This document shows, one piece after another, positions 1 through 64,000 of a stretch of DNA of 64,000 nt. This stretch comes from an uncultured Rhizobium sp. (GTDB lineage Bacteria > Pseudomonadota > Alphaproteobacteria > Rickettsiales > UBA1997): positions 40,900 to 104,899 of the forward strand of contig CAYSUM010000002.1 in assembly GCA_964434225.1 (NCBI GenBank). The letters run 5' to 3'. The position numbers and the translations under genes were made by a program. The notes under the pieces were generated by a model that was not told the DNA's origin, made no database searches, and was given only the letters and a program-made list of their open reading frames with translations. The number at the start of each line of letters is the position of its first letter. Positions within the stretch are counted from its first letter, which is position 1.

Positions 1-227
1 TTGCCATTCATTTTGGCGGTGTAACTTCCAATAATTTTACCATTATTATCTTGAGTGATGGCAAAAACTTCTATGTCGCCATTGAAAAAGGTTTTTACGT
101 CAAATTTTGATGCTTTTTCTAAAGCCGTAATTTCCGCAGGTTTGTAGCTAAATTTTTCAATCAAAGCACAGGAACTTAGAAATGTTGTGGCAGTAATGAT
201 TGCAGCTGAGCGAATAAATCTTTTCAT
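1..227 (-). CDS. Partial CDS (N-terminal ~75 codons, continues past window start): putative lipoprotein, DUF3833-like by recollection
   Basis: Own minus-strand translation from the ATG at 225-227 gives MKRFIRSAAIITATTFLSSCALIEKFSYKPAEITALEKASKFDVKTFFNGDIEVFAI... It has a signal peptide plus lipobox LSS|C. The frame stays open to the window edge, so it is absent from the ORF track. Confidence 0.5.
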   Translation of the reverse strand, partial: MKRFIRSAAIITATTFLSSCALIEKFSYKPAEITALEKASKFDVKTFFNGDIEVFAITQDNNGKIIGSYTAKMNG

Positions 228-243
228 ATAATTTTTAAAAAAG

Positions 244-957
244 TTAGTGGCGTTTGCGAGCCAGAATGTTGATATATTCAACCGCTAAAGTGAAAAATAA
301 TGAGAAATAAAGGTAGCCTTTAGAAATATGCAGATGAATTCCATCGGCAAGTAAAATTATGCCAACCATAAAAATAAAAGCTAAAGCGACTATTTTTAGT
401 GACGGGAAATTTTGTAAAAAATAATTGATTTTTTCTAAAGCAAAAAGCATCAAAAGCATTGAAATTACTATTGCGATGACGATGACTGGAATATTATTTG
501 TCATACCAACTGCAGTGATTATTGAGTCGAAAGAAAAAACAAAATCGATTAAACTAATTTGTATAATTGCTGCGGTCATAGATTTTCCAACACTTATCGG
601 CTTTTCATCTTTTGCAGCGTGAAGTCCGTGAACTACGTCATTACGGATTTCCCAAGAACTTTTTCCCATTAAAAATAATCCGCCACAAACCAACAAAAGA
701 TCTTTGAAGGAAATTCCATTTTCACCAATAAAAAATATTGGCTCCACCAAGGTCATCACCCAAGATAAAGTCAGCAACATCAAAACCCTAATGATGAAAG
801 CCAAAGAAAGACCGAAAGCGCGGGCAACTTGGCGACTTTTTTTCGGCAATTTACTTACAACAATTGCGATAAAAACCAGATTGTCGATGCCTAAAATAAT
901 TTCAAGAAAGGTAAGAGTGGCAAGACTTACCAGCGTTTCATAAGTAAAAAAGCTCAT
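244..957 (-). CDS. TerC family integral membrane protein
   Basis: 237-aa polytopic membrane ORF with the N-terminal motif LEIILGIDNLVFIAIVV typical of TerC/Alx-type proteins. Its start overlaps the maf stop by 4 nt. Confidence 0.85.
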   Translation of the reverse strand: MSFFTYETLVSLATLTFLEIILGIDNLVFIAIVVSKLPKKSRQVARAFGLSLAFIIRVLMLLTLSWVMTLVEPIFFIGENGISFKDLLLVCGGLFLMGKSSWEIRNDVVHGLHAAKDEKPISVGKSMTAAIIQISLIDFVFSFDSIITAVGMTNNIPVIVIAIVISMLLMLFALEKINYFLQNFPSLKIVALAFIFMVGIILLADGIHLHISKGYLYFSLFFTLAVEYINILARKRH

Positions 958-1553
958 TTGATTCTAAGTATTTTTTTTTGATGAAAGAAGTTGAGCAAAG
1001 ACTGAATTGCTAAACCTAAAACTGAATAATAATCGCCAGAAATTTTTTCAAAAAGATGTTTGCCCAGCGACTCATATTTATAACTGCCCGCACAACCCCA
1101 AGGCTGATCGTATTTTACGTAACTTTCAATTTCGGCAATTGCTAATTTTCTCATAGTTAATTTAACGCGCGAAAATTTTTTGAAAATAATTTTTCCATTC
1201 AATGCCACCGCAACCGCATTGTTTTGATAATGAATTTTTCCATTAAATTTTTTTAACTGGCGTAAAGCCTCTGCTTCATTATTTGATTTAGAAATTTCTT
1301 TTTCCTTAAATTCACAAACCTGATCCGAGCCAATAACATAAGCATCGCAGAACTTTTTGCTAATCGATAAAGCTTTTTGTTCTGCCAAATAAACCGCTAA
1401 TTTTGGCGGCGATAATTTTACTTTTTTCTTGCCCTCATCTTCGTCAAAAAGTGGCGCCATCACTTCAAATTTAAGACCAACTTCTTCCAAAATTTTTTTA
1501 CGGATTTTAGAAGTTGAAGCCAAAATCAAACGACAATCGTGATCAATTAACAT
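954..1553 (-). CDS. maf: Maf-like nucleoside triphosphate pyrophosphatase (septum formation inhibitor family)
   Basis: 199 aa. N-terminus LILASTSKIRKKILEEVGL and the C-terminal GCAGSYKYESLG-type region match the Maf family. Confidence 0.85.
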   Translation of the reverse strand: MLIDHDCRLILASTSKIRKKILEEVGLKFEVMAPLFDEDEGKKKVKLSPPKLAVYLAEQKALSISKKFCDAYVIGSDQVCEFKEKEISKSNNEAEALRQLKKFNGKIHYQNNAVAVALNGKIIFKKFSRVKLTMRKLAIAEIESYVKYDQPWGCAGSYKYESLGKHLFEKISGDYYSVLGLAIQSLLNFFHQKKILRIK

Positions 1554-2161
1554 TGGCTCGAATCAAGTTTAATAAGGCTTAGAAGTTTATTTTCCATTTC
1601 TGGATCATTTTTAAAAGATCCCAACATTCTTTTGGTAATGGTTGTGGTATTGATTTTATGGATGCCGCGAGTGGTCATACATTGATGTTTTGCGTCAATA
1701 ATAACTGCGACACCTTTTGGTTTTAGAGTTTTATTAATTGTGTCCGCAATCTGCGCCGTCATGGTTTCTTGGGTTTGTAAACGCTTACCGTAAACATCCA
1801 AAAGACGAGCAATTTTGCTGATGCCAACAACTTTTTTATTCGGAATATAAGCGATGTGAGCCTTGCCAATAAAAGGAACCATGTGATGTTCGCAATGAGA
1901 TTCAACACGCATATCTTTTAACAAAACGATGTCATCGTAACCACCAACATCTTCAAAAGTTTTTCCCAAAATTTCGTCAGGATTTACATCATAACCCGAA
2001 AAAAATTCGCGGTAAGCGTTGACAACTCTTTTTGGAGTTTCAAGCAAACCTTCGCGATTTGGATTATCTCCTGCCCAAGCAATCAGAGTTCGAACCGCGG
2101 CTTCAGCTTCTTTAATTGATGGACGCGCGACTTTGTTGTTACGATTTAGCGACTTTGTCAT
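1547..2161 (-). CDS. folE: GTP cyclohydrolase I
   Basis: 204 aa with ESHCEHHMVPFIGKAHIAYIP and QERLTxQ-like (RLQTQETMTAQIA) motifs diagnostic of FolE type 1. Confidence 0.95.
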   Translation of the reverse strand: MTKSLNRNNKVARPSIKEAEAAVRTLIAWAGDNPNREGLLETPKRVVNAYREFFSGYDVNPDEILGKTFEDVGGYDDIVLLKDMRVESHCEHHMVPFIGKAHIAYIPNKKVVGISKIARLLDVYGKRLQTQETMTAQIADTINKTLKPKGVAVIIDAKHQCMTTRGIHKINTTTITKRMLGSFKNDPEMENKLLSLIKLDSSQC

Positions 2162-2387
2162 TTTATTTTTTTAGAAAAATTGCAGCAAAAAGATGAGAGC
2201 GGGCAAGCTAATAAGCGCTGCAAGAAATTACAAGTATCAAAAAAATCTTTCTGCCTCGACTCGCTTGAAATATAAAAAAGCGAAAAATAGATTGCGCTGG
2301 TCTTTTTATTTTTCTTTCCAAGAGTCAAAATTCAAGACGCCACCTCGGACAATTTGATACCAAACAATCTCTTTTTTTAGGAGTTTT

Positions 2388-2912
2388 ATGAAAAAAAGTT
2401 TTATCGCCTTAACTACTTTGTGCGCACTTTTATCTTTCAGCGCTCACGCTGGCTCAATCGCAGTTTTAGATGTTGAAAAAATTGTTAAAGAATCTGCTGC
2501 AATGCGCGACATCCAAGGTAAAGTCACTAAAAAACAAGATGAATATCAAAAAGATGTCACCAAAAAACAAAAAGATTTAGAAGCTGAACAAAAAAAGCTT
2601 GAAGGCAAAAAAAATATTTTAGCTAAAGAAGCTTTCGAAAAAGAAATGAAAAAATTCGAAGAGAAAGTTGACGATCTAAAAGCCTTCGTTGATAAAAAAC
2701 AAAACAGCTTGAAAAAAGCATCGATGGACAGCATGAGCAAAGTTAACGACAAGATCAAAGACATCATCGCTGAAATTTCAAAAGAAAAAGATGTCGATCT
2801 TATTGTTCCAACTTCTCAAACCTTGTTCTACAAAGACGAAATGGACATTTCTGCTGAAGTTTTAAAAAGACTTAACAAAAAAATCACTAAAGTTGATGTG
2901 AAATTTGAGTAA
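2388..2912 (+). CDS. skp: OmpH/Skp family periplasmic chaperone
   Basis: 174 aa with a signal peptide (..SFSAHA|G), a Lys/Glu-rich coiled-coil body and a VLDVEKIVKESAA start, all typical of Skp/OmpH. Confidence 0.8.
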   Translation: MKKSFIALTTLCALLSFSAHAGSIAVLDVEKIVKESAAMRDIQGKVTKKQDEYQKDVTKKQKDLEAEQKKLEGKKNILAKEAFEKEMKKFEEKVDDLKAFVDKKQNSLKKASMDSMSKVNDKIKDIIAEISKEKDVDLIVPTSQTLFYKDEMDISAEVLKRLNKKITKVDVKFE

Positions 2913-2944
2913 ATTTTCGACAGGCTCAGAGCGACTTAGGAAAA

Positions 2945-2979
2945 ACTCCCAAATATGAAAATGTTTGGGAGTTTTTTTT
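2945..2979 (+). terminator. Rho-independent terminator downstream of skp
   Basis: The 9-bp stem actcccaaa/tttgggagt (2945-2953 / 2964-2972) is followed by a T8 run. Confidence 0.6.
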
Positions 2980-2992
2980 CGTCCATTCCATA

Positions 2993-3025
2993 CACCGTCA
3001 TCCTAAGCTTTAGCGAAGGATCTCG
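2993..3025. repeat. Short imperfect palindromic unit (gtcatcctaagc...gcgaaggatc)
   Basis: Imperfect hairpin tcctaagc/gcgaagga. A related unit gtcatgccgagcctgtcgaagcat occurs at 44526-44549. Confidence 0.4.
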
Positions 3026-3037
3026 TAAGTTTATCTT

Positions 3038-3143
3038 CAAAATCTCCAAATCGTCATTGCGAGCGCAGTGAAGCAAAACAGTGCAGTGTTCAGCTTTATG
3101 GTTTGCCACGCGCTACGCTCGCAATGACGGTGTTGGAGATTTG
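3038..3143. repeat. ~106-bp palindromic intergenic repeat element, copy 1 (REP/RPE-like, MITE-like)
   Basis: Arms caaaatctccaaatcgtcattgcgagcg (3038-3065) and cgctcgcaatgacggtgttggagatttg (3116-3143) are near-perfect reverse complements. The core is similar to copy 2 at 5743-5835. Confidence 0.8.
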
Positions 3144-3229
3144 TGGGTTGGACAATCATATTTTTATTGCACTTCTCACACAAAATCCCGATTATTTCAG
3201 CTCAAATTCTCTCCAATTTTTTAGTCTAA

Positions 3230-5722
3230 ATGTTCATCCCTCTTCGCAATCACACAACTTACTCGCTTTGCAAAGGTGCAATAAAAATTCCTGAGTTGAT
3301 TGAACGCGCTGTCGCTTACAAATTACCTGCTCTTGGCATTATGGATTGTCAAAATCTTTTCGCCGCTTTGGAATTTTCTTCAGCTTGCAAAAAGATTGGA
3401 ATTCAACCGATTTTGGGCTGCGAAATGTTGGTAAGCTTCGACGATCCAAATCGCAAAAATCTTTCCAATCTCGATATTGAAAATTCCTTCGCCAAATTGC
3501 CTTTAATCGCCCAAAACGAAGAAGGTTATAAAAACTTGATGTATCTGGTCAGCGACAGTTTTTTAAATCGTCAAAATGGACTTTCGCCTCACATTTCTTT
3601 TAGCTTGTTAAAAGAAAAATCCGCTGGATTAATTGCTCTTTCCGGCGGGGTTGAAGGCTTTATTGGCAAGCTTTTGCAACAATCTCAAGATAAAAAATTA
3701 GTCGAATTAATTAGCGAATTTACTCAAACTTTTCCGCAAAATTTTTACATCGAAATCACCCGTCACCAAACTAAAGAAGAGCAAAACTTGGAGGAAAAAT
3801 TCATCGACATTGCCTTCAAACACAATCTACCATTGGTTGCAACCAACGACGTTTATTTCATCTCGCGCGAAATGCACGAAGCACAAGATATTTTAAGCTG
3901 TATCGGCGAAGGCAGATTTTTCTTACAACCCGATCGCCCAAAACTTTCACCCGAGCAATATTTTAAGAATCAGCAAGAGCTCGAAGCCTTATTTAGCGAT
4001 ATTCCAGAAGCGATTGAAAATACCATCAACATCGCAAAAAAATGCCATATTATGGCGTTTGAGCGTCAACCAACTTTGCCAAAATTTAGTAACGAAGCCA
4101 ATTTTAACGAAGCCGAAGAGCTAAAAAAAGAAGCCTCTAAAGGCTTAAAATTACGCCTGCAACGCAAATTTGAAATTGAAGAAATTTCGCCCCAAAGACA
4201 AAAAGAAATCGAAATTGAATATTTCGCCCGCCTTGATTTTGAGGCTTCTGTCATCATTAAAATGAACTTCTCGGGATATTTTTTAATCGTATCCGATTTC
4301 ATAAAATGGGCCAAACATAATGACATTCCAGTTGGTCCGGGGCGCGGTTCGGGTGCCGGCTCTATCATTGCTTGGTCGCTGGAAATTACCGACCTCGATC
4401 CAATTCGTTTTGGTTTACTTTTTGAAAGATTTTTAAATCCCGATCGCGTTTCAATGCCCGATTTTGACGTCGATTTCTGCCAATCGCGCCGCGACGAAGT
4501 GATTAATTATGTACAAAACAAATATGGCCGTGATTACGTTGCTCAGATTATCACTTTCGGAAAATTGCAAGCTCGCGCCGTCTTGAAAGACGTGGGTCGC
4601 GTGTTGCAAATGCCTTACAATCAAGTTGACCGAATTTGTAAATTAATTCCCTTCAACGCCATAGAAGCCGTAACTTTGGAAAAGGCGATCGACATGGATA
4701 AAGACTTGCAACAAGCCATTAAAGAAGATCCACAAGTTACGAAATTGGTTGATATTGGCCTGAAACTTGAAGGCCTAAATCGTCACGCTTCAACGCACGC
4801 AGCCGGCGTGGTTATTGGCGACAAACCACTTCGTGAAATCTGCGCTTTGTATAATGACGAAGGCTCCGAAATGCCAGCCGTTGGCTATTCAATGAAATAT
4901 GCCGAAGGCGCTGGATTAGTAAAATTCGACTTCCTTGGCTTAAAAACTCTGACCACAATTTTCGAAGCTGTAAAGTTAATCGAAAAAACTCGCGGCGTAA
5001 AAATCGATATTTCCAATCTTAAACTCGACGACAAACAAACCTTCGATATGCTTGCCACTGGAGACTCGATCGGTGTTTTTCAAATTGAATCTTCAGGAAT
5101 GCGATCAATTCTGCGCCAAATGAAATCCGACAAAATCGAAGATATTATCGCTCTAATTTCGCTGTATCGCCCCGGCCCAATGGACAATATTCCAACCTAT
5201 ATTCGCCGCAAACATGGCGAAGAAAAAATCAACTACCCTCACCCACTTTTAGAACCAACACTGAAAGAAACTTACGGCGTAATTGTTTACCAAGAACAAG
5301 TGATGGAGATTGCCAAAGTTCTTGCGGGTTATAGTCTTGGAGGTGCCGATTTACTGCGTCGCGCTATGGGTAAAAAAATCAAAGAAGAGATGGATCAACA
5401 ACGCGCAATTTTTGTAAATGGTGCGATGAAAAATAGGGTTTCTGAAAAACAAGCGGGAGAAATTTTTGATCTGGTCGATAAGTTTGCGGGCTACGGTTTC
5501 AACAAATCCCACGCCGCCGCTTACGCTTTGATTTCGTACCAAACCGCTTATCTAAAAGCGCATTATCCAGTCGAATTTTTTACCGCTTCAATCAATCTGG
5601 AAATTGATAATACCGACAAAATTAACATCTTCCTTCAAGCCGCCAAAGACAACGGAATTGCAATTCTGCCACCAGATATAAATGCCAGCGAGGCTTATTT
5701 TAGTGTCGAAAAAATATCGTAA
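3230..5722 (+). CDS. dnaE: DNA polymerase III alpha subunit, N-terminal 830 residues only (PHP, palm, thumb, most of fingers); the C-terminal third is absent
   Basis: The start MFIPLRNHTTYSL (PHP domain), GPGRGSGAGS, PDFDVDFC, YRPGPMD and FNKSHAAAYA motifs are all present. The ORF ends at ...ILPPDINASEAYFSVEKIS*, where full-length DnaE continues ~330 aa (HhH, clamp-binding motif, OB fold, tau-binding). Confidence 0.9.
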   Translation: MFIPLRNHTTYSLCKGAIKIPELIERAVAYKLPALGIMDCQNLFAALEFSSACKKIGIQPILGCEMLVSFDDPNRKNLSNLDIENSFAKLPLIAQNEEGYKNLMYLVSDSFLNRQNGLSPHISFSLLKEKSAGLIALSGGVEGFIGKLLQQSQDKKLVELISEFTQTFPQNFYIEITRHQTKEEQNLEEKFIDIAFKHNLPLVATNDVYFISREMHEAQDILSCIGEGRFFLQPDRPKLSPEQYFKNQQELEALFSDIPEAIENTINIAKKCHIMAFERQPTLPKFSNEANFNEAEELKKEASKGLKLRLQRKFEIEEISPQRQKEIEIEYFARLDFEASVIIKMNFSGYFLIVSDFIKWAKHNDIPVGPGRGSGAGSIIAWSLEITDLDPIRFGLLFERFLNPDRVSMPDFDVDFCQSRRDEVINYVQNKYGRDYVAQIITFGKLQARAVLKDVGRVLQMPYNQVDRICKLIPFNAIEAVTLEKAIDMDKDLQQAIKEDPQVTKLVDIGLKLEGLNRHASTHAAGVVIGDKPLREICALYNDEGSEMPAVGYSMKYAEGAGLVKFDFLGLKTLTTIFEAVKLIEKTRGVKIDISNLKLDDKQTFDMLATGDSIGVFQIESSGMRSILRQMKSDKIEDIIALISLYRPGPMDNIPTYIRRKHGEEKINYPHPLLEPTLKETYGVIVYQEQVMEIAKVLAGYSLGGADLLRRAMGKKIKEEMDQQRAIFVNGAMKNRVSEKQAGEIFDLVDKFAGYGFNKSHAAAYALISYQTAYLKAHYPVEFFTASINLEIDNTDKINIFLQAAKDNGIAILPPDINASEAYFSVEKIS

Positions 5723-5742
5723 TCTAACTTCGCAACTAGTCC

Positions 5743-5835
5743 CATCGTTATTGCGAACGAGGCGCGGCAAACCAGTATGGTGTTCGGTTTTTCTGGGTTG
5801 CCACGCTTCGCTCGCAATGACGATGTTGGAAATTT
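5743..5835. repeat. Palindromic intergenic repeat element, copy 2 (same family and orientation as 3038-3143)
   Basis: Arms catcgttattgcgaacgaggcg / cgcttcgctcgcaatgacgatg match in 19 of 22 positions. The shared core and right end gggttgccacgc..cgctcgcaatgacgatgttggaaatttt match copy 1. Confidence 0.8.
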
Positions 5836-5854
5836 TGCAAAAAAATTTAAAAAA

Positions 5855-8800
5855 ATGGACTACAAAGTAAAACTCAAAAACATCAAAGAATCTTCAATCT
5901 TAACCAAGATTCCCGCCGATGCGCAAATATTTCTTACCGCTGAAATCGCCAAAAATTTCTCCGATTCTGACTTAGTTTTTATCGCGCAAAATGATGTCGA
6001 AATGGAATTAGCGCAAAAGCAAATCCAATTTTTTGCACCCGATTTTGAAATTATAAATTTTCACGCTTGGGATTCTTTGCCTTACGATCGCGCCTCGCCA
6101 AAACAGGCTATTCTTGCCAATCGCATCAAAACTCTGCACCGACTTATTACCCGCAAAAATGGTCAGAAATTTTTTATCATTGCTTCAATAAATTCAGTTT
6201 TACAAAAAACCATCGCGCCAAGTCGTATCAAAGATTTGGGACTTTATTTGCAAGTTGGTAGCAAAACTTCTCTCACGCAAATTGCTGAATTTCTAGTCGC
6301 CAAGGGCTACGAACGCCAAGCTTGCGCCAATAATATCGGCGAATTTGCTGTGCGTGGTGGCATCGTTGACGTTGTGATGCAACAAGCCGCAGACTTGATT
6401 GGTTATCGCGTTGATTTTTTTGGCGATGAAGTTGAATCGATAAAAGTTTTCGATCCAATTACGCAAATCACGCAAGAAAATGTTAAATCGTTAGAAATTC
6501 TTCCAGCTTCCGAAGTTTTGATGAGCAAAAAAACTGTCGAGAATTTTCGCCAAAAATATCGCGCCGCTTTTGGTGCGGCAATTGACGATCAGCTTTACGC
6601 CGCGATTTCCGAAATGCGTTCTTACAGCGGAATGGAAAACTGGCTGCCATTTTTTTATGAAGAAGAATTGGTTAGTTTTTTTGATTATTTGCAAAATCCG
6701 ACGATTTTTTTTAACGAGAAAATTTTTCAACAAGCTCAACATCGCGAAGAGCTGGTGAATGAATATTATCAAGCTCGCGTCGCTGAACGAAAAATTAAAG
6801 ATAGTATAATTTATAATCCAATCGAACCGGATTTACTTTATTTTAGCGCTGAAAATTTCAGAAAAAATTTAGAGAAAAATCTCACAATTCAGTTTAATCA
6901 ATTTGATAGTAATGAAAAAAATCAACGCGTCCTCGACTTAGAAATTAAGCCAGTTCCCGACTTTGCTCTGGCTGGAAAAACCAACCAACAAGATCCGCTA
7001 AATTTAGTTAAAGAATTTACCGCTGACAAAAAATTCGTCATCGCTTGTTTGAGTGAAAGCTTCAAAGAGCGCATCGGCAAAATTCTGCCCGATTACAACC
7101 TAAAATGCCCGATAATCGTGCTGCCGCTGCATTTCGGATTTTACACTTCCGACATGATGATGATTGGCGAACAAGCAATTTTTGGTGAAAAAATTGTCCG
7201 CAAAAAAACCAGCAAAGCTGCGTCACAAAGATTGATCGAAGAAGGTTTGAGCATCGCTTCCGGTGAACTTGTGGTGCATCGCGATCATGGCATTGGTAAG
7301 TTTGATAATATTCACACCATTGCTGCTGGCGGCATCAAAACCGACATGATTAAAATTTTATACGGCGGCAATGATACGCTTTTTGTGCCCGTCGACGATA
7401 TTAATTTAATCACACGTTACGGCGCCGATAATCCACTGATTCAACTTGATCGTTTGGGTGTTGCGGCGTGGAAAAATCGTAAAGAAAAAGTTCGAAAAAG
7501 AATTAAAGTCGCCGCAGAAGAACTCTTGAAAATTGCGGCGGCGCGCCACTTGAAAAAAGCCCCAATCTTTGTTCCCGATCAACATTTTTACGACGAATTT
7601 AAAACTCGTTTCGGCTTCGTTGAAACCGAAGATCAAATGCGCGCCATCGAAGAAGTTGAAGAAGATTTGGCCAAAGGCTCGCCGATGGATCGTTTAATTT
7701 GCGGCGATGTTGGCTTTGGCAAAACCGAAGTTGCACTACGCGCAGCTGCTTCGGTTGCAGGTTCAAACCAAAGAACACAAGTTGCAGTTGTTGCACCAAC
7801 CACACTTTTAGTTCGTCAACATTTCAAAAATTTTTCAAAAAGATTCGAAGGAACTAATATCAAAGTTGCACAGCTTTCGCGTTTGGTAAATTTATCGGAC
7901 TCGAAGAAAGTCCGCGAAGAACTTGAATCAGGCCAAGTGCAAATCGTAATTGGCACGCACGCGCTTTTGCAAAAAACTATCAAATTCAAAAATTTAGGAT
8001 TGGTGATTGTTGACGAAGAACAACATTTTGGCGTTGCACAAAAAGAACGCTTGAAAGAATTGCGTCACGAAGTTCACGTTCTAACACTTTCGGCCACGCC
8101 AATTCCGCGCACTTTGCAGATGTCGCTGACGGGAGTAAAAGATTTGAGTTTGATTTCAACGCCACCGCTTGATCGTTTGGCGGTGCGCAATTTTGTAATG
8201 CCTTACGATTCTGTAATCGTGCGCGAAGCCGTGATGCGCGAACATAATCGTGGCGGAAGAGTTTTTTTCGTCGTGCCGAGAATCACCGATATTACTGAGA
8301 TGGAACCGCGTTTAAAAATTTTATTACCTGAGTTAAAAATCACTCACGCTCACGGCCAAATGACTCCAAGTCAGCTTGATAAAATTATGAACGATTTTGT
8401 TGATGGCAAAATCGATATGTTACTTTCAACCACAATTGTGGAATCTGGCATCGATATTTCTGATGCCAATACGATGATTATTTACAAATCGGAAATGTTT
8501 GGATTGTCGCAACTTTATCAACTGCGCGGTCGGGTGGGGCGCGGTAAAGTTCGCGCTTATTGCTATTTTATGCTCGATAATCGAAAAAAAGTTTCGGACG
8601 AATCGCGTAAAAAATTGGAAGTGATGCAGAATTTAGATTCGCTTGGCGTTGGCTTTACCGTAGCAACTCACGACATGGATATTCGCGGCAGCGGCAATTT
8701 ACTTGGCGACGAACAATCTGGTCATATTAATGAAACTGGGGTTGAACTTTATCAGCAGATGTTGCTTGAGACGATTGAAGAACTGAAGAATCAAAAAAAT

Positions 8801-9298
8801 ATTGTTAAAACTACAGTCGAAGAATTTGTTGATCGCGATTTTGCCGTACAAATTAAGCTGGGAATTTCGCTGCTGATTCCAGAAGATTACATGCAAGATT
8901 TGAGCTTGCGCATGAGCTTCTACAAAAAAATCGCCAATATTAAAAATGATGAAGATGAAGAGAATTTAATTAACGAAATGAGTGATCGTTTTGGAAAAAT
9001 TCCGGCGGAAGTTTTAAATTTAATGGAAATCGCCAAGTTGAAATGGCTGTGCAAGAAAGTTGGTGTCGAAAAATTGGAAGCTGCTTCTGAGGGAATTTTA
9101 ATCAGCTTCAAAGACAATAAATTCGCCAATCCCGATGCTTTATTAAAAATGATTTTTTCAAGCAAAAATCAAATCAAAATTCATCAAGGACAAAAGGCGC
9201 TTTTTGTTTGCGATGCAAAATCGCCAGAGAATAAAATTGCTTCAGCTTTAAAAGTGATTGATCAATTACAAAAGCTGCTTGGAAATTATCCAATTTAA
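5855..9298 (+). CDS. mfd: Transcription-repair coupling factor
   Basis: Superfamily-2 helicase motifs are present (GDVGFGKTEVA, VIVDEEQHFG, LTLSATPIPRT, QLRGRVGR), along with a CarD-like domain and a UvrB-homology N-terminus. I moved the start to the ATG at 5855 (MDYKVKL...) because the 26 upstream codons of the track ORF lie in the palindromic repeat. Confidence 0.95.
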   Translation: MDYKVKLKNIKESSILTKIPADAQIFLTAEIAKNFSDSDLVFIAQNDVEMELAQKQIQFFAPDFEIINFHAWDSLPYDRASPKQAILANRIKTLHRLITRKNGQKFFIIASINSVLQKTIAPSRIKDLGLYLQVGSKTSLTQIAEFLVAKGYERQACANNIGEFAVRGGIVDVVMQQAADLIGYRVDFFGDEVESIKVFDPITQITQENVKSLEILPASEVLMSKKTVENFRQKYRAAFGAAIDDQLYAAISEMRSYSGMENWLPFFYEEELVSFFDYLQNPTIFFNEKIFQQAQHREELVNEYYQARVAERKIKDSIIYNPIEPDLLYFSAENFRKNLEKNLTIQFNQFDSNEKNQRVLDLEIKPVPDFALAGKTNQQDPLNLVKEFTADKKFVIACLSESFKERIGKILPDYNLKCPIIVLPLHFGFYTSDMMMIGEQAIFGEKIVRKKTSKAASQRLIEEGLSIASGELVVHRDHGIGKFDNIHTIAAGGIKTDMIKILYGGNDTLFVPVDDINLITRYGADNPLIQLDRLGVAAWKNRKEKVRKRIKVAAEELLKIAAARHLKKAPIFVPDQHFYDEFKTRFGFVETEDQMRAIEEVEEDLAKGSPMDRLICGDVGFGKTEVALRAAASVAGSNQRTQVAVVAPTTLLVRQHFKNFSKRFEGTNIKVAQLSRLVNLSDSKKVREELESGQVQIVIGTHALLQKTIKFKNLGLVIVDEEQHFGVAQKERLKELRHEVHVLTLSATPIPRTLQMSLTGVKDLSLISTPPLDRLAVRNFVMPYDSVIVREAVMREHNRGGRVFFVVPRITDITEMEPRLKILLPELKITHAHGQMTPSQLDKIMNDFVDGKIDMLLSTTIVESGIDISDANTMIIYKSEMFGLSQLYQLRGRVGRGKVRAYCYFMLDNRKKVSDESRKKLEVMQNLDSLGVGFTVATHDMDIRGSGNLLGDEQSGHINETGVELYQQMLLETIEELKNQKNIVKTTVEEFVDRDFAVQIKLGISLLIPEDYMQDLSLRMSFYKKIANIKNDEDEENLINEMSDRFGKIPAEVLNLMEIAKLKWLCKKVGVEKLEAASEGILISFKDNKFANPDALLKMIFSSKNQIKIHQGQKALFVCDAKSPENKIASALKVIDQLQKLLGNYPI

Positions 9299-10530
9299 GC
9301 GGCTAGTTTTTCGATTAATTTTCTAAACCAACTACTTTTACTCTCAAAACCGCTTTTGATTTTTTCTTTTAGATACATGTTTTTTAAAAAAACCAACATG
9401 CCAAGAGAGCAGCAATGAGCTGGGTTTAGAAGCTCGGAAGCGATGATGCTGAATTTATTTGGATAGCCAATGCGGACGTTTTTTCCTAAAATTTCTGAAG
9501 CCAATTTGTCGATGCCAACCGTTGAAGTTACGCCGCCAGTCAAAACAATATTGCTCAATAAATAAAGTGGCACGCCAGCTTTTTCTAAAGTTAACTTTAC
9601 ATTCTCAAAAATTTCTTCGATGCGCGATTTCATGATATCGCGAAATTCGGCGCGAGTAATTCTTATCATATTCGGCCCATCACTCGACATTGAAGCCTTC
9701 AAATTAATTAATTCTTTTTCTTCAATCGGGCTGATTAATAACGAACTATTAAGATTTTTGATTTTTTCAGCGGCGTCAAAAGAGATATTTAAAATTGTTG
9801 CGATGTCTTTGGTGACATGCATTCCACCGATTTGCGAATTTCCAACGTAAGATAATTTTCCATCCAAAGTAATGCAAAAAGAAGTTGAGCTGCCACCAAT
9901 ATCAATCAACAAAGTTCCTAAATTTACTTCACCTTCGTTAAGACAAGAAAGCATGGAAGCGTAAGGTTCGACCACATAATTATTTGCAGAAAGCTGACAT
10001 CTTTTTAAACAGTTTTCGATATTTTTAACTGTAGTTTGCGAAGTGGAAACGATATGAAATTTGGCGTAAAGTTTGCTGCCCGTCATGTAACGCGGATTCA
10101 CTACTGGAGTTGAGTCATCAATACGGTATTGCAGAGGAATCAGATGAATAATTTCGCGATTATTTTTCTTAAATTCGCTGCGAATTTTATGCGCCAAATT
10201 AGCGATGTCAGAAGCTTTAACAATGTCGGAAGCAATTTTAACGCTAACTTCTTTGCGCGAAGATGTAACTTGACTTCCCGAGATTCCAATTACCACACGA
10301 TCAATATTAAATCCCGCCATTCTTTCCGCTTCTGAAACTGCGTTGGTGATTGCTTTTTGTGCCAAATGCATATCAGAAATTGCGCTGTCGGAAATGCCTT
10401 TTGATTCCTTATGTCCGTAACCGACAATTCTGATATCGTCATTATTATTAATTGACGCGATCATACAAACCAGTTTGGAAGTGCCCATATCAAGGCATGC
10501 AACGATTTTTCCTTTTTTAACGTTTTTCAT
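9295..10530 (-). CDS. ftsA: Cell division protein FtsA
   Basis: 411-aa actin-like ATPase (LDMGTSKLVCMIA, LIDIGGSST). It lies downstream of ftsQ and is convergent with mfd, overlapping it by 4 nt. Confidence 0.95.
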   Translation of the reverse strand: MKNVKKGKIVACLDMGTSKLVCMIASINNNDDIRIVGYGHKESKGISDSAISDMHLAQKAITNAVSEAERMAGFNIDRVVIGISGSQVTSSRKEVSVKIASDIVKASDIANLAHKIRSEFKKNNREIIHLIPLQYRIDDSTPVVNPRYMTGSKLYAKFHIVSTSQTTVKNIENCLKRCQLSANNYVVEPYASMLSCLNEGEVNLGTLLIDIGGSSTSFCITLDGKLSYVGNSQIGGMHVTKDIATILNISFDAAEKIKNLNSSLLISPIEEKELINLKASMSSDGPNMIRITRAEFRDIMKSRIEEIFENVKLTLEKAGVPLYLLSNIVLTGGVTSTVGIDKLASEILGKNVRIGYPNKFSIIASELLNPAHCCSLGMLVFLKNMYLKEKIKSGFESKSSWFRKLIEKLAA

Positions 10531-10543
10531 TTAATCAATTTAA

Positions 10544-11428
10544 TTACAAACTCTTCAATTCTTTAATCACCGAATCAGCATATTCGAGATAGATTTTCCC
10601 CTCAACGCGCAAATCAATAATTTTAAGTCCAAGAATCGAACCCGGCATCGTATAAATTTTTATTAAACTGCGCCAAGCATCGGAAATATTATCTTCCGGC
10701 AGTTTAATTAACAGTCCATTATCGAAACGAATATCCCATCTTCTGCCGCCAAGCCAAGTCGCAGAATAAACTCTGCTGCTTAAAGTTGGATCAATAGCAA
10801 AAATATTAAACAGTGATTTAGCGTGAATATTCGCGCCCTTCCCCGACAAGATCACCAAATGTTTAAATTCTGCAATATCATTCACCAAAACTATATTTCC
10901 GTCTTTGTCGGTGACATATTTTTTTTCATCATCTTGCCAAATTGCAAATGGTTCATACTCGGTAATTGCAATGCTGATAAGGTTTGGCATATTTCTGGTG
11001 ATAACAATTTTATTCACCCAAGGCAGATTTTTTTTAATTTCAACGACTAATTTTTTGATTAAAGGTTCGTAACTTTCATCGATGTTTTTGTGCAATTCTT
11101 CCCGTTTAAAATCTTTGGCAACATTATTGACGATTGCTTCTATTTCCTCAGTTGTGACCCGTTTATTACCGGTAATTTTTACTTCCGAAAAACTTTGATT
11201 ATCTAAATTTAAATAATGAAAAAAATAGAAGGAAGTTTGTTGATAAAGCTTGTCCAAATAAATTGGACGGAAAATTTTTATCAAAATTAAAATCACCAAA
11301 ATCAGCACCAGCAAAACCGCGAAACTCTTCATCAAAAAAGGTAAAGCTTTAAGATTAATGAAGTTTTTAATGCGGCGTAAAAACCGGTTTTGAGCTAAAA
11401 AATTAGAAAATTTTTCTCTGATTTTCAT
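10544..11428 (-). CDS. ftsQ: Cell division protein FtsQ
   Basis: 294 aa with a single N-terminal TM followed by POTRA/FtsQ-type domains. It sits between ddl and ftsA. Confidence 0.85.
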   Translation of the reverse strand: MKIREKFSNFLAQNRFLRRIKNFINLKALPFLMKSFAVLLVLILVILILIKIFRPIYLDKLYQQTSFYFFHYLNLDNQSFSEVKITGNKRVTTEEIEAIVNNVAKDFKREELHKNIDESYEPLIKKLVVEIKKNLPWVNKIVITRNMPNLISIAITEYEPFAIWQDDEKKYVTDKDGNIVLVNDIAEFKHLVILSGKGANIHAKSLFNIFAIDPTLSSRVYSATWLGGRRWDIRFDNGLLIKLPEDNISDAWRSLIKIYTMPGSILGLKIIDLRVEGKIYLEYADSVIKELKSL

Positions 11429-11431
11429 GAC

Positions 11432-12364
11432 TTATGAAATGCCGCAAGATGCTGATTTTACAAGATATTCAACGATTTCTTCAAAAGAAATTCCTACATG
11501 TTTAGCAATTTTTGGAACTAACGAAGTTGGCGTAAATCCAGGATGAGTATTCACTTCCAGCAAATAGAATTTATTATCGCCGCCATCTTTATTATTTAAA
11601 ATAAAGTCAACGCGACTTACTCCCGAACATCCTACGGCCTTATGACTTTTTTCTGCTAAATCCAAAATCTCAGCATATTTTTCAGCACTGATTTCTGCTG
11701 GCATAATGTAGTCGGTCATTCCCGCGGTATATTTACATTCGTAATCGTAAAATAATTTTTTCGGTCGAACTTCAATTGCGCCCAAAGCTTTATTATCCAT
11801 CACCGCCACTTGAATTTCCTGACCCGCCAGATATTTTTCTAAAATAATTTCATCGCCATATTTCCATTCATATTTTGAAATATCGAATTGAGCATTAGGT
11901 AAAACAACTTCGACACCAACCGACGACCCTTCGTTGATTGGCTTGATTACAAAAGGTTTTCCGATGTTAAAAAGTTTTTCTTTATTTTTTTCGTCTTCGC
12001 CTTTTTTCAAAATTTCATAGCGCGGAGAGTGTATGCCTAAAGTTTCGCAAATTTTACGAGTCAAAATTTTATCCATACAAATCGCTGAAGCGGTGATTTT
12101 GCTGTGAGTGTAAGGAATATTTAAAATGTCGAGAAAGCCCTGAATTCGACCATCTTCGCCATATTGTCCATGAAGAGCATTAAAAATTACGTCTGGTTTT
12201 ACTTCCTGAATTTGCTGAAAAATTTCACGAGTTAAATCAATTTTTGTTGCTTTATATCCAAGGTTAAGAAGTGCTTGGTATGCGGCTTCGCCCGATCTTA
12301 AAGAAACTTCACGTTCCGAATTCCAGCCACCCATTAATACCGCAACGTGTAAATTTTTTGTCAT
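11432..12364 (-). CDS. ddl: D-alanine--D-alanine ligase
   Basis: ATP-grasp enzyme with VAVLMGGWNSEREVSLRSG, ALHGQYGEDG and LLEVNTHPG motifs. I trimmed the start to the ATG at 12364 (MTKNLHV...); the longer track ORF would overlap the upstream gene. Confidence 0.93.
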   Translation of the reverse strand: MTKNLHVAVLMGGWNSEREVSLRSGEAAYQALLNLGYKATKIDLTREIFQQIQEVKPDVIFNALHGQYGEDGRIQGFLDILNIPYTHSKITASAICMDKILTRKICETLGIHSPRYEILKKGEDEKNKEKLFNIGKPFVIKPINEGSSVGVEVVLPNAQFDISKYEWKYGDEIILEKYLAGQEIQVAVMDNKALGAIEVRPKKLFYDYECKYTAGMTDYIMPAEISAEKYAEILDLAEKSHKAVGCSGVSRVDFILNNKDGGDNKFYLLEVNTHPGFTPTSLVPKIAKHVGISFEEIVEYLVKSASCGIS

Positions 12365-12365
12365 A

Positions 12366-12689
12366 TTATTCTTTTTTATCAGTTGGTTTTTTTGGATTAG
12401 AAAGTTCAGAAGCTTTATTAAAATCTTTTTCCAAGCCATGCGATGATTGCAATTCATCGATTACATATTTACAAAGTTCCTCAAAAGACACGCGACCATT
12501 ATCAGAAATCGTCTTCAATTTTGTAAAAGATTCCATGATGTCATTTGGAACTGCACCGCCCTTTTCTTTACCCAGCCAGCGATTTTGAAAAGCAAGTGGA
12601 TGCGATCCAGGAGAAGGATTGCCAATGTAAAGAGTGACCGGCAATTTTTTACCGTTAAAATCACAATTTATCGTAAATTTTTGAACCAT
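12366..12689 (-). CDS. Small conserved-looking hypothetical protein (107 aa)
   Basis: The ORF is packed with 1-nt gaps between the IMPase-family gene and ddl. There is no signal peptide and I cannot confidently name a family. Confidence 0.5.
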   Translation of the reverse strand: MVQKFTINCDFNGKKLPVTLYIGNPSPGSHPLAFQNRWLGKEKGGAVPNDIMESFTKLKTISDNGRVSFEELCKYVIDELQSSHGLEKDFNKASELSNPKKPTDKKE

Positions 12690-12690
12690 A

Positions 12691-13494
12691 TTATTTGATG
12701 AATGTTACGAAAGGTTGATTGAAAAAATTCGATTTTTTGTAACTCAAATTATCGCCAATCCAAATTTTATTTTGATCTAAAGACATTGTTTTTACTGAGC
12801 CTTGCATCAGCTCCACAAGAGCTTGTCCAGAAGCCGTATCCCATTCCATCGATTGGCGAAAATGTAGATAAAGATCAGCGTCATTTTCTAAAATTCTAAA
12901 AAATTTTATCGCGGAAGAAAGTCTTTCAATACGAATTTCTTCACTAAAATTTTGATAAATTTGTTCGATGTAATTTGCAACATCGCTATCTTTGGTTCTT
13001 CGACTGGTAACGATTCGCAAAATATTCGACGCAGATTTTTTAAATGCCAAAACTTTTTTTTCACCCGAATTATTTTGTACAATAATTTTATTTTCGTGAT
13101 CTGAAAAAATCATTTTTCCACCTTCAAAAAGTGGAGCGTAAATTAAACCGAAAATTGCTTTACGATCTTTTACCAAAGCAATGTTTACAGCAAATTCAGG
13201 GCTTTTATCAATAAAGCTTGAAGTGCCATCAATTGGATCAATTAACCAAAAAATATCGTCAACTTCGCGTAAGTTTCCCTCTTCACAAATGATAGAAATT
13301 TGAGGGAATTCTTTACTTAATTTTTGATTGATGAATTTACTTACTGCGATGTCAGCACTAGTTACGCTAGAGCCATCAGATTTTTTCATGATTTCGAATT
13401 TTCCTGATTTCCAAAAATTCGCTGCGATTTCTCCAGCTTCAAAAGCGCAAGAAATTATTTTTTCAATTTGATTTTGGTTAAAAAAACTACTCAC
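12691..13494 (-). CDS. Inositol monophosphatase / CysQ-type 3'(2'),5'-bisphosphate nucleotidase family protein
   Basis: It carries the WLIDPIDGTSSF metal-binding motif and a C-terminal WDTASGQAL motif typical of the IMPase superfamily. Confidence 0.8.
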   Translation of the reverse strand: MSSFFNQNQIEKIISCAFEAGEIAANFWKSGKFEIMKKSDGSSVTSADIAVSKFINQKLSKEFPQISIICEEGNLREVDDIFWLIDPIDGTSSFIDKSPEFAVNIALVKDRKAIFGLIYAPLFEGGKMIFSDHENKIIVQNNSGEKKVLAFKKSASNILRIVTSRRTKDSDVANYIEQIYQNFSEEIRIERLSSAIKFFRILENDADLYLHFRQSMEWDTASGQALVELMQGSVKTMSLDQNKIWIGDNLSYKKSNFFNQPFVTFIK

Positions 13495-14054
13495 TATTTT
13501 TGACTGGCCTCAGATTCTTTATATTCGCGAGCCAACTCGGCGTAGTTATCAGCCGAAATTTGAATATAATTTTTTTCACTTTCCGTCATGTCACGAAAAT
13601 ATTTTGCTGGATTGCCCGCCCAAATTTGTCCAGTTTTTACAACTCTTCCCGGAGTAAGCACCGCACCAGCTGCAAGCATACCAAATTTTTCGACTCGCGC
13701 CAAATCCATCACCAGCGAACCCATGCCGATAAAAGCATAATCTTCGATGATGCAAGCGTGAATAATCGCGCCATGACCAATTGTAACATTGCTTCCAACG
13801 ATTACTGGAGCGCCTTGTGCGCCAGTTTTATTTTGAGCGTGATTGGGACGAGTTCCGTGCATCACGCAATTATCTTGGATGTTGGTATTGTCGCCAATGA
13901 CGATTTTTGTAACGTCTCCACGCAAAACACAACCGTACCAAATTCCAGAATTTTTCCCGATTTTTACATCGCCAGAAAGAATTGCAGTTGATGCCACGAA
14001 AGCAGAAGAATCAATTGTTGGCGCGATACCGCGATAAGGCAAAATATTTTTCAT
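13494..14054 (-). CDS. Gamma-class carbonic anhydrase family / hexapeptide-repeat protein (YrdA/PaaY-like)
   Basis: 186 aa with left-handed beta-helix hexapeptide repeats (IGDNTNIQDNCVMH..VTIGHGAIIHACIIED). Confidence 0.85.
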   Translation of the reverse strand: MKNILPYRGIAPTIDSSAFVASTAILSGDVKIGKNSGIWYGCVLRGDVTKIVIGDNTNIQDNCVMHGTRPNHAQNKTGAQGAPVIVGSNVTIGHGAIIHACIIEDYAFIGMGSLVMDLARVEKFGMLAAGAVLTPGRVVKTGQIWAGNPAKYFRDMTESEKNYIQISADNYAELAREYKESEASQK

Positions 14055-15211
14055 TAGACCAACTCCTCAAATTCTTTAATTGCATAACGATCGGTCATTC
14101 CGGCAATGTAATCCGAAATAAAAATCGCTAAAGTTTTTTTATCGGTAATTTTTAACGCTTCAGCGGCGCGTTCATCGGGCAAACAGCTTGGGGTTTCGAT
14201 GTAAAAATCAAACAAGCCGCTGACAATTTTTTTCGCACTTGCTGTCATACGATTCACTGTCGAATGACGATACATATTTTGCATCAGAAATTTTTTTAAA
14301 GCTTGGTGTGCCGCTTCCATTTCGGGAGAAAAATGCACTAAAAATTTTCCACATAAACGCACATCTTTTTCGCTTTCGATTTTATTTTCTGCGAGGTTTT
14401 TTTGCGTCACATCAATCACATTAATTACCATCGCCAAAGTCAGACGTTTTTTGGCCTCGCCGACTAATAATTCTCGCTTAATTTCTGGATATTGCACCAA
14501 AATTTCTTGATAAATTTTACCGATTATAGGCAATTCAAAAAGCTCTTCGATCTTGAATAATTCAGCACGCAAACCGTCTTCGATATCGTGATTATTGTAA
14601 GCAATATCATCGGAAATTGCCGAAATTTGTGATTCGATTGACGGAAAATGTTTAATGTCTAAATCATGCTTAAAATCGTAATCACGAATATAATCGTGAA
14701 GCCCTTCTTTTTCTAAGATTGGGCCATTATGTTTTACAACACCTTCCAACATTTCCCACGATAAATTTAAGCCTTCAAATTCGATAAAACGAGTCTCTAA
14801 TTTTGTGATAATTTTTAGCGTGTGGGCATTGTGAGAAAAGCCGCCAAAATCTGCCATTTTTTCATTTAATGCATCTTCGCCAGCATGTCCAAAAGGGGTG
14901 TGACCCAAGTCGTGAGCCAGCGAAACGATTTCGGCTAAATCTTTGTTAACTTTAAGAGCGCCAGCAATCCAACGTGCAATTTGTGCAACTTCCAAACTAT
15001 GCGTAAGTCTTGTGCGGTAATGATCGCCCTCATGATTTACAAAAACTTGGGTTTTATATTGCAAACGACGAAAAGCTGAAGAATTGATGACGCGATCACG
15101 ATCGCGACCAAAAACTGAACGATATTTTGAATCGTCATAATTCTCGGAGTAAAGCCTGCCACGCGATTTCGACTCATCAACTGCGAAAGGCGCTAATTCA
15201 AAATTTATCAT
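14054..15211 (-). CDS. dGTPase-like deoxynucleoside triphosphate triphosphohydrolase (HD domain)
   Basis: FRRLQYKTQVF, RLTHSLEVAQI and AHDLGHTPFGH motifs are present in a 385-aa protein. Confidence 0.9.
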   Translation of the reverse strand: MINFELAPFAVDESKSRGRLYSENYDDSKYRSVFGRDRDRVINSSAFRRLQYKTQVFVNHEGDHYRTRLTHSLEVAQIARWIAGALKVNKDLAEIVSLAHDLGHTPFGHAGEDALNEKMADFGGFSHNAHTLKIITKLETRFIEFEGLNLSWEMLEGVVKHNGPILEKEGLHDYIRDYDFKHDLDIKHFPSIESQISAISDDIAYNNHDIEDGLRAELFKIEELFELPIIGKIYQEILVQYPEIKRELLVGEAKKRLTLAMVINVIDVTQKNLAENKIESEKDVRLCGKFLVHFSPEMEAAHQALKKFLMQNMYRHSTVNRMTASAKKIVSGLFDFYIETPSCLPDERAAEALKITDKKTLAIFISDYIAGMTDRYAIKEFEELV

Positions 15212-15348
15212 TTAATCAAGGTTAGAATTACAAAAATCACACCCAAAGTTAGCAAAACGATTCCAAGAGCAATTGTGGTTGCTTTAGCCATTATCAACGC
15301 TTTATCAGGATTTGGGTCTGGCTTTTCTTGAGGTTTTTCTTCGGTCAT
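15208..15348 (-). CDS. Candidate 46-aa single-pass membrane protein (below the ORF-track size cut-off)
   Basis: My translation is MTEEKPQEKPDPNPDKALIMAKATTIALGIVLLTLGVIFVILTLIK*. Its ATG overlaps the TAA of the upstream gene (TAATG) and its TGA overlaps the dGTPase ATG (ATGA), so it exactly fills the 136-nt gap. Confidence 0.4.
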   Translation of the reverse strand: MTEEKPQEKPDPNPDKALIMAKATTIALGIVLLTLGVIFVILTLIK

Positions 15349-16445
15349 TATTTACGCAATAAATATTTTTGCGGACTATTTGGCTCTGATTTTACTATGA
15401 ATAATCTTTTGTCTGGACCAAGGCCAAGCAAGTTTTGAAACACATCACCTAAAATTGCGCGCGATGAATAATATCCATGACCCAAGCCCAAAGCTGAATC
15501 ATCAATCAAGCCAACATTTATAACGTCAATATTATCATCGCTGATGATAGCGCAGGCTCCAAGTCGTTCATTTTTATTAAAAGTTTTTGAAGCAATCATC
15601 GCTTTATCATTTTGCGAACAATAAAGCGTAACATGATCGCTGACCTTAGCGAGATTCTTTGCGAAAGATCTAAATTCACCAACTGGAAAGTCGGGTGCAT
15701 TTAAAATTAATTTGTTAATGAATGTTTTTTTGGGATTGGTTTGAGCCAAATTTTTTAAAGCCGGAAGCACAACTTGATGTCCCATGGAGTGAACTGCCAA
15801 ATTAATTTTTATGTCATTTTTTTGCAGATCGAGAAGAAAATTTTTAAAGGCTTCAACCGATGCTTTTGCAGTAGTTGCGTTATCTGCATAAGTTTTATTC
15901 AGCATCTTGTCGTCAAGAAAAGCGTCTCCTGATCCTGCTGGCCAAGTAAAAAGAACGACTGGACCTTGATATTTTAAATCATACGCAATCTGTGCCGCAC
16001 GCAAAACCGCTTCTTGATAACGAACATTAAAACCATGAACAAAAACAAGTGGAATGCGTTTTGTTTTTTTGATCGCATCAATTAAATCGCTTTCGGGCAA
16101 AGGTTTAGCGCCAAGAATTTTAAAATAGTTCTGCGAAGATTGACGGACATCTTTTGCCAGTTCTATTTCTCCAATCGTGTGATTTTTTGGCACATTAATT
16201 TGGCAAATACCATATTGCACAACATCGCTAATAGCAGCTCCAAACTGATCATCCGAGCAGGTAAAAGTGTTATCTTTTGCTTTACGATTGGTAATAACGA
16301 ATACGTCAACAGTTCTGGTTTGATTGAATTCTTTTTCAAAATAATCCAACCAAGCAGAGTTAAAATTTTTTTGCATTTTCTCTTCACGAGTGACACAAGA
16401 AGCTAAAAGAGAAATTAACAATAATGCCAAACTAAGCTTTTTCAT
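15348..16445 (-). CDS. Lipoprotein, alpha/beta-hydrolase fold (DUF900-like)
   Basis: Signal peptide plus lipobox LLAS|C. VFVHGFNVRYQEA and a HSMGH nucleophile-elbow-like motif are present. Confidence 0.65.
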   Translation of the reverse strand: MKKLSLALLLISLLASCVTREEKMQKNFNSAWLDYFEKEFNQTRTVDVFVITNRKAKDNTFTCSDDQFGAAISDVVQYGICQINVPKNHTIGEIELAKDVRQSSQNYFKILGAKPLPESDLIDAIKKTKRIPLVFVHGFNVRYQEAVLRAAQIAYDLKYQGPVVLFTWPAGSGDAFLDDKMLNKTYADNATTAKASVEAFKNFLLDLQKNDIKINLAVHSMGHQVVLPALKNLAQTNPKKTFINKLILNAPDFPVGEFRSFAKNLAKVSDHVTLYCSQNDKAMIASKTFNKNERLGACAIISDDNIDVINVGLIDDSALGLGHGYYSSRAILGDVFQNLLGLGPDKRLFIVKSEPNSPQKYLLRK

Positions 16446-16455
16446 GAGATATTAT

Positions 16456-17667
16456 TTAAGAAATTACACCGAGTTTTTTTCCAACCTTTATGAATGCCGC
16501 AATAGCAGAATCTAGATGGTCTCTTTCATGCGCCGCCGAAATTTGTACACGAATGCGCGCTTCATTTTTTGGCACAACTGGAAACGAAAATGCAATGACA
16601 TAAATCGATTCTTCTTCCACCATCATTTTGGCAAATTTACTGGCCAATAAAGCATCGCGCAACATTACAGGCACAACGGGATGAACTCCGTTTTTGTCGC
16701 GCACATCAAATCCAGCTTCAACCATTTTTGCTCTGAAATAAGCGGTATTTTCGGCAACTTTTTTGATCAAAGTTTTTGACTTCAAAATCATATCCAAAAT
16801 TTCAATTCCTGCCGCCGCAACCGCTGGTAAAATATTATTCGAAAAAAGATAAGGACGCGCTTTGTTGCGCAATTTATCGATCACTTCTTTTTTGGAAGCG
16901 ACGAAGCCCCCACCCGCTCCGCCCAAGGCTTTTCCAAGAGTTGAAGTTAGAATATCAACCCGACCTTCAACACCGCAAAGTTCCAAAGTTCCGCGACCAT
17001 TTTCGCCGATAAATCCTGTAGCATGAGAATCGTCAACCAAAACCAAAGCATCATATTTTTCTGCTAAATCGCAGATTGTTTTCAAATCAGCAATGTCGCC
17101 ATCCATTGAAAATACACCGTCGGTGACTATAACACGATTTCTGTTTTGTTGAGCATCTTGTAATTTTTTTTCTAAATCTGACATGTCGTCAAATTTGTAA
17201 AAATAGCGCGCGGCTTTGGAAAGTCTGATTCCGTCAATCAAACTGGCATGATTTAAATCAGCAGAAATAATCGCATCTTGTTCATCAAAAAGCGCTGCAA
17301 ACACGCCACCATTAGCGGCAAAACAAGAAGAAAAAGTTATAACATCTTCAAATCCTAAAAATTCTGCGAGTTTTTTTTCGAACTGTTTATGTAAATCAAA
17401 AGTACCACAAATAAAGCGAACTGACGCAGTTCCAAGCCCATATTCATCAAGCGATTTTTTTGCCACTTCCACCAGATTTTTGCTATTAGCCAAACCTAAA
17501 TAATTATTAGCACAAAAATTCAAAACTTTCTTTTTTGAATTTTTGTGAGTGATTTCAATTTCCGATGATTGCGAAGTGATAATTTCATATTCACTTTTGT
17601 AGAGACCGCTTGATTTTAGATCTTCCAACTCAGATTTGATATCGTTTAGAAATTGCTGCTTGATCAT
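16456..17667 (-). CDS. kbl: 2-amino-3-ketobutyrate CoA ligase (glycine C-acetyltransferase)
   Basis: The protein is collinear with E. coli Kbl as I recall it: NFCANNYLGLAN, ASVRFICGT, DGVFSMDGDIA, DDSHATGF, TLGKALGG, FSFPVVPK. Confidence 0.9.
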   Translation of the reverse strand: MIKQQFLNDIKSELEDLKSSGLYKSEYEIITSQSSEIEITHKNSKKKVLNFCANNYLGLANSKNLVEVAKKSLDEYGLGTASVRFICGTFDLHKQFEKKLAEFLGFEDVITFSSCFAANGGVFAALFDEQDAIISADLNHASLIDGIRLSKAARYFYKFDDMSDLEKKLQDAQQNRNRVIVTDGVFSMDGDIADLKTICDLAEKYDALVLVDDSHATGFIGENGRGTLELCGVEGRVDILTSTLGKALGGAGGGFVASKKEVIDKLRNKARPYLFSNNILPAVAAAGIEILDMILKSKTLIKKVAENTAYFRAKMVEAGFDVRDKNGVHPVVPVMLRDALLASKFAKMMVEEESIYVIAFSFPVVPKNEARIRVQISAAHERDHLDSAIAAFIKVGKKLGVIS

Positions 17668-17737
17668 TTTGAAGATTAATTTTGTTTGGTTTTTAAGACA
17701 GATAGGTTCAAAGAAGATTAAAATTCATACCAGACAA

Positions 17738-17765
17738 TTGACAAGTCAAAATTGCCAAATAGTTT
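17738..17765 (+). promoter_or_regulatory. Candidate sigma-70 promoter for the MNIO cassette
   Basis: TTGACA (17738-17743), a 16-nt spacer, then TAGTTT (17760-17765), ~70 nt upstream of the precursor ATG. The -35 is embedded in the palindrome TTGACaaGTCAA. Confidence 0.25.
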
Positions 17766-17832
17766 GCGCCACCATCAACACCGCCACAAACCTATCTTTT
17801 CCTTATAAAAAAATCTTAATCTAGGTAAAACT

Positions 17833-18159
17833 ATGAACAAAAAATTCTTGCAGTCAGTTGCTGCTGGTATTGCTACCCTAAGCCTTGTTGCTTCTTGCTC
17901 ACACTTGGGTCTTAAAAAAGAATCTAACACTTGTGGCGCTAAAAATGGTTGTGCGGCCGCTACTAAAAAAGACGAAGCTCACAAATGTTCTTCAAAAAAC
18001 AAAGAAGCTCACAAATGTGCAGCTGTAAAAAAAGAAGAAGCTAAAGAAGTTAAAAAAGCAGAAACTACTAAAAAAGGTCACAAAAAACACAAAAAAGCTG
18101 AAGTTGTAAAAGCTGATGCCGCTAAAACTGAAGCTAAAACTGAAGAAAAGAAAAACTAA
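17833..18159 (+). CDS. Secreted lipoprotein with Cys motifs and a Lys-rich tail; candidate MNIO RiPP precursor (bufferin/HvfA-like)
   Basis: Signal peptide and lipobox LVAS|C22 come first. These are followed by CGAKNGC and two EAHKC(S/A)(S/A) motifs, then a K/E/A-rich tail. The gene lies 10 nt upstream of the DUF692 gene. Confidence 0.6.
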   Translation: MNKKFLQSVAAGIATLSLVASCSHLGLKKESNTCGAKNGCAAATKKDEAHKCSSKNKEAHKCAAVKKEEAKEVKKAETTKKGHKKHKKAEVVKADAAKTEAKTEEKKN

Positions 18160-18168
18160 TTTTTAGTT

Positions 18169-19038
18169 ATGAGTTTTAGAAAAGTTCCGACTCCAGCAAA
18201 TTTAGTTGGGGTCGGGCTTCGATCCCCTCACATCTCCTACATCCTTACAAATCCCAAAAAAATTTCACAAAAAATCGGTTGGTTTGAAGTTCACAGCGAA
18301 AACTATTATGCCGATCAAAGCACGCTACAAAAGGATTTACTTACTATTCGCAAAAATTTCCCTATCAGCTTACATTCGGTTGGAAACTCTCTTGGATCAG
18401 CGCAAAAGCTTGATCTAATACACTTAAAGAAATTAAAAAATCTGGTTGAAAAAGTTGAACCATTTTTAATTTCAGATCATATTTCTTGGGGCAGAATTGA
18501 CGGCAATCACTTAAACGATTTATTGCCTCTACCCTACACCAAAGGCACTTTAAAGGCTATCTCTCGCAATATTTTGCAAATGCAAGATTTTTTAAAACGC
18601 GAAATTTTAGTCGAAAATCCTTCCGCTTATTTAGCCTTTAAAAATCAAGAAATGGACGAAGCAGAATTTATTAATGCTCTGACAAAAGAAACCGGCTGCG
18701 GATTATTACTTGACGTAAATAACATTTTTGTAAGCTCGCAAAACTGCTCCCAATTTGATCCGGTGAGCTATCTAAAAAAATTAAATAAAAAAATTGTCAA
18801 AGAAATTCATTTAGCCGGACATTCGAAATCGCAAATTTTTGACGGCAAAAATCATCAAGAAATTTTGATCGATACTCACAATAATTTAGTGTGCGACGAA
18901 GTCTGGGAAATCTACAAATTAGCCATTAAACGCTTTGGACCAGTTCCATCTTTAATTGAGTGGGATCAAGATTTTCCTGAATTTAATGTACTTTTGGATG
19001 AAGCAAAAAAAGCGCGGGAGATTTTAAAAAATGACTAA
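18169..19038 (+). CDS. DUF692 family multinuclear non-heme iron oxidase (MNIO; MbnB/BufB/HvfB-like)
   Basis: 289 aa with family hallmarks GVGLRSPH, WFEVHSENY, SLHSVGNSLGS, ISDHISWG, LLPLPYT, LVENPSAY, GLLLDVNNIFV, HLAGH, IDTH and SLIEWD. Confidence 0.9.
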   Translation: MSFRKVPTPANLVGVGLRSPHISYILTNPKKISQKIGWFEVHSENYYADQSTLQKDLLTIRKNFPISLHSVGNSLGSAQKLDLIHLKKLKNLVEKVEPFLISDHISWGRIDGNHLNDLLPLPYTKGTLKAISRNILQMQDFLKREILVENPSAYLAFKNQEMDEAEFINALTKETGCGLLLDVNNIFVSSQNCSQFDPVSYLKKLNKKIVKEIHLAGHSKSQIFDGKNHQEILIDTHNNLVCDEVWEIYKLAIKRFGPVPSLIEWDQDFPEFNVLLDEAKKAREILKND

Positions 19039-19762
19039 TTTAGCGAAACTTCAACAAGATTTTGCCAAACATATTTATCAAAAATCTGACAAAAAAATCT
19101 TAAGCGAAATAATTTATTCCAACATTGAGGCTCTAGAGCGCTTAAATATTTACCGCAATAATATTTTGGGAAATTTTGAATCAATTTTATCTTCAACTTT
19201 TATTGTAACTAAAAAAATTTTAGGTGAAAAAGAATTTGATAGGTTAACGCAAAAATTCTGTCAAAAATTTCCTTCAAAAAGTGGCGACCTAAATGAATTT
19301 GGCACCGAATTTCCGCAATTTATAAAATCTTACGAGCCCAAATATTTAAAGGATTTGGCGCAGCTAGAACTTTTTTATCATCAATCTTATTTTGCCCCAA
19401 GGCCTCAAAACAAATTCGATCTAAATAAATTTAAAAAAATCAAAGCTGAAAATTTTTCTAAAATTACTTTTACTCTAAATCCGTCTTGCATTTTACTTAC
19501 TTCAAAATTTGCAATTTTTACGATTTGGAAAAAAGAAAAGAAAATTAAAAATTTCGCCAAGCCAGAATTTGCAGCAATTCACAGCAGTAAAATTTTATTG
19601 TTAAATGCTGAAGAATTTTTGTTTTTATCGCTAATTTTACAAAAAAAACCGCTTTATAAAATCTACGAATCACTTTGCAAAAAAAGTAAAAAAGAAATCG
19701 ATATTGGCGCTTTAATTAATCGTTTTATTGCCGACGAAACAATCATAAAATTTTCTTTATGA
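19031..19762 (+). CDS. DUF2063 family protein (MNIO partner, BufC/HvfC-like)
   Basis: The N-terminal LQQDFAKHIY...ERLNIYRNNILGNFESIL..FP..KKILGEKEFDRL region is typical of DUF2063. It overlaps the DUF692 gene by 8 nt. Confidence 0.8.
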   Translation: MTNLAKLQQDFAKHIYQKSDKKILSEIIYSNIEALERLNIYRNNILGNFESILSSTFIVTKKILGEKEFDRLTQKFCQKFPSKSGDLNEFGTEFPQFIKSYEPKYLKDLAQLELFYHQSYFAPRPQNKFDLNKFKKIKAENFSKITFTLNPSCILLTSKFAIFTIWKKEKKIKNFAKPEFAAIHSSKILLLNAEEFLFLSLILQKKPLYKIYESLCKKSKKEIDIGALINRFIADETIIKFSL

Positions 19763-20721
19763 AAGAATTTCATTTGATTGAAAAATATTTTAAACCACTG
19801 ACAAAATCCTGCAAAGCCGCACAAAATCTGGCTGATGATGTTGCTAAAATTAATTTAAAAAAAGATGAAGAATTGGTAATCAGCAAAGATCTTTTTGTTG
19901 AAGATGTGCATTTTTTACGCATTGATGGCGGATTTAAAATTGCTTCCAAACTTTTACGCACCAACCTTTCCGACCTTGCTTCTTCTGGCGCAAAGCCCCT
20001 TCATTACATGTTAGGATTTTCTAAAAATGATTATACTGACGAAAAATTTCTGCGCGAATTTTCTCGCGGACTAAAATCAGTTCAAGATGAATTCGGGCTT
20101 TGTTTGATTGGTGGCGACACGGTTAAATCGGAAAAACTTTTTTTCTCGGTAACTATTTTTGGAATTGCCAAAAAAGGAAAAATTTTATCACGCAATCAGG
20201 CAAAAAAAGATGATTTGATTTTTGTTTCAGGAGCAATTGGCGATGCTTTTTTGGGTCGATGCTTTAAAAAACTCAGCGCAACCGAATTGCAGGAACGTCA
20301 TTTTTTTCCAACTCCACGAATTAATTTGGGTAAAAAACTATTAGAAAAAAAATTATCACGCTGTGCGATCGACGTTTCTGATGGCTTAATTGCTGATTTA
20401 AATCATATTTGCACAGCTTCAAAACTCGCTGCTGAAATTCATTTAAATCACCTTCCAATTTCAACGGCAGCACAAAAATTCTTGCAAAAAAATTCTCAAA
20501 TAAAAATTGGTGATCTAATTTCTGGCGGCGATGATTATGAATTAATTTTCGCGGTAAATCCAAAAGATAGAAAAAAAATTTCAGACTTATCAAAATCTTT
20601 GAAGCTTGATTTGACATGTATCGGCGCGTTTAAAGAATCGTCGAATAAAAAATTTAATGTCACGCTATTCAACGAAAAAAATCGCAAGATAATAATCAAA
20701 AAAACCGGCTATGAACATTGA
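19759..20721 (+). CDS. thiL: Thiamine-monophosphate kinase
   Basis: AIR-synthase-like fold with EFHLIEKYF, DDVAKI, SKDLFVEDVHF, NLSDLASSGAKP and GGDT. Its start overlaps the DUF2063 stop (ATGA). Confidence 0.85.
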   Translation: MKEFHLIEKYFKPLTKSCKAAQNLADDVAKINLKKDEELVISKDLFVEDVHFLRIDGGFKIASKLLRTNLSDLASSGAKPLHYMLGFSKNDYTDEKFLREFSRGLKSVQDEFGLCLIGGDTVKSEKLFFSVTIFGIAKKGKILSRNQAKKDDLIFVSGAIGDAFLGRCFKKLSATELQERHFFPTPRINLGKKLLEKKLSRCAIDVSDGLIADLNHICTASKLAAEIHLNHLPISTAAQKFLQKNSQIKIGDLISGGDDYELIFAVNPKDRKKISDLSKSLKLDLTCIGAFKESSNKKFNVTLFNEKNRKIIIKKTGYEH

Positions 20722-21400
20722 AAGATTTATAAATCTAAAGTCCGACGAAAATAAAGGAATTTACGCTGGATCTTTTAGACGAAGCGTCGCTGCTATGCTT
20801 GATGTGACGATTGTTTTATTCATCCGCGTCGTTACAGCCCAAGCCCTAGGAATTCTTTTTGTTAATCAAGAATTGCAAAGATTTTTACTCGAATTCAAAG
20901 ATAAATTTGGCACTGATTTTGTAAAAAATAATCCCGATCACATTGATTTTGTTCTACATCATCGTTTCTTTCTTGTGGCTTTGATTTTTTATACCGCCGT
21001 AATTTTTATCGGCGCACTTTATCACGCATTATTAAATTCATCATCTTGGCAAGCCACAATTGGCAAACGTGTAGCCAGTATTGCTATTGAAAAAGAAAAC
21101 GGTTCACGCATTAGTTTTGGACTTGCGCTTTCGCATTATTTTTTATCAGTTTTGCCATTTCTTTTTATCATGTATTTGATCTCTTATCAAGTAAGTCATG
21201 ATATCACTTTCTTCCAAGCGGTTACCGCATCAACATTCAATGTATTTTTCGGAATTTTGTTCCTACTTTGGACGCAAATTCACAGCTTCACTAAAAGAAA
21301 AACCACCGCTTATGATTTGATTTGCAAAACCGTTTTGGTGAATAAAAAAACCACCGCAAAATTTCCTTGGAATAAAGAAAAAATCAGTAATTTTTTGTAA
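20711..21400 (+). CDS. RDD family membrane protein
   Basis: YAGSFRRSVAAMLDVTIVLFI N-terminal RDD-type motif with 3-4 TM segments. Confidence 0.7.
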   Translation: MNIERFINLKSDENKGIYAGSFRRSVAAMLDVTIVLFIRVVTAQALGILFVNQELQRFLLEFKDKFGTDFVKNNPDHIDFVLHHRFFLVALIFYTAVIFIGALYHALLNSSSWQATIGKRVASIAIEKENGSRISFGLALSHYFLSVLPFLFIMYLISYQVSHDITFFQAVTASTFNVFFGILFLLWTQIHSFTKRKTTAYDLICKTVLVNKKTTAKFPWNKEKISNFL

Positions 21401-21473
21401 CAAAAATCCCTTTGAAATCTAGGGCTGTCGTGCTGATATGATGGACATCTCATTTCAATAAATTTTATTACAA

Positions 21474-22337
21474 ATGTTCATTTCCTCACAAAAAACAATT
21501 AACAGCAAAGTTAGTTGCAACGGCATTGGGTTGCATTCTGGCACCGATACTACGATCACATTATTTCCAGCTCCTTGCGATACTGGAATTGTTTTTAGAA
21601 GAACCGATCTTGAAACAGCTAAGAACAGCATCAAAGCTATTTATAGCAATGTCGTTACCACAAATTTAGGAACTACGATCGCCAATGAATTCGGCGCTAA
21701 AGTTTCTACTATCGAACATTTAGTTGCAGCACTTTGGGGTTGTGGAATTGATAATATTTTTATCGATATTGACAGTCCGGAAGTTCCAATTATGGATGGC
21801 AGCTCTGAACCTTTCGTGTTCTTGCTTGAATGCGCTGGCGTTACCGTTCAAGATAAAGCACGACACATTATTGAGGTTTTAAAAACCATCACCGTTGAAG
21901 AAGCCGACGGCAAGATAATTGAAGTTAGTCCAGCTGAAGAATTTTCAATTAATCTGCACATCGACTTCAATCATAAACAAATCCAGAAACAAAGCTTTGA
22001 TTACAAAACAACTTTTGCTTCTTTCAAAAACGACCTTTGTCGTGCCAGAACTTTTGGCTTTAAACACGAAATTGAACAATTACACAAAATGGGTTTAGCC
22101 AAAGGCGGTTCTCTTAAAAACGCTATTTTGGTTGGCGAAGATGGAATTGTGAATGAAGAAGGATTGCGCTACAAAGATGAATTTGTCAGACATAAAACTT
22201 TAGATTTTATCGGCGATATTTACTTGGCAGGATATTATATTTCTGGCCAATTTAAAGGCACGAAGACTGGACACGGAATCAATAACAAGATGTTGCGTAA
22301 ATTGTTGAGCGACGAGACAGCTTGGAGATTGATTTAA
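21474..22337 (+). CDS. lpxC: UDP-3-O-acyl-N-acetylglucosamine deacetylase
   Basis: GIGLHSG, STIEHL, EVPIMDGSS, RTFGF and HKTLDFIGD motifs are present. Confidence 0.93.
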   Translation: MFISSQKTINSKVSCNGIGLHSGTDTTITLFPAPCDTGIVFRRTDLETAKNSIKAIYSNVVTTNLGTTIANEFGAKVSTIEHLVAALWGCGIDNIFIDIDSPEVPIMDGSSEPFVFLLECAGVTVQDKARHIIEVLKTITVEEADGKIIEVSPAEEFSINLHIDFNHKQIQKQSFDYKTTFASFKNDLCRARTFGFKHEIEQLHKMGLAKGGSLKNAILVGEDGIVNEEGLRYKDEFVRHKTLDFIGDIYLAGYYISGQFKGTKTGHGINNKMLRKLLSDETAWRLI

Positions 22338-22339
22338 AT

Positions 22340-22690
22340 TTAGAAGTGATGAATATAGCCAGCTTCCGCCTCACCCACCTTACTCTCGCGCAGATCACAA
22401 CTTGATGCGATTTCTGGCGGTAAATTTTTTAGTACGAATGATCTGCCATCTGGCAAACGAATTGGCGTATAATTTTCTGAAGTTCTGAGTCTTTTTTTAT
22501 TAAGATAAGAAGCGTTAATTGCAGCTCTCATATCTTTAGAATGAACATATTTAACCAAAATTGCTTTGCCGTTAGGGCAAATAATTTCAGTATTAGTATC
22601 TGGCATTTTTGTTAAAAACGAACAGGAATTAATCTGCATCAAAAACAATAGCAGAAAAATTTTATTGAGCCGCTTTGACTTGTCCGACAT
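22340..22690 (-). CDS. Hypothetical lipoprotein (116 aa from the internal ATG)
   Basis: The MSDKSKRLNKIFLLLFLMQINS|C signal is lipobox-like. I chose the start at 22690 because the 5' part of the track ORF overlaps bamE in another frame. I cannot recognise a family. Confidence 0.4.
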   Translation of the reverse strand: MSDKSKRLNKIFLLLFLMQINSCSFLTKMPDTNTEIICPNGKAILVKYVHSKDMRAAINASYLNKKRLRTSENYTPIRLPDGRSFVLKNLPPEIASSCDLRESKVGEAEAGYIHHF

Positions 22691-23096
22691 TGCTAAAGAT
22701 AGATTTAAAGAACCCGATTTTATTACTGCTAACTTCGGTATATTTTGAGGTAAATTGTAGATTTTTATCTTCGTTGGATAAATCGAATTTCTCGATTGAT
22801 CTGACCGTTTCAGATTTATCAAATTTTAAAGTAAGAATGGTTCTTTCTTTAATATCTGGAAGGAAAAATAAAATGCGTTCAAGATCTTCTGAATAGTAGA
22901 TCCAAGTCTCGTCAGAATCTAAATTTGAAATTACAGTTGGCGATCCCATAATTTTTAAAACGCGCTCTTTACTGGTAATTCCTTCTTGCACAAGTTGATG
23001 ATCCGCTAGTTCAAAAACATATCCGTGACGTTCGGAGTTCTTGATACAAGAGGATAAAACCAGAATTAAAAAAACATTGCAGAGAAAATTTTTCAT
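22662..23096 (-). CDS. bamE: Outer membrane protein assembly factor BamE (SmpA/OmlA family)
   Basis: From the ATG at 23096 the protein reads MKNFLCNVFLILVLSS|C, giving a lipobox. ..GITSKERVLKIMGSPT...WIYY is a BamE-like core. Confidence 0.75.
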   Translation of the reverse strand: MKNFLCNVFLILVLSSCIKNSERHGYVFELADHQLVQEGITSKERVLKIMGSPTVISNLDSDETWIYYSEDLERILFFLPDIKERTILTLKFDKSETVRSIEKFDLSNEDKNLQFTSKYTEVSSNKIGFFKSIFSNVGQVKAAQ

Positions 23097-23294
23097 GAAG
23101 AAAAAGTTGGAAAAATCGCTAGAGATTAAGTAAAAATTTTTCTTTGATTTTACGAAACGGCTTTCTATATTCAAGGCCACTTTTCGAAGATAACTTGATA
23201 GCAAGTTTACTCAAGATCTCAAACACACTACGTATCTAAATTCCTAAAACCCAAATCAAAATAAAACTAATTAACTCCAACCTAAGTCAATCCT

Positions 23295-23501
23295 ATGGCA
23301 GTTCCTAAGAGAAAGAAATCAAAATCAAGACGCAACATGAGAAGAGGCAGCAATGGTTCTTACGCTTTAACAGTTGCCAATGTTCTTACTGATAAAACTA
23401 CTGGCGAATTCAAACTTCCTCATCACATTTCTTTAGATGGGTTTTACGACGGAAGAGAAATCGTAAAAAAGAAAAAGAAAAAAGCTGCTCAAGAAGAGTA
23501 A
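23295..23501 (+). CDS. rpmF: 50S ribosomal protein L32
   Basis: The [18 protein letters not shown]-terminus is diagnostic. Confidence 0.95.
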
Positions 23502-23523
23502 CCAAATAATTTAGTCCTTACTA

Positions 23524-24588
23524 GTGTCTAAAAAACATACTGTAGCACTAGATTGTATGGGGGGAGATAGAGCTCCCCACTCGGTCATTGATGGAGCTCA
23601 AATTATTGCCAAGGCAAATTCGGAAATCCACTTTTTGCTTTTTGGCGACTCCACGAAAATCACTCCCATTCTAGAGCACTGCCCCGATCTTAAAGCTAGA
23701 CACACTTTAATTCACACCGAAGAATTTATTTCATCTGATGAAAAGCCTTCAACTGCTTTACGCAAAGGCACAAAATCAAGTATGCGTTTGGCAATTAATG
23801 CTGTAAAAGATGGCGAAGCTGATATTGCAGTTTCAGCTGGCAATACTGGTGCTTTAATGGCAATTTCTAAAATTGTTTTGCGCACCCTGCCTTCGATCGA
23901 TCGTCCCGCAATTGTTACTGCAATTCCCAACCAAAAAAAAACCGCTACTGTTTTATTGGATATGGGAGCCAATGTTGAATGTGGCCCCGATGTACTTTTC
24001 CAATTTGCCGTTATGGGTCACGCTTTTGCGCGAGTTGTTTTAAAAGTTGAAGAACCGACTATCGGAATTTTAAATGTTGGATCCGAAGATTTAAAAGGTT
24101 CGGATTCTGTAAAAAATGCCGCAATTTTACTAAAAGATAGCGATCTTAAAAATTCTTTTTACGGCTATGTTGAAGGCGACGATATTTTAAAAGGCACAGT
24201 TGATGTAGTTGTAACCGATGGCTTTACTGGCAATATCACTTTGAAAGCCATTGAGGGCACAGCAAAATTACTCTCTTCTTTAGTGAAAGAAGGTTTTAAA
24301 AGTTCTTTAATTTCAAAAATCGGCTATCTTCTTGCCGGAACCTCAATTCGTAACGCCACAAAAACCATGGATCCGCGCTTACATAACGGCGCAATGCTAG
24401 TTGGCTTGAATGGGGTTGTAGTAAAAAGCCACGGCGGAACTGATGCGCTAGGATTTTCCAACGCTATTCGCGTTGCCATCTCTCTAGTTGAAAATAAAAT
24501 TAACGAACGCATCACTGAAGAATTAAGAGCGTCATCAATAAATTCTAATAGTGACGCCGAAGAAAAACTCTCTAGCCATGGAAATTAA
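23524..24588 (+). CDS. plsX: Phosphate acyltransferase PlsX
   Basis: GTG start. ALDCMGGD, VSAGNTGA, LLDMGAN and TDGFTGN motifs are present, in the rpmF-plsX-fabH order. Confidence 0.95.
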   Translation: MSKKHTVALDCMGGDRAPHSVIDGAQIIAKANSEIHFLLFGDSTKITPILEHCPDLKARHTLIHTEEFISSDEKPSTALRKGTKSSMRLAINAVKDGEADIAVSAGNTGALMAISKIVLRTLPSIDRPAIVTAIPNQKKTATVLLDMGANVECGPDVLFQFAVMGHAFARVVLKVEEPTIGILNVGSEDLKGSDSVKNAAILLKDSDLKNSFYGYVEGDDILKGTVDVVVTDGFTGNITLKAIEGTAKLLSSLVKEGFKSSLISKIGYLLAGTSIRNATKTMDPRLHNGAMLVGLNGVVVKSHGGTDALGFSNAIRVAISLVENKINERITEELRASSINSNSDAEEKLSSHGN

Positions 24589-25540
24589 CAGCAAAATCAT
24601 TTCTACGGGTTCTTACCTGCCAGAAAAATTTCTCACTAATTTTGACTTGGAAAAAACCGTTGAAACTACTGATGCTTGGATTGTTGAACGTACAGGAATC
24701 AAGAAAAGACACATTGCTGCCGAAGGAGAATTAACTTCTGATATCGCTACTCAAGCCGCTTTAAGAGCAATCGCAAATTCTAATATTACAGCCGCAGAAA
24801 TCGACATGATTATCTTGGCAACCACAACTCCCGACCTGACATTTCCAGCAACCGCCACAACTGTTCAAGCCAAAATTGGTGCTAACGCTGCTTTCGCTTT
24901 CGACATTCAAGCTGTGTGCTGCGGTTTTGTTTACGCTCTGGCAACTGCCAATAATTTTATCAAATCTGGCCAAGTTAAAAATGCTTTGGTAATCGGCGCT
25001 GACACTTTATCTCGCATCGTCGATTGGACAGATCGCAACACTTGCGTACTTTTCGGCGATGGCGCCGGCGCAGTAATTTTACAAGCAAATAGCGAAAAAA
25101 ACTGCGGTATAATTTCGTCAAATTTATATTCTGACGGCTCGCTAAATAGTATTCTTAAAACCAGTGGCGGCACTGCTTCAACACAAAAATCTGGCTTTAT
25201 TGAAATGTCGGGAAAAGAAGTTTTTAAAAATGCGGTTGAGAAAATGTCAAAATCGGTTTTTGCCGCTCTCGCCGCCGCCAATCTAACTGTTGAAGATATT
25301 GATTTATTAGTTCCCCACCAAGCAAATGACAGAATTTTATGCGCAGTTGCCACTCGCCTTGGACTTCCCAAAGAAAAAGTGGTCGTTACAGTTCAAGATC
25401 ACGCCAACACTTCTGCCGCTTCAATTCCTCTTGCTCTTGATTTCGCCAATTCACAAGGTCGCATCAAAAAAGGTGACATTCTTGTTCTTGAAGCCCTAGG
25501 GGGCGGTTTGGCTTGGGGATCGATTGTTTTAAAGTGGTAA
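24578..25540 (+). CDS. fabH: 3-oxoacyl-ACP synthase III
   Basis: The start is set at MEINSKIISTGSYLP. Catalytic C (AVCCGF), H (VPHQAN) and N (HANTSAAS) contexts are present. It overlaps plsX by 11 nt. Confidence 0.95.
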   Translation: MEINSKIISTGSYLPEKFLTNFDLEKTVETTDAWIVERTGIKKRHIAAEGELTSDIATQAALRAIANSNITAAEIDMIILATTTPDLTFPATATTVQAKIGANAAFAFDIQAVCCGFVYALATANNFIKSGQVKNALVIGADTLSRIVDWTDRNTCVLFGDGAGAVILQANSEKNCGIISSNLYSDGSLNSILKTSGGTASTQKSGFIEMSGKEVFKNAVEKMSKSVFAALAAANLTVEDIDLLVPHQANDRILCAVATRLGLPKEKVVVTVQDHANTSAASIPLALDFANSQGRIKKGDILVLEALGGGLAWGSIVLKW

Positions 25541-25762
25541 TTTCAACCATGATTAACATCGGTACAAAGCCAGCAATTCGGCTTTTGTGACAATTACAGA
25601 AATATAAAAAATTGTCGAAAATGACCAAGCAAAAAAATCCCAAAATAAGACTAAAATTTTCCACAGCTTGAATTTTTACAACCGCTGCTAAAAATTTCCA
25701 ACAGATAGATCCACCTTTTTGCAGAGACACTCTGCAACCCTTCAAAGTTAATTTTATTAAAG

Positions 25763-27736
25763 ATGTTTTTAATACACAGAAGTAAGAAAGCTTTTTCTAT
25801 TATCGAGATCGCTATGGTGATTGTCATAATTGGCATTTTAATAGCTGGAATAGCTTCCCTAAATGGTTTTGTATCAAAATTTCGCATAACCACCGCCCAG
25901 TCTTTGACTCGCTCTTCTCCCATAAGCACCATCAGAGACAATTCTCTCTGGCTTGAAACTAGTATGGAAAACAGCTTTAATGATATTGAAAGCAAAGACC
26001 AATCTGCATTAACAAATTGGTATGAACAAAGAAATGCTGCTAATAAAATAGCCTTACAAGCTGTAAATGGCGGCCCAACTTACTCAAATAGTATCAACAA
26101 AATTCACGCCGTAAAATTCACTTCTTCGGGTGGTTATTTCACCTTTGATGCCAAATTTTTGAACAACACCGACTATACAATCACGATTCTTGAAAACAGG
26201 GAAAGCAATTCAAGTGACAACTATTTTTTAATTCATAATTCCATTTCAAGTCCAAGCGTCACAACTGCAAATCAAGATCTATTACTTGGTTACAATACTG
26301 ATGGCCAAATAATTCACAGCCAAGGCGGCATCAGTTCTTACAATTCCAACGTTAGCAACTACGGAAATTCTAGCGGCTTTCCAAAAATAATTACTTTTAC
26401 TCACAGCTCAACAAAAGGGAAAAAGATTTATATTAACGGAATGCTTGCTGCAAAAGACGAGGCCAATAAAAGCAACTTAACTGGCATCACAACTCTTGCG
26501 CTTGGCAAAGGATATACTGGTCAAATTGGCGAAGTTATAATTTTTACCAGAGCCATTGAAGCATCTGAAATTAGTGCAATTGAAGATTATCTTGCCCAAA
26601 AATGGTATATAAAAATCGATCGCAATACATCCGACTGCACAACTGGAGTTGCAACCACTTCTGGATGTGATACTTCTTCTGGCGGCAGTGGTGGCGGTGG
26701 CTCAGTGACTTGTCCCGTTTTAGTCACTGGCGTAACTAGCACAACTCCGGTAAATAGCGGCGCAGGATCTTTAAATTGCGACGCCACAAACTTTGATGGT
26801 GGCACAATTTCTTATGATTGTTCGGGAGGCGTATTGACGCCAGCATCTAGTTGCCAATGCGCTGTCGGATACATCCTCTCTGGTAGTACTTGCGTCTTGA
26901 AACCTACTTGTTCTGGTGGAACTGAAACAACAATAGGCGGCGAAAAAATCCATAAATTTACTTCTTCTGGAACCCTCACTTGCACTAACGCAATTACTGG
27001 AGCAAAAGTTCTTGTTGTTGGTGGCGGTGGCGGTGGCGGTTGGAGGGGCGCTGGTGGTGGAGCTGGTGGCTATGTTTACAACTCAGCTTTAGATTTAGCT
27101 TCTGGATCATACACAATAGATGTTGGCGCTGGTGGCGCTGGTGCAATTGGCTCTACTAATCAGCCTACCGCTCAAGGATCTGACGGTCAAGGATCATCGA
27201 TAAAATTGGGTGCAACGTCAATCATTACCACAGTTGGTGGTGGTGGTGGTGGAGCTGGTAGCGCCGGAACTGATGCTCTTGCTAGTGGTCGTAATGGTGG
27301 TTCTGGCGGCGGTGGAAGTTATTGGGGAGATTATAGAGCTGCTGGCGCTGGAACTTCGGGACAAGGTTTTGCTGGTGGTGGCGGTAGTACAAGTACACCA
27401 TGTTCTGGCGGTGGTGGTGGAGCAAGTTCTGCCGGATCTGTTGGTTCCACCGTTGGTGGTAACGGAGGCGCAGGAGCATCTAATTCAATTAGCGGTATCA
27501 CTCCTACGCCTTATTATGCTGGAGGCGGTGGTGGCGGATGCCATACTTCTACTGGCGGACTTGGCGGAAGCGGCATTGGCGGTAATGGCGGTTCTAGAAA
27601 TGCGCCATCAGATATACCCGCGACTGCTGCTGTGGCAAATACTGGATCTGGTGGCGGAGGCGGTAATAGCGGTAACTACGGTGGTAGTCAAAACGGCACC
27701 GCAGGTAGCGATGGTATTATCATCATACGCTATTAG
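25763..27736 (+). CDS. Prepilin-leader protein fused to a LamG-like domain, a Cys-rich linker and a C-terminal glycine-rich domain
   Basis: The N-terminus is MFLIHRSKKA|FSIIEIAMVIVIIGILIAGIA, an N-methylation-type motif with Glu5. The GQIGEVIIFTRAIEASEISAIEDYLAQKWYI ending is typical of LamG_3-type jelly rolls. There are 8 Cys in residues ~305-395. After this, KVLVVGGGGGGGWRGAGGGAGGY...NTGSGGGGG...GSDGIIIIRY* resembles 'glycine-rich domain' proteins as I recall them. Confidence 0.75.
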   Translation: MFLIHRSKKAFSIIEIAMVIVIIGILIAGIASLNGFVSKFRITTAQSLTRSSPISTIRDNSLWLETSMENSFNDIESKDQSALTNWYEQRNAANKIALQAVNGGPTYSNSINKIHAVKFTSSGGYFTFDAKFLNNTDYTITILENRESNSSDNYFLIHNSISSPSVTTANQDLLLGYNTDGQIIHSQGGISSYNSNVSNYGNSSGFPKIITFTHSSTKGKKIYINGMLAAKDEANKSNLTGITTLALGKGYTGQIGEVIIFTRAIEASEISAIEDYLAQKWYIKIDRNTSDCTTGVATTSGCDTSSGGSGGGGSVTCPVLVTGVTSTTPVNSGAGSLNCDATNFDGGTISYDCSGGVLTPASSCQCAVGYILSGSTCVLKPTCSGGTETTIGGEKIHKFTSSGTLTCTNAITGAKVLVVGGGGGGGWRGAGGGAGGYVYNSALDLASGSYTIDVGAGGAGAIGSTNQPTAQGSDGQGSSIKLGATSIITTVGGGGGGAGSAGTDALASGRNGGSGGGGSYWGDYRAAGAGTSGQGFAGGGGSTSTPCSGGGGGASSAGSVGSTVGGNGGAGASNSISGITPTPYYAGGGGGGCHTSTGGLGGSGIGGNGGSRNAPSDIPATAAVANTGSGGGGGNSGNYGGSQNGTAGSDGIIIIRY

Positions 27737-27867
27737 AGAATTAATCGTAACTTCGCAGATCACCATTTTGATAAAATTGTGGCGTTGGCGAAGGAGCTTT
27801 GTTCAAAGAAAAAAGCGTCAAAACAAAGCAGCCAAGAAATTGAATTATGGACTTAGTTGATGCGTTA

Positions 27868-28341
27868 CTAAAAAAAGCGGCGGTGATTATTGTGACAGAT
27901 CGCAACAGCTAAAGCATCAGCTTCGTCTTCACTTTGAAAACCCGCTTTTGGCAATAAAATTTTTATCATCATTTGTACTTGTTGTTTTTCTGCGCGCCCT
28001 ACTCCGACAATGGTTTTCTTTACTGCTGTCGCTGAATATTCTGACACTTTTAATCCGCATAACCCCAAACTTAGAATCAACGCACCTCTTGCGTGACCAA
28101 GTTTTAACGACGATGTAGGATTGGTATTTATAAAAGTTTCCTCAATTGCTGCCTCGTCGGGCTGATGAATTTGAATAAATTCGGTAAGAGATTTATGAAA
28201 GATCTGCAGGCGCTCCGACAAAGGCTCTGAAGGCTTGGTGTGGATTGTGGTGGAAGCAATAAAATGGAGGGAATTATTTTTAACCTCAATAATTCCAAGA
28301 CCAGTTTTGGTAAGCCCCGGATCAACTCCAAGAATTTTCAT
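27868..28341 (-). CDS. ruvC: Crossover junction endodeoxyribonuclease RuvC
   Basis: MKILGVDPGLTKTG, IEETF and EDEADALAVAICH catalytic-acid contexts are present. Confidence 0.93.
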   Translation of the reverse strand: MKILGVDPGLTKTGLGIIEVKNNSLHFIASTTIHTKPSEPLSERLQIFHKSLTEFIQIHQPDEAAIEETFINTNPTSSLKLGHARGALILSLGLCGLKVSEYSATAVKKTIVGVGRAEKQQVQMMIKILLPKAGFQSEDEADALAVAICHNNHRRFF

Positions 28342-30510
28342 CTAGGAATAAAATTTCTGATTTTTTTCGACCATTTCGATCAATAGTTTGCTCACAGCAA
28401 AACGCGAACCATGCTTGCCGTTAAGTTCACGCAATTGATCGACAACTTTTTGTAAACCGTAAGAATCGGCGCAACGCAATATTCCGCCACGAAAAGCTGG
28501 AAATCCAGCGCCCATAATCATTGCCATATCAAGATAGCTGGCGTTTTTAACAACACCTTCTTCCAAACATTTGGCGGCTTCGTTGATCATCATTAAAACG
28601 CAACGATCCACAATTTCAGCATCGGTTAGATTAACGCGCGAAATCGATTTAGCTTTTCTTAATTTATGCAGAATTTCGACAACTTTTGGATTTACTTGCG
28701 CGTGAGATTTCTCTTTTGAACTGTGCAAATAAAAGCCTTGGCCAACTTTTTTGCCGAGCAATTCTTTATGATTTTCATAAAGCTCATCCAAAATATCAGC
28801 AACTCGCATCCTTTCGCCGAAAGCTTCGTGCAGCGAATGCGCAACCTTGACACCAACGTCAATCCCAACCACATCCGCCAAAACAAAAGGACCCATTGGC
28901 ATTCCAAAAGTTTCAATCAAATGATCGATGCGCTGAATCTCTGCGCCCTCTTGAAGCAAATATGCGGCTTCGTTCATGTAAGGTAATAAAATTCTATTCA
29001 CCAAAAATCCGGCGGAATCTTTTACGACGATTGGAGTTTTACCGAGTTTTTTTGAAAGCTTGACGATCGTGCCAATAGTTTCGTCAGAAGTTTTTTCACC
29101 GCGAATAACTTCCACCAAAGGCATACGATTTACCGGATTAAAGAAATGCATTCCAGCAAAACGCTCAGGATTTTGTAGGGATTTTGCCATTTCAGAAATT
29201 GACAAAGATGATGTGTTTGAGGCAATTACGACGTCTTTTCCAACTTTAGTTTCAGCTTCGGCGAGAATTTTTTTCTTCACTGCCATATTTTCAACAACCG
29301 CTTCAATTACAAAATCAGCAGCGTCAAAACCAGCGTAATCAAGACCAGAGGAAATTTTATCAATCTTCGACGCAGCTTGAGCTTCAGTATATTTTTTGAT
29401 TTGTTTAAGCTGTTTATAAATTTTGATAACCTGATTGTAACCAAGAGCTATGGCATTTTGCGCAATATCTTTAACACGAATATTGATGTCGTAATTGCTG
29501 AAAAGCCAAGCAATTCCGCCGCCCATCACGCCAGCGCCAATTAATGCGGCATTTTTAATTTCTTTAACTTTGATGTCACTTTCAACTCCCGAATCTTTTT
29601 TTAAAGCTTCTGAGGTAAAGAAAATTTCGATCAGATTTTTTGAAACTTCGCCAACAGCTAATTCGCAAAAAGCCTCGAGTTCAATTTTTAAACCGCACTC
29701 TTCTTTTTGAGATCCGTAAGTTCTTCTGATAACTTCCAAAGCATAAAATGGTGCCAGATATTGGCCTTTGGTTTTTTCGAATAAATCTTTTTTAGCCAAA
29801 TAGAAAACAAAAATTTTCCCCAGCAAAAAATTTTCAAAAATACGACGTTTTTTGGCAGCTTTGTAACGCAGTGCTAAAAATTTATTTTTTTCACCTTCTT
29901 GTAAAATTTCTGTAATAAATTCGCTTAACTTTTCTTCTAAAAATTCTTCGCGAACGATTTGATCTAAAAGCCCAATTTGAAAGGCTTTTCTAACGTCAAT
30001 TGCTTTGCCAGAAAGAATAATTTTTAAACTTTGTTGCAGGCCAACTAATTTTGGTAAACGCTGCGTTCCGCCAAATCCAGGAATGATTCCCAAACTTACT
30101 TCTGGCAAACCTAAAACCGTTTTATGATTCACAACTCCAACACGATATTTGCAAGCCAATGCCAATTCCAAACCGCCGCCAAGACAAGCTCCGTCAATTA
30201 TGGCAATGGTTGGAATTTTTAATTTTGAAATTTTTGTTAAGATATTTTGACCGCGAGAAACTTTTTCTAAAGCATCTTCCGCGCTAGAAATCGCTTTGAT
30301 TTCATTGATGTCAGCACCAGCGATGAAAATGTCTTTTTTTTCAGAAGTGATCAACAAAACGCGAATTGCTTTATTGCCGTCAATTACATTAATTGCCTTC
30401 TCGAGCTCTTCTAATACTGGCGCTGAAAGCTTATTAACTTTTTCATTAGGCAAATTGAAAATCAAATTCGCGACGCCGTTTTTTTCAATTTCTAAAGAGA
30501 GTGCGTTCAT
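28342..30510 (-). CDS. fadB: Fatty-acid oxidation multifunctional protein (enoyl-CoA hydratase / 3-hydroxyacyl-CoA dehydrogenase, FadB/FadJ-like)
   Basis: 722 aa. The N-terminal half is a crotonase fold (FIAGADI, GGGLELALAC). The C-terminal half is a Rossmann HAD (IGAGVMGGGIA, HFFNPV). Confidence 0.9.
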   Translation of the reverse strand: MNALSLEIEKNGVANLIFNLPNEKVNKLSAPVLEELEKAINVIDGNKAIRVLLITSEKKDIFIAGADINEIKAISSAEDALEKVSRGQNILTKISKLKIPTIAIIDGACLGGGLELALACKYRVGVVNHKTVLGLPEVSLGIIPGFGGTQRLPKLVGLQQSLKIILSGKAIDVRKAFQIGLLDQIVREEFLEEKLSEFITEILQEGEKNKFLALRYKAAKKRRIFENFLLGKIFVFYLAKKDLFEKTKGQYLAPFYALEVIRRTYGSQKEECGLKIELEAFCELAVGEVSKNLIEIFFTSEALKKDSGVESDIKVKEIKNAALIGAGVMGGGIAWLFSNYDINIRVKDIAQNAIALGYNQVIKIYKQLKQIKKYTEAQAASKIDKISSGLDYAGFDAADFVIEAVVENMAVKKKILAEAETKVGKDVVIASNTSSLSISEMAKSLQNPERFAGMHFFNPVNRMPLVEVIRGEKTSDETIGTIVKLSKKLGKTPIVVKDSAGFLVNRILLPYMNEAAYLLQEGAEIQRIDHLIETFGMPMGPFVLADVVGIDVGVKVAHSLHEAFGERMRVADILDELYENHKELLGKKVGQGFYLHSSKEKSHAQVNPKVVEILHKLRKAKSISRVNLTDAEIVDRCVLMMINEAAKCLEEGVVKNASYLDMAMIMGAGFPAFRGGILRCADSYGLQKVVDQLRELNGKHGSRFAVSKLLIEMVEKNQKFYS

Positions 30511-30513
30511 ATA

Positions 30514-31455
30514 TTAGTGGGCTAAAAATTTTTCGATTTCCAAAGCTGCCATACAACCAGTTCCGGCAGCCGTTACAGCCTGACGGTAAATTTTATCTTG
30601 AATATCGCCAGCAGCATAAATGCCAGAAACACTTGTGGCTGTTGAATTTGGCTTGGTTAAAATATAACCTTCAGCATCAATTTCGACGCCAGTATTTTTA
30701 AATAAATCAGAATTTGGTTTATGTCCAATCGCAATAAAAATTCCATCAATTGGCATTTCACGAATCTCGCCCGTAACAGTATTTTTAAGGCGCGCGCCCG
30801 TTACGGTTTTTGGGGTTTCGCTTCCCAAAACTTCATCCAAAGCATGATTCCAAATCACTTCAATTTTTGGATTTTTAAACAAACGATCTTGCAGAATTTT
30901 TTCTGACTTAAATTTGTCGCGACGATGAACTACATAAACTTTTTTGGCATGATTGGTTAAATATAAAGCCTCTTCAACCGCGCTATTTCCGCCACCAACT
31001 ACGATAACATCTTTGTTCTTAAAGAAAAATCCGTCACAAGTTGCGCATCCTGAAACCCCAAATCCTTGGAATTTTTTTTCTGATTCTAATCCCAACCATT
31101 TTGCTTGTGCGCCAGTTGCAATCACAACAGCATCGGCTTCGTAAACATCTTCCGATTCACCAAATAATTTGAAAGGACGAGAAGAAAAATCGACTTGCTT
31201 GATGTGATCGTGAAAGATTTTTGTACCAACGTGAATTGCCTGTTTCTCCATCTGTTCAACCAGCCACGGACCTTGAATTGCATCAGCAAATCCGGGATAA
31301 TTTTCCACTTCCGTGGTGATGGTTAATTGCCCTCCGGGAGTATTTCCATTGATGATGATCGGTTCAAGATTGGCGCGCGCGGCGTAAATTGCGGCGGTGT
31401 AACCGGCTGGACCGGAACCGATGATTGCTACTTTTGTTTTGTGAGTTGTTGGCAT
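30514..31455 (-). CDS. trxB: Thioredoxin-disulfide reductase
   Basis: It has the GSGPAGYTAA FAD motif, the redox-active CATCDG motif and the GGGNSAVEEA NADPH motif. Confidence 0.95.
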   Translation of the reverse strand: MPTTHKTKVAIIGSGPAGYTAAIYAARANLEPIIINGNTPGGQLTITTEVENYPGFADAIQGPWLVEQMEKQAIHVGTKIFHDHIKQVDFSSRPFKLFGESEDVYEADAVVIATGAQAKWLGLESEKKFQGFGVSGCATCDGFFFKNKDVIVVGGGNSAVEEALYLTNHAKKVYVVHRRDKFKSEKILQDRLFKNPKIEVIWNHALDEVLGSETPKTVTGARLKNTVTGEIREMPIDGIFIAIGHKPNSDLFKNTGVEIDAEGYILTKPNSTATSVSGIYAAGDIQDKIYRQAVTAAGTGCMAALEIEKFLAH

Positions 31456-31532
31456 TTTGAGTAATTTATTTTGCCTTCTTCGTGCGCTGACTTGAACAGA
31501 ATTGAAACCAGCGCAAGAAAAAAGAACTGCAG

Positions 31533-32273
31533 TTAATTCATGAACATTCCGCCGTTAATATGCAGAGTGTGGCCCGTAATGTAAGAAGCATCTTCGCTTG
31601 CTAAGAAAGCAACTCCTTTTGCAATATCCGAAGAGTCGCCCATTTTTCCGGCTGGAATTTTTGTCAAAATCGCTTCTCTTTGTTGATCACTTAAAGAATC
31701 GGTCATTGGACTAGAAATAAATCCCGGAGCCACGCAGTTTAGAGTAATTCCACGAGTTGCAACTTCTTGCGCTAAAGATTTTGTCATGCCAATCATACCC
31801 GCTTTGGAAGCAACATAATTACATTGCCCTGGATTGCCAGTAACACCCACAACTGAAGCGATATTGATGATGCGACCATATTTTCTGCGCATCATTTTTT
31901 TAATCGCGTTACGATTTAAGATGAAAGTTGATTTCAAATTCACATCCAAAACTTGACTAAAATCTTCATCTTTCATGCGAAGCACCAGCCCGTCTTTAGT
32001 GATTCCAGCATTACAAACTAAAATATCGATTTGTCCGCCCGCAAGCTCTTCGGCCTTGTCGAATAAAGCTTCAACTTCCACGAAGTTTGATAAATTGCAG
32101 GTTAAATATTTTACATCGCCACCAATTTCAGCAGCTAATTCTTTAAGCTTATCTTCTTTTGTTGATGACAAAACTAATTTTGCACCTTGCGCCGCTAAAG
32201 CTTTAGAAATTGCGGCTCCAATGCCACCAGTTGCACCTGTTACCAACGCGTTTTTTCCTGTAAGTCTGAACAT
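31533..32273 (-). CDS. fabG: 3-oxoacyl-ACP reductase
   Basis: SDR with TGATGGIG, NAG and YVASKAG motifs; 246 aa. Confidence 0.93.
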   Translation of the reverse strand: MFRLTGKNALVTGATGGIGAAISKALAAQGAKLVLSSTKEDKLKELAAEIGGDVKYLTCNLSNFVEVEALFDKAEELAGGQIDILVCNAGITKDGLVLRMKDEDFSQVLDVNLKSTFILNRNAIKKMMRRKYGRIINIASVVGVTGNPGQCNYVASKAGMIGMTKSLAQEVATRGITLNCVAPGFISSPMTDSLSDQQREAILTKIPAGKMGDSSDIAKGVAFLASEDASYITGHTLHINGGMFMN

Positions 32274-32284
32274 ATTTTTAAAAT

Positions 32285-33043
32285 TTAGTTTTTAGTTTTA
32301 TCAATAACGTCGATCAGGCGACCCAGCTTGTCGATATTTTTTTTATCGTAGCCAGTTTCCTTTTCGATTTTGTTATGGGTTTCGTTAATAATTTGATCTT
32401 GCTGTTCGCGATCTTTTTTGTCATCAACCACTGGTTTATTTTTATCTTCGTCAATCGTTTCGTCAATTTTATCATCGAGAGTTTTTGGTAAAAATCCCGG
32501 TTTTTCAAAATTCTTGGTAATGGCGCCAATAAAGGCTTCAACTGCTGGATCAATAATATCGCCAGTAATTTTTAAAATATTACCGCAACGCGCTTCAATC
32601 ATCCAATCTGGAACTTTTTTTCCATCGGAATCTGGTTTTTTTCCAAGTAAAAATCCGTAAAGATTGGCAATTACAGCGTAGAATGCACCGAAGATTAATA
32701 AGGTTTTGCCGATACCATATAAAACGCCAAGTGAACGATCCAAAATTGGTGGCATTTTTTCTTTTAAATTTTTGACCAAGCCAGAAGTTGAAAGCAATAA
32801 AGCGAAGAAAGTAACAATAAATAACATCGTGCGCGCAACAATATCGAGCACCATTTTATTGCCAGAATAAGAAGTCAGAAATTTAGCTAATAAAGGCGCT
32901 CCGAAGTAAGAAACGCCAAGAGCAGCAATCCAAATTAACAAGGAAAATAATTCTTTGACGAAGCCACGAAAAAAGGCCACCACAATAAAAATTAAAGAAA
33001 ATGCAATAAAGATTAGATCGAAAGTATTAAAGGTTGCGGACAT
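32285..33043 (-). CDS. cvpA: CvpA family membrane protein with an acidic/Lys-rich C-terminal tail
   Basis: The N-terminal FDLIFIAFSLIFIVVAFFRGFVKELFSL region plus 4 TM segments is CvpA-like. Confidence 0.75.
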   Translation of the reverse strand: MSATFNTFDLIFIAFSLIFIVVAFFRGFVKELFSLLIWIAALGVSYFGAPLLAKFLTSYSGNKMVLDIVARTMLFIVTFFALLLSTSGLVKNLKEKMPPILDRSLGVLYGIGKTLLIFGAFYAVIANLYGFLLGKKPDSDGKKVPDWMIEARCGNILKITGDIIDPAVEAFIGAITKNFEKPGFLPKTLDDKIDETIDEDKNKPVVDDKKDREQQDQIINETHNKIEKETGYDKKNIDKLGRLIDVIDKTKN

Positions 33044-33045
33044 GA

Positions 33046-33762
33046 TTATTTAGATTTTATTAGCCTGAAAAACGGTAAATTTTTAACGATTTCTTTTGGA
33101 GATTTTAAATCACCATTTTCGTTTAAAAAAGTTGCAGTAACAATTTTTTTTACCTGCATTTTACGTTTCTCGAATTTCATCACGTTTGCAATTTGAGAAT
33201 CAATAAAGTTTTTGGTTCTTGTAAAATTTTCTGAATCGTCTTTCACAAAGATTAACGAACTGCGCAAAATAATTTTCGCCAAAGTTATTCTTTTAGTATA
33301 AAAATTGAAGTCAGTTGATTGATCGCGAACTTCTCTCCAAATAAAATCGGCAATTTTAAAACAATCTCTCATTCCTTGTATAATCGGTTTTGCGCCCACT
33401 TCGAAAGAAGTAAAATTTTTTGGATTTAAATAGAAATTAATCAATCTTTGGATCGCAACTTGATGATCTTTTTCAATTTCAAATCTGGCGTAGAGTGCCA
33501 GACGAATTTTATCGCGAATTTTTTGAGTATGAAAATTTTCAATCGCTTGAATTTTTTCTGACACTTTTTGGTTTTGCGACCAAATATAAAATTCTGCGAT
33601 TTCTAAACAGCCATTTTCAAAAATTAAATTAGTAAAACTTTCAGAAATTCCAGAGTTATAAACTGCCTGCGAAAGCGCAGAATCACTCCATCCGTCGAAG
33701 GTGCAAATTTTTAAAAATTCTGCCAAAACTTTTTCTTTAGTTTCGCGTGAGTCAAGAAGCAC
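33046..33762 (-). CDS. COQ9 family protein ('rpsU-divergently transcribed' type)
   Basis: GTG start. The N-terminal KEKVLAEFLKICTFDGWSDSAL region and overall helical ~238 aa match the alphaproteobacterial COQ9-like family as I recall it. Confidence 0.6.
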   Translation of the reverse strand: MLLDSRETKEKVLAEFLKICTFDGWSDSALSQAVYNSGISESFTNLIFENGCLEIAEFYIWSQNQKVSEKIQAIENFHTQKIRDKIRLALYARFEIEKDHQVAIQRLINFYLNPKNFTSFEVGAKPIIQGMRDCFKIADFIWREVRDQSTDFNFYTKRITLAKIILRSSLIFVKDDSENFTRTKNFIDSQIANVMKFEKRKMQVKKIVTATFLNENGDLKSPKEIVKNLPFFRLIKSK

Positions 33763-33771
33763 AAAAAATAA

Positions 33772-33840
33772 TTTTAGATTTAATATTTAAGATTTAATTA
33801 GGCGCACAAATCTAAACTCAAAATCTTAAATCTTAAATTA
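33772..33840. repeat. Convergent AGATTT / AAATCT heptamer array (copy A) in a divergent promoter region
   Basis: tAGATTTaATATTTaAGATTT - ggcgcac - AAATCTaaactcaAAATCTtAAATCTt. The 18-mer aaatcttaaatcttaaat (33821-33838) is the exact reverse complement of 43401-43418. Confidence 0.6.
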
Positions 33841-33843
33841 ATA

Positions 33844-35022
33844 ATGACCACTTCCACAAAACTTCTTCCCGTACACAAAAGATTCGATGTTACATTTTCT
33901 CACGGTGAAGGAGTTTATTTATTTGATGAATCGGGAAAAAAATATCTTGATTTCGGCGCCGGCATTGCAGTGAACGCTTTGGGTCATTGCCATCCAAAAA
34001 TGGTTGCCGCGATTACAAATCAGGCCAAAAAATTATGGCATGTTTCTAATATTTATAACGTTTCTGAGTTAAATCGTTACGCCGAAAAATTGGTGAACGC
34101 CACCTTTGCCGATTATGTTTTCTTCTGCAATTCAGGCGCTGAAAGCATTGAATGCACAATTAAAATGATTCGCCGACATTTTTATGTGAAAGGTCAGCCA
34201 CAAAAAAATCGCATCATAACTTTCACTGGCGCGTTTCATGGACGTACGATTGCCACAATTTCCGCTGCAGCAAAACGCAAATATCTTGAAGGTTTTGAAC
34301 CAGCTTTACCCGGATTTGACAATGTTGAATTTGGCAATATTGAAGCCGTAAGAAAAGCAATCGACGAAAATACCGCCGGCATTCTAATCGAGCCAATTCA
34401 AGGCGAAGAAGGCATTAAAGTTTCTGATAAAAATTTTATTTTAGAACTAAGAAAACTTGCCGATGAAAAAGGTTTATTACTGGCTTTCGACGAAGTGCAA
34501 TGCGGCATGGGAAGATTAGGACATCTTTTTGCTTACGAATATTATGGCGTAAAACCAGATATTGTCGCCACTGCTAAAGCCATCGCTGGCGGCTTTCCTT
34601 TGGGCGCATGTTTGGCAACTAAAGATGCGGCAAGCGGTATGACATTTGGCGTTCACGGCACAACTTATGGCGGAAATCCCTTGGCTATGGCAGTTGCTGA
34701 ATCAGTTTTGGATGTGATGCTGGCTGATGGATTTTTAGAAAATTCTAAAAAAATTGGCGATGAATTAAAAAATGAACTGCAAAATTTAGCGCAAAAATTT
34801 CCGCAATTTATTCAAGAAATCCGCGGCGTTGGCATGATGCTTGGAATTAAACTCAGCGACAAAATTGAAAATACCGAAATGGTAAAGAAATTAATTGAGT
34901 TGGGATTGTTGGTTATTCCAGCTGGCGAAAATGTAATCAGAATTATGCCACCTTTGTTGATTACGTCGGAACATGTGAAGGAAGCGGTGAGTAAGATCAA
35001 GGCAGCGATTAGTAGTTTGTAA
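33844..35022 (+). CDS. argD: Acetylornithine/succinylornithine-type class-III aminotransferase
   Basis: FCNSGAESIE, DEVQCGMGRLG and TAKAIAGGFP (PLP Lys) motifs; 392 aa. Confidence 0.85.
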   Translation: MTTSTKLLPVHKRFDVTFSHGEGVYLFDESGKKYLDFGAGIAVNALGHCHPKMVAAITNQAKKLWHVSNIYNVSELNRYAEKLVNATFADYVFFCNSGAESIECTIKMIRRHFYVKGQPQKNRIITFTGAFHGRTIATISAAAKRKYLEGFEPALPGFDNVEFGNIEAVRKAIDENTAGILIEPIQGEEGIKVSDKNFILELRKLADEKGLLLAFDEVQCGMGRLGHLFAYEYYGVKPDIVATAKAIAGGFPLGACLATKDAASGMTFGVHGTTYGGNPLAMAVAESVLDVMLADGFLENSKKIGDELKNELQNLAQKFPQFIQEIRGVGMMLGIKLSDKIENTEMVKKLIELGLLVIPAGENVIRIMPPLLITSEHVKEAVSKIKAAISSL

Positions 35023-35069
35023 AAATTATCAACTCACCACGGCTGAAATTCTATATTTTTAGAAGCGCC

Positions 35070-35681
35070 TTAAGATTTATTACACTTGGCATAAAAATAA
35101 TAAGCCATTCCCAAAGCCCCGCAAAACAGCGCGCATCCCAAAATTATCAGATTAATATATTGTTTAATCAGCTCGCGATTTTCTCCGATTTCATAACCCA
35201 ACATCACCAATACGGTAGTCCAGAACAATGAACCGATTGTGGTGTAAAAACAAAATAGCTTCATATCCATTTTAGCAATTCCCGCCGGCAAAGAAATAAA
35301 GTGACGAAATCCTGGTAAAAGCCTGCCGATAAAGACCGAAATCGATCCGTGATTTTTAAAATATTCTTCAACTTTTATGATGGTTTCAGGCTTCACGAAT
35401 AAATAATTGCCAATTTTAAACAACATTGCCCTGCCCGCAAATGCAGCTAAATAATAGCTAAAAATTGCACCAATAACATTTCCTAAAGTGCCAACAAAAA
35501 TAATCAGAAATAAATTCATTTGACCTTGCGAAGCGGCGATTCCAGCAGGAATCACGATCAATTCACTTGGAAGTGGAAAAGCGGTACTTTCTAAAAACAT
35601 CCCGATAAAAATACCGAGATAACCAACTTGCCCGATAAAATGAACAAAAAAATTTATCGCTGAATCAACAAGTTCATGCAT
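35070..35681 (-). CDS. DedA family membrane protein
   Basis: GIFIGMFLESTAFPLPSELIVIPAG and RLLPGFRHFISLPAG motifs are present. Confidence 0.85.
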   Translation of the reverse strand: MHELVDSAINFFVHFIGQVGYLGIFIGMFLESTAFPLPSELIVIPAGIAASQGQMNLFLIIFVGTLGNVIGAIFSYYLAAFAGRAMLFKIGNYLFVKPETIIKVEEYFKNHGSISVFIGRLLPGFRHFISLPAGIAKMDMKLFCFYTTIGSLFWTTVLVMLGYEIGENRELIKQYINLIILGCALFCGALGMAYYFYAKCNKS

Positions 35682-35686
35682 ATTTT

Positions 35687-36322
35687 TTAAGATAAATTTT
35701 GAGAAACAAATTTTTGCAAATCGGATTTTGAGATTCTGCTACTACGTTTACTTTCAATGATGGAGCGGATTTTATTGTAAGTGGTATTCAGATCGTCATT
35801 TACCAAAATAAAATCATATTCGCCAAAGTGGCTGATTTCATCTTGAGCTTTTTTCATGCGACCTTGAACCACTTCTTCTGGGTCTTGAGCGCGTCCGCGC
35901 AATCTTCTTTCTAATTCTTTTAATGAAGGCGGAAGAATAAAAATTGAGACCACTGAATCAGAATCAAATTTTTCTTTAATTTGTCTGGCACCTTGCCAAT
36001 CAATGTCGAAAAGCACGCAATTGCCGTTTTTTAATTCATCTTCAATTAGTTTTTTTGGCGTGCCGTAATTATTTCCAAAAACATCGGCTTTTTCTAAAAG
36101 CTCATCTTTTTGCGCCATTTCGTCGAATTCGTTTTTGCTGACAAAGTAATAATGTTGACCGTGAACTTCTTGCGGTCTTTGGGCGCGAGTTGTAACTGAA
36201 ATTGAAATTTTAATCAGCGGGTCGTTTTGTACTACCATACGACAAAGCGTTGATTTACCCGCGCCCGATGGAGATGAGATGATTATAAGAAAAGGGTCGT
36301 GATTGAAGAACATAATCTGCAA
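35687..36322 (-). CDS. gmk: Guanylate kinase
   Basis: SSPSGAGKST P-loop, TTRAQRPQE and DIDWQG motifs. The start could be the ATG at 36322 or at 36313. Confidence 0.93.
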   Translation of the reverse strand: MQIMFFNHDPFLIIISSPSGAGKSTLCRMVVQNDPLIKISISVTTRAQRPQEVHGQHYYFVSKNEFDEMAQKDELLEKADVFGNNYGTPKKLIEDELKNGNCVLFDIDWQGARQIKEKFDSDSVVSIFILPPSLKELERRLRGRAQDPEEVVQGRMKKAQDEISHFGEYDFILVNDDLNTTYNKIRSIIESKRSSRISKSDLQKFVSQNLS

Positions 36323-36352
36323 AATAAAAACCGCCGGTTTTTGCCGGCGGCT
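36322..36352 (-). terminator. Rho-independent terminator after fabI
   Basis: The minus strand reads GCCGCCGG-CAAAAA-CCGGCGG followed by TTTTTATTTT, directly after the fabI stop. Confidence 0.6.
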
Positions 36353-36357
36353 TAAAA

Positions 36358-37176
36358 TTATTCACCATCTTTTACGATTGAAATATCGGGAGCATCTGGA
36401 GCTTTCATGCCAACAACATGGTAACCAGCGTCGACGTGAAGAACTTCACCCGTCACACCAGATCCAAGTTCACTCAATAAAAATACGCCAGCACCGCCAA
36501 CATCTTTCAAATCGATATTACGACGCAGAGGAGAATTATATTCGTTCCATTTGAAGATTAATCTGAAATCGCCAATTCCACTTGCGGCAAGAGTTTTTAC
36601 TGGACCAGCGGAAATTGCATTAACGCGGATATTGTCCTTACCCATATCCATCGCCAAATAGCGAACCGAAGCTTCAAGAGCGGCTTTAGCAACACCCATA
36701 ACGTTGTAATGAGGCATAACTTTTTCTGCACCATAGTAACTTAAAGTAATCACGCTTCCGCCGCCAGCTTTTTTCATCAAAGGTTCCGCTTCTTTAGAAA
36801 CTGCAACTAGTGAAAAAGCTGAGATATTCATAGTATTGGTGAAATTGCTTGGGCTGGTGTCTAAGTATTTGCCGCGCAATTCGTCTTTGTCAGAGTAAGC
36901 GATGGCGTGAACTAAAAAGTCCAACTTGCCCCATTTTTTTTCAAGAACTCTAAAAACTTCTTTTACTGATTCAGGATCGTTAACGTCGCAAGGAAGAACG
37001 ATGTCAGATCCAACTGATGCAGCCAAGGGCTCAACACGCTTTTGCAAAGCTTCGCCTTGATAGGTGAAGGCTAATTCAGCACCATATTTTTTTGCTTCTT
37101 CGGCAATTCCCCAAGCAATTGAGCGATTATTTGCAACGCCCATGATTAACCCTTTTTTTCCTGCTAAAATTGTCAT
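36358..37176 (-). CDS. fabI: Enoyl-ACP reductase (NADH)
   Basis: GLIMGVANNRSIAWGIA and YNVMGVAKAALE (Y-x6-K) motifs; 272 aa. Confidence 0.95.
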   Translation of the reverse strand: MTILAGKKGLIMGVANNRSIAWGIAEEAKKYGAELAFTYQGEALQKRVEPLAASVGSDIVLPCDVNDPESVKEVFRVLEKKWGKLDFLVHAIAYSDKDELRGKYLDTSPSNFTNTMNISAFSLVAVSKEAEPLMKKAGGGSVITLSYYGAEKVMPHYNVMGVAKAALEASVRYLAMDMGKDNIRVNAISAGPVKTLAASGIGDFRLIFKWNEYNSPLRRNIDLKDVGGAGVFLLSELGSGVTGEVLHVDAGYHVVGMKAPDAPDISIVKDGE

Positions 37177-37203
37177 GTTTTAAATGATAGTTTGGTTGGT
37201 AAA

Positions 37204-37809
37204 TTATGCGTAAAGCCAAGAAGTTTCTTGCCTGTTACGTGTTTCAAAATTTTTGATTTTATCTTCTTTCTTCAGCGTCAATCCAATATCGTCAAGCCCT
37301 TCAAGCAAGCAATATTTTTTAAAGCTATCGATTTCAAATTTATAAATTTTATTAGCGGCGCGCACTTCTTGTTTTGGCAAGTCTATCGTCACGCTGTTGC
37401 TTTCGTCGGCGGCAAATTCCAATAATTCAGCAACTTGGTCCGAGGGAAGAATCACTGGCAAAATGCCATTTTTAAAGCAGTTGTTAAAAAAGATGTCGGC
37501 AAAAGATGGCGCGATAACGCAGTTAATTCCAAAATCAACTAAAGCCCAAGGAGCGTGTTCTCTGCTTGATCCACAGCCAAAATTATCTTTCGCGACTAAA
37601 ATTTTAGAATTTCTGTAAGCTGGTTTATTTAAAACAAAATCTGGAATTTCTTTTTCATTTAAATCGAAACGCATTTCGAAAAAAAGATTTTTGCCCAAAC
37701 CAGTTCTTTCAATGGTTTTCAGAAATTGTTTCGGAATGATCATATCGGTATCAATATTGATCAAAGCTAATGGCGCAGCAGCGGAAGTGACTGTGTTAAA
37801 CTTGTCCAT
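37204..37809 (-). CDS. leuD: 3-isopropylmalate dehydratase small subunit (aconitase swivel-domain protein)
   Basis: [27 protein letters not shown] and [16 protein letters not shown] motifs are present. There is no leuC in the window. Confidence 0.85.
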
Positions 37810-37891
37810 TGATGGAATTTTAAATTGATTTGTCGAAAGAGGAGAAGATTGCGAAATAAAGCAACAACTCGGTTAAATTACAAGCTGGGAT

Positions 37892-39046
37892 TTACCTTTT
37901 CTCGAATAATTTTTTTACTTCTTCTTGAACTATTTTTTCAACCAAGCCGTGTAAATGTTCATCAAGCCAAGAATCAAGTTTGGGCTCTAAAATATGCATC
38001 GCTATTTCAGCAAAATTTTGATTCTGTAGCATCGCTTCTAAATTGTCGTCGGGACTTTTGTAAGGTTTTTCTTCGTTTTTTTCTTCTTCAAAAACATTTT
38101 CCATATCCAAAGGAGGAATCGCTACTTCTTCCTTCTTTTTTTGTAATTCAATTTCTAACTCGTCTTCTAAAATATCTTGCGACTCAGAAGAGTTTTTTTC
38201 TTGAAGTTGAGATTTGACCTCCGGCTCTGCATCCGCAAATATTTTATCTTCAATATCGTCAAGCTCATCAAGATCAATATCATCGAGCAATTCGTTGGTG
38301 ATGGAATTTTTCGCTTCCAGCTTTTGAGGTTGAGAAGCTTGAGTTTTAGCTGGCGCTGGCACCGAAATATCTTTCAAAAATTCTTCATCATCAATATCAA
38401 TTTCTTGGCTTGGTTTAAGAGTTGCAGGCTTTGCTGGCGAAGTTTGTTCGGCTTTTTTGTGAGCAGCTTCTTCTTCCGCCAATAATTTATCTAAATCAAG
38501 ATCGTCAATTTCCTGTTCAGTTTTTTTCTCTTCTGGTTTTTTTGCTTCAGGCTCTGGAGCTTTTGTTTGAGATGGCTCTGGCTGGTGAATTTCTTCATCC
38601 AAATCCAAATCTAAATCCAAATTAAAATCTAAATCATCATCGGCTTCTTCAAGATTCTTTTCTTCAATATCCAAAGATAGGTCATCATGTTCTGCCACAA
38701 TTTCCTCCGCTTGAACTGGAGCTTTTGACTCTTGAACTGCTGGTTGATGATCTTCCAAATCACTAAGATCATCTAAACCAAGGTCATCTTCGATATTATT
38801 AACTGCAGATTCTGCGGCAGCTTGCTTGGCGTCAATCTCAGCCATAGTCTTCGCTGCGACATTTGAAGCTGCAGCACTATTATCAGCAACTTCAATCTTA
38901 ACATCAGATTTAGCTTTGCTTGATGGAATATATTCAAACTCATCATTAATTCCGGCGACGGTTTCGATCTTTTTTGGCTCTTGATCGAATTTCTGCATTT
39001 TTTTCTTGATGTTTTGCAAAATCGAAAGAGTATTTTTTTCTGTCAT
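37892..39046 (-). CDS. Acidic PopZ-like / DUF2497 family protein
   Basis: The start is set at the ATG at 39046 (MTEKNTLSILQNIKKKM...). The middle is long and rich in E/D/P/K, with DLDFNLDLDLDLDE. The C-terminal ILEPKLDSWLDEHLHGLVEKIVQEEVKKL resembles the DUF2497 helix of PopZ. Confidence 0.65.
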   Translation of the reverse strand: MTEKNTLSILQNIKKKMQKFDQEPKKIETVAGINDEFEYIPSSKAKSDVKIEVADNSAAASNVAAKTMAEIDAKQAAAESAVNNIEDDLGLDDLSDLEDHQPAVQESKAPVQAEEIVAEHDDLSLDIEEKNLEEADDDLDFNLDLDLDLDEEIHQPEPSQTKAPEPEAKKPEEKKTEQEIDDLDLDKLLAEEEAAHKKAEQTSPAKPATLKPSQEIDIDDEEFLKDISVPAPAKTQASQPQKLEAKNSITNELLDDIDLDELDDIEDKIFADAEPEVKSQLQEKNSSESQDILEDELEIELQKKKEEVAIPPLDMENVFEEEKNEEKPYKSPDDNLEAMLQNQNFAEIAMHILEPKLDSWLDEHLHGLVEKIVQEEVKKLFEKR

Positions 39047-39161
39047 GAGTTCTTGTAGATGATTGATTTTATTGGCTGCAGGCGATATAACTAAATTGAG
39101 AACCAGAGCATTATTAATGATGTGACGCAGTTTTTTGATCACGAAAAAAAATACAACTAAA

Positions 39162-41162
39162 ATGAAAAAAGATTTTCGCGAACTACTCGCATGGATTATT
39201 ATTGGGATTATTGGCGCTATCGCTTTTGGCGGAATTGCCACAATTCGTGGCGAACATATTTCCTCGCTCTGGCTTATTGTAGCTTGCATTTGCACTCAAA
39301 TTACCGCCTATCGTTTTTACGGCGCATGGATCGCATTAAAAATTTTACATATCGATGGAAGGCACAGTACGCCTGCTCGCAAGATCAATGATGGCAAAGA
39401 TTTTATTCCTACAAATAAGTGGATTGTTTTTGGTCATCACTTCGCGGCCATTGCAGGCCCTGGGCCGCTGATTGGTCCAACTTTAGCGGCACAATTTGGA
39501 TATTTACCAGGAACTTTGTGGATTCTGGTTGGGTCAATTCTTGGTGGCGCAGTTCAAGACATGATTATTTTATTTTCTTCGGTACGTCGCGACGGAAAAA
39601 GTCTTGGCCAGATGATTAAAGACGAAATCGGTGCAACTGCTGGCTATGCAGCAATGATCGGAACTCTCGCCATCATCATCGTTTTAATTGCCGTTTTAGC
39701 ATTAATTGTCGTCAAGGCTTTGATGCATAGCCCATGGGGTTCTTTCACGGTTTTTATGACAATTCCCATCGCGATGCTTATCGGAGTTTATCTTTCTAAA
39801 ATCAGAATTGGCGCGGTTTTGGAGGGAAGCATTATCGGCATCGCACTTTTTCTTCTCGCAGTTTATGGCGGAAAAATCGTCCATTACGACGCCACGCTTT
39901 CACATTTTTTTGATCGTGATGCCAAATTTTTAGCCATCAGCATTATTATTTACGGATTTCTCGCGGCAACACTTCCAGTTTGGCTTTTATTGGCTCCGCG
40001 CGATTATCTTTCATCATTTTTAAAGCTTGGAACCATCTTTTTATTAAGCGTCGCAATTTTGATTTTCCGTCCCGAAATTCAAATGCCTGCACTCACTCAA
40101 TTTATCGACGGCAATGGTCCCGTCTTCAGCGGTAAGATTTTTCCGTTTTTATTTATCACGATTGCCTGCGGAGCAATTTCTGGATTTCATGCTTTAGTTG
40201 CATCTGGCACAACACCAAAAATTATTTCTGACGAAAGAGATATTCGTTTAGTCGGTTACGGAAGCATGTTGCTTGAAGGCTGCGTTGCAATAATGGCAAT
40301 GATCGCGGCTTCTGTGTTACAACCCGGCGTTTATTTTGCCGTCAATTCTTCTGCAGCAGCTCTTGGCGGAACCGATCCCCAAATTGCGGTTGCAACAATT
40401 TCATCTTGGGGCTTTCCCGTCACGATTGAAACCATGACAAATCTTGCAACTGACATGGGCGAAAATTCACTATTCTCGCGTACAGGCGGCGCTCCGTCGC
40501 TGGCTTTAGGAATGGCGAGTATTTTTTCTTCCGCCTTTGGCAGTGGCATGTTGTCGCTGTGGTATCACTTTGCGATTATGTTTGAGGCAATTTTTATTTT
40601 GACAACTTTAGACGCCGGAACCCGCGTCGCACGCTTCATGCTACAAGATATGCTTGGAAATATTTACAAACCTCTTGGCAATAATTCGTCAAATTTTTCA
40701 GCGATTTTCTCGAGTTTTTTAATCGTCGCTGCTTGGGGTTACTTTCTTTATCTTGGCGTAATTGATCCACACGGCGGCGTAAATATTTTATGGCCTCTAT
40801 TTGGAATGTCGAATCAGATGCTTGCTGGAATTGCGCTTTCTTTCGCAACTGTGATTATTGCCAAAAGCGAGAGGCGAAAATATTTTTTTATCACCGCAAT
40901 TCCGCTACTTGCTTTACTCAGCATTGTGACGACCGCGGTTTTTGAAAAAGTTTTTTCTGAAAATGTAAAAATCGGATTTTTCGCTATGGCAAAATCGCTT
41001 CAGACCAAACTTGATGCCGCAGAAATTATTGGCGCTGAAAATATCGCTTTAACGCAAAATATGATTTTTAATCAAAAGCTGATCGCTTTTATCGCTCTAA
41101 GTTTCATGGCGATTTTATGGGTTGTGGTTTTTGAATCGGCTAGAAAAATAATTAAGAAATGA
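39162..41162 (+). CDS. cstA: Carbon starvation protein A (CstA family peptide/pyruvate transporter)
   Basis: Polytopic membrane protein with FGHHFAAIAGPGPLIGP, ACGAISGFH and LWPLFGMSNQMLA motifs. I prefer the ATG at 39162 over the TTG at 39135. Confidence 0.93.
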   Translation: MKKDFRELLAWIIIGIIGAIAFGGIATIRGEHISSLWLIVACICTQITAYRFYGAWIALKILHIDGRHSTPARKINDGKDFIPTNKWIVFGHHFAAIAGPGPLIGPTLAAQFGYLPGTLWILVGSILGGAVQDMIILFSSVRRDGKSLGQMIKDEIGATAGYAAMIGTLAIIIVLIAVLALIVVKALMHSPWGSFTVFMTIPIAMLIGVYLSKIRIGAVLEGSIIGIALFLLAVYGGKIVHYDATLSHFFDRDAKFLAISIIIYGFLAATLPVWLLLAPRDYLSSFLKLGTIFLLSVAILIFRPEIQMPALTQFIDGNGPVFSGKIFPFLFITIACGAISGFHALVASGTTPKIISDERDIRLVGYGSMLLEGCVAIMAMIAASVLQPGVYFAVNSSAAALGGTDPQIAVATISSWGFPVTIETMTNLATDMGENSLFSRTGGAPSLALGMASIFSSAFGSGMLSLWYHFAIMFEAIFILTTLDAGTRVARFMLQDMLGNIYKPLGNNSSNFSAIFSSFLIVAAWGYFLYLGVIDPHGGVNILWPLFGMSNQMLAGIALSFATVIIAKSERRKYFFITAIPLLALLSIVTTAVFEKVFSENVKIGFFAMAKSLQTKLDAAEIIGAENIALTQNMIFNQKLIAFIALSFMAILWVVVFESARKIIKK

Positions 41163-41335
41163 AAATTTTTACCTTCCTAAAACTTCTAAAAAGCTATATC
41201 AACGGTGATTTTGCTTATCAAAATTATTTGCAGCATCGCGCCCAAGGGCATTCAAATTCAAAACTACTAACCAAAAAAGATTTCTTCGCGGCGCAGCAAA
41301 AACACAAATGGACCAAAATTAATCGCTGCTGTTAA
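41159..41335 (+). CDS. YbdD/YjiX family small protein (CstA-associated, DUF466)
   Basis: My translation is MKIFTFLKLLKSYINGDFAYQNYLQHRAQGHSNSKLLTKKDFFAAQQKHKWTKINRCC*. It has an ATGA overlap with the cstA stop, and the ..RCC C-terminus is typical of the family. Confidence 0.7.
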   Translation: MKIFTFLKLLKSYINGDFAYQNYLQHRAQGHSNSKLLTKKDFFAAQQKHKWTKINRCC

Positions 41336-42242
41336 GTAGCTTTTTGCTTTGCTCAACATCGTCTTTAGCGCAATAATCAAAACCTTTCAGATTTATCTTT
41401 GCTAAAGGATTTTTTACGCCTTGCTCATGAGCTTTCTTAAAACAAATATCGAGCAATTGTTTAGTTAATTTATCGCGACTTTTTGCCGTTGAACAACCTA
41501 AAACGATCGAAACAATTCCGAGATCTTTTTTCTTCGCCGCACTGACCAAATTAAAACCAGCAGCTCTGGTAAATCCCGTCTTCATTCCTTCCGCGCCTTT
41601 ATATTCTAACAAAACGTGATTGTGACTTTCGTATTTTTGTCCGCGAAATGTAAAATTTTTTAAGCCAAAAAAACTATAATATTTTGGAAATTTTTTCTTT
41701 AACGCCAAAGCCAAACGCGCTAAATCATAACTATTAGTGTATTGCCCTTCTTCATGCAATCCGCTGGCGTTGCGAAAGCTGGTGTCAATCATTCCAAGTT
41801 CCGCCGCTTTTTCATTCATCTTACGCACAAATTCCCATTCGCCGCCCGCAACTCCTTCCGCCAAAGTTACCGCAGCTTCGTTAAATGATTTTACCGTCAC
41901 CGCTTCAATCGCCTCTTTTACCGAAATTTTTTGGCCTTCTTTCAAATGCAAAGTGTTGCCGTTATTAACTTTGGCGATTTCTTCACCATAAGCCGAAACC
42001 GCTAATTCTTGATTCAGGGTCAAATGCTTCTGTTCTAAGGCTTCAAAAGTTAAATAAAGTGTCATCATTTTCACCAAAGATGCTGGATAAGAAATTTTAT
42101 CCGATCTTTTTTCGTATAAAATTGCACCAGTTTCTTCTTCAATCACCAAGGAAGAATAATCTTTGCTGCAATCATGCTCTTGCGCAAAAACTGGTGCAGA
42201 AATTGCCAATAAAGTTAGAAATAAAATTAGGTTTTTTATCAT
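41319..42242 (-). CDS. Serine-type D-Ala-D-Ala carboxypeptidase (PBP5/6-like, peptidase S11)
   Basis: Signal peptide, an ASLVKMMT (SxxK) motif, SFNEA-type SxN and KTGFT (KTG) motifs. Confidence 0.85.
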   Translation of the reverse strand: MIKNLILFLTLLAISAPVFAQEHDCSKDYSSLVIEEETGAILYEKRSDKISYPASLVKMMTLYLTFEALEQKHLTLNQELAVSAYGEEIAKVNNGNTLHLKEGQKISVKEAIEAVTVKSFNEAAVTLAEGVAGGEWEFVRKMNEKAAELGMIDTSFRNASGLHEEGQYTNSYDLARLALALKKKFPKYYSFFGLKNFTFRGQKYESHNHVLLEYKGAEGMKTGFTRAAGFNLVSAAKKKDLGIVSIVLGCSTAKSRDKLTKQLLDICFKKAHEQGVKNPLAKINLKGFDYCAKDDVEQSKKLLNSSD

Positions 42243-42243
42243 T

Positions 42244-43395
42244 TTATAAAATTTTTAGAATTTCTTTAGCGGCTTTAAAGCTGGGATTTTCAGCACTTCC
42301 CAAGCCCATTAATTTTAACGCTGCCACACTTTCATCGATTTGTTTTTGTGCTAAATTTTTATCGTCGAGCAATTTTTGCATTTCGCAAAAAAGTAAATTT
42401 GCACAACATTTTTCCTGCAACATTTCCGGAATAATTTCGCGGTTTGAAATTAAATTAATCAAATTAGCGAATTTAATTTTGACCATTCTTTTCACCAAAA
42501 AATGAGTGATAAAATTGATCTTATAAGCAATCACCATTGGCAAGCGATAGAGCGAGATTTCAAGAGTATTCGTGCCCGATTTTGCCAAAGCAAAATCTGC
42601 CGCAAAAAGCGCAGAATTTTTCTCGTCTTTTTCGATTAAAAAATATTCCACTTTTAAATTTTTTGCCATTTCTGAAACCAGATTTCGCGTCTTGTCAATC
42701 AAAGGAATTACCACTTTTAAATCTGATTTTTTTTGAGCGAGCAAATTTACTGCGCCAATAAATTCTGGAAAAATTTTTGTCACTTCACCATTTCGACTTC
42801 CTGGAGTTAAAGACAGAACTATCGCGCTTTTGGCGATATTATATTTTGCACGAAATTCATCGCGAATTTTTTCTTGTCTGCCAAAATCTGGTGCATTTTC
42901 AACAATCAAATTTCCGATAAAAACCGTCTTGAGTCCGTATTTTTCAAAATATGGCGGCTCGAAAGGCAAAATCGTCAAAAGCAAATCATAAAGCTTGGAA
43001 ATTTTTTCGGCGCGGCCCGAGCGATAAGCCCAAACTGAAGGCGCGATAAGATGAACTTTTTTTATCGATTTAAAATCTTGCAACTTCTTAATTACTCGAA
43101 AACAAAAATCTGGCGAATCAATCGTAATCACACAATCGGGATTTTGCGAAATAACCGACGCGACCGTTTGTTTGATGCGCGCCAGCAGTTTTGGAATATG
43201 CGGCAAAACTTCTAAAAATCCCATAACCGATAATTCTTCCATCGCGAAAATTGACTTGAGTCCTTGCTCTTGCATCAGCTTTCCACCCACTCCAACGAAC
43301 TCAGAATTGGGAGTTTGTAATTTTAATTCACGAATCAATTTTGCACCAAGCAAGTCGCCAGAAGCTTCGCCAGCAATTATGAAAAATTTCTTCAT
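42244..43395 (-). CDS. lpxB: Lipid-A-disaccharide synthase
   Basis: MKKFFIIAGEASGDLLGA N-terminus, TIDSPDF and SGTNTLE motifs. Confidence 0.93.
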   Translation of the reverse strand: MKKFFIIAGEASGDLLGAKLIRELKLQTPNSEFVGVGGKLMQEQGLKSIFAMEELSVMGFLEVLPHIPKLLARIKQTVASVISQNPDCVITIDSPDFCFRVIKKLQDFKSIKKVHLIAPSVWAYRSGRAEKISKLYDLLLTILPFEPPYFEKYGLKTVFIGNLIVENAPDFGRQEKIRDEFRAKYNIAKSAIVLSLTPGSRNGEVTKIFPEFIGAVNLLAQKKSDLKVVIPLIDKTRNLVSEMAKNLKVEYFLIEKDEKNSALFAADFALAKSGTNTLEISLYRLPMVIAYKINFITHFLVKRMVKIKFANLINLISNREIIPEMLQEKCCANLLFCEMQKLLDDKNLAQKQIDESVAALKLMGLGSAENPSFKAAKEILKIL

Positions 43396-43397
43396 TT

Positions 43398-43501
43398 AGG
43401 ATTTAAGATTTAAGATTTCAGATTTATGATTTTGAAGCGCTTCCAATCGCAGCGCTAACATCACAATTTCTAAATCTTAAAATCTCAAACTAAATCAATT
43501 T
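43398..43501. repeat. AAGATTT heptamer array (copy B): five tandem NNGATTT units, a GC-rich palindromic core, then inverted AAATCT units
   Basis: aGGATTTaAGATTTaAGATTTcAGATTTatGATTT (43398-43432) forms the left arm. The core contains the perfect palindrome gaagcgcttc and a second agcgct. The right arm is ctAAATCTtaAAATCTcaaactAAATC. Confidence 0.6.
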
Positions 43502-44518
43502 ATGTCTAAAAGAAAAATCGCCGTTGCCGGCGCAACTGGAAATGTCGGCCGTGAAATTTTAAATATTTTGGCGGAAAGAAAATTCCCAGCTGATGAAGTT
43601 GTTGCTTTGGCTTCTGCCAATTCGATTGGCAAAAAAGTTGCTTATGGCAACAAAGATTTAAGCGTGCAAGTTTTGGACGATTACGACTTCACCGGAACTA
43701 AAATAGGTTTATTTTCGCCAGGTGGATCGGTTTCAGCAATTCACGCTCCAAGAGCTGCCGCGCAAGGTTGCGTTGTAATTGACAACACTTCGCATTTTAG
43801 AATGGATAAAGATATTCCACTTGTTGTTCCTGAAGTTAATCCGGAAGCGATTTCAGAATATAAAAAACGCGGAATCATTGCCAATCCTAACTGCTCAACC
43901 ATTCAAATGTTGGTGGCTTTAAAACCTTTACACGACATCGCCAAAATCAAACGTATCGTAGTTGCAACTTACCAAGCCACATCTGGTGCAGGAAAAGAAG
44001 CGATGGATGAACTTTACGATTCAACTAAAAAAATCTACGCCAACCAATTTTCTGAACCAAAAAAATTCAGCAAAAGAATTGCCTTCAACGTAATTCCACA
44101 AATCGATTCTTTTATGCCCGACGGCGTGACCAAAGAAGAATGGAAAATGAAAGTTGAGACCCAAAAAATTCTTGGCGCTAATATTAGAGTTGAAGCAACT
44201 TGTGTGCGAGTTCCAGTTTTCAACTGTCACTCTGAGGCCGTAAATATTGAGTTTGAAACCCCAATTTCAGTTGCACAAGCCAGAGCTGCGCTAGATAAAT
44301 CTGATGGCGTAATTGTTATTGATCGTCCCGCTGAAATGGGATTTGTAACCCCAGTTGAAGCTTCAACCAAAGATGCAGTTTTCGTTTCCAGAATCAGAAA
44401 AGATGAATCAATTCCACATGGTTTGTCACTTTGGGTTGTCGCCGATAACCTTAGAAAAGGCGCGGCTTTGAACGCTGTTCAAATCGCTGAACTTTTAGTT
44501 AAAAAACACGGATTTTAA
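43502..44518 (+). CDS. asd: Aspartate-semialdehyde dehydrogenase
   Basis: AVAGATGNVG, NPNCSTI (active-site Cys) and SGAG motifs; 338 aa. Confidence 0.95.
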   Translation: MSKRKIAVAGATGNVGREILNILAERKFPADEVVALASANSIGKKVAYGNKDLSVQVLDDYDFTGTKIGLFSPGGSVSAIHAPRAAAQGCVVIDNTSHFRMDKDIPLVVPEVNPEAISEYKKRGIIANPNCSTIQMLVALKPLHDIAKIKRIVVATYQATSGAGKEAMDELYDSTKKIYANQFSEPKKFSKRIAFNVIPQIDSFMPDGVTKEEWKMKVETQKILGANIRVEATCVRVPVFNCHSEAVNIEFETPISVAQARAALDKSDGVIVIDRPAEMGFVTPVEASTKDAVFVSRIRKDESIPHGLSLWVVADNLRKGAALNAVQIAELLVKKHGF

Positions 44519-44525
44519 ATCCTAG

Positions 44526-44549
44526 TCATGCCGAGCCTGTCGAAGCATT
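44526..44549. repeat. Short palindromic unit related to 2993-3025
   Basis: gtcatgccgagcctgtcgaagcat compares with gtcatcctaagctttagcgaaggat. Confidence 0.3.
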
Positions 44550-44568
44550 TCTAAAGCTATTCCAAGCT

Positions 44569-44591
44569 GGACGGAGTTTTAAACTCCGTCC
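44569..44591 (+). terminator. Hairpin downstream of asd (possible terminator; weak T-tract)
   Basis: ggacggagt-tttaa-actccgtcc forms a 9-bp stem. It is followed by acgcgttcatttt rather than a clean T run. Confidence 0.4.
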
Positions 44592-44618
44592 ACGCGTTCA
44601 TTTTCAATTATAAACAAA

Positions 44619-45278
44619 ATGAATTCCAAACCCCCTTCTTCAGCCAAATCCCTTCCCCAAAAAATCAACTTAAGCGGAAAATATTGCCGCCTTGAACCTC
44701 TAAACGACTCAATCCACGGCAATTTACTTTGGAAAAATACCGGCAGTTTTAACGAGCTTTGGGATTATATGATTGACGGCCCATTTCACGGTGAAGAAGA
44801 ATTTCGCACTTGGCTAAAAACCCGAGAAAACAACAATATCCGCCACTACTACGCCATAATCGATCTCAAATCCAACGAAGCTTTGGGCGCTTTCTGCCTG
44901 ATGGATTGCCACCTCGAATATGCCACCTGCGAACTTGGAGGAATTGTCTTCTCGCCAAAATTACAAAAAACCCGAATCGCCACTGAAGCGATCTATCTAT
45001 TATCCAAATACGCCTTCGACCTTAACTACCGCCGCCTGCAATGGAAATGCAACATCCAAAACGAAGCCTCTAAACGCGCCGCCAATCGCTTCGGATTTAC
45101 CTTCGAAGGCATCCTGAAAAATCACATGATATTAAAAGGTAAAAATCGCGACACAGCAGTCTTTTCAATCATCAACAACGATTGGCCAACATATAAATCA
45201 GCTTTTGAAAATTGGCTAAACGAAGAAAATTTTGATAAAGAAGGATGGCAAAAAAAACGTCTGGAAGACTTCAGATGA
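44619..45278 (+). CDS. GNAT family N-acetyltransferase (RimJ/RimL-like)
   Basis: LQWKCNIQNEASKRAANRFGFTFEGILKNH is a typical acetyl-CoA-binding/GNAT C-terminal block. Confidence 0.8.
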   Translation: MNSKPPSSAKSLPQKINLSGKYCRLEPLNDSIHGNLLWKNTGSFNELWDYMIDGPFHGEEEFRTWLKTRENNNIRHYYAIIDLKSNEALGAFCLMDCHLEYATCELGGIVFSPKLQKTRIATEAIYLLSKYAFDLNYRRLQWKCNIQNEASKRAANRFGFTFEGILKNHMILKGKNRDTAVFSIINNDWPTYKSAFENWLNEENFDKEGWQKKRLEDFR

Positions 45279-45320
45279 TTTAAAGAGATAACTCTAAGAA
45301 AAGCGGCGCGAGTCAAAATG

Positions 45321-45938
45321 CTAATTTTTTATCGCAAAATCAAGTTTTTTTAAGGCTTCTTCAACTCCCAATGGATGCTCCCAAACGTAAGAAATTACAG
45401 CCAAAAAGTCAGCACCGGACTTTACTAATAAAGCGCAATTTTGATCGGTGATTCCGCCGATTGCGACGATTGGAAGATTTAAGATTTCACTACTCCATTC
45501 AAGAATTTCTAAAGTTGGTTTGCCGCGGGATTTTTTGGTTTTGCTCTCATAAAATGCGCCAAACGAAATGTAGTCAGCGCCTTGTTCGCCAGCTTCCATA
45601 GCGAGATGTCTTGAGTCGTAGCAGCTGGCACCAATTACAAAATTGGGGTGAGATTGTTGGCGAGCGAGTTTTATCGAACCATCTTCAGCGCCCAAATGAA
45701 CGCCATGCGCTCCAATTTCTAGCGCCAATTCAAAGTCATCGTTGACGATGAATTGCGTATTGTTGGAATTGCAAATTTTAAGTAATTCTTGGGAGATTTT
45801 TTTGATTTCCGACCTTTCAAAACCTTTTAGGCGAAGTTGAAAAACTGGAACTAGTCCAGTTTTTAAAGCCTTTTCTAATTGCGGCAAAAAATCTTTAAGT
45901 TCAATTTTTGGCGGACTGATCAGATAAATCTGAGACAT
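45321..45938 (-). CDS. thiE: Thiamine-phosphate synthase
   Basis: FQLRLK, VNDDFELALEIGAHGVHLG and VAIGGI motifs are present. Confidence 0.9.
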   Translation of the reverse strand: MSQIYLISPPKIELKDFLPQLEKALKTGLVPVFQLRLKGFERSEIKKISQELLKICNSNNTQFIVNDDFELALEIGAHGVHLGAEDGSIKLARQQSHPNFVIGASCYDSRHLAMEAGEQGADYISFGAFYESKTKKSRGKPTLEILEWSSEILNLPIVAIGGITDQNCALLVKSGADFLAVISYVWEHPLGVEEALKKLDFAIKN

Positions 45939-45941
45939 TAT

Positions 45942-47645
45942 TTAATTATTTCTTCTTCTAAAAAAGGCTGGAACGTTCAAAATATCGTCTTCGATTTTTT
46001 CATCGACTACTTCTTTTTCTTCGTCAAAAACTGTCGCTCCAAAAAATTCTTGATGTTTCTTGGCTGCTTCTTGCGACTTTTCTTGAGTGATTACCGGCTG
46101 TTCTTTTTGCAAGACTGGAGCAGCTTTTTGTAAAGCTGGCATAACTTTTTGAGAAACTGGCTCGGGCAGAATATCGGTGAATTTTATTTCTGGCTCTTCT
46201 TGCAAATCTTTGCTTTTTGAACCATTCATGAAGCTGAATAAACTAAATCCTCCGGAATCTTTTTTATCTTTTTTAGATACCGCTGGAGACGCTGTTTTTG
46301 CTGGTTTAGCCGGCTTTACAAAAACTTCTTTTTCTTCAATTTCTTCTTCAATTGTCTGTTCTTCGTTAGCAAAAAAACTTGATTGATCAAATTCTTTTTC
46401 TTCAAAAGTTTGCGGAATTTCTTGGCCGTAATTTGGATTAGGCTCTTTCAAGAAAGTTTGTTTTGGTTTCAAATCGACTTCAGCAATTTCTTCAAATTGT
46501 TGCACAGCTGGCGCAGAAATTGTTCCTGGATTGAAGAAACTTTTACCCAAAGCTGAGCCGTTGGATTTAGATTCTTGCGCAGCTTCAATTTTGAAGCGTC
46601 CCGATTCTTTAATTTCCTGAGCTCTTTCAACATCTCTTCTATATTCTTCAACATCGATGCCCGTAGCAACGACAGAGATTCTAATTTTACCTTTCATGTT
46701 TTCGTTAAAGGCTGAACCAAAAATAATATTGGCGTTGGAATCAACTTCTTTGCGAATTGTGTTCACCGCCAAATCAGCTTCAAACAGTGTCATATCTGGA
46801 CCGCCAGTCATATTTACCAAAACACCTTTGGCGCCTTTGATTGAAATATCATCAAGTAATGGATTAGAAATTGCAGCTTCGCAAGCAGCAATAGCGCGGT
46901 TTGGACCTTCTGCCTCGCCAGTTCCCATCATGGCTTTACCCATTTTGGTCATGATTGTTCTGATGTCAGCAAAATCTAAATTCACTAAACCAGGCATTGT
47001 GATTAAATCGGTAACACCGCGCACGCCAGCGTGAAGAACGTCATCTGCCATTTTAAAGGCAGATTCAAAAGTTGTATTTTCGTTAGCGATTCTGAAAAGA
47101 TTTTGGTTGGGGATTATGATTAGAGTATCAACGTATTTCTTCAATTCTTCGATGCCTGCCTCAGCAGTTTCCATGCGATATTTTCCTTCAAAATGGAAAG
47201 GTTTTGTGACAACTCCAACCGTTAAAACATCTCTTTCGCGAGCAAGTTTAGCAATGACGGGAGCCGCACCAGTTCCAGTTCCGCCACCCATTCCGGCAGC
47301 GATGAAAACCATATTGCTTCCTTCTAAATATTTTTCGATTTCTTCAATATTTTCTTCAGCTGCAACACGTCCACGATCAGGAAATGAGCCGGCTCCAAGG
47401 CCTTTGGTTGTAACAACTCCAAGCTGAATACGATTGGGCGCAAGAGCGCTGGCCAAAGCTTGCGCATCGGTATTAGCAGCAACAAATTCAACACCTTCAA
47501 GATTAGAGCGAATCATATTATTGATTGCATTTCCGCCCGCTCCGCCAACGCCAAAAATTGTAATTTTTGGTTTCAATAGTTCAGGGGCTGGAATGTTGAT
47601 TTTCAAGGACATATCGAGGCTTTTTGATTTTCTAGTTGATTTCAT
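45942..47645 (-). CDS. ftsZ: Cell division protein FtsZ with a long C-terminal linker
   Basis: GVGGAGGNA, the GGGTGTG signature and NLDFAD are present. A ~240-aa low-complexity linker ends in the conserved tail [13 protein letters not shown]. Confidence 0.97.
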
Positions 47646-47816
47646 GGGAAGGAAAAATTTTTTCAGCGAATACTCTAAGCGTTTTAATAGGCAAAAAAAT
47701 AATCTGCAATTTTTTCTAGGACAGATTTAGTGACTAAAGATAACATCATTAATTTTATGGAAAAATTTCGTTTTTTTTGACAAAAAAACTTGTATGTCCA
47801 ATGACAACTTAAGCAA

Positions 47817-49196
47817 TCAAAGTGCAATTGTAGCCAATCCTAGCAGCGTCAAAAAAGAAAACATGTCGGTCATTGTTGTTAAAAAAACTCCCGAAGAAAT
47901 CGCTGGATCAAATTTTAAACGATATAAAATTAACGGAATAAAAACACCAAAAAAGCCTGATAGAGTAATTGCCGCAAGAATCGCCGAAGCGAAAACTAAA
48001 CTTAGCAGAAGATTGTGTTGCCAAAAATAACATGCCGTGGCAGCTACAGCTGCAAGAACCAAGCCATTCATAAAAGCGACCGACATTTCTTTAAACATAA
48101 TTTTAAAGAGTGAGATATTATCGATTTCTTTGGTGGCAATTGCCCTTACCAAAACTGTCAGCGCTTGAGTTCCCGAGTTTCCAGAAAGCGATGAAACAAT
48201 TGGAAGTAGAGCCGCAAGCGCAACGATTTTTTGAATTTCGCCCGAAAAAAATGCGATAATTCCCGCCGAAAATAAGTTAGTTACTAAACTAGTTCCAAGC
48301 CAAGAAACACGCGACTTTGCAGTGGTAAAAGATGATGCGTGTAAGTTGATATAATTTACACCGCCAAGTAGCAAAATATCTTCTTCAGCTTCGTCTTGCA
48401 AAATATCAATCACATCATTGGCATAAATTACGCCAACTAGAATTCCTTTTTCATCGACAACTGGCGCATAGTCGAGGGAATATTTACTAAAAAGCTGTGC
48501 GCCCTCTTCTTTGTCCATATTGGCGGTCAAAACTCGTAGCTCATCTTTTTTGGCCATAATTTCCGACATCACAATCTGTTTTTTATTCTTCAAAATTTTG
48601 CTAACGCTGACTTCTGAAATCGGACGAAAATCATCGTCAACAATCACGATATTATGAAAATCATCAGGAAGATCTTCCGTATTTTGTAAATGGTAAGTGG
48701 CTTGCGCAACGCTCCAATCTTGTTTCACGGCGATGAAGTTTTGTTGCATCAAACGACCGATGGAATTCTCTGGATAAGATAATGCTTCTTCGATCTCGCT
48801 TCTTTTTTCATCAGAAATGTGATCAAGAATGTCGCTGATACCTTCATTTTCTAAGGTTTCTATAACCTGTACCGCATCGTCAATTTCTAATTGATCGATC
48901 GCTTTCGCGCTATTTTCGCTGCCCAAAAGTTCGATAACATCACTTTTTAATTTATCGTCGAGATAAGTTAAAATTTCGGGATCGAATTCATTGGCAATAA
49001 TAGCGACTAATTTGATTCTTTGTTCGAAGTTTAAAGACGAAAGAAAGTCAGCTTGGTCTGCAGGGTGAAGCTCAAGAAAGAACTTTTTTACTTGGCTGGT
49101 GAGATCATTTTCCAGCGAATTTAAAATGCGAACTTTGATATTTTGATCGATACCAAATTCTGATTCATAAGTATTTTCTTTTTTTTCGGTAGCCAT
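47817..49196 (-). CDS. mgtE: Magnesium transporter MgtE
   Basis: It has an N-domain, tandem CBS domains and a C-terminal 5-TM domain with a SGNSGTQ-type motif. Confidence 0.95.
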   Translation of the reverse strand: MATEKKENTYESEFGIDQNIKVRILNSLENDLTSQVKKFFLELHPADQADFLSSLNFEQRIKLVAIIANEFDPEILTYLDDKLKSDVIELLGSENSAKAIDQLEIDDAVQVIETLENEGISDILDHISDEKRSEIEEALSYPENSIGRLMQQNFIAVKQDWSVAQATYHLQNTEDLPDDFHNIVIVDDDFRPISEVSVSKILKNKKQIVMSEIMAKKDELRVLTANMDKEEGAQLFSKYSLDYAPVVDEKGILVGVIYANDVIDILQDEAEEDILLLGGVNYINLHASSFTTAKSRVSWLGTSLVTNLFSAGIIAFFSGEIQKIVALAALLPIVSSLSGNSGTQALTVLVRAIATKEIDNISLFKIMFKEMSVAFMNGLVLAAVAATACYFWQHNLLLSLVFASAILAAITLSGFFGVFIPLILYRLKFDPAISSGVFLTTMTDMFSFLTLLGLATIAL

Positions 49197-49324
49197 TTGT
49201 ACTCAGAATTTAGGTTAGCATCAATGGTGTTATCGACCTCGTCATGCGACGGGTGACAAGTTGATAGAGTTTGTTACCTTATCTTCAGCTTGCCCTTTCG
49301 TCGTATTAAGTGCTCTAGTTTTTT

Positions 49325-50407
49325 CTATGCAACCATCAAAGTCGCTTTAATGATCTCATCTTCACGATTAATCGCGATCGAATTATTTTCTTTATTCACC
49401 AAAAGTTCGAAGAAATTGAAAACGTTTTTAGAAAATAATCGACTTGCATCGCTGGCAACAAAACTTGGAAAATTTTCGTGGCCGATAATTTTTACACCTT
49501 CAATTTCAACAATTTTTCCTTTTTGAGTTAACGCGCAATTGCCACCATTTACTGCCGCAATATCAACAATCACTGCGCCTTGCTTCATTAATTTTACCAT
49601 TTCTTGGGTAATTAAAATTGGAGCGGCTTTTCCAGGAATTAGCGCAGTTGTAATTATTACGTCCTGAGTTTTAAGAGTTTCTTTTAATAATTCTTGCTGG
49701 CGTTTTTTGTAATCTTCACTCATTTCCTGAGCATAAACTCCGTCAACTTTTTCATCAGATTTTACTTCAATAAATTTAGCTCCAAGGCTTTGTACTTGCT
49801 CTTTAGCTGCGGCGCGAACATCAAAAGCAGATACAATTGCACCAAGTCTTTTTGCGGTTGCGATCGCCTGCAATCCAGCAACGCCAGCACCAAGAATTAA
49901 AAATTTTGCCGCCGAAATTGTTCCAGCAGCCGTCATCATCATTGGCACAACTTTTGGCAGATTATGAACCGCTTCAAGAACCGCCACATATCCAGCCAAA
50001 TTACTTTGCGAAGAAAGAACATCCATGCTTTGGGCGCGAGTGATTCGAGGGGTTAATTCTAAAGCAAAGGCTGAAATTTTTGCGTCAACCAAAGCGGCAA
50101 CTTTTTCTTTTTGAAAAGCTGGATTTAGAAGTGCAAGAAAAACTAGATTTGGCTTAACTTTTGCAAGGTCAATTTCGGTTCTTTGAACGGAAATTACGAC
50201 ATCGATTTCCGATAAAATTTGATTAACATCTGCGACAATTTTTGCGCCGGCTTTTTCATAAACCTCATCTGCAATTCCAGATTTTTCGCCAGCTTTTCTT
50301 TCAACAAAAATTTCAACTCCCAGTTTTTGATATTTTGCGATTAGGTCAGGAGTAAGAGCTACGCGATTTTCACTGACAATAGCTTCTTTTAGAACTAGGA
50401 GTTTCAT
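49325..50407 (-). CDS. pntA: NAD(P) transhydrogenase alpha subunit part 1 (dI, alanine-dehydrogenase-like)
   Basis: E.RVALTP start, a Rossmann motif LILGAGVAGLQAIATAKRLGA, and TTALIPGKAAP. There is no pntAB/pntB in the window. Confidence 0.85.
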   Translation of the reverse strand: MKLLVLKEAIVSENRVALTPDLIAKYQKLGVEIFVERKAGEKSGIADEVYEKAGAKIVADVNQILSEIDVVISVQRTEIDLAKVKPNLVFLALLNPAFQKEKVAALVDAKISAFALELTPRITRAQSMDVLSSQSNLAGYVAVLEAVHNLPKVVPMMMTAAGTISAAKFLILGAGVAGLQAIATAKRLGAIVSAFDVRAAAKEQVQSLGAKFIEVKSDEKVDGVYAQEMSEDYKKRQQELLKETLKTQDVIITTALIPGKAAPILITQEMVKLMKQGAVIVDIAAVNGGNCALTQKGKIVEIEGVKIIGHENFPSFVASDASRLFSKNVFNFFELLVNKENNSIAINREDEIIKATLMVA

Positions 50408-50475
50408 ATAAAGTATTTTTTAGAGTATGTCTCAAGAGCCCTACTACGCTTGCTTTTAGAGCTACGGCGGGACAT

Positions 50476-50551
50476 CCTTCGCTCTTAACATCTTCATCCA
50501 ACAGTCTTCCGCTTGGGCTGACCTGTCAGTCTAAGTTCATAAGAGCGAAGG
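50476..50551. repeat. 12-bp perfect inverted repeat abutting the tRNA-Leu 3' end
   Basis: ccttcgctctta (50476-50487) and taagagcgaagg (50540-50551) are separated by 52 nt. The right arm ends 1 nt from the tRNA CCA end. Confidence 0.5.
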
Positions 50552-50552
50552 C

Positions 50553-50639
50553 TGGTGCGGTCGAGAAGATTTGAACTTCCACGGGTTTTACCCCACAACG
50601 ACCTCAACGTTGCGCGTATACCAATTCCGCCACGACCGC
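50553..50639 (-). tRNA. tRNA-Leu (anticodon GAG), type II with long variable arm, CCA encoded
   Basis: Folded by hand. Acceptor is GCGGTCG/CGACCGC. Anticodon stem CAACG/CGTTG carries loop TTGAGGT. The variable arm is GGGGTAAAACCC, the T-loop is TTCAAAT, and the 3' end is ACCA. Confidence 0.9.
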
Positions 50640-50670
50640 ATAAAAAAATATTACAGCAGTGTTGTAATAT

Positions 50671-53600
50671 TTAGCTAACCAAAGGTTTTAAACGATTTAA
50701 AGCTACAATAAAAACCGACAAATCAGGATTTGGCTGAGACTTTAATTCCAAAATGAAGTTGTCAAAACGCTCAACTAAAAATTCAGACTTTTTTACCCAA
50801 TTTGTCATTGATTCATTCTCGCAAAGAATTTTGTCTTTGCCGCTAGAATCAACGATGCTTTTAGCAATCTTCATCTGATAACTATAAAGATCTTCAAGGA
50901 TGGTTTTACTAGAAAGCTTCTGCCAGTGATTTTCATAATTGACGCTAGAAACTTTGCTACGCAACCATTTTAAAGAAAATCTATTGCCCACGGAAAAATA
51001 AACTTGGGCGATAACTTTCAGATCGAAATTTGAAGCTGCTGAGATTTCAGCAATATCAAAAACTGAAGCTAGCGGATCAAGTGAAGCGACCTTATTTGCC
51101 AATTTACGGTCAACTCCGTTCAAACAATATCTTTCAATTTTACGTTCGAAAGATTCGCGCGAAGCTTGAGCCAATACTTCCGATAAAAGAGAAGAAAGTT
51201 CGTTGGCGATTTTTCTGAAGCGAGTAATTACTGGAGAAATTGCCCCTTTTGATTGATTTCGCAACATCCACATCACCGATCTTTCCAACAACTTGCTTGA
51301 AGCCAAGAACATTTGCGATTGAATTTGTGGCGCAATTTTTCCATCAAGAGTTTCAATTTCTTCCCAGATTTCACGAAGTCTGAATGAATCGCAGGCAATG
51401 ACCAAACTTTTTACCACATCGGAAATCGCAAAACCACTATCTTGACAAAGTTGATTGACGAAAGTGATGCCAGCGCGATTAACCACAAAATTAGTAATTT
51501 GCGTCGCGATAATTTCATTGCGAAGTTGATGAGTTAAAATTTCTTCAGAGAATTTTTTCTGCAAAATTTTCGGGAAGTAAGAAACCAATTCATGTTCGAA
51601 ATATTTATCTTTAAGCAAATCTGAAGTCAGAAGCGCGTTATAAACATCCATTTTCGAGTAAGCCAACATCACGCAAAGCTCGGGGCGAGTCATGCCGATG
51701 CGGTCATTTTGTCTTTTATCGATTTCTTTTCTTGATGGCAAAAATTCAATTTTGCGATTGAGCAATCCTGATTTTTCCAAACGATCTAAAAATTGCGACT
51801 GATCACCAAGACTTGAGGCACCTTGTGAATAAGAAACCGAAATTGCTTGAGTTTGCAATCTGTTATCAGAAAGAACCAAGCGAGAAACTTCTTCCGTCAT
51901 ACTTTCCAAAACTTTATTTCTTTCTTCCAGAGTAATTTTTTTGCTACGCATTGCTTGAATCAAAGCGATTTTGATATTCACTTCATGATCTGAACAATCT
52001 ACGCCCGCAGAGTTATCCATGGCGTCGGTATTGATGCGACCGCCATTTAACGCATATTCGATACGACCTTTTTGAGTGAAACCAAGGTTTCCACCCTCAC
52101 CTACTACTTTGCATCGAAGCTCAGAACCATTGATACGCAAGGCATCGTTAGCGCGATCGCCAACATCTTGATTTGATTCATCGGCAGCTTTGACATAAGT
52201 TCCAATCCCGCCATTCCACAATAGATCGACTGGAGCTTTTAGAATTGCTTTAATCAATTCATTTGGCTCAAGCTCGTCTTCTTCGATGGCCAAGACCGCT
52301 TTAATTTCGGGAGAAATTACAATAGATTTGGCGCTTCTTTCAAAAATGGCACCACCTTTTGAAATCAAAGATTGATCATAATCCATCCAAGTTGAGCGTG
52401 GTAAATTGAACATACGAACACGTTCGACAAAAGATTTTGCCGCATCAGGATTTGGATCGAAGAAAATATGCATATGGTTGAAAGCGGCTACCATCTTGAT
52501 GTGTGGCGACAATAACATGCCGTTTCCAAATACATCGCCAGCTAAATCTCCAATACCAACACAAGTAAAATCTTGAGTTTGGGTATCGTGACCCATTTCC
52601 GCGAAATGTCTTTGAACCGAAATCCAAGCGCCTTTCGCGGTAATTCCCATTTTCTTGTGATCATATCCAACCGAACCGCCAGAAGCAAAGGCGTCACCTA
52701 GCCAAAAATTATATTCCGCAGAAATTCCATTGGCGATGTCGGAAAAAGTTGCCGTTCCCTTGTCAGCAGCAACCACCAAATAAGGATCTGGCGCATCATG
52801 CATCACTACATTTTGAGGATGATCTATTTTACCTTCAATGACGTTGTCGGTAATATCCAAAAGTCCTCGCAAGAAGGTTTGGTAAGAAGTAATGCCATCT
52901 TTCAAAACTTCGTCACGACTTAAACCAGCTGTTGGTTTTTTTACCACGAAACCGCCTTTTGAGCCGACGGGAACAATCACAGCATTTTTCGTCATTTGCG
53001 CTTTCATCAAACCAAGAACTTCGGTACGAAAATCTTCATGACGATCCGACCAGCGCAAACCGCCGCGCGCAACGCGTCCACCACGCAAATGAATTCCTTC
53101 CATTTTTGAAGAATAAACAAAAATTTCGGCGTAAGGAAGTGGCAACGGCAAATCTAAAACTTGCTGGCAATCGAATTTGAATGAAACGTAACCTTTAAAA
53201 CCACCTTCTTTTGAAACTTGATAATAGTTAGTTCTGAGAGTTGCTTTAATTACACTAAAGAATCTTTTAATCACCGCGTCATCAAGCAAGTCTTTGACCT
53301 GCCCTAAACTTTTGGCAATTTTTTCTGAAATGATTTCAATTTTTTTCTGCCTGTCAGAAAGACTAAGTTTGAAATTTGGATTAAATTTAACTTCAAAGAG
53401 CTCAATCAAAAGCTTGGTGATGTCTTTATATTTTACCAAAACATCGGCGATGTAGACTTGGCTGTATCTAAAGCCAGTTTGGTAAATATATTTTGTGTAA
53501 GCTCGCAGTAAATAAATTTGCTTCCAATCAAGATCCGCAACTACAACCAAGCGATTTAGCATACTAACATCGATTGCTTTATTCCAAATTAATAAAATAG

Positions 53601-55515
53601 TTTTTTCAAAATTGATCTTGGTTTTTTCAGAAAATTTATCGCCTGATTTGCTTAAATTTAAATGGAAATAATGAATCCAAACCTTTTTCTTCGGATTAAT
53701 TCTGTCATCTTCTTCGGCCGTTACAACGTAAGTATGTTCTTGAATTACGTTAAAACCAAAACTCTCAAGAACTGGCATCACATCAGAGAGAATTAATTCT
53801 CTTTGCGGATTATAAATTTTTAACTCGGTAATTTCTTCAGACAAAGCTTCGGAAGAACGATATAAATTAAATAAAATCGAGTCTTTTTTTAAACATTCTT
53901 CGATGCGCGCGATGTCAATTGCAGCGCGCTTCGGATCGAAACGGTTGGCATAGCTAACTGAAAAAGCGTTCTGATATTTTGCAAAAAGTTCGATACGTTT
54001 TTCATTTTCGAATTTTGCTGAAATCGCTTCTTTAAGATCGTCACTCCAAACTCGAGTCATGTTAGTGATTTCGCGCTCAACTTTAATATTATCCACGGCT
54101 GGAATACGGCCGTCATTAGTGCGAACAATTACATGAAATCTGGTTAATTTTGAGTCGGTAATTTCAACAAAAGAATCCGCGATTTCGCCGTTATAAATTT
54201 CAGCCAAATATTGTTTTATTTTCTCTCTTAAGTCAGAATTACTGCGGTCTCTTGGCGTAAAAATTAAGCAGCTGATGAAACGATTATATTTATCCTTGCG
54301 TGAGAAAAATCTGACTTGCGATCTGCCACAAATTGCCACGATTCCAGTCGCAATACGAAGTAAATCGTTGGCATTGGTTTGAAATAATTCGTCGCGCGGG
54401 TAAGATTCAAGTACCGAAATTAAATCTTTGTGATTGTGACTTCCTTTGATAAACCCAGAATCTTCGATGATTTTGGCAATTTTATTACGAACCAGTGGAA
54501 TAGTATTTGGGCTGTGGTTGTAGGCTGAAGAGGTAAATAAACCAACGAATCTGAATTCGCCGACAACTTTTCCATTTTCAGAAATTTTTTGAATTCTGAT
54601 GCGTTCAGCATTAGAAATTCTGTGGATGCGCGATCTGTAGCGCGATTTTAAAATTTCGATTACATAAGGATTTTTTACCGAATCACAAACTTCATCAACC
54701 GATGAATTTAGAACTTCCGGCCTTACGTCAGCGTAAGGCGAAGAAAAAACACCAAGACCAGAATTCTTAACCTCTTCCAATTTGCAAGAACCTTTCTCAG
54801 CTTCTTTTACGTTAAATTCTTTAGCGCCCAAAAGAATAAAATTTCCAGCGATAATCCAATTTATAAAATCTTTAATTTCAGTAATTTCTTTTTCATCTTT
54901 AACCAATTTTTTGGCATTGTGTATTTGGTCTTGAGCCTTTGTGATTAAAGCGATCATCTTCTTCCAATCACCAACAACTAAAACTAAAGTTTCGATGATT
55001 TTGGTAATATTTTCCTGCAACATTTTGATGCCAGAATCAGAAGTAATTTTATCCAAATGAAGCTGGATAATTGATTCTGGTTTGGCATTTTTTTTCTCGG
55101 TAATTGAAACCAATTTTCCGTTTTCATCGCGAATAGTTGAATAAATTGGATGCACTATATTCTTGATGCGAATACCAATTTTATCCAAATGTCCGACAAT
55201 TGAATCAACCAAAAATGGCATGTCATCGGAAATTACTTCTAAGAAAGTGTTAACCGATTCAAACCCATCAACATCTTTTGATGGGTTATGAATTCTAACT
55301 TTAAAAATGCTAGTTTTTTCAGCGGCGAAACTAAAGCTTAAAAAAGTGGCGTTATGAAGCTCTTCAATTGAATAATTTACAAAGTCACGACCATGATTTT
55401 GTAAATAAAATAATTTAATGAAATCCAAAAATTTTTCGTGCGAAAAATTTTTTTCGTATTTTTTTTGGCGAGAAAAACTAACGACTTGGTCGATAAGGTT
55501 TTGCATTTTTTCCAT
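50671..55515 (-). CDS. NAD-specific glutamate dehydrogenase, large (~180 kDa) class
   Basis: 1614 aa. The central catalytic block (RGGLRWSDR, VPVGSKGG, AADKGTATFSD, GGSVGYDHKKMGITA, GIGDLAGDVFGN) is characteristic of Bac_GDH-type enzymes. Confidence 0.93.
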   Translation of the reverse strand: MEKMQNLIDQVVSFSRQKKYEKNFSHEKFLDFIKLFYLQNHGRDFVNYSIEELHNATFLSFSFAAEKTSIFKVRIHNPSKDVDGFESVNTFLEVISDDMPFLVDSIVGHLDKIGIRIKNIVHPIYSTIRDENGKLVSITEKKNAKPESIIQLHLDKITSDSGIKMLQENITKIIETLVLVVGDWKKMIALITKAQDQIHNAKKLVKDEKEITEIKDFINWIIAGNFILLGAKEFNVKEAEKGSCKLEEVKNSGLGVFSSPYADVRPEVLNSSVDEVCDSVKNPYVIEILKSRYRSRIHRISNAERIRIQKISENGKVVGEFRFVGLFTSSAYNHSPNTIPLVRNKIAKIIEDSGFIKGSHNHKDLISVLESYPRDELFQTNANDLLRIATGIVAICGRSQVRFFSRKDKYNRFISCLIFTPRDRSNSDLREKIKQYLAEIYNGEIADSFVEITDSKLTRFHVIVRTNDGRIPAVDNIKVEREITNMTRVWSDDLKEAISAKFENEKRIELFAKYQNAFSVSYANRFDPKRAAIDIARIEECLKKDSILFNLYRSSEALSEEITELKIYNPQRELILSDVMPVLESFGFNVIQEHTYVVTAEEDDRINPKKKVWIHYFHLNLSKSGDKFSEKTKINFEKTILLIWNKAIDVSMLNRLVVVADLDWKQIYLLRAYTKYIYQTGFRYSQVYIADVLVKYKDITKLLIELFEVKFNPNFKLSLSDRQKKIEIISEKIAKSLGQVKDLLDDAVIKRFFSVIKATLRTNYYQVSKEGGFKGYVSFKFDCQQVLDLPLPLPYAEIFVYSSKMEGIHLRGGRVARGGLRWSDRHEDFRTEVLGLMKAQMTKNAVIVPVGSKGGFVVKKPTAGLSRDEVLKDGITSYQTFLRGLLDITDNVIEGKIDHPQNVVMHDAPDPYLVVAADKGTATFSDIANGISAEYNFWLGDAFASGGSVGYDHKKMGITAKGAWISVQRHFAEMGHDTQTQDFTCVGIGDLAGDVFGNGMLLSPHIKMVAAFNHMHIFFDPNPDAAKSFVERVRMFNLPRSTWMDYDQSLISKGGAIFERSAKSIVISPEIKAVLAIEEDELEPNELIKAILKAPVDLLWNGGIGTYVKAADESNQDVGDRANDALRINGSELRCKVVGEGGNLGFTQKGRIEYALNGGRINTDAMDNSAGVDCSDHEVNIKIALIQAMRSKKITLEERNKVLESMTEEVSRLVLSDNRLQTQAISVSYSQGASSLGDQSQFLDRLEKSGLLNRKIEFLPSRKEIDKRQNDRIGMTRPELCVMLAYSKMDVYNALLTSDLLKDKYFEHELVSYFPKILQKKFSEEILTHQLRNEIIATQITNFVVNRAGITFVNQLCQDSGFAISDVVKSLVIACDSFRLREIWEEIETLDGKIAPQIQSQMFLASSKLLERSVMWMLRNQSKGAISPVITRFRKIANELSSLLSEVLAQASRESFERKIERYCLNGVDRKLANKVASLDPLASVFDIAEISAASNFDLKVIAQVYFSVGNRFSLKWLRSKVSSVNYENHWQKLSSKTILEDLYSYQMKIAKSIVDSSGKDKILCENESMTNWVKKSEFLVERFDNFILELKSQPNPDLSVFIVALNRLKPLVS

Positions 55516-55530
55516 AAAACTTTGTTCGAA

Positions 55531-56070
55531 TTATTTTTTTATAAGAATAACCACCATCTGCATCCCCTCTAGCCTGTGAGGCACTTCTGGTTTTGCGAAA
55601 ATTTCAGTATCTCTCAAAATATCTTGCATCATTTTTTCAGCTAAATCTTGGTGAGTAATCTCGCGACCCTTCATTCTGATACTAACTTTTACTTTATTTC
55701 CTTTTTCGATAAATTCTTTGGTGTGGCGGATTTTTGTATCAAAATCACCCTTACCAATATTGATTGTCATCTTGATTTCTTTGACCTCGACGACTTTTTG
55801 TTTTTTCTTGGCATCTGCTGCTTTTTTCTGCAGCTCATATTTCATCTTACCAAAATTGGCAATTTTACAGACTGGCGGAGTCACGTTTGGCGATACTTCA
55901 ACCAAATCTAAATCGACATCCAGCGCCATTTTTAGAGCTTCTGCAACTCCGACAACCCCAACCATTTTTCCTTCGTGATCGATAAGCCTAACTTCGCGGG
56001 CTTTGATCTGTTCGTTGATACGAAATAATTTATCGAAATTTTGTGCCGGATGATTTTTTGCTGGTTTCAC
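55531..56070 (-). CDS. infC: Translation initiation factor IF-3
   Basis: INEQIKAREVRLIDHEGKMVGVV, PPVCKIANFGK and VKEIKM motifs. The start in the track ORF is non-ATG (GTG at 56068-56070). Confidence 0.93.
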   Translation of the reverse strand: MKPAKNHPAQNFDKLFRINEQIKAREVRLIDHEGKMVGVVGVAEALKMALDVDLDLVEVSPNVTPPVCKIANFGKMKYELQKKAADAKKKQKVVEVKEIKMTINIGKGDFDTKIRHTKEFIEKGNKVKVSIRMKGREITHQDLAEKMMQDILRDTEIFAKPEVPHRLEGMQMVVILIKK

Positions 56071-56265
56071 AAGAGTTATTTGGGTTGTTAAAGAATTTTC
56101 TCACCAAGAAAAAAGCGAGAGGCGGCGCAAATTAGATATCAACTTCTAAATTTCAACCCTGTGCTTTGAATTAATTTCAACTGAGTTTTTTAGATCTTCT
56201 TCAAGCTATGGCAGTTTTATTTGTAAGCGTCCAGAAAGGCAATTTTTTAAGGCTTCTTAATGCCG

Positions 56266-57282
56266 CTATTGTTGACACGGATTAATCACCACATCCCACA
56301 CGCCATAAGCTCCACATCTTTTTGTCGGCTCGGCTGGACCAGAGGAATAACCCAGACTTGAACAAGTTGGAGAAGTTGCAACGGCAATTTGATTATACCA
56401 AGATAACGGCCAATTTATCGTACCGCCGTAAAGACTTTCAGTAGTAGCTAAACAAGGAATTACCGACAGAGCATTAAAATCTGCAACAAAACTATTTCTG
56501 CTTTTGTAGAAAACCACATCATCAAAAACATCACTATTTCCCGAAGAAGAATATAAGGTGTTGCTATAAGCGGTATCGTTGCTGGTGGAAGTTGGAGAAT
56601 TGCTTGCCTCTTCGGTATCAGTTGACAGAGCATTGCGCGAAGACGCGTCATTTCCATAAGCACCAGATTTATTTCCGCCAAAACTTATAATCGCAAAAAC
56701 TGCAGCAGTGTTATTATTAGCAGCATCAGTTCCAGAAACTGTGGTTAGTTGCACCGCCGAAGATCCAACTTTTTCATAAATTAAAATACTGGATGTTGAA
56801 GAAGTTCCAAAATCACCCGCTCCGCTGCTTGGAATTGCTCCAGCACTTGCCACGGTATAATTTTTATCAACAATATATTCAAACTTGCTGCCAAATCCAT
56901 CTTCCGCCATATCAAGAGGTAAGCCTAAAGTTTTGATTGGAATCATACCTCGCACTAAATTGCTTGAGCCGCTAGATTGCGAAACTCCCGAAGTACTAGC
57001 ACATAAAGAAGTGCTCGCCGCAGTGCCGTAAGTTGCACTTCCTGATTTAGTGTCAGTGATCGGCGCCGGACATGGTAATTTTTTATTGATAATCATGTAG
57101 TTACCTAAGGCTTTATAGATTTCAGCAATACGGTCCTTAGTAACTTTATTTTTAGAATTGTTTATGGAATTTACTGAAACTGACAGAGCTCCAGTTATAA
57201 GAATTGAAACGATAATGATGACAATAGAAAGCTCGATCAGACTAAAAGCTTGCTTGCGATTTTTTCTGCAAAAATTTTTCAA
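56266..57282 (-). CDS. Prepilin-type N-terminal cleavage/methylation domain protein, Ser/Thr-rich (orphan type IV pilin / pseudopilin-like)
   Basis: TTG start. MKNFCRKNRKQA|FSLIELSIVIIIVSILITGA is followed by ...KKLPCPA...IPIKTLGLP..DGFGSKFEYIV, a block common in pilin-like proteins. There are 2 Cys pairs near the C-terminus. Confidence 0.75.
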   Translation of the reverse strand: MKNFCRKNRKQAFSLIELSIVIIIVSILITGALSVSVNSINNSKNKVTKDRIAEIYKALGNYMIINKKLPCPAPITDTKSGSATYGTAASTSLCASTSGVSQSSGSSNLVRGMIPIKTLGLPLDMAEDGFGSKFEYIVDKNYTVASAGAIPSSGAGDFGTSSTSSILIYEKVGSSAVQLTTVSGTDAANNNTAAVFAIISFGGNKSGAYGNDASSRNALSTDTEEASNSPTSTSNDTAYSNTLYSSSGNSDVFDDVVFYKSRNSFVADFNALSVIPCLATTESLYGGTINWPLSWYNQIAVATSPTCSSLGYSSGPAEPTKRCGAYGVWDVVINPCQQ

Positions 57283-57425
57283 AATTATTTTTTAAAATTT
57301 ATTAAAAACATGTTTGACAAATTGTTCTGTCAATTTAAGTTGCGCGACCTTCTTGCTTTGGCAATCACTGCCGCTTGATTACACCGCATCAAATCAAAAC
57401 CACATCAATCGAAAACATTTCGAGA

Positions 57426-57501
57426 GGGGATATAGCTCAGTTGGTAGAGCACCTGCTTTGCAAGCAGGGGGTCATCGGTTCGAATCCGATTATCTCCACC
57501 A
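57426..57501 (+). tRNA. tRNA-Ala (anticodon UGC), CCA encoded
   Basis: GGGGATATAGCTCAGTTGGTAGAGC... with the G3:U70 identity pair, anticodon loop TTTGCAA, T-loop TTCGAAT and 3' end ACCA. Confidence 0.95.
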
Positions 57502-57634
57502 TTTCTTTCAAGACAAATTCAAACAAGAAAAAGCCATAGAAAAGCCGTCACGCGAGTTTAATTTTATTTAAACAAGGGCGCTGATTTTTGCTGCCACTAA
57601 TTCTTAAAGAAAAGAGTGACAGCAAACCAGTAAA

Positions 57635-57847
57635 CTAATTTACAGGAGTAACATTTTCAGCCTGTAAACCTTTTTTACCATCCACAACTTCCATGGTCAC
57701 TTTTTGACCTTGTTGTAATGTTTTGCGGCCGTTGCCGTTGATAGAATTATAGTGAACGAACACATCTTTTCCATTTTCTTGCTCAATAAATCCGAAACCT
57801 TTTTCATCATTGAACCACTTTACTTTACCGTTTACTGTATTTGACAT
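57635..57847 (-). CDS. cspA: Cold-shock protein (CspA family)
   Basis: [15 protein letters not shown] (RNP1) and DVFVHYNSI (RNP2) in a 70-aa protein. A 233-nt upstream non-coding region is consistent with a long csp leader. Confidence 0.95.
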
Positions 57848-58080
57848 TTAAAAAAATAATTAAAAATTAAAACTTTACCACAAAAGAGCTGAGCTTTAAA
57901 ACCCTTCTCTCCCTAGGACAAAAAAGGAAAGACAAAAAACTTTTTAGAGAATTTTGCTGACAAAACTTAAGAATAAAACTCTTGAATTTTGTCATTTTCC
58001 TTAGGCGTATTTCGCTAACCAACTTAAGAAAAGCAAGTATAGCTTGGCGACCAAGTCCAAATTGAAGCACTGATATTTCC

Positions 58081-59016
58081 TTAAGAAATAAAAGCTTTCA
58101 AATCTTCTGAATTCTGAATCGATCTTGATTTGACGTTAGGGCAAGTTCTACCAACTAAGCCAGCCAAAACTTTTCCAGAACCAATTTCAATAATCTCTTC
58201 AACTCCTTGAGAAGCAAGAAATAACATTATTTCGCGCCATCTTACTGAGCCAGTAATTTGTTGCGCTAATAAATCACGAATTTGATTTGGATCGGTAACC
58301 AAATTCGCCGTAACGTTTGCTACCACTGGCACGATCGGTGATTGTACATCGGCTTTTGCCAAAGCAATTTTCATTTGATTTTGCGCTTCCAACATCAAAG
58401 TCGAATGGAAAGCGCCACTTACGGGAAGTGCAATGGCGCGTTTAGCACCTTTGGCTTTAGCAATTTCTAAAGCACGATCGATTGCAGATTTAGATCCTGA
58501 AATTACCACCTGCCCTACGGAATTATCGTTAGCAACTTGACATACTTGTCCTTGAGCCGCTTCGCGCGCGATCTCGTGCGCTACTTCAATTTCAACTCCC
58601 AAAATCGCTGCCATAGCGCCTTGAGTTTGCTCTCCACATTTCGCCATTTCGCGACCACGAACTTGCAAAAGTTTCGCGGTTTCTTCCAGTGAAATTGATT
58701 TTGCAGCACAGAGTGCGGAATATTCACCCAAAGAATGGCCAGCAACAAAAGAACAAAGATCAGTGATTTTTTTACCAAATTCTTTTTCTAAAACTTCGAT
58801 CAAAGCCACTGAAACCGCCATCAAAGCTGGCTGAGTATTTTCAGTTTTAGTAAGCTCTTCCGACGGACCTTCAAACATGATTTTGGAAAGATTGACTGAT
58901 AAAATATCGTCAACTTTTTTAAAAACTTCGCGTGCTGCCGAAAAATTTTCTGCAAGATCTTTTCCCATTCCAACCACTTGAGAACCTTGACCTGGAAAGA
59001 CTAAAGCTGTTTTCAT
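58081..59016 (-). CDS. fabD: Malonyl CoA-ACP transacylase
   Basis: FPGQGSQ, the GHSLGEYSAL active-site motif and a SGAFHS-type motif are present. Confidence 0.95.
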   Translation of the reverse strand: MKTALVFPGQGSQVVGMGKDLAENFSAAREVFKKVDDILSVNLSKIMFEGPSEELTKTENTQPALMAVSVALIEVLEKEFGKKITDLCSFVAGHSLGEYSALCAAKSISLEETAKLLQVRGREMAKCGEQTQGAMAAILGVEIEVAHEIAREAAQGQVCQVANDNSVGQVVISGSKSAIDRALEIAKAKGAKRAIALPVSGAFHSTLMLEAQNQMKIALAKADVQSPIVPVVANVTANLVTDPNQIRDLLAQQITGSVRWREIMLFLASQGVEEIIEIGSGKVLAGLVGRTCPNVKSRSIQNSEDLKAFIS

Positions 59017-59019
59017 AAC

Positions 59020-59898
59020 TTATTTTGAATATTTTTTTAAGATTTTTTTTACATCACTTTCAATTGCGCTATTAGCCAGTGCGAAGGCAATATTAGCTTC
59101 GAGATAACCCAAAACATTTCCACAATCAAAACGAACTTCATCAATTTTTTTGTAGTAAAAAGGATGCTGTTTGCACATTGATTTCATGGCATCAGTCAGT
59201 TGAATTTCGCCACCAGAACCAACTTCAAATTTCGCCAAATATTCAAAAATTTCTGGCTGCAAAATATAACGACCCGTAATTGCCATATTTGATGGAGCCA
59301 CTTCTGACTTTGGTTTTTCAATCATGTCAGTAATTCTTTCCTGACCCTCAACTTTAATAATTCCGTATTTATTAGCGTCTTGCATGTCGATTTCATCAAT
59401 AGCGACAATGCTGGCGGTTTCTTCTTTTCTTTCATAAAGATCAATCATTTCGCCCAAGAAATTTCTTTTACGATTCGGACTTTGTTGCATCATTTCATCA
59501 GCTAAAATCACCACAAAAGCTTCATCTTTAGCGATAAAATTACGTGCGCACCAAATTGCATGTCCCAAACCGAGCGGTTTTTGCTGACGCACAAAAGCCA
59601 TCTGACCAGCTTCTGGCAACCAACCCATAACCTGTCCCAATTCTTGCGACTTGTTTTTTTCATCGAGTTTCGATTCCAATTCGTAAGCGTGATCGAAGTG
59701 ATTATTGATGGCATTTTTGTTGCGGCCCGTAACGAAAATAAATTTCTCAATTCCAGCGTCACGAGCTTCTTCAAAAGCATATTGAATGATTGGTTTATTG
59801 GCGATCGGCAGCATCTCTTTTGGCATCGATTTAGTTGCAGGCAAAAAACGCGTTCCAAGTCCGCCGACTGGAAAAATGGCGGTTTTAACTTTTCTCAT
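59020..59898 (-). CDS. galU: UTP--glucose-1-phosphate uridylyltransferase
   Basis: AIFPVGGLGTRFLPATKSMPKEMLPI N-terminal motif and LGLGHAIWCA are present. Confidence 0.93.
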   Translation of the reverse strand: MRKVKTAIFPVGGLGTRFLPATKSMPKEMLPIANKPIIQYAFEEARDAGIEKFIFVTGRNKNAINNHFDHAYELESKLDEKNKSQELGQVMGWLPEAGQMAFVRQQKPLGLGHAIWCARNFIAKDEAFVVILADEMMQQSPNRKRNFLGEMIDLYERKEETASIVAIDEIDMQDANKYGIIKVEGQERITDMIEKPKSEVAPSNMAITGRYILQPEIFEYLAKFEVGSGGEIQLTDAMKSMCKQHPFYYKKIDEVRFDCGNVLGYLEANIAFALANSAIESDVKKILKKYSK

Positions 59899-61334
59899 TG
59901 TTCGATTATTTTTAATTTGCGATAAATTGTCGAGCGACCGACATCCAATTGTTTAGACACTTCAGAAAGATTGCCATTATAAATATCGACTAATCTTTTG
60001 ATGATTTCTTCCTCAATGATATCCAAAGTTTTACATTTTCCTTCATCATCGAAAATGTCGATTAATTCACTGTTGATATCGGAATTATCTTTGATCACAG
60101 CTTTCGATTTCGTCAGGCTGTTATTTTCTTTGTTCAGTAATTGTGGAAAATGTTCGGGCTTTAAAAAATCTTCATCACATAAAACAACGGCACGAAAAAT
60201 TGAATTTTTCAACTGACGAACATTGTCTTCCCATTCGTAATTAGCCAATAAATATAAGGCATCGTTGCTGATGCCTTTGATTTTTTTATTTTCGTTACTA
60301 CTAAAATTTCGGCAGAAATTTTCTGACAAAAGCTTAATATCTTCTTCGCCACGATCGCGCAAAGATGGCATACTAATTGGAAGCGATGCGACGCGATAAC
60401 GCAAATCTTCGCGAAATTTTTTTGCTTCAACCATTTTCGATAAATCGCGATTAGTCGAAGAAACGACGCGCGCATTAACACGAACTAATTGCGTTGAACC
60501 AACTGGTTCAAATTCTCCTTCTTGTAAAAAGCGCAAGATTTTAACCTGTAAATCCATTTTTAGCGCATCAATTTTTTCGAAGAAAATTGTACCGTTATTT
60601 GCTTCGCGAATTTTTCCGATATTTTTGGTTGTTCCATCAATACCAACCTTATCTGAACCAAACAATTCTTCTTCGGCGCTGTTATTTTTTAACAAATCAC
60701 ATTCCACCACAACGAAAGGCTTTCCTGATCTTAGGCTTGAACCATGGATAGCGCGCGCCAGCAGTTCTTTGCCAGACCCGCGCGGACCTTCAATTAAAAT
60801 TGGAATTGAAGAATTGATCGCTTTTTTAGCTAATTTTACGACGTTAGAAATTGATGAACTTTGGCCGATAATGTCAGAGAAGGCGACTTGATCTTTGCCT
60901 TTTCTGGCCAAATGCGAGACTTGGTATTTTAAATTTTTCTTTTCAATCGCATTGCTGATTGAAGCAGTGACGCGAGCAAAGATATCTTTTTCACCTTTGA
61001 CGATGTAATCAATCGCGCCAAGATTGATGGCGCTGATAGCTCTGGAAATATCTTTATTGGCGGTAAGAACAATCACTTGCAGATCACCTTTAAGAGGATT
61101 GATTTCCTTTAAAACTGTTAACCCGTCAAGATCTGGCATCGATAAATCGAGCAACATTACGTCCACATCGTGACACGACATTCCGTCGATTACCTTCTTA
61201 TTCATAAAAAAATCCACAACCTGCATCCCGCTATTCATCACTAAATAAGAGTGACCCATATTGCCGATAAACTTACTTAGAACCTTACACATGGTCGGTT
61301 CATCATCTACGATTAGGATATTTCTTTTTACCAT
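59895..61334 (-). CDS. Response regulator with sigma-54-interaction-type AAA+ domain and Fis-type HTH (NtrC/NtrX-like); the GAFTGA loop is absent
   Basis: The receiver has ILIVDDEP and LLDLSMPDLDG. The AAA+ domain has ILIEGPRGSGKE. ELFGSDKVGIDGTTKN stands in place of ELFGHEKGAFTGA, and TIFFEKID stands in place of TLFLDEI. The C-terminus has SEVSKQLDVGRSTIYRKLK. The stop overlaps the galU start. Confidence 0.85.
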   Translation of the reverse strand: MVKRNILIVDDEPTMCKVLSKFIGNMGHSYLVMNSGMQVVDFFMNKKVIDGMSCHDVDVMLLDLSMPDLDGLTVLKEINPLKGDLQVIVLTANKDISRAISAINLGAIDYIVKGEKDIFARVTASISNAIEKKNLKYQVSHLARKGKDQVAFSDIIGQSSSISNVVKLAKKAINSSIPILIEGPRGSGKELLARAIHGSSLRSGKPFVVVECDLLKNNSAEEELFGSDKVGIDGTTKNIGKIREANNGTIFFEKIDALKMDLQVKILRFLQEGEFEPVGSTQLVRVNARVVSSTNRDLSKMVEAKKFREDLRYRVASLPISMPSLRDRGEEDIKLLSENFCRNFSSNENKKIKGISNDALYLLANYEWEDNVRQLKNSIFRAVVLCDEDFLKPEHFPQLLNKENNSLTKSKAVIKDNSDINSELIDIFDDEGKCKTLDIIEEEIIKRLVDIYNGNLSEVSKQLDVGRSTIYRKLKIIEQ

Positions 61335-61390
61335 CTTTTGATGAGAGAATTGTTAGTATTGAAATTTGCTTTAGAAATTACTCTATAGGA

Positions 61391-61429
61391 CGCCTCTAAA
61401 AATTACCCAAAAGGCAATTTTTAGAGGCG
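61391..61429. repeat. 14-bp perfect-stem hairpin in the PDRP / response-regulator intergenic region
   Basis: cgcctctaaaaatt - acccaaaaggc - aatttttagaggcg. There is no adjacent T-tract on either strand. Confidence 0.5.
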
Positions 61430-61493
61430 CCCTGTTTAAATACAGGCTTTCGTTATAAGTTTTTTACCCCAGATTTTGGCATATTTTTAGCGC

Positions 61494-61551
61494 TTTTTTG
61501 ACAAAATTACGACGAGTATCTGGATATATTTGGAGTAAGTTTGTCAAAAAA
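61494..61551. repeat. 12-bp AT-rich inverted repeat (ttttttgacaaa / tttgtcaaaaaa) with a 34-nt spacer
   Basis: Read directly from the sequence. It lies 28 nt downstream of the PDRP stop on the minus strand. Confidence 0.45.
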
Positions 61552-61578
61552 TAAGCAAAAATAGAGCGAAATATGGGG

Positions 61579-62430
61579 TTAAAAAAGACTTATGATGGGT
61601 TCTTTAGACTTATTTTTCTTTTCTTGGGTTAACTGTATGATTTTGGCGGCTGTTTCTTCCACTGATCTTTTTGTAACATCAATTACAACACAGCCAAGTT
61701 TAGAAAATAATTTTCGCGATTCAGCAATTTCGCCTTTCACCGCTTCAATGTCAATGTAATCGCTTACAGTTTCTTGACCCAAAGAAGTCATTCGGCTTTG
61801 TCTAATTTGCACCAACTTTTCAGGATTAATGGTTAAGCCTACAACCAAAGGCTTTTTTAAATCATAGATAGTTTGCGGAATGGTCATAAGCGAAACAAAA
61901 GGCACGTTGGCAGTTTTGTAGCCACGACAAGAAAGATAAACCGAAGTTGGCGATTTTGAAGTTCTCGAAACGCCAACAATCACAATATCAGCGTCATATA
62001 AATCCCAAGCTGATTGACCATCGTCGTGATCAAGAGTGTAATTAATTGCTTCAACGCGCGAAAAATATTCTTCATCCAAAAGATGTTGGCGACCAATGGC
62101 CTGAGAAATATTCATGCCTAAATAATTCGAGAATTCAGTGATGATGCGCGATAAAACTGGAATGCAGGGAATCTGCAATTCGTAACAATGATTCTTTAAA
62201 GATTCGATCAAATCATCTTGTAAAATGGTGTAAAGCACAATTCCCGGCGCCTTATTGATTGACTCCATCACTTTTTCAAGCTGCGATTTATTTCGCACCA
62301 AAGGCCAAATGAAGTCATTGGATTCTACGCCTTCAAATTGCGATAGAACAGCGCGCGCCACAGAACTCAAAGTTTCACCAGTTGAATCTGAAATTAAATG
62401 CAAATTTATTTTTTTGGTTTTTTCCGTCAT
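61579..62430 (-). CDS. Pyruvate, phosphate dikinase regulatory protein-like kinase/pyrophosphorylase (DUF299)
   Basis: HLISDSTGETL N-terminus, a GVSRTSKSPTS P-loop and a 283-aa length match the family. Confidence 0.9.
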   Translation of the reverse strand: MTEKTKKINLHLISDSTGETLSSVARAVLSQFEGVESNDFIWPLVRNKSQLEKVMESINKAPGIVLYTILQDDLIESLKNHCYELQIPCIPVLSRIITEFSNYLGMNISQAIGRQHLLDEEYFSRVEAINYTLDHDDGQSAWDLYDADIVIVGVSRTSKSPTSVYLSCRGYKTANVPFVSLMTIPQTIYDLKKPLVVGLTINPEKLVQIRQSRMTSLGQETVSDYIDIEAVKGEIAESRKLFSKLGCVVIDVTKRSVEETAAKIIQLTQEKKNKSKEPIISLF

Positions 62431-63782
62431 TAATGGCTCGCAACAATAGAAGGAAGGTTCATATCAGAATTAACAATAACCGTAATTTTAGTACCTTGAG
62501 GCACTGTAATTACTGGGTTGATGTTAATTGAGTTATTTACAATCTGTCCCGCGGTATCAATAATTGTTTTAGTAACATCGGCCACCGCTTGATTTGCCGC
62601 ACTTCCAGTTGTGGTGGTTGAACCGTTGCTGGTTGTGGTTGAAACGTTGCCGCTATCTCCCAGAATTTTATTAGCCGCAGCTGCACTTCCAACCGCAAGA
62701 ACGCTGGTTAAAAGAGATCCGGCAATGATCGTGCTATACTTGTTATCAACTTCACCAGGAATTCCAGATCTGCCAAATTGGTCAGAAGCATTGAACGAGA
62801 TTCTCAAATCAACTCCGTCAGGTCTTATTAAACGAGTCCAAGAAATGTTAACTCGTCCCTGCCCTTTGGCAATTGTGCTGGCATAAGATCCGTACAATCT
62901 GGAACCCTTGGGAATTAAAACTTCACTTCCCGCCTCGCCATAAACGTCACGACTTACAATACCGCGTACCGATCCCGGAATTTGAGTATTAATTGCCGTT
63001 TCAAGAACCGCAGTAATTAATTTGCCTTGAGTAATGGCGTGAATACGGTCGCCAACGTAAGTGGTTTTTACACCAACTTTACTTTTATCCAATTTTTGGA
63101 TCGGATCTTCGTTTAATTTAACAATATTTTTGTCGTAACCCACGCCCAAATCAGGACCAGCGCCACCACCAGAAAACACCAAAATTGGCGCATAGCGCGG
63201 ATCAATATCTTTTTTCTTTTCTTCTTTTTTACCATCCGCAGCAGAATCAACCGACTTTTCAGCAGATTTAGCAGCAACATCTTCGGGTTTCTTTGCGATA
63301 ACTCCCGGAAGAGCAGCTTGATCAGGAATTGGAGTTGGCGCCGCTGGATTTAAAGGCGTTGGAGGCGGTGGCGCCAAAGTTGGATCAATCTGTCCAGCTA
63401 CTCCTTCAGGCAAAGAAGGAATCTGCGGAACCGCAGGCTTATCTAGTAATTCAACATCTTCTTGTTTTTGTTTTTCTTTCGGAACATCAATTTCAAAAGG
63501 AGATTTTCCATCTTCATTAGCTGCAACATTTCTGGTTGGAGGAACTACAACTTCCTGTAATTTTTCTGGAACTTTCTGCGGCGGACCTTCTTTGATAAAA
63601 ATAAAATAAACTACTATCGTGATCAGCACCGAAGCAAAGGCGATGACTATGATACGATTTTTTTTAGCAGCAGCAATCGCGGGACCACCCGCCTCTATTT
63701 CGGAACTCTCTTCATTTTCGTTCGCGTCATTATCTTCAGGTTCTTTCTGCGCAGAAAGAACTTTGGTGAATTTACTTTTCAT
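62430..63782 (-). CDS. virB10: Type IV secretion system protein VirB10 / TrbI family
   Basis: It has an N-terminal TM and a Pro-rich region (PPPPTPLNPAAPTPIP). The C-terminal TrbI domain reads GKLITAVLETAINTQIPG..VLIPKGSRLYGSY..RVNISWTRLIRPDGVDL..GRSGIPGEVDNKY. Confidence 0.88.
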   Translation of the reverse strand: MKSKFTKVLSAQKEPEDNDANENEESSEIEAGGPAIAAAKKNRIIVIAFASVLITIVVYFIFIKEGPPQKVPEKLQEVVVPPTRNVAANEDGKSPFEIDVPKEKQKQEDVELLDKPAVPQIPSLPEGVAGQIDPTLAPPPPTPLNPAAPTPIPDQAALPGVIAKKPEDVAAKSAEKSVDSAADGKKEEKKKDIDPRYAPILVFSGGGAGPDLGVGYDKNIVKLNEDPIQKLDKSKVGVKTTYVGDRIHAITQGKLITAVLETAINTQIPGSVRGIVSRDVYGEAGSEVLIPKGSRLYGSYASTIAKGQGRVNISWTRLIRPDGVDLRISFNASDQFGRSGIPGEVDNKYSTIIAGSLLTSVLAVGSAAAANKILGDSGNVSTTTSNGSTTTTGSAANQAVADVTKTIIDTAGQIVNNSININPVITVPQGTKITVIVNSDMNLPSIVASH

Positions 63783-63854
63783 TAAAGGAAATTTTGGATG
63801 TAATTAAAGAGTCCAGAAGACATGTTTGGTTAAACTATTTTCGCCTATCAAAAG

Positions 63855-64000
63855 TTACAACAAATTTAGCTTAAAAAAGAATGTTTTGATCATGTCAAAA
63901 ATTTCCTCTTTGTTTTCGCCGCTAAAAATACAGTGATTGGAAAGATCTGGTTCAAATAAAAATTTATTTTCCGATTTGATTTTTCCAAAAATAATTTTGC
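63855..64000 (-). CDS. Partial CDS (C-terminal ~48 codons; continues beyond window end), unknown function
   Basis: The minus-strand frame is open from the window end and reads ...KIIFGKIKSENKFLFEPDLSNHCIFSGENKEEIFDMIKTFFFKLNLL*, with the stop at 63855-63857. I cannot recognise a family. Confidence 0.3.
   Translation of the reverse strand, partial: KIIFGKIKSENKFLFEPDLSNHCIFSGENKEEIFDMIKTFFFKLNLL

Follow-up and report, generated by a model that had tools for sequence, protein, structure and literature searches.

Upstream of thiL, the analysed stretch of DNA (64,000 nt, hereafter the window) carries a small ORF with several Cys codons, a gene for a DUF692 protein (MNIO) and a gene for a DUF2063 protein. 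This locus raises the question of whether the three genes form a RiPP-type cassette for a membrane-bound, metal-binding peptide, as proposed in an initial annotation, and, if so, whether such a cassette represents a new kind of system.

Gene Organization of the Cassette

All ORFs described in the initial annotation were found in the window, and the locus comprises the following features:

17738..17765, + strand: putative promoter, with a -35 TTGACA (17738-17743), a 16-nt spacer and a -10-like TAGTTT (17760-17765)
17833-18159, + strand: precursor ORF, 108 aa, reading MNKKFLQSVAAGIATLSLVAS followed directly by Cys22
17833..17895, + strand: predicted signal peptide of the precursor, residues 1-21 (MNKKFLQSVAAGIATLSLVAS), ending in the lipobox L-V-A-S before Cys22
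17896..18024, + strand: Cys-rich core of the precursor, residues 22-64, with C34-G-A-K-N-G-C40 and two E-A-H-K-C-(S/A)-(S/A) motifs (C52, C62)
18019..18159, + strand: Lys/Glu/Ala-rich C-terminal tail of the precursor, residues 63-108 and stop, with the conserved ending KTEEKKN
18169..19038, + strand: MNIO (DUF692) maturase of the BufB type, 289 aa (PF05114, 4e-97, 325 bits, cut-off 25)
19031..19762, + strand: DUF2063 partner of the PME1/BufC type, 243 aa (PF09836, 1.3e-22, 80.3 bits, cut-off 27.2)
19759-20721, + strand: thiL (TIGR01379, 271 bits, cut-off 184)
20711-21400, + strand: RDD-family membrane protein (PF06271)

The PF05114 and PF09836 matches bear out the assignment of the locus to the RiPP-type cassettes with an MNIO and a DUF2063 protein. 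The precursor and MNIO genes are separated by 9 nt (18160-18168), and not by the 10 nt originally given, the DUF2063 ORF overlaps the MNIO gene by 8 nt, and its stop overlaps the thiL start (ATGA), so that the cassette does run into thiL. Position 17738, the start coordinate of the initial annotation, is the first base of the conserved -35 TTGACA and does not belong to an ORF. The order precursor-MNIO-DUF2063 is kept in all loci examined that bear the enzyme pair, and a chance arrangement is ruled out by the conservation of the small ORF among homologues. The three-gene cassette is thus real. It combines an MNIO, a PME1 protein and a co-located Cys-rich precursor of the Lys-Cys group, the combination by which captophorins are recognized.

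The thiL and RDD genes (19759..21400, + strand) are translationally coupled housekeeping genes downstream of the cassette. They are probably co-transcribed with it and lie outside its RiPP function; a consensus scan found no terminator-like sites in 17500-22500. The order lipoprotein-(MNIO-DUF2063)-thiL-RDD-lpxC is kept across relatives. That thiL ties the cassette functionally to thiamine metabolism was considered and rejected, since in distant relatives (L036/L037) a precursor-MNIO-DUF2063-DoxX unit is located in an unrelated context.

The MNIO and DUF2063 Proteins

The MNIO scores 344 bits with the NCBIfam model MNIO_BufB (NF050167), above the cut-off of 310, and 219 bits with the HvfB model (NF003818), below the cut-off of 360. 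Among solved structures, 3BWW is the closest in sequence (E 8e-38). Residues H42, E44, H69, D103, H104, E149, N150, D182, N184, H214, H218, D235, H237, E264, and D266 do not vary among 27 clade members, and these His, Asp, Glu, and Asn positions align with conserved motifs of 3BWW. They contain the conserved set of putative His/Asp/Glu metal ligands and the catalytic Asp expected of an MNIO; their assignment to individual iron sites is provisional. At the two published specificity positions the enzyme carries R18-S19 and D266-Q267, unlike FonB and other Lys-Cys-type MNIOs, which have R-R and D-F (PMC13097082). With this difference, the Cys residues accepted by the window enzyme cannot be read off by analogy.

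The DUF2063 protein has an N-terminal DUF2063 helical domain and a predicted C-terminal RRE-like domain. Its score with the HvfC model NF050145 (54.6 bits, cut-off 142) identifies it as a DUF2063 partner and no HvfC equivalog. The best PDB match of its AF2 model (mean pLDDT 89.7) in Foldseek is the MNIO partner TglI (8hi7_A; E 2.5e-4, prob 1.00, TMq 0.56), followed, over about 100 C-terminal residues, by the RRE proteins TbiB1 (prob 0.97-0.99) and PqqD (prob 0.63). A sequence search of the PDB with this protein gave marginal matches only (3DEE, E 0.088).

Conservation and Reduction of the Cassette in Related Genomes

In 19 of 23 species-representative genomes, all found via the lipoprotein, the MNIO gene lies immediately 3' of the lipoprotein gene, and the DUF2063 gene comes next wherever the contig extends that far. 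Both of the two MNIO orthologues chosen independently from the MNIO match list have a family lipoprotein ORF directly upstream. Enzyme pairs lacking an adjacent Cys-containing ORF with a signal peptide would have undermined the claim that this ORF is their partner; every orthologous MNIO/DUF2063 pair looked at has one directly upstream, and the partnership is conserved.

More complete clusters occur in distant relatives. Besides the DoxX gene at the end of the L036/L037 unit, a DoxX gene follows DUF2063 in L031, and in L038/L039 the order is DUF2282 (BufA1, 9e-24)-precursor-MNIO-DUF2063-DoxX-thiL. The canonical cluster in these relatives indicates that the window cassette is a reduced bufferin cluster from which bufA1 and doxX have been lost. 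DoxX is indeed missing from the window, as first reported (best E 0.47 in tblastn searches with DoxX from L031, L036, and L039). Its absence is not the anomaly it was thought to be: its presence in the distant relatives points to a lineage-specific loss, and bufferin clusters occur “in various combinations” of core genes, DoxX being frequent and not defining (PMC12452194). We therefore regard the cassette, with a probability of about 75%, as a reduced bufferin/captophorin-type RiPP cluster from a lineage of aquatic bacteria, labelled Rickettsiales, that is related to Ca. Gamibacteraceae. The ancestral cluster would have comprised BufA1, the lipoprotein precursor, BufB, BufC, and DoxX beside thiL; the lineage of the window would have shed bufA1 and doxX, and some sister lineages also bufB and bufC, with the lipoprotein retained.

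The last of these stages is represented in four of the 23 species (L022, L026, L030, and L032), where the lipoprotein gene directly precedes thiL without MNIO and DUF2063 genes, and on the metagenome contigs L007, L008/L009, and L033. At these loci the lipoprotein has 2-9 Cys and the promoter -35 is kept. The MNIO-less lineages are scattered in single-gene NJ trees (thiL, kbl), which suggests repeated loss of the enzymes with retention of the peptide. The lipoprotein evidently persists without a cis-encoded maturase, and its retention next to thiL in lineages without MNIO and DUF2063 is what is new here. The series from BufA1, lipoprotein, BufB, BufC, and DoxX through lipoprotein, BufB, and BufC (the window) to the lipoprotein alone could serve to find out which components can be dispensed with and whether such peptides retain a function when unmodified.

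The same loci could be explained by an autonomous envelope or metal-binding lipoprotein, with thiolate, His, and Lys groups that act unmodified. The small protein would then be the product of the ancestral first gene of the thiL-RDD-lpxC operon, and the MNIO and DUF2063 protein would be optional additions or even have a different main substrate, for example a BufA1 encoded elsewhere. The gene, -35 and cysteines kept at MNIO-less loci and the repeated enzyme loss implied by their scatter in the trees agree with this explanation; the tandem BufA1 of L039 implies that the BufB-type enzyme ancestrally had a second, classical substrate, and unmodified HvfA still binds 2-3 Cu(I), albeit weakly (PMC11252979). 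However, neither BufA1 nor another candidate substrate is encoded near the enzymes in the window or in any of the close enzyme-bearing relatives, and a tblastn search of the window with BufA1 finds nothing. In addition, the gene is located 9 nt upstream of the MNIO gene, which is the standard position of a precursor, the strong constraint on the MNIO makes sense only with a substrate, and the MNIO-less genomes might carry the enzyme pair elsewhere. On balance, an autonomous lipoprotein appears unlikely.

The reduced-cluster reading can also be extended, tentatively, to a scenario in which a bufferin cluster was cut down to a lipid-anchored Lys-Cys peptide with BufB and BufC and became fixed at the head of the essential thiL-RDD-lpxC operon, the peptide surviving repeated loss of its maturase. 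This full scenario is doubtful. If it were true, the lipopeptide with its clade-specific polycationic tail would be a core envelope component with a role only partly dependent on thiooxazoles, such as copper handling at the cell/host interface or envelope tethering, and the locus would exemplify a RiPP turning into a housekeeping lipoprotein.

The Precursor Lipoprotein Family

Searches with the small ORF revealed 62 homologues at E ≤ 0.01 and 55 cluster representatives (among 1.84 billion) at E ≤ 1e-3. The family is narrow, at about 110 small lipoproteins, and its members come from aquatic MAGs that carry the label Rickettsiales and include UBA2645 (Ca. Gamibacteraceae). Membership in the DUF2282 or Cys-repeat families, a possibility raised by the initial annotation, did not hold, as no curated precursor model matched the 108-aa ORF. 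The window ORF gave no match to BufA1 (DUF2282, PF10048; four conserved Cys in a folded domain) even at E ≤ 10, to BufA2 (NF050166, Cys-Lys group with six or twelve conserved Cys; 12.1 bits for the distant member L039, cut-off 60) or to CefA/EGKCG (NF038108; 12.8 bits for the relative P0037, cut-off 30), and, unlike oxazolins, it lacks the EGKCG 5-mer. Pfam and NCBIfam searches with the precursor and eight relatives at E ≤ 10 yielded noise only (Asr, histone-H1-like, faint BufA2, and CefA). In the accessible parts of the supplementary texts, MNKKFLQSV and CGAKNGC were not found in PMC12452194, nor were ANKCS, AHKCS, and CGAKNGC in PMC13097082. The roughly 110 lipoproteins with (H/N)-K-C-(S/A) repeats thus form a precursor family outside all curated models.

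Beyond Cys22, the window precursor has Cys at residues 34, 40, 52, and 62 (codons 17932-34, 17950-52, 17986-88, and 18016-18), in the motifs CGAKNGC, DEAHKCSS, and KEAHKCAA. In an alignment of 35 sequences, Cys22 and Cys34 are invariant and Cys52 is conserved in at least 90%; signal residues M1, N2, K3, F5, S8, L16, and L18 are likewise invariant. The spacing within the first Cys pair is 6 in 49 of 62 family members. Among 234 non-lipobox Cys of the family, 217 are followed by a small residue (S, A or G) and 111 are preceded by K, while position -2 is occupied by Asn in 169 cases and by His in 54. What stays constant is K (or G/T) just before the Cys and a small residue just after it; the H-K-C motif, initially regarded as a special feature, is not one, as His is not conserved and Asn is commoner at -2. 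The K at -1 and the small residue at +1 place the ORF in the published Lys-Cys precursor group, and this context fits the measured tolerance of Lys-Cys-type enzymes for a small uncharged residue at +1 (PMC13097082). C34, C40, C52, and C62 are predicted to be targets of the MNIO and/or disulfide sites.

Cys22 is the predicted lipidation site. This call combines a lipobox rule of the PROSITE PS51257 type with conservation: the lipobox L-V-A-S-C22 is present as claimed, its Cys is invariant, and 108 of 112 members pass the rule, the four failures being mis-called starts. By sequence, the family thus has the combination that characterizes DAG-RiPPs, namely a RiPP precursor that bears an SPII signal and a canonical lipobox whose Cys is invariant. 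Export without lipidation, in which SPase I would cut after V-A-S to release a soluble, bufferin-like periplasmic peptide with an N-terminal Cys, is quite improbable: although V at -3 and S at -1 also suit the SPase I rule, and SPase I processes HvfA and most of the bufferins characterized so far (PMC11626156, PMC11252979), an SPase I site needs no Cys at +1 such as the invariant one found here, and the pattern [LVI..][AST][SA]C fits the lipobox rule in nearly all members, as counted above.

The mature lipopeptide of 87 aa would contain 25 K, 0 R, 11 E, 2 D, and 5 H. The K/E/A-rich tail noted initially is present and extends 46 aa beyond C62. The median tail in the family is 35 aa long, the composition being 36% K, 16% A, and 15% E; distant members, L036 among them, have a short tail or none. 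In the AF2 model of the precursor, helix 3-26 is the sole confident part (pLDDT >80 over residues 1-20). The prediction for the tail (pLDDT <50) is disorder or weak helicity, with low-confidence helices spanning residues 62-83 and 89-101. A role of the tail as an Lpp-like helical tether was considered and set aside as speculation, the AF2 helices being of low confidence only.

The Putative Promoter

The conserved element at 17738..17765 is a putative promoter. It was found by aligning 11 orthologous upstream regions, in which AATTGACAAG, A81, and A83 are invariant, the remaining TCAAA bases show conservation of 90% or more, and ATA..TT is also conserved. A consensus scan, with promoter-like sites no more numerous than by chance and 0 terminators, missed it, as its -10 matches the consensus at 3/6 positions only. 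A perfect palindrome of 12 nt, TTGACAAGTCAA (17738-17749), includes the -35 and occurs exactly in 22 loci about 85-95 nt upstream of the precursor ATG. This palindrome may at most be an operator, a function that is not claimed here, since its left half coincides with the -35, and the degenerate right half seen in L004 and all MNIO-less loci may only reflect phylogeny. No second copy that would be a sign of a regulon is present in the window.

That the cassette is a decaying bufferin relic in a shrinking genome, no longer yielding a modified product, is very improbable: bufA1 and doxX are already gone and bufB and bufC have been lost in sister lineages, but the three ORFs are intact and tightly coupled (9-nt gap, 8-nt and 4-nt overlaps), the catalytic-type residues of the MNIO are invariant, its identity is 64-92% among the best 120 homologues listed, and the promoter is conserved.

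Proposed Pathway

The product of the cassette is very probably a lipid-anchored, Cys-derived, copper-binding peptide. Transcription from the sigma-70-like promoter would produce a single transcript of the precursor, MNIO, DUF2063, thiL, RDD, and possibly lpxC genes. The subsequent steps are modelled on characterized homologues, the locus itself being known from gene-level facts, and each of them is covered by published biochemistry in homologous systems. Sec-exported precursors acquire 5-thiooxazoles through BufB and BufC and bind Cu in the periplasm (PMC11626156), the HvfBC, FonBC, and gonococcal systems introduce the same modification (PMC13097082), and NedA, an EGKCG precursor with an SPII signal, is MNIO-modified and triacylated (PMC13056109).

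In the cytoplasm, the DUF2063/RRE partner would bind the 108-aa prepropeptide, and the BufB-type MNIO, using iron and O2, would convert some of the four core Cys to 5-thiooxazoles in four-electron oxidations (-4 Da per Cys). This chemistry has been revised in recent work, in which HvfA- and BufA-type products are assigned as 5-thiooxazoles and no longer as oxazolone/thioamide pairs (PMC13097082, PMC11626156). By analogy with HvfA and FonA (PMC11252979, PMC13097082), the likeliest targets would be the K-C-(S/A) sites C52 and C62, while C34 and C40 may be modified too or form a disulfide like the N-terminal Cys pair of HvfA. The peptide would then be exported by Sec and lipidated at Cys22 by Lgt, LspA, and Lnt with removal of residues 1-21. 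The mature 87-residue polycationic lipopeptide, probably largely disordered, would be tethered facing the periplasm, or possibly at the cell surface, where it could chelate copper via its thiooxazoles and buffer copper stress.

Comparison with Known Systems

A membrane-tethered metallophore was initially expected to be new; lipidated MNIO copper peptides have, however, already been shown experimentally. Lipoprotein signals occur in about 16% of Buf2 bufferins (PMC12452194) and SPII signals in subsets of both bufferins and oxazolins, and triacylated, MNIO-modified lipo-NedABC has been isolated (PMC13056109; PNAS 2026). Like lipo-NedABC of Neisseria dentiae and the lipidated oxazolins and bufferins (DAG-RiPPs; PMC13056109), the window cassette has a precursor with a predicted SPII signal and Lys-Cys repeats directly upstream of the MNIO and DUF2063 genes, and the proposed sequence of cytoplasmic modification, Sec export, lipidation, and copper sequestration at the membrane would be shared. 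NedA differs in its EGKCG repeats and HvfB-type MNIO, whereas the window precursor combines E-A-(H/N)-K-C-(S/A) motifs, a Cx5C pair and a long K/E/A tail with a BufB-type MNIO.

With Buf1, Buf2, and the bufABCD cluster of Caulobacter vibrioides (PMC11626156, PMC12452194), the cassette shares a BufB-level MNIO, a DUF2063 partner and a Cys-containing precursor with a Sec export signal, and the clusters of its distant relatives include DUF2282/BufA1 and DoxX. Unlike bufABCD, it has neither a DUF2282 or BufA2 precursor nor DoxX, no SigF/NrsF regulators adjoin it, and disorder is predicted for its precursor, in contrast to BufA1 with its fold of a small protein. HvfA, FonA, and gonophorin, the Lys-Cys captophorins (PMC11252979, PMC13097082), resemble the window precursor in their signal peptide, N-terminal Cys pair, x-x-K-C-small repeats, repeat number that differs among orthologues, and unstructured peptide; the signal of HvfA is of the SPI type, in contrast to the SPII type predicted here. 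Small peptides with lipoprotein signals adjoining MNIO genes have also been described as “cluster X” CxxxxC precursors or unclassified MNIO-upstream Cys ORFs (PMC13056109; PMC12452194 Table S2), and several members of the present family have CxxxxC motifs, e.g., CNTNSC and CSTNKC.

The cassette is thus a further member of the known bufferin/captophorin family and no new kind of system, and it leaves the present picture of how these systems work unchanged. Its BufB-type enzyme, with Gln at a specificity position and a substrate of the Lys-Cys type, offers a useful test of the rules of substrate selectivity. The locus also extends the bufferin/captophorin class into aquatic bacteria labelled Rickettsiales, an order reported to be depleted in MNIO-PME1 clusters, with five loci counted (PMC13097082). 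The relatives of the window are lake, marine, and aquifer MAGs, including UBA2645, which does not agree with the reduced, host-associated genome assumed initially; the metabolism of UBA2645 (Ca. Gamibacteraceae) is reduced, ATP/ADP translocase is absent, and its lifestyle is not known. In the window, 34 of the 35 ORFs scanned are housekeeping genes or of unknown function, and the other encodes a 657-aa protein with a Gly_rich_2 domain.

Organization of the Cassette

The precursor, MNIO and DUF2063 reading frames of the initial annotation, together with the overlap with thiL, were all found as described on reading the sequence, apart from the gap between the precursor and MNIO ORFs, which is 9 nt rather than 10 nt.

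Genes of the cassette
17833–18159, plus strand: precursor ORF, 108 aa, beginning with MNKKFLQSVAAGIATLSLVAS, then C22
18169–19038, plus strand: MNIO ORF, 289 aa, 9-nt gap from the precursor ORF
19031–19762, plus strand: DUF2063 ORF, 243 aa, 8-nt overlap with the MNIO ORF

The stop codon of the DUF2063 ORF and the start codon of thiL share the sequence ATGA, and the gene order is kept in relatives, in line with the proposed extension of the operon into thiL. The absence of terminator-like sites within positions 17500–22500 and the close packing of the reading frames, which overlap or almost touch, suggest a single transcript continuing into thiL and RDD, and probably into lpxC.

Position 17738, taken in the initial annotation as the start of the cassette, coincides with the first T of a TTGACA hexamer. 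Alignment of 11 orthologous upstream regions revealed the almost invariant sequence AATTGACAAGTCAAA, a conserved TA(G/A)TTT 16 nt past TTGACA, and AGGTAAA just before the ATG. The arrangement resembles a promoter of the sigma-70 type whose −35 box is perfect. The −35 box lies within a 12-nt perfect palindrome, TTGACAAGTCAA (17738–17749, and 17736–17750), which has no further copies in the window. Its sequence is kept exactly in 22 orthologous loci with MNIO, while its right arm is degenerate in locus L004 and in all loci lacking MNIO; the palindrome might be an operator.

MNIO and Its Partner Protein

The assignment of the 289-aa protein to DUF692 is confirmed by its match to Pfam PF05114 (4e-97) and by a score of 344 bits against the NCBIfam BufB equivalog, for which the cut-off is 310; it falls below the NCBIfam cut-offs for HvfB, MbnB, ApyH, and ChrH. 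The nearest solved structure by sequence is 3BWW. All His, Asp, Glu, and Asn residues of the iron-ligand type of this fold are invariant among 27 aligned clade members, and identity to the best 120 homologues is 64–92%; as judged from these alignments, the enzyme is strongly constrained. At the two published selectivity positions the clade carries R18-S19 and an invariant D266-Q267, compared with R-R and D-F in Lys-Cys MNIOs and D-D in Cys-Lys MNIOs (PMC13097082), so that the choice of site is not simply transferable from the known enzymes.

The 243-aa protein matches PF09836 (1e-22), with a score under the NCBIfam HvfC equivalog cut-off. Its AlphaFold2 model, built with 37 homologues as input (mean pLDDT 89.7), has as top PDB match TglI, which partners the MNIO TglH (E 2.5e-4, probability 1.00), and about 100 C-terminal residues match the RRE domains of TbiB1 and PqqD. 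Together with the DUF2063 domain, these model-based matches identify the protein as a PME1-type partner with a predicted peptide-recognition domain.

The Precursor Family

The precursor has no match among Pfam and NCBIfam models even at E ≤ 10, including models of the DUF2282, bufferin and HvfA type against which the initial annotation had proposed to compare it. A collection of 5.8 billion proteins contains 62 homologues, and their profile recovered just 55 cluster representatives among 1.84 billion, indicating a narrow family. Its members are 53–123 aa long and share the signal peptide pattern M(N/K)K(K/N)F(L/I)(Q/K)S. The predicted lipobox is borne out across the family: its Cys is invariant and preceded by (V/A/I/L)(A/T/S)(S/A), the PROSITE-type rule is satisfied by 108 of 112 members, the remaining four having mis-called starts, and position +2 holds Ser, Ala, or Asn but in no case Asp. 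By these conserved features the small ORF is a real lipoprotein gene.

After C22 the precursor contains C34 and C40 in CGAKNGC, and C52 and C62 in DEAHKCSS and KEAHKCAA, respectively. The homologues carry 2–7 Cys beyond the lipobox, and further relatives up to 9; the first two are spaced by 6 (CGAKNGC) in 49 of the 62 members and by 5 (CxxxxC) in eight. Averaged over 234 family Cys, the context comprises E at −4 (142/234), A, S, or K at −3, N (169/234) or H (54/234) at −2, K (111), G (51), or T (32) at −1, S, A, or G at +1 (217/234), A or S at +2, and K at +3. The HKC motif, regarded initially as distinctive, is thus a local variant of (N/H)-K-C-(S/A) in these alignments, with His not a conserved ligand. 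The C-terminal tail of 46 residues is rich in Lys, Glu, and Ala; its composition is conserved (36% K) and its ending KTEEKKN is kept among close relatives, while in distant members the tail is short or missing. AlphaFold2 modelled only the signal peptide with confidence, and the mature part, with pLDDT below 50, is probably disordered.

Distribution and Gene Order in Relatives

A scan with the precursor profile, using one genome per GTDB species, yielded 23 loci, all from MAGs labelled Rickettsiales, Alphaproteobacteria, or Pseudomonadota, barring some records whose labels, 'Rhizobium' and 'Rickettsia typhi', are evidently wrong. One of them, UBA2645, belongs to Candidatus Gamibacteraceae, which inhabit fresh water, sea water, and aquifers, and have an unknown lifestyle and a reduced metabolism without ATP/ADP translocase (Schön et al.). 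Given this, and the ordinary gene content of the window, a reduced and host-associated genome is only plausible.

In 19 of the 23 genomes MNIO directly follows the lipoprotein gene and is succeeded by DUF2063 and then thiL-RDD-lpxC wherever the contig is long enough, with kbl divergent upstream. Conversely, two MNIO orthologues taken from the list of MNIO homologues are each preceded immediately by a lipoprotein ORF of the family, and at none of the loci examined does the enzyme pair occur without an adjacent secreted Cys-containing ORF. In one subclade (L016, 7873–8826, and the same position in L021) a 317-aa opposite-strand ORF without a Pfam match lies between DUF2063 and thiL, breaking the translational coupling present in the window. 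In two distant relatives (L006, 1159–4184, and L041, 1–877) kbl and the cassette are closely preceded by the cbb3 oxidase genes ccoN/FixO/FixQ, and YhdP stands in place of lpxC downstream of RDD; the closeness to this copper enzyme may be coincidental.

Proposed Origin and Reduction of the Cassette

Canonical bufferin clusters are present in distant members of the family.

Bufferin-type clusters in distant relatives
L036/L037 (marine), L036 4001–6283: precursor, MNIO, DUF2063, and DoxX, in an unrelated neighbourhood
L038/L039, L039 693–3373: DUF2282/BufA1 (Pfam 9e-24), lipoprotein precursor, MNIO, DUF2063, and DoxX
L031, 6001–9225: DoxX (2e-17) after DUF2063

The MNIOs of these loci are 56–62% identical to that of the window and share with it the EWDQD motif. 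In L039 BufA1 stands in tandem with the lipoprotein precursor, and thiL and RDD follow DoxX. In L031 a 232-aa opposite-strand ORF is inserted between MNIO and DUF2063. The simplest history consistent with these gene orders would start from a bufABCD cluster that lay beside thiL and held an additional precursor of the lipoprotein type, with bufA1 and doxX then lost in this lineage; it would explain why the precursor paired with a BufB-type enzyme belongs neither to DUF2282 nor to BufA2. The window gave no tblastn match to DoxX, as initially noted, or to BufA1. The missing DoxX is no oddity, being present in the distant L031, L036, and L039, and frequent but optional.

Four of the 23 species (L022, L026, L030, and L032) lack both MNIO and DUF2063 and have the lipoprotein gene directly before thiL, as do the metagenome contigs L007, L008/L009, and L033. 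At these loci the gap to thiL is 0–480 nt, the peptides keep 2–9 Cys, and the promoter segment CAATTGACAAG is conserved. In neighbour-joining trees of thiL and kbl, which are single-gene and not robust, they are scattered among MNIO-bearing loci, suggesting that the enzyme pair was lost several times independently while the peptide was kept. The peptide may function there without modification; otherwise the enzyme genes would have to lie at another genomic location. Precursors without enzymes have likewise been noted for bufferins in general (PMC12452194).

Proposed Function and Relation to Known Systems

By analogy with characterised homologues, from which the whole mechanism is carried over, the DUF2063/RRE protein would bind the precursor and MNIO would oxidise selected Cys to 5-thiooxazoles, with a loss of 4 Da each. 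Work on BufA1/BufBC has established that 5-thiooxazoles are formed (PMC11626156), and the revised structures of HvfA, FonA, and the gonococcal peptide establish the same modification there (PMC13097082). In HvfA the N-terminal Cys pair remains a disulfide and the K-C-G repeats are modified (PMC11252979); by this analogy C52 (K-C-S) and C62 (K-C-A) would be the likeliest targets, and C34 and C40 may pair as a disulfide. FonBC accepts only small uncharged residues after Cys (PMC13097082), a tolerance that fits the S/A/G predominance at +1 in the family. Export and lipidation would follow modification, as with NedA, an EGKCG precursor with an SPII signal recovered MNIO-modified and triacylated (PMC13056109). 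The outcome would be a peptide that chelates copper while tethered to the membrane.

Such a tethered metallophore, initially considered new, has precedents: the literature describes lipidated bufferins and oxazolins as well as a lipoprotein cluster with CxxxxC, and lipo-NedABC is a demonstrated case (PMC13056109). Among Buf2 bufferins, roughly 16% carry lipoprotein signals, and hundreds of the ORFs preceding MNIO genes encode a signal peptide and Cys residues yet fall in no defined class (PMC12452194). Lys-Cys repeat precursors form one of the three recognised captophorin groups (PMC13097082). The kind of system and the features taken as new are, therefore, already known. The novelty is modest and concerns a precursor family covered by no curated model, with its own motif and polycationic tail; its occurrence in Rickettsiales-labelled bacteria from aquatic habitats, such clusters being reportedly depleted in that order (PMC13097082); the joining of the cassette to an essential operon; and a series of reductions whose last stage keeps the precursor but not the enzymes.

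Other Genes of the Window

The window has a G+C content of 38%, and 34 of its 35 scanned ORFs are housekeeping genes (cell division, lipid A, fatty-acid synthesis, dnaE, mfd, gdh, and others) or have unknown function. Among the 35 ORFs scanned against Pfam, the sole one not looking like housekeeping encodes a protein of 657 aa that carries Gly_rich_2 as its C-terminal domain (25763–27736; PF21722, 2e-19), located between fabH and ruvC. The dnaE ORF (3230–5722) codes for just 830 aa, with the PHP, polymerase, and finger domains and without the usual C-terminal beta-binding and OB region of about 300 residues; mfd starts 54 nt downstream. The short dnaE could be a truncated or split gene, or reflect an assembly problem. 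A 46-aa ORF (15208–15348) with a hydrophobic C-terminal half, located between an HD-domain dGTPase-like gene and a DUF900 lipoprotein gene, is also called as a gene in the relatives' loci L001, L002, and L008.

Follow-up and report, generated by a model that had tools for sequence, protein, structure and literature searches.

A modular prepilin-type protein family with exchangeable glycine-rich tips, a candidate host-attachment molecule of small freshwater relatives of Rickettsia

The PilV shufflon adhesins of the type IVb thin pili of IncI plasmids are minor pilins in which a constant N-terminus is followed by alternative C-terminal segments that change receptor specificity. Another group of proteins with a prepilin leader, TIGR04294 (H-X9-DG), forms a large family in Planctomycetota and Verrucomicrobiota. 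Modular pilins combine an N-terminal IPR012902-type motif with one or more additional domains whose occurrence is not restricted to type IV pilus biology; those with a PF13385 module are an established category, this module being one of the commonest additions (Raynaud et al. 2021, PMC8179133). Streptococcus sanguinis PilC, a lectin pilin located at the pilus tip, is described as having an 'unusually short pilin moiety' (Shahin et al. 2023, PMC9934059). For the modular pilins PilB and PilC, display at the tip and a role in adhesion have been demonstrated (PMC8179133, PMC9934059). In phages, the receptor-binding fibre Pam3 gp24 shows a 'conserved glycine stem, hypervariable distal tip' arrangement, and the published role of a fibre tip of this type is the recognition of the host receptor (PMC9608196). 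Current scenarios for the origin of host association do not settle how the extracellular relatives of Rickettsia grip eukaryotic cells. Type IV pili have been proposed for host attachment, with the adhesin left unnamed (Schoen et al. 2022).

Here we describe a gene located in a 64,000-nt stretch of DNA, the whole of which we call the window. The open reading frame (25763..27736, + strand, stop codon included) starts with ATG and encodes a modular prepilin-type protein of 657 aa, which has more than 1500 homologues. An identical protein is present on a Logan contig that ends 221 bp past the gene. The protein consists of five parts: a class III signal, a long N-terminal helix, a LamG/ConA-like sandwich, a hinge with a Cys stalk, and a C-terminal Gly_rich_2 domain. 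The AlphaFold model of the full protein has a pLDDT of 90. The annotation 'prepilin-type N-terminal cleavage/methylation domain-containing protein' conceals a distinct four-module family. With modest confidence, we lean towards a modular type IV pilin or pseudopilin that would display a variable receptor-binding tip and serve as a host adhesin. A preliminary description of the locus had likewise proposed that a pilus or pseudopilus presents the protein as an adhesin or lectin whose tip module is unusual, and the core of this proposal is still the best-supported reading. Its further suggestion, an interrupted fab operon, did not stand.

The gene indeed lies between fabH (24551-25540), upstream, and a convergent ruvC (27868-28341), downstream. 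Because fabD (58081-59016, -) and fabG (31533-32273, -) sit elsewhere in the window, an interruption of the plsX-fabH-fabD-fabG order is unsupported; additionally, members of the family are found in relatives at many housekeeping loci that are unrelated to one another. In the closest relatives one of them lies between ftsA and mfd, a site without a family member in the window. The positions of fabD and fabG together with this ftsA-mfd family member speak against an insertion into the fab operon. The closest relative (the source of L026) shares 70-94% amino acid identity with the window over housekeeping proteins. Judging from protein identities, the window lineage is probably Gamibacteraceae/UBA1997; our literature search found no paper that equates UBA1997 with Gamibacteraceae. 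Cells of the UBA1997 family are epibionts on cryptophyte algae (bioRxiv 10.1101/2023.01.31.526412).

The predicted leader peptide comprises residues 1-10, MFLIHRSKKA (25763..25792, +), with a Lys-Lys pair and Ala at position -1. It is followed by FSIIEIAMVIVIIGILIAG, in which Phe+1, Glu+5 and Gly+14 bear out the earlier reading of a type IV pilin-class N-terminus with Glu5. The mature N-terminus, FSIIEIAMVIVIIGILIAGIA, has the Phe(+1), the Glu(+5) and the hydrophobic alpha-1N of pilins. It opens the hydrophobic alpha-1 helix (residues 11-55; 25793..25927, +), the predicted filament-core or assembly interface, which AF2 models as a helix over residues 13-50 with pLDDT of 80-96. Taken by itself, the prepilin motif of this protein is marginal: Pfam N_methyl (PF07963) reaches 18.8 bits, short of the gathering score of 21.2, and TIGR02532 scores 16.3 bits, exactly at the cut-off. 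A precomputed PF07963 match exists for several homologues. Among 65 family N-termini, gathered with a regular expression that required Phe+1 and Glu+5, position -1 holds Ala in 58 sequences, Gly in 6 and Ser in 1. Phe+1, Glu+5, Gly+14 and an IIGIL core are conserved in the family, and the unbiased A1 consensus likewise reads AFSLIE. Gly is near-universal at -1 of prepilin leaders, and the Ala found here counts against the pilin reading; some PilD enzymes, however, accept Ala at this position, and streptococcal ComGC has it. We infer from the sequence that a prepilin peptidase removes the leader after Ala10. The canonical pilin alpha-beta roll is absent: according to DSSP of the model, the LamG-type sandwich (60-290) comes directly after the helix, with no separate 4-stranded pilin sheet. 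In a sequence search of the PDB, the pilin helix was the sole match (E ~0.3).

In agreement with the preliminary description, which had seen no pilB/C/D/M-Q genes nearby, no pilB/C/D/Q-type gene was seen in the window by ORF reading, motif scans or Pfam lists covering parts of it, and tblastn with two PilD-like proteins as queries found no prepilin peptidase there. A PilD belonging to the window organism itself was looked for and not found, the contigs with P0124 and P0129 being from different samples. Motif scans of the window and the flanks of 93 loci (~1.3 Mb) returned no secretion-ATPase Walker A, PilT, GspF, secretin or PilD motifs, a weak negative given that it comes from motif scans only and that the strict PilD regular expression missed the real PilD-like ORF of L026.

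A search of relatives, in turn, revealed the prepilin peptidase on which the preliminary description had made its reading depend. In two of them, the closest one included, the gene lies within ~9 kb of a family member; L005 has both A24_N_bact and Peptidase_A24, and L026 has A24_N_bact (E 4e-21). The PilD-like gene adjoins two tandem prepilin-type genes. The 252-aa PilD-like form shows 66-97% identity among the 120 clusters listed, out of 352 matches, and an alignment of 17 PilD-like proteins has invariant candidate catalytic residues Asp122 and Asp188 as well as four invariant Cys. This 252-aa protein does not match the Pfam A24 catalytic model, FDYTKF standing in place of GxGDxKL, which counts against the reading we favour. 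Our findings suggest that substrates with Ala(-1) go together here with a prepilin peptidase of divergent type. One of the four Gamibacteraceae genomes of Schoen et al. 2022 encodes a PilD-like protein 68% identical to that of L026. All four are listed with PilB, PilC, PilD (1-2 copies) and a secretin whose family is annotated as mshL/gspD-like; PilT, PilM and the canonical PilQ family are scored absent, and PilN-like matches are weak and patchy (Schoen et al. 2022, Suppl. Data 4). A classical retractile pilus is, on these scores, unlikely. PilB, PilC and the secretin are kept in reduced genomes of 1.1-1.8 Mb (Schoen et al. 2022).

A motif scan of the window revealed a second prepilin-type gene (56266..57282, -), which the preliminary description had missed. 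Its 338-aa product is Ser/Thr-rich, contains Cys and has KQA followed by FSLIELS; here N_methyl scores 25.9 bits, above the gathering score. The protein is weakly similar to the products of the 290-aa pilin-like genes adjoining pilD in relatives, and it possibly contributes a further subunit to one filament system together with the 657-aa protein.

It is also conceivable, though in our judgement unlikely, that we are dealing with a prepilin-like exoprotein that functions outside any filament, its class III signal being an export or processing tag or a membrane anchor. Following PilD cleavage, such a protein would be tethered to the inner membrane facing the periplasm or, with the same low likelihood, released to the surface or the medium via the secretin. 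The large paralogous prepilin-leader families of Planctomycetota, Verrucomicrobiota and Lentisphaerota (TIGR04294-type) offer a parallel. The genes of the family described here lie dispersed between housekeeping genes, none of them in a pilus operon, and reach 12 or more loci per genome; both facts suit an exoprotein, as do the lack of a canonical pilin head in the model, the sub-threshold N_methyl score and the scored absence of PilT and PilM in Gamibacteraceae. However, the family-conserved Phe+1, Glu+5, Gly+14 and IIGIL core serve filament assembly rather than export, and the reduced genomes retain PilB, PilC and the secretin. A disulfide-rich stalk of extracellular type and a phage receptor-binding tip would moreover be ill-suited to the periplasm. 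The pilin reading has a difficulty of its own, as a 65-kDa passenger must traverse the secretin.

The helix is followed by a LamG / concanavalin A-like beta-sandwich (residues 56-290; 25928..26632, +) that ends in GQIGEVIIFTRAIEASEISAIEDYLAQKWYI. A separate scan of residues 40-300 confirmed the LamG-type domain noticed earlier: PF13385 (Laminin_G_3) scored 28.7 bits against a gathering score of 27.6, a match reported only when this segment was scanned alone and not in the whole-protein scan. Foldseek with the full model retrieved BoNT Hcn/NTNH and a trans-sialidase lectin domain (E 6e-7 to 1e-5). Eleven invariant LamG residues (G176, Y177, Y223, N225, G248, Y251, G253, G256, E257, Y276 and K280) could be structural. 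One stand-alone relative of ~290 aa (295 aa) consists of the helix and LamG and nothing else; therefore, helix plus LamG is a self-contained pilin-like unit. On the basis of this protein, the LamG part may mainly be the pilin body, and possibly it is a putative lectin too. With PF13385 and PF21722 added to its N-terminal motif, the protein falls under the definition of modular pilins given by Raynaud et al. 2021 (PMC8179133).

Residues 291-384 (26633..26914, +) make up the stalk: a first Cys pair, the hinge and small Cys-rich beta modules. The GGSGGGGS hinge already pointed out (residues 307-314; nt 26681-26704, +) is the only internal segment with a pLDDT below 50. The Cys module said to follow it is present as well, but its count of eight was wrong, since ten Cys lie between residues 292 and 407 (292, 302, 317, 339, 353, 364, 366, 377 and 383, plus 407); the Gly-rich domain has 2 further Cys. 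Across the family the stalk measures 101-552 aa, and the number of its Cys is even in 96% of 99 members, which points to an exported, oxidised protein.

The C-terminal part (residues 385-657; 26915..27733, +) is predicted to be a TNF-like beta-sandwich with a glycine-rich lattice and to form the variable receptor-binding tip. PF21722 (Gly_rich_2) matches residues 401-657 with E 1.9e-19 and 71 bits, against a gathering score of 24.3, and covers profile positions 2-225 of 226. A separate model of this domain, which the preliminary description had called for, has pLDDT 93 and pTM 0.92. Strands are predicted at residues 386-391, 394-399, 403-407, 411-419, 437-445, 448-453, 479-482, 485-489 and 652-656, the remainder being neither alpha nor beta. 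Foldseek matches in the PDB were the Bxb1 tail tip (E 1e-5), the Pam3 fibre (6e-4) and ALK/LTK (5e-3), with TM 0.28-0.49, while predicted phage proteins in BFVD reached TM ~0.8 and E 1e-21. The domain also matches phrog_2295 (4e-44) and a tail-category PHROG, and phage 'glycine-rich domain-containing proteins' are 35-43% identical to it. A tblastn search of the tip domain against 50,697 phage records gave no match, probably because the low-complexity filter was on. The occurrence of the glycine-rich domain in phage and giant-virus proteins, put forward in the preliminary description, holds, and so does the resemblance to polyglycine lattice domains; we found no paper in the literature on PF21722, Gly_rich_2 or a pilin-borne glycine-rich domain.

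A low-complexity artefact, which the preliminary description had considered for the Gly-rich region, does not agree with its conservation in the more than 1500 homologues. Entropy is 1.0 bit at C-terminal Gly positions, 2.26 bits in the non-Gly loops of the domain, which are the most variable part of the protein, and 1.4 bits in the helix and LamG. This pattern corresponds to the stem and tip arrangement of Pam3 gp24 (PMC9608196).

The architecture is present in ~21 Rickettsiales-like freshwater and groundwater MAGs, with between 1 and 12 or more loci in each genome. The N-terminal part is conserved, and the C-terminal domain is exchanged in a cassette-like manner. Identities of the two parts are decoupled (Spearman 0.15, 1225 pairs): for P0002 and P0004, an N-part identity of 100% contrasts with 45% in the tip, and four paralogues of one MAG share 78-85% and 46-53%, respectively. 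At the DNA level, L078 and L002 are 99.2% identical over 11.27 kb and diverge at nt ~1273 of the gene, at or near the first poly-Gly tract. The P0002/P0004 breakpoint involves a co-assembled MAG contig whose end repeats 55 nt found upstream of the gene, and joining during assembly could account for part of this one case. Runs of GGN codons are the only DNA repeats. There are 0 inverted-repeat pairs in 25000-28500 and no recombinase gene adjoins, which rules out a shufflon or invertible cassette. The neighbouring ruvC is a housekeeping gene and not a shufflon recombinase.

These features bear on whether the protein might be a structural subunit of a type II secretion-like pseudopilus, i.e. a piston or a cap analogous to GspK/GspH, with bulky domains meant for secretion or substrate loading and not for host adhesion. 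NCBIfam matches to GspH and GspG hint at this, as do the name 'type II secretion system protein' that some homologues bear at source and the mshL/gspD-like annotation of the Gamibacteraceae secretin. The matches are, however, weak, far below the cut-offs and confined to the helix. A piston has no need of 5-12 paralogues with hypervariable loops and swapped tips, and the solved-structure relatives of the tip domain are receptor or ligand binders. We consider a role of this kind distinctly improbable.

A comparison of codon usage and GC content with neighbouring genes, proposed in the preliminary description, gave no sign of a foreign gene. GC3 is 0.305, against 0.325 +/- 0.041 in the other 48 ORFs of the window, and Gly-codon use is in line with that of the neighbours. 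The local GC peak of 0.53 results from the 34.6% Gly content of the C-terminal domain. Matching GC3 and Gly-codon use, with a compositional GC peak, speak against recent horizontal acquisition. That the gene was recently acquired from a phage or mobile element, e.g. as the remains of a prophage tail fibre that became joined fortuitously to a signal anchor beside fabH, might be suggested by the phage and PHROG matches of its C-terminal domain, the GC peak and the end of the Logan contig shortly after it, but is very improbable given the unremarkable GC3, the cause of the peak, the absence of phage, integrase and transposase genes nearby and of inverted repeats, and the full architecture being that of a conserved, vertically spread lineage family. 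No Rfam families were found in 25400-28000, and a promoter/terminator scan was at chance level. An ORF in an alternative frame (27210-27860) most likely arises artefactually from the Gly-rich coding.

According to the pilin reading, the prepilin would insert in the inner membrane via its N-terminal hydrophobic helix. A lineage-specific PilD-type peptidase would cut the 10-residue leader after Ala(-1) and presumably methylate Phe1, and the helix would be lifted into a filament by a minimal type IV machinery made up of the PilB ATPase, the PilC platform and the secretin. The remainder would thereby reach the exterior of the cell, in all likelihood on the tip of the filament. This outside part would comprise the LamG pilin body, possibly also a lectin, the flexible hinge, a disulfide stalk of variable length and the distal TNF-like/glycine-rich domain, a type of domain with which phage tail fibres bind their receptors at the tip. 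Conserved glycine stems would hold the hypervariable loops, and these may bind a receptor on the surface of the eukaryotic host. With several to a dozen or more paralogues per genome, and the C-terminal domain presumably swapped by recombination at or near the first poly-Gly-coding tract, the paralogue set could provide a repertoire of attachment specificities.

The family is a good candidate for a host-attachment molecule of small freshwater Rickettsia relatives, some of which are attached to algae. It supplies concrete, testable adhesin candidates that are abundant, lineage-specific and of surface type, with a pilin anchor and a receptor-binding fold from the phage world. The variation of the tips is the pattern expected of host-specificity determinants. 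A bolder and more doubtful proposal, which we put forward only tentatively, is that epibiotic Rickettsiales of the Gamibacteraceae/UBA1997 type attach by a repertoire of pilus-borne 'tail-fibre tips', every paralogue being a pilin with a phage-type receptor-binding module at its distal end. Cells and populations would re-assort these tips by homologous recombination with the poly-Gly-coding tract as the crossover site, and a non-canonical peptidase (FDYTKF for GxGDxKL) that has co-evolved with the set and is specialised for Ala(-1) would process it. If true, the repertoire would be a host-range-determining system akin to phage tail-fibre swapping, in a bacterium near the extracellular-to-intracellular transition.

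Among known systems, the PilA/GspH-like family 0244Y, of which Mitibacteraceae have 57 and 48 copies (Schoen et al. 2022, Suppl. Data 4), and TIGR04294 resemble the present family in lineage-specific expansion, the shared class III signal and genome-wide scatter, whereas their passenger domains differ. The ALK/LTK TG domain (PDB 7nx1, 7nx4, 7lrz, 7lir), a monomeric ligand-binding module on a membrane-anchored animal receptor kinase, has the beta-sandwich with a polyglycine lattice that is predicted for the tip here, but the similarity is weak (E 5e-3 to 3e-2, TM ~0.28), the domain is eukaryotic and binds cytokines, and we claim no evolutionary link. As in the PilV shufflon, a constant N-terminal part is combined with alternative C-terminal parts. 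Unlike there, the present locus showed neither invertible segments nor sfx-type inverted repeats nor an Rci recombinase, and variation arises via paralogues and homologous exchange, not site-specific inversion.

With modular pilins, and S. sanguinis PilC in particular, the protein shares a class III signal with Glu5 and a very short pilin moiety that bears a ConA-like/LamG module. In contrast to them, it comes from an organism that is presumably a diderm and not a monoderm, position -1 is Ala, and the gene lies outside a pil locus and is multi-copy with exchangeable tips. The additional hinge, Cys stalk and TNF-like/glycine-rich tip extend the 'modular pilin' concept to a new passenger domain. 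This domain is what links the protein to phage tail-fibre and tail-tip proteins: Pam3 gp24 (PDB 7ypx), the Bxb1 tail tip (9d93 chain Q) and the Pan3 tailspike (9vyh), with phage S16 gp38 as a more distant polyglycine adhesin. The carrier here is a pilin helix instead of a trimeric fibre shaft, no tail-fibre chaperone gene adjoins, and TM is only 0.4-0.5 to solved structures, against ~0.8 to predicted phage proteins. Common to Pam3 gp24, Bxb1, Pan3 and the protein described here are the fold of residues 385-657, the GGGG(x)GG stems with variable distal loops, and the distal place on an elongated carrier.

The window gene encodes a protein of 657 aa at 25763-27736 on the plus strand, exactly where the preliminary description had placed it. 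Its predicted leader is MFLIHRSKKA, with the cut site before FSIIEIAMVIVIIGILIAG, and the combination of Phe+1, Glu+5 and Gly+14 corresponds to the class III (prepilin) signal pattern. Judged alone, this motif appears borderline: the protein scores 18.8 bits against PF07963 (gathering score 21.2) and 16.3 bits against TIGR02532, which is exactly the cut-off. Laminin_G_3 was recognized in residues 40-300 scanned alone (28.7 bits, threshold 27.6), and Gly_rich_2 (PF21722) in residues 401-657 (E 1.9e-19). The hinge GGSGGGGS occupies residues 307-314. The Cys-rich module next to it, earlier described as an 8-Cys module, was found again with a different count: ten cysteines lie within residues 292-407 and two further C-terminal. 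The Gly-rich coding region is overlapped by an ORF in another frame (27210-27860, plus strand, 216 aa, with a Val/Leu/Ala-rich product), in all likelihood an artefact of GGN-repeat coding that does not merit annotation as a gene.

The window protein has more than 1500 matches among database proteins, and most of the best ones share its four-part architecture. In their source records they are called no more than 'prepilin-type N-terminal cleavage/methylation domain-containing protein' or 'type II secretion system protein'. Two motifs specific to the LamG part were run against one genome for each of 185,579 species and revealed 143 coding stretches, of which 80 were kept, spread over about 21 MAGs of lake, groundwater and effluent origin. 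Their labels are Rickettsiales, Alphaproteobacteria, Rhizobium or Rickettsia typhi, the latter two evidently wrong. A genome carries from 1 to 12 or more family loci.

When the helix and LamG part alone was used as the query, 199 clusters (50% identity) were recovered at E <1e-30 and 1520 at E <1e-10. Among them are stand-alone proteins, about 290 aa long, whose sequence stops just past LamG. The helix with LamG is therefore a self-contained pilin-like unit, and stalk and tip are additions. The stalk ranges from 101 to 552 aa across the family. Its Cys number is even in 96% of 99 members, a pattern that fits disulfide-bonded extracellular modules. In one MAG, four prepilin-type genes stand in a row (L027 9980-18272): three full family members of 740, 784 and 762 aa and a convergent gene of 295 aa with helix and LamG only.

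The window also holds a second prepilin-type gene, overlooked in the preliminary description, at 56266-57282 on the minus strand between infC and fabD. It encodes 338 aa, Ser/Thr-rich and with several Cys, whose N-terminus reads RKQA followed by FSLIELSIVIIIVSILITG, and its match to N_methyl (25.9 bits) is over the gathering score. Its similarity to the 290-aa pilin-like genes located beside pilD in relatives is weak. On its other side, infC is adjoined by a gene unusually large for a reduced genome (50671-55515, minus strand, 1614 aa), which by its translation reads as a large NAD-specific glutamate dehydrogenase.

No processing or assembly genes were found in the window, in agreement with the earlier remark that pil genes are missing nearby. 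The negative motif scans for assembly genes are weak, as one PilD pattern overlooked a genuine PilD-like gene. In the flanks of family members, inspection of the ORFs revealed a divergent 252-aa PilD-like ORF at 1311-2066 (plus strand) of L026, a locus from MAG CAYUHG, the closest relative found (housekeeping proteins 70-94% identical in amino acids). Only one A24 domain was matched in Pfam, the bacterial A24 N-terminal domain (E 4e-21); in a 285-aa ORF of locus L005 both A24 domains match. Identity within the 252-aa form is 66-97% among the 120 clusters listed of 352 matches, and some sources name it prepilin peptidase. Four Cys and two Asp are invariant in an alignment of 17 sequences, with the two Asp at the positions of the canonical catalytic motifs. 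In the second of these motifs, canonical peptidases have GxGDxKL but the 252-aa form has FDYTKF. The residue at -1 of the family is Ala in 58 of 65 N-termini; a link between FDYTKF and this Ala is speculation.

The 252-aa protein is encoded also at L081-L093. We read the context of the pilD-like gene on 13 contigs, three for the PilD-like protein P0129 and, for another, P0124, 10 of its 13 contigs. Where the contig is long enough, the order is prs, cytochrome c, pilD-like, ahcY, greA and two prepilin-type genes. The last two, in tandem and of about 290-315 aa, are possible major subunits.

Evidence for an assembly machine comes from the literature, namely four Gamibacteraceae genomes in Supplementary Data 4 of Schoen et al. 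2022. One of them, RIFCSPLOWO2_01_FULL_40_26, has a PilD-like protein 68% identical to that of L026, which places the window's lineage probably in Gamibacteraceae. This family is probably the GTDB family UBA1997, as each has been placed as the sister group of the Deianiraea lineage; we found no explicit statement of the identity in the literature. UBA1997 cells were seen by CARD-FISH to be epibionts on cryptophyte algae (bioRxiv 10.1101/2023.01.31.526412). In Gamibacteraceae, PilB, PilC, PilD (1-2 copies) and an MshL/GspD-like secretin are scored present in all four genomes, PilT, PilM and the canonical PilQ family absent, and PilN-like matches are weak and patchy (Schoen et al. 2022, Suppl. 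Data 4). The same data list the PilA/GspH/FimT-like family 0244Y in 57, 11, 6, 23 and 48 copies in Mitibacteraceae genomes and in 13 and 22 copies in Athabascaceae. Large prepilin-type expansions thus recur in environmental Rickettsiales.

We cautiously favour an adhesin displayed on a filament; we infer its cleavage, methylation, filament incorporation, localisation and ligand. The main rival is a protein exported by way of the prepilin signal but not built into a filament. Against it stand the PilB, PilC and secretin of Gamibacteraceae; in its favour, family members adjoin pilus assembly genes at none of the relatives' loci examined. We regard this rival as possible but rather unlikely. A component of a secretion pseudopilus, for which the GspD-like secretin and the 'type II secretion system' names would speak, seems improbable.

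The window gene lies downstream of fabH after a 222-bp gap and is convergent with ruvC. The earlier notion of an interrupted fab operon is unsupported, as fabD (58081-59016) and fabG (31533-32273) are both present in the window. The remaining genes are housekeeping ones, plus VirB10. The GC3 of the window gene (0.305) is typical of the window (0.325 +/- 0.041), and the GC peak at 27.0-27.5 kb results from 34.6% Gly codons. In relatives, family members occupy varied housekeeping sites (for example after mrdA, ftsA-mfd or hisS-ccmC). The two closest relatives carry a copy between ftsA and mfd (L018 10001-11236; L024 10001-11089), while in the window these genes abut with a 4-bp overlap (9295-9298) and no copy. 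Syntenic sites thus differ in whether they hold a family copy, and gain, loss or movement of copies is therefore rapid.

Outside the window, some 6-9 kb before its start, are genes for two ankyrin-repeat proteins (492 and 515 aa; L075 15881-19151), and VirB10/TrbI is found at the window's other end (62430-63782, minus strand). Both features characterise a host-associated lifestyle of the Rickettsiales type. At 17833-19762 (plus strand), a small ORF (108 aa), which starts like a signal peptide and has repeated Cys/His/Lys motifs, precedes genes for MbnB/DUF692-family and HvfC_N-family proteins. This trio, present also in L024, resembles a cluster of the HvfA-B-C type for metal binding or peptide modification.

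The AlphaFold2 model of the whole protein was built from an alignment of 50 sequences and reaches a mean pLDDT of 90. It contains a long helix (13-50), a beta-sandwich (60-290), the disordered hinge, small beta modules (about 330-380) and a C-terminal domain of few strands and long stretches that are neither alpha nor beta. Its PDB matches are ConA-like lectin domains (botulinum toxin Hcn/NTNH, the trans-sialidase lectin domain) and a cyanopodophage tailspike. When the C-terminal 273 residues were modelled separately (pLDDT 93, pTM 0.92), the matching structures were the tail tip of mycobacteriophage Bxb1 (E 1e-5), fibre gp24 of cyanophage Pam3 (E 6e-4) and, with weaker similarity, the TNF-like/glycine-rich domains of ALK and LTK. 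Matches to predicted viral structures are strong (TM about 0.8, identity 35-43%, E down to 4e-21) and comprise 'glycine-rich domain-containing proteins' of cyanophages, pelagiphages, a haloarchaeal virus and prasinoviruses. PHROGs agree: the families matched there are phrog_2295 (4e-44) and one of the tail category (3e-8). A phage remnant, suggested by this tip but opposed by the typical GC3, is a very improbable explanation of the gene.

In Pam3 gp24, conserved GGGGxGG stems form a lattice and bear a hypervariable distal tip, the proposed host-receptor binder (PMC9608196). The family tip has the same pattern of conserved stem and variable loop as phage fibres: column entropy is 1.0 bit at Gly and 2.26 bits at non-Gly positions, with 1.4 bits in helix and LamG and 1.8 bits in the stalk. 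The histories of the N-part (residues 1-290) and the tip (385-657) are decoupled, the Spearman correlation of their identities being 0.15 (1225 pairs). In several pairs, identity is 87-100% as far as residue 380 or so but falls to 43-51% beyond it. In one pair, L078 and L002, DNA identity is 99.2% over 11.27 kb, a stretch that takes in the genes upstream and the gene itself up to nt ~1273, and divergence begins at or near the first poly-Gly tract.

This example needs caution, because the L002 contig (carrying protein P0004) ends 93 bp past the gene with an exact 55-nt copy (11992-12046) of the stretch that immediately precedes the gene in L078 (9885-9939). This suggests either a tandem second copy with an identical 5' part or an assembly join. 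Still, the pattern is general: in one MAG, four paralogues located on long contigs show 78-85% identity in the N-part against 46-53% in the tip. Several more contigs break off at or shortly after family genes; L001, for example, stops 221 bp past the window gene. No inverted repeats were found around the window gene, and a shufflon was rejected for that reason.

Our best reading is that the window protein is a modular type IV pilin or pseudopilin sensu Raynaud et al. 2021. PF13385 is among the commonest passenger modules of modular pilins (PMC8179133), and the window protein bears a LamG of this type too. S. sanguinis PilC, a characterised lectin pilin, is modelled at the pilus tip (PMC9934059). 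Relative to known modular pilins, three things are new: a passenger composed of a stalk and a phage-type receptor-binding tip, a multi-copy, tip-exchanging organisation, and the setting, epibiotic Rickettsiales and their minimal filament machine.
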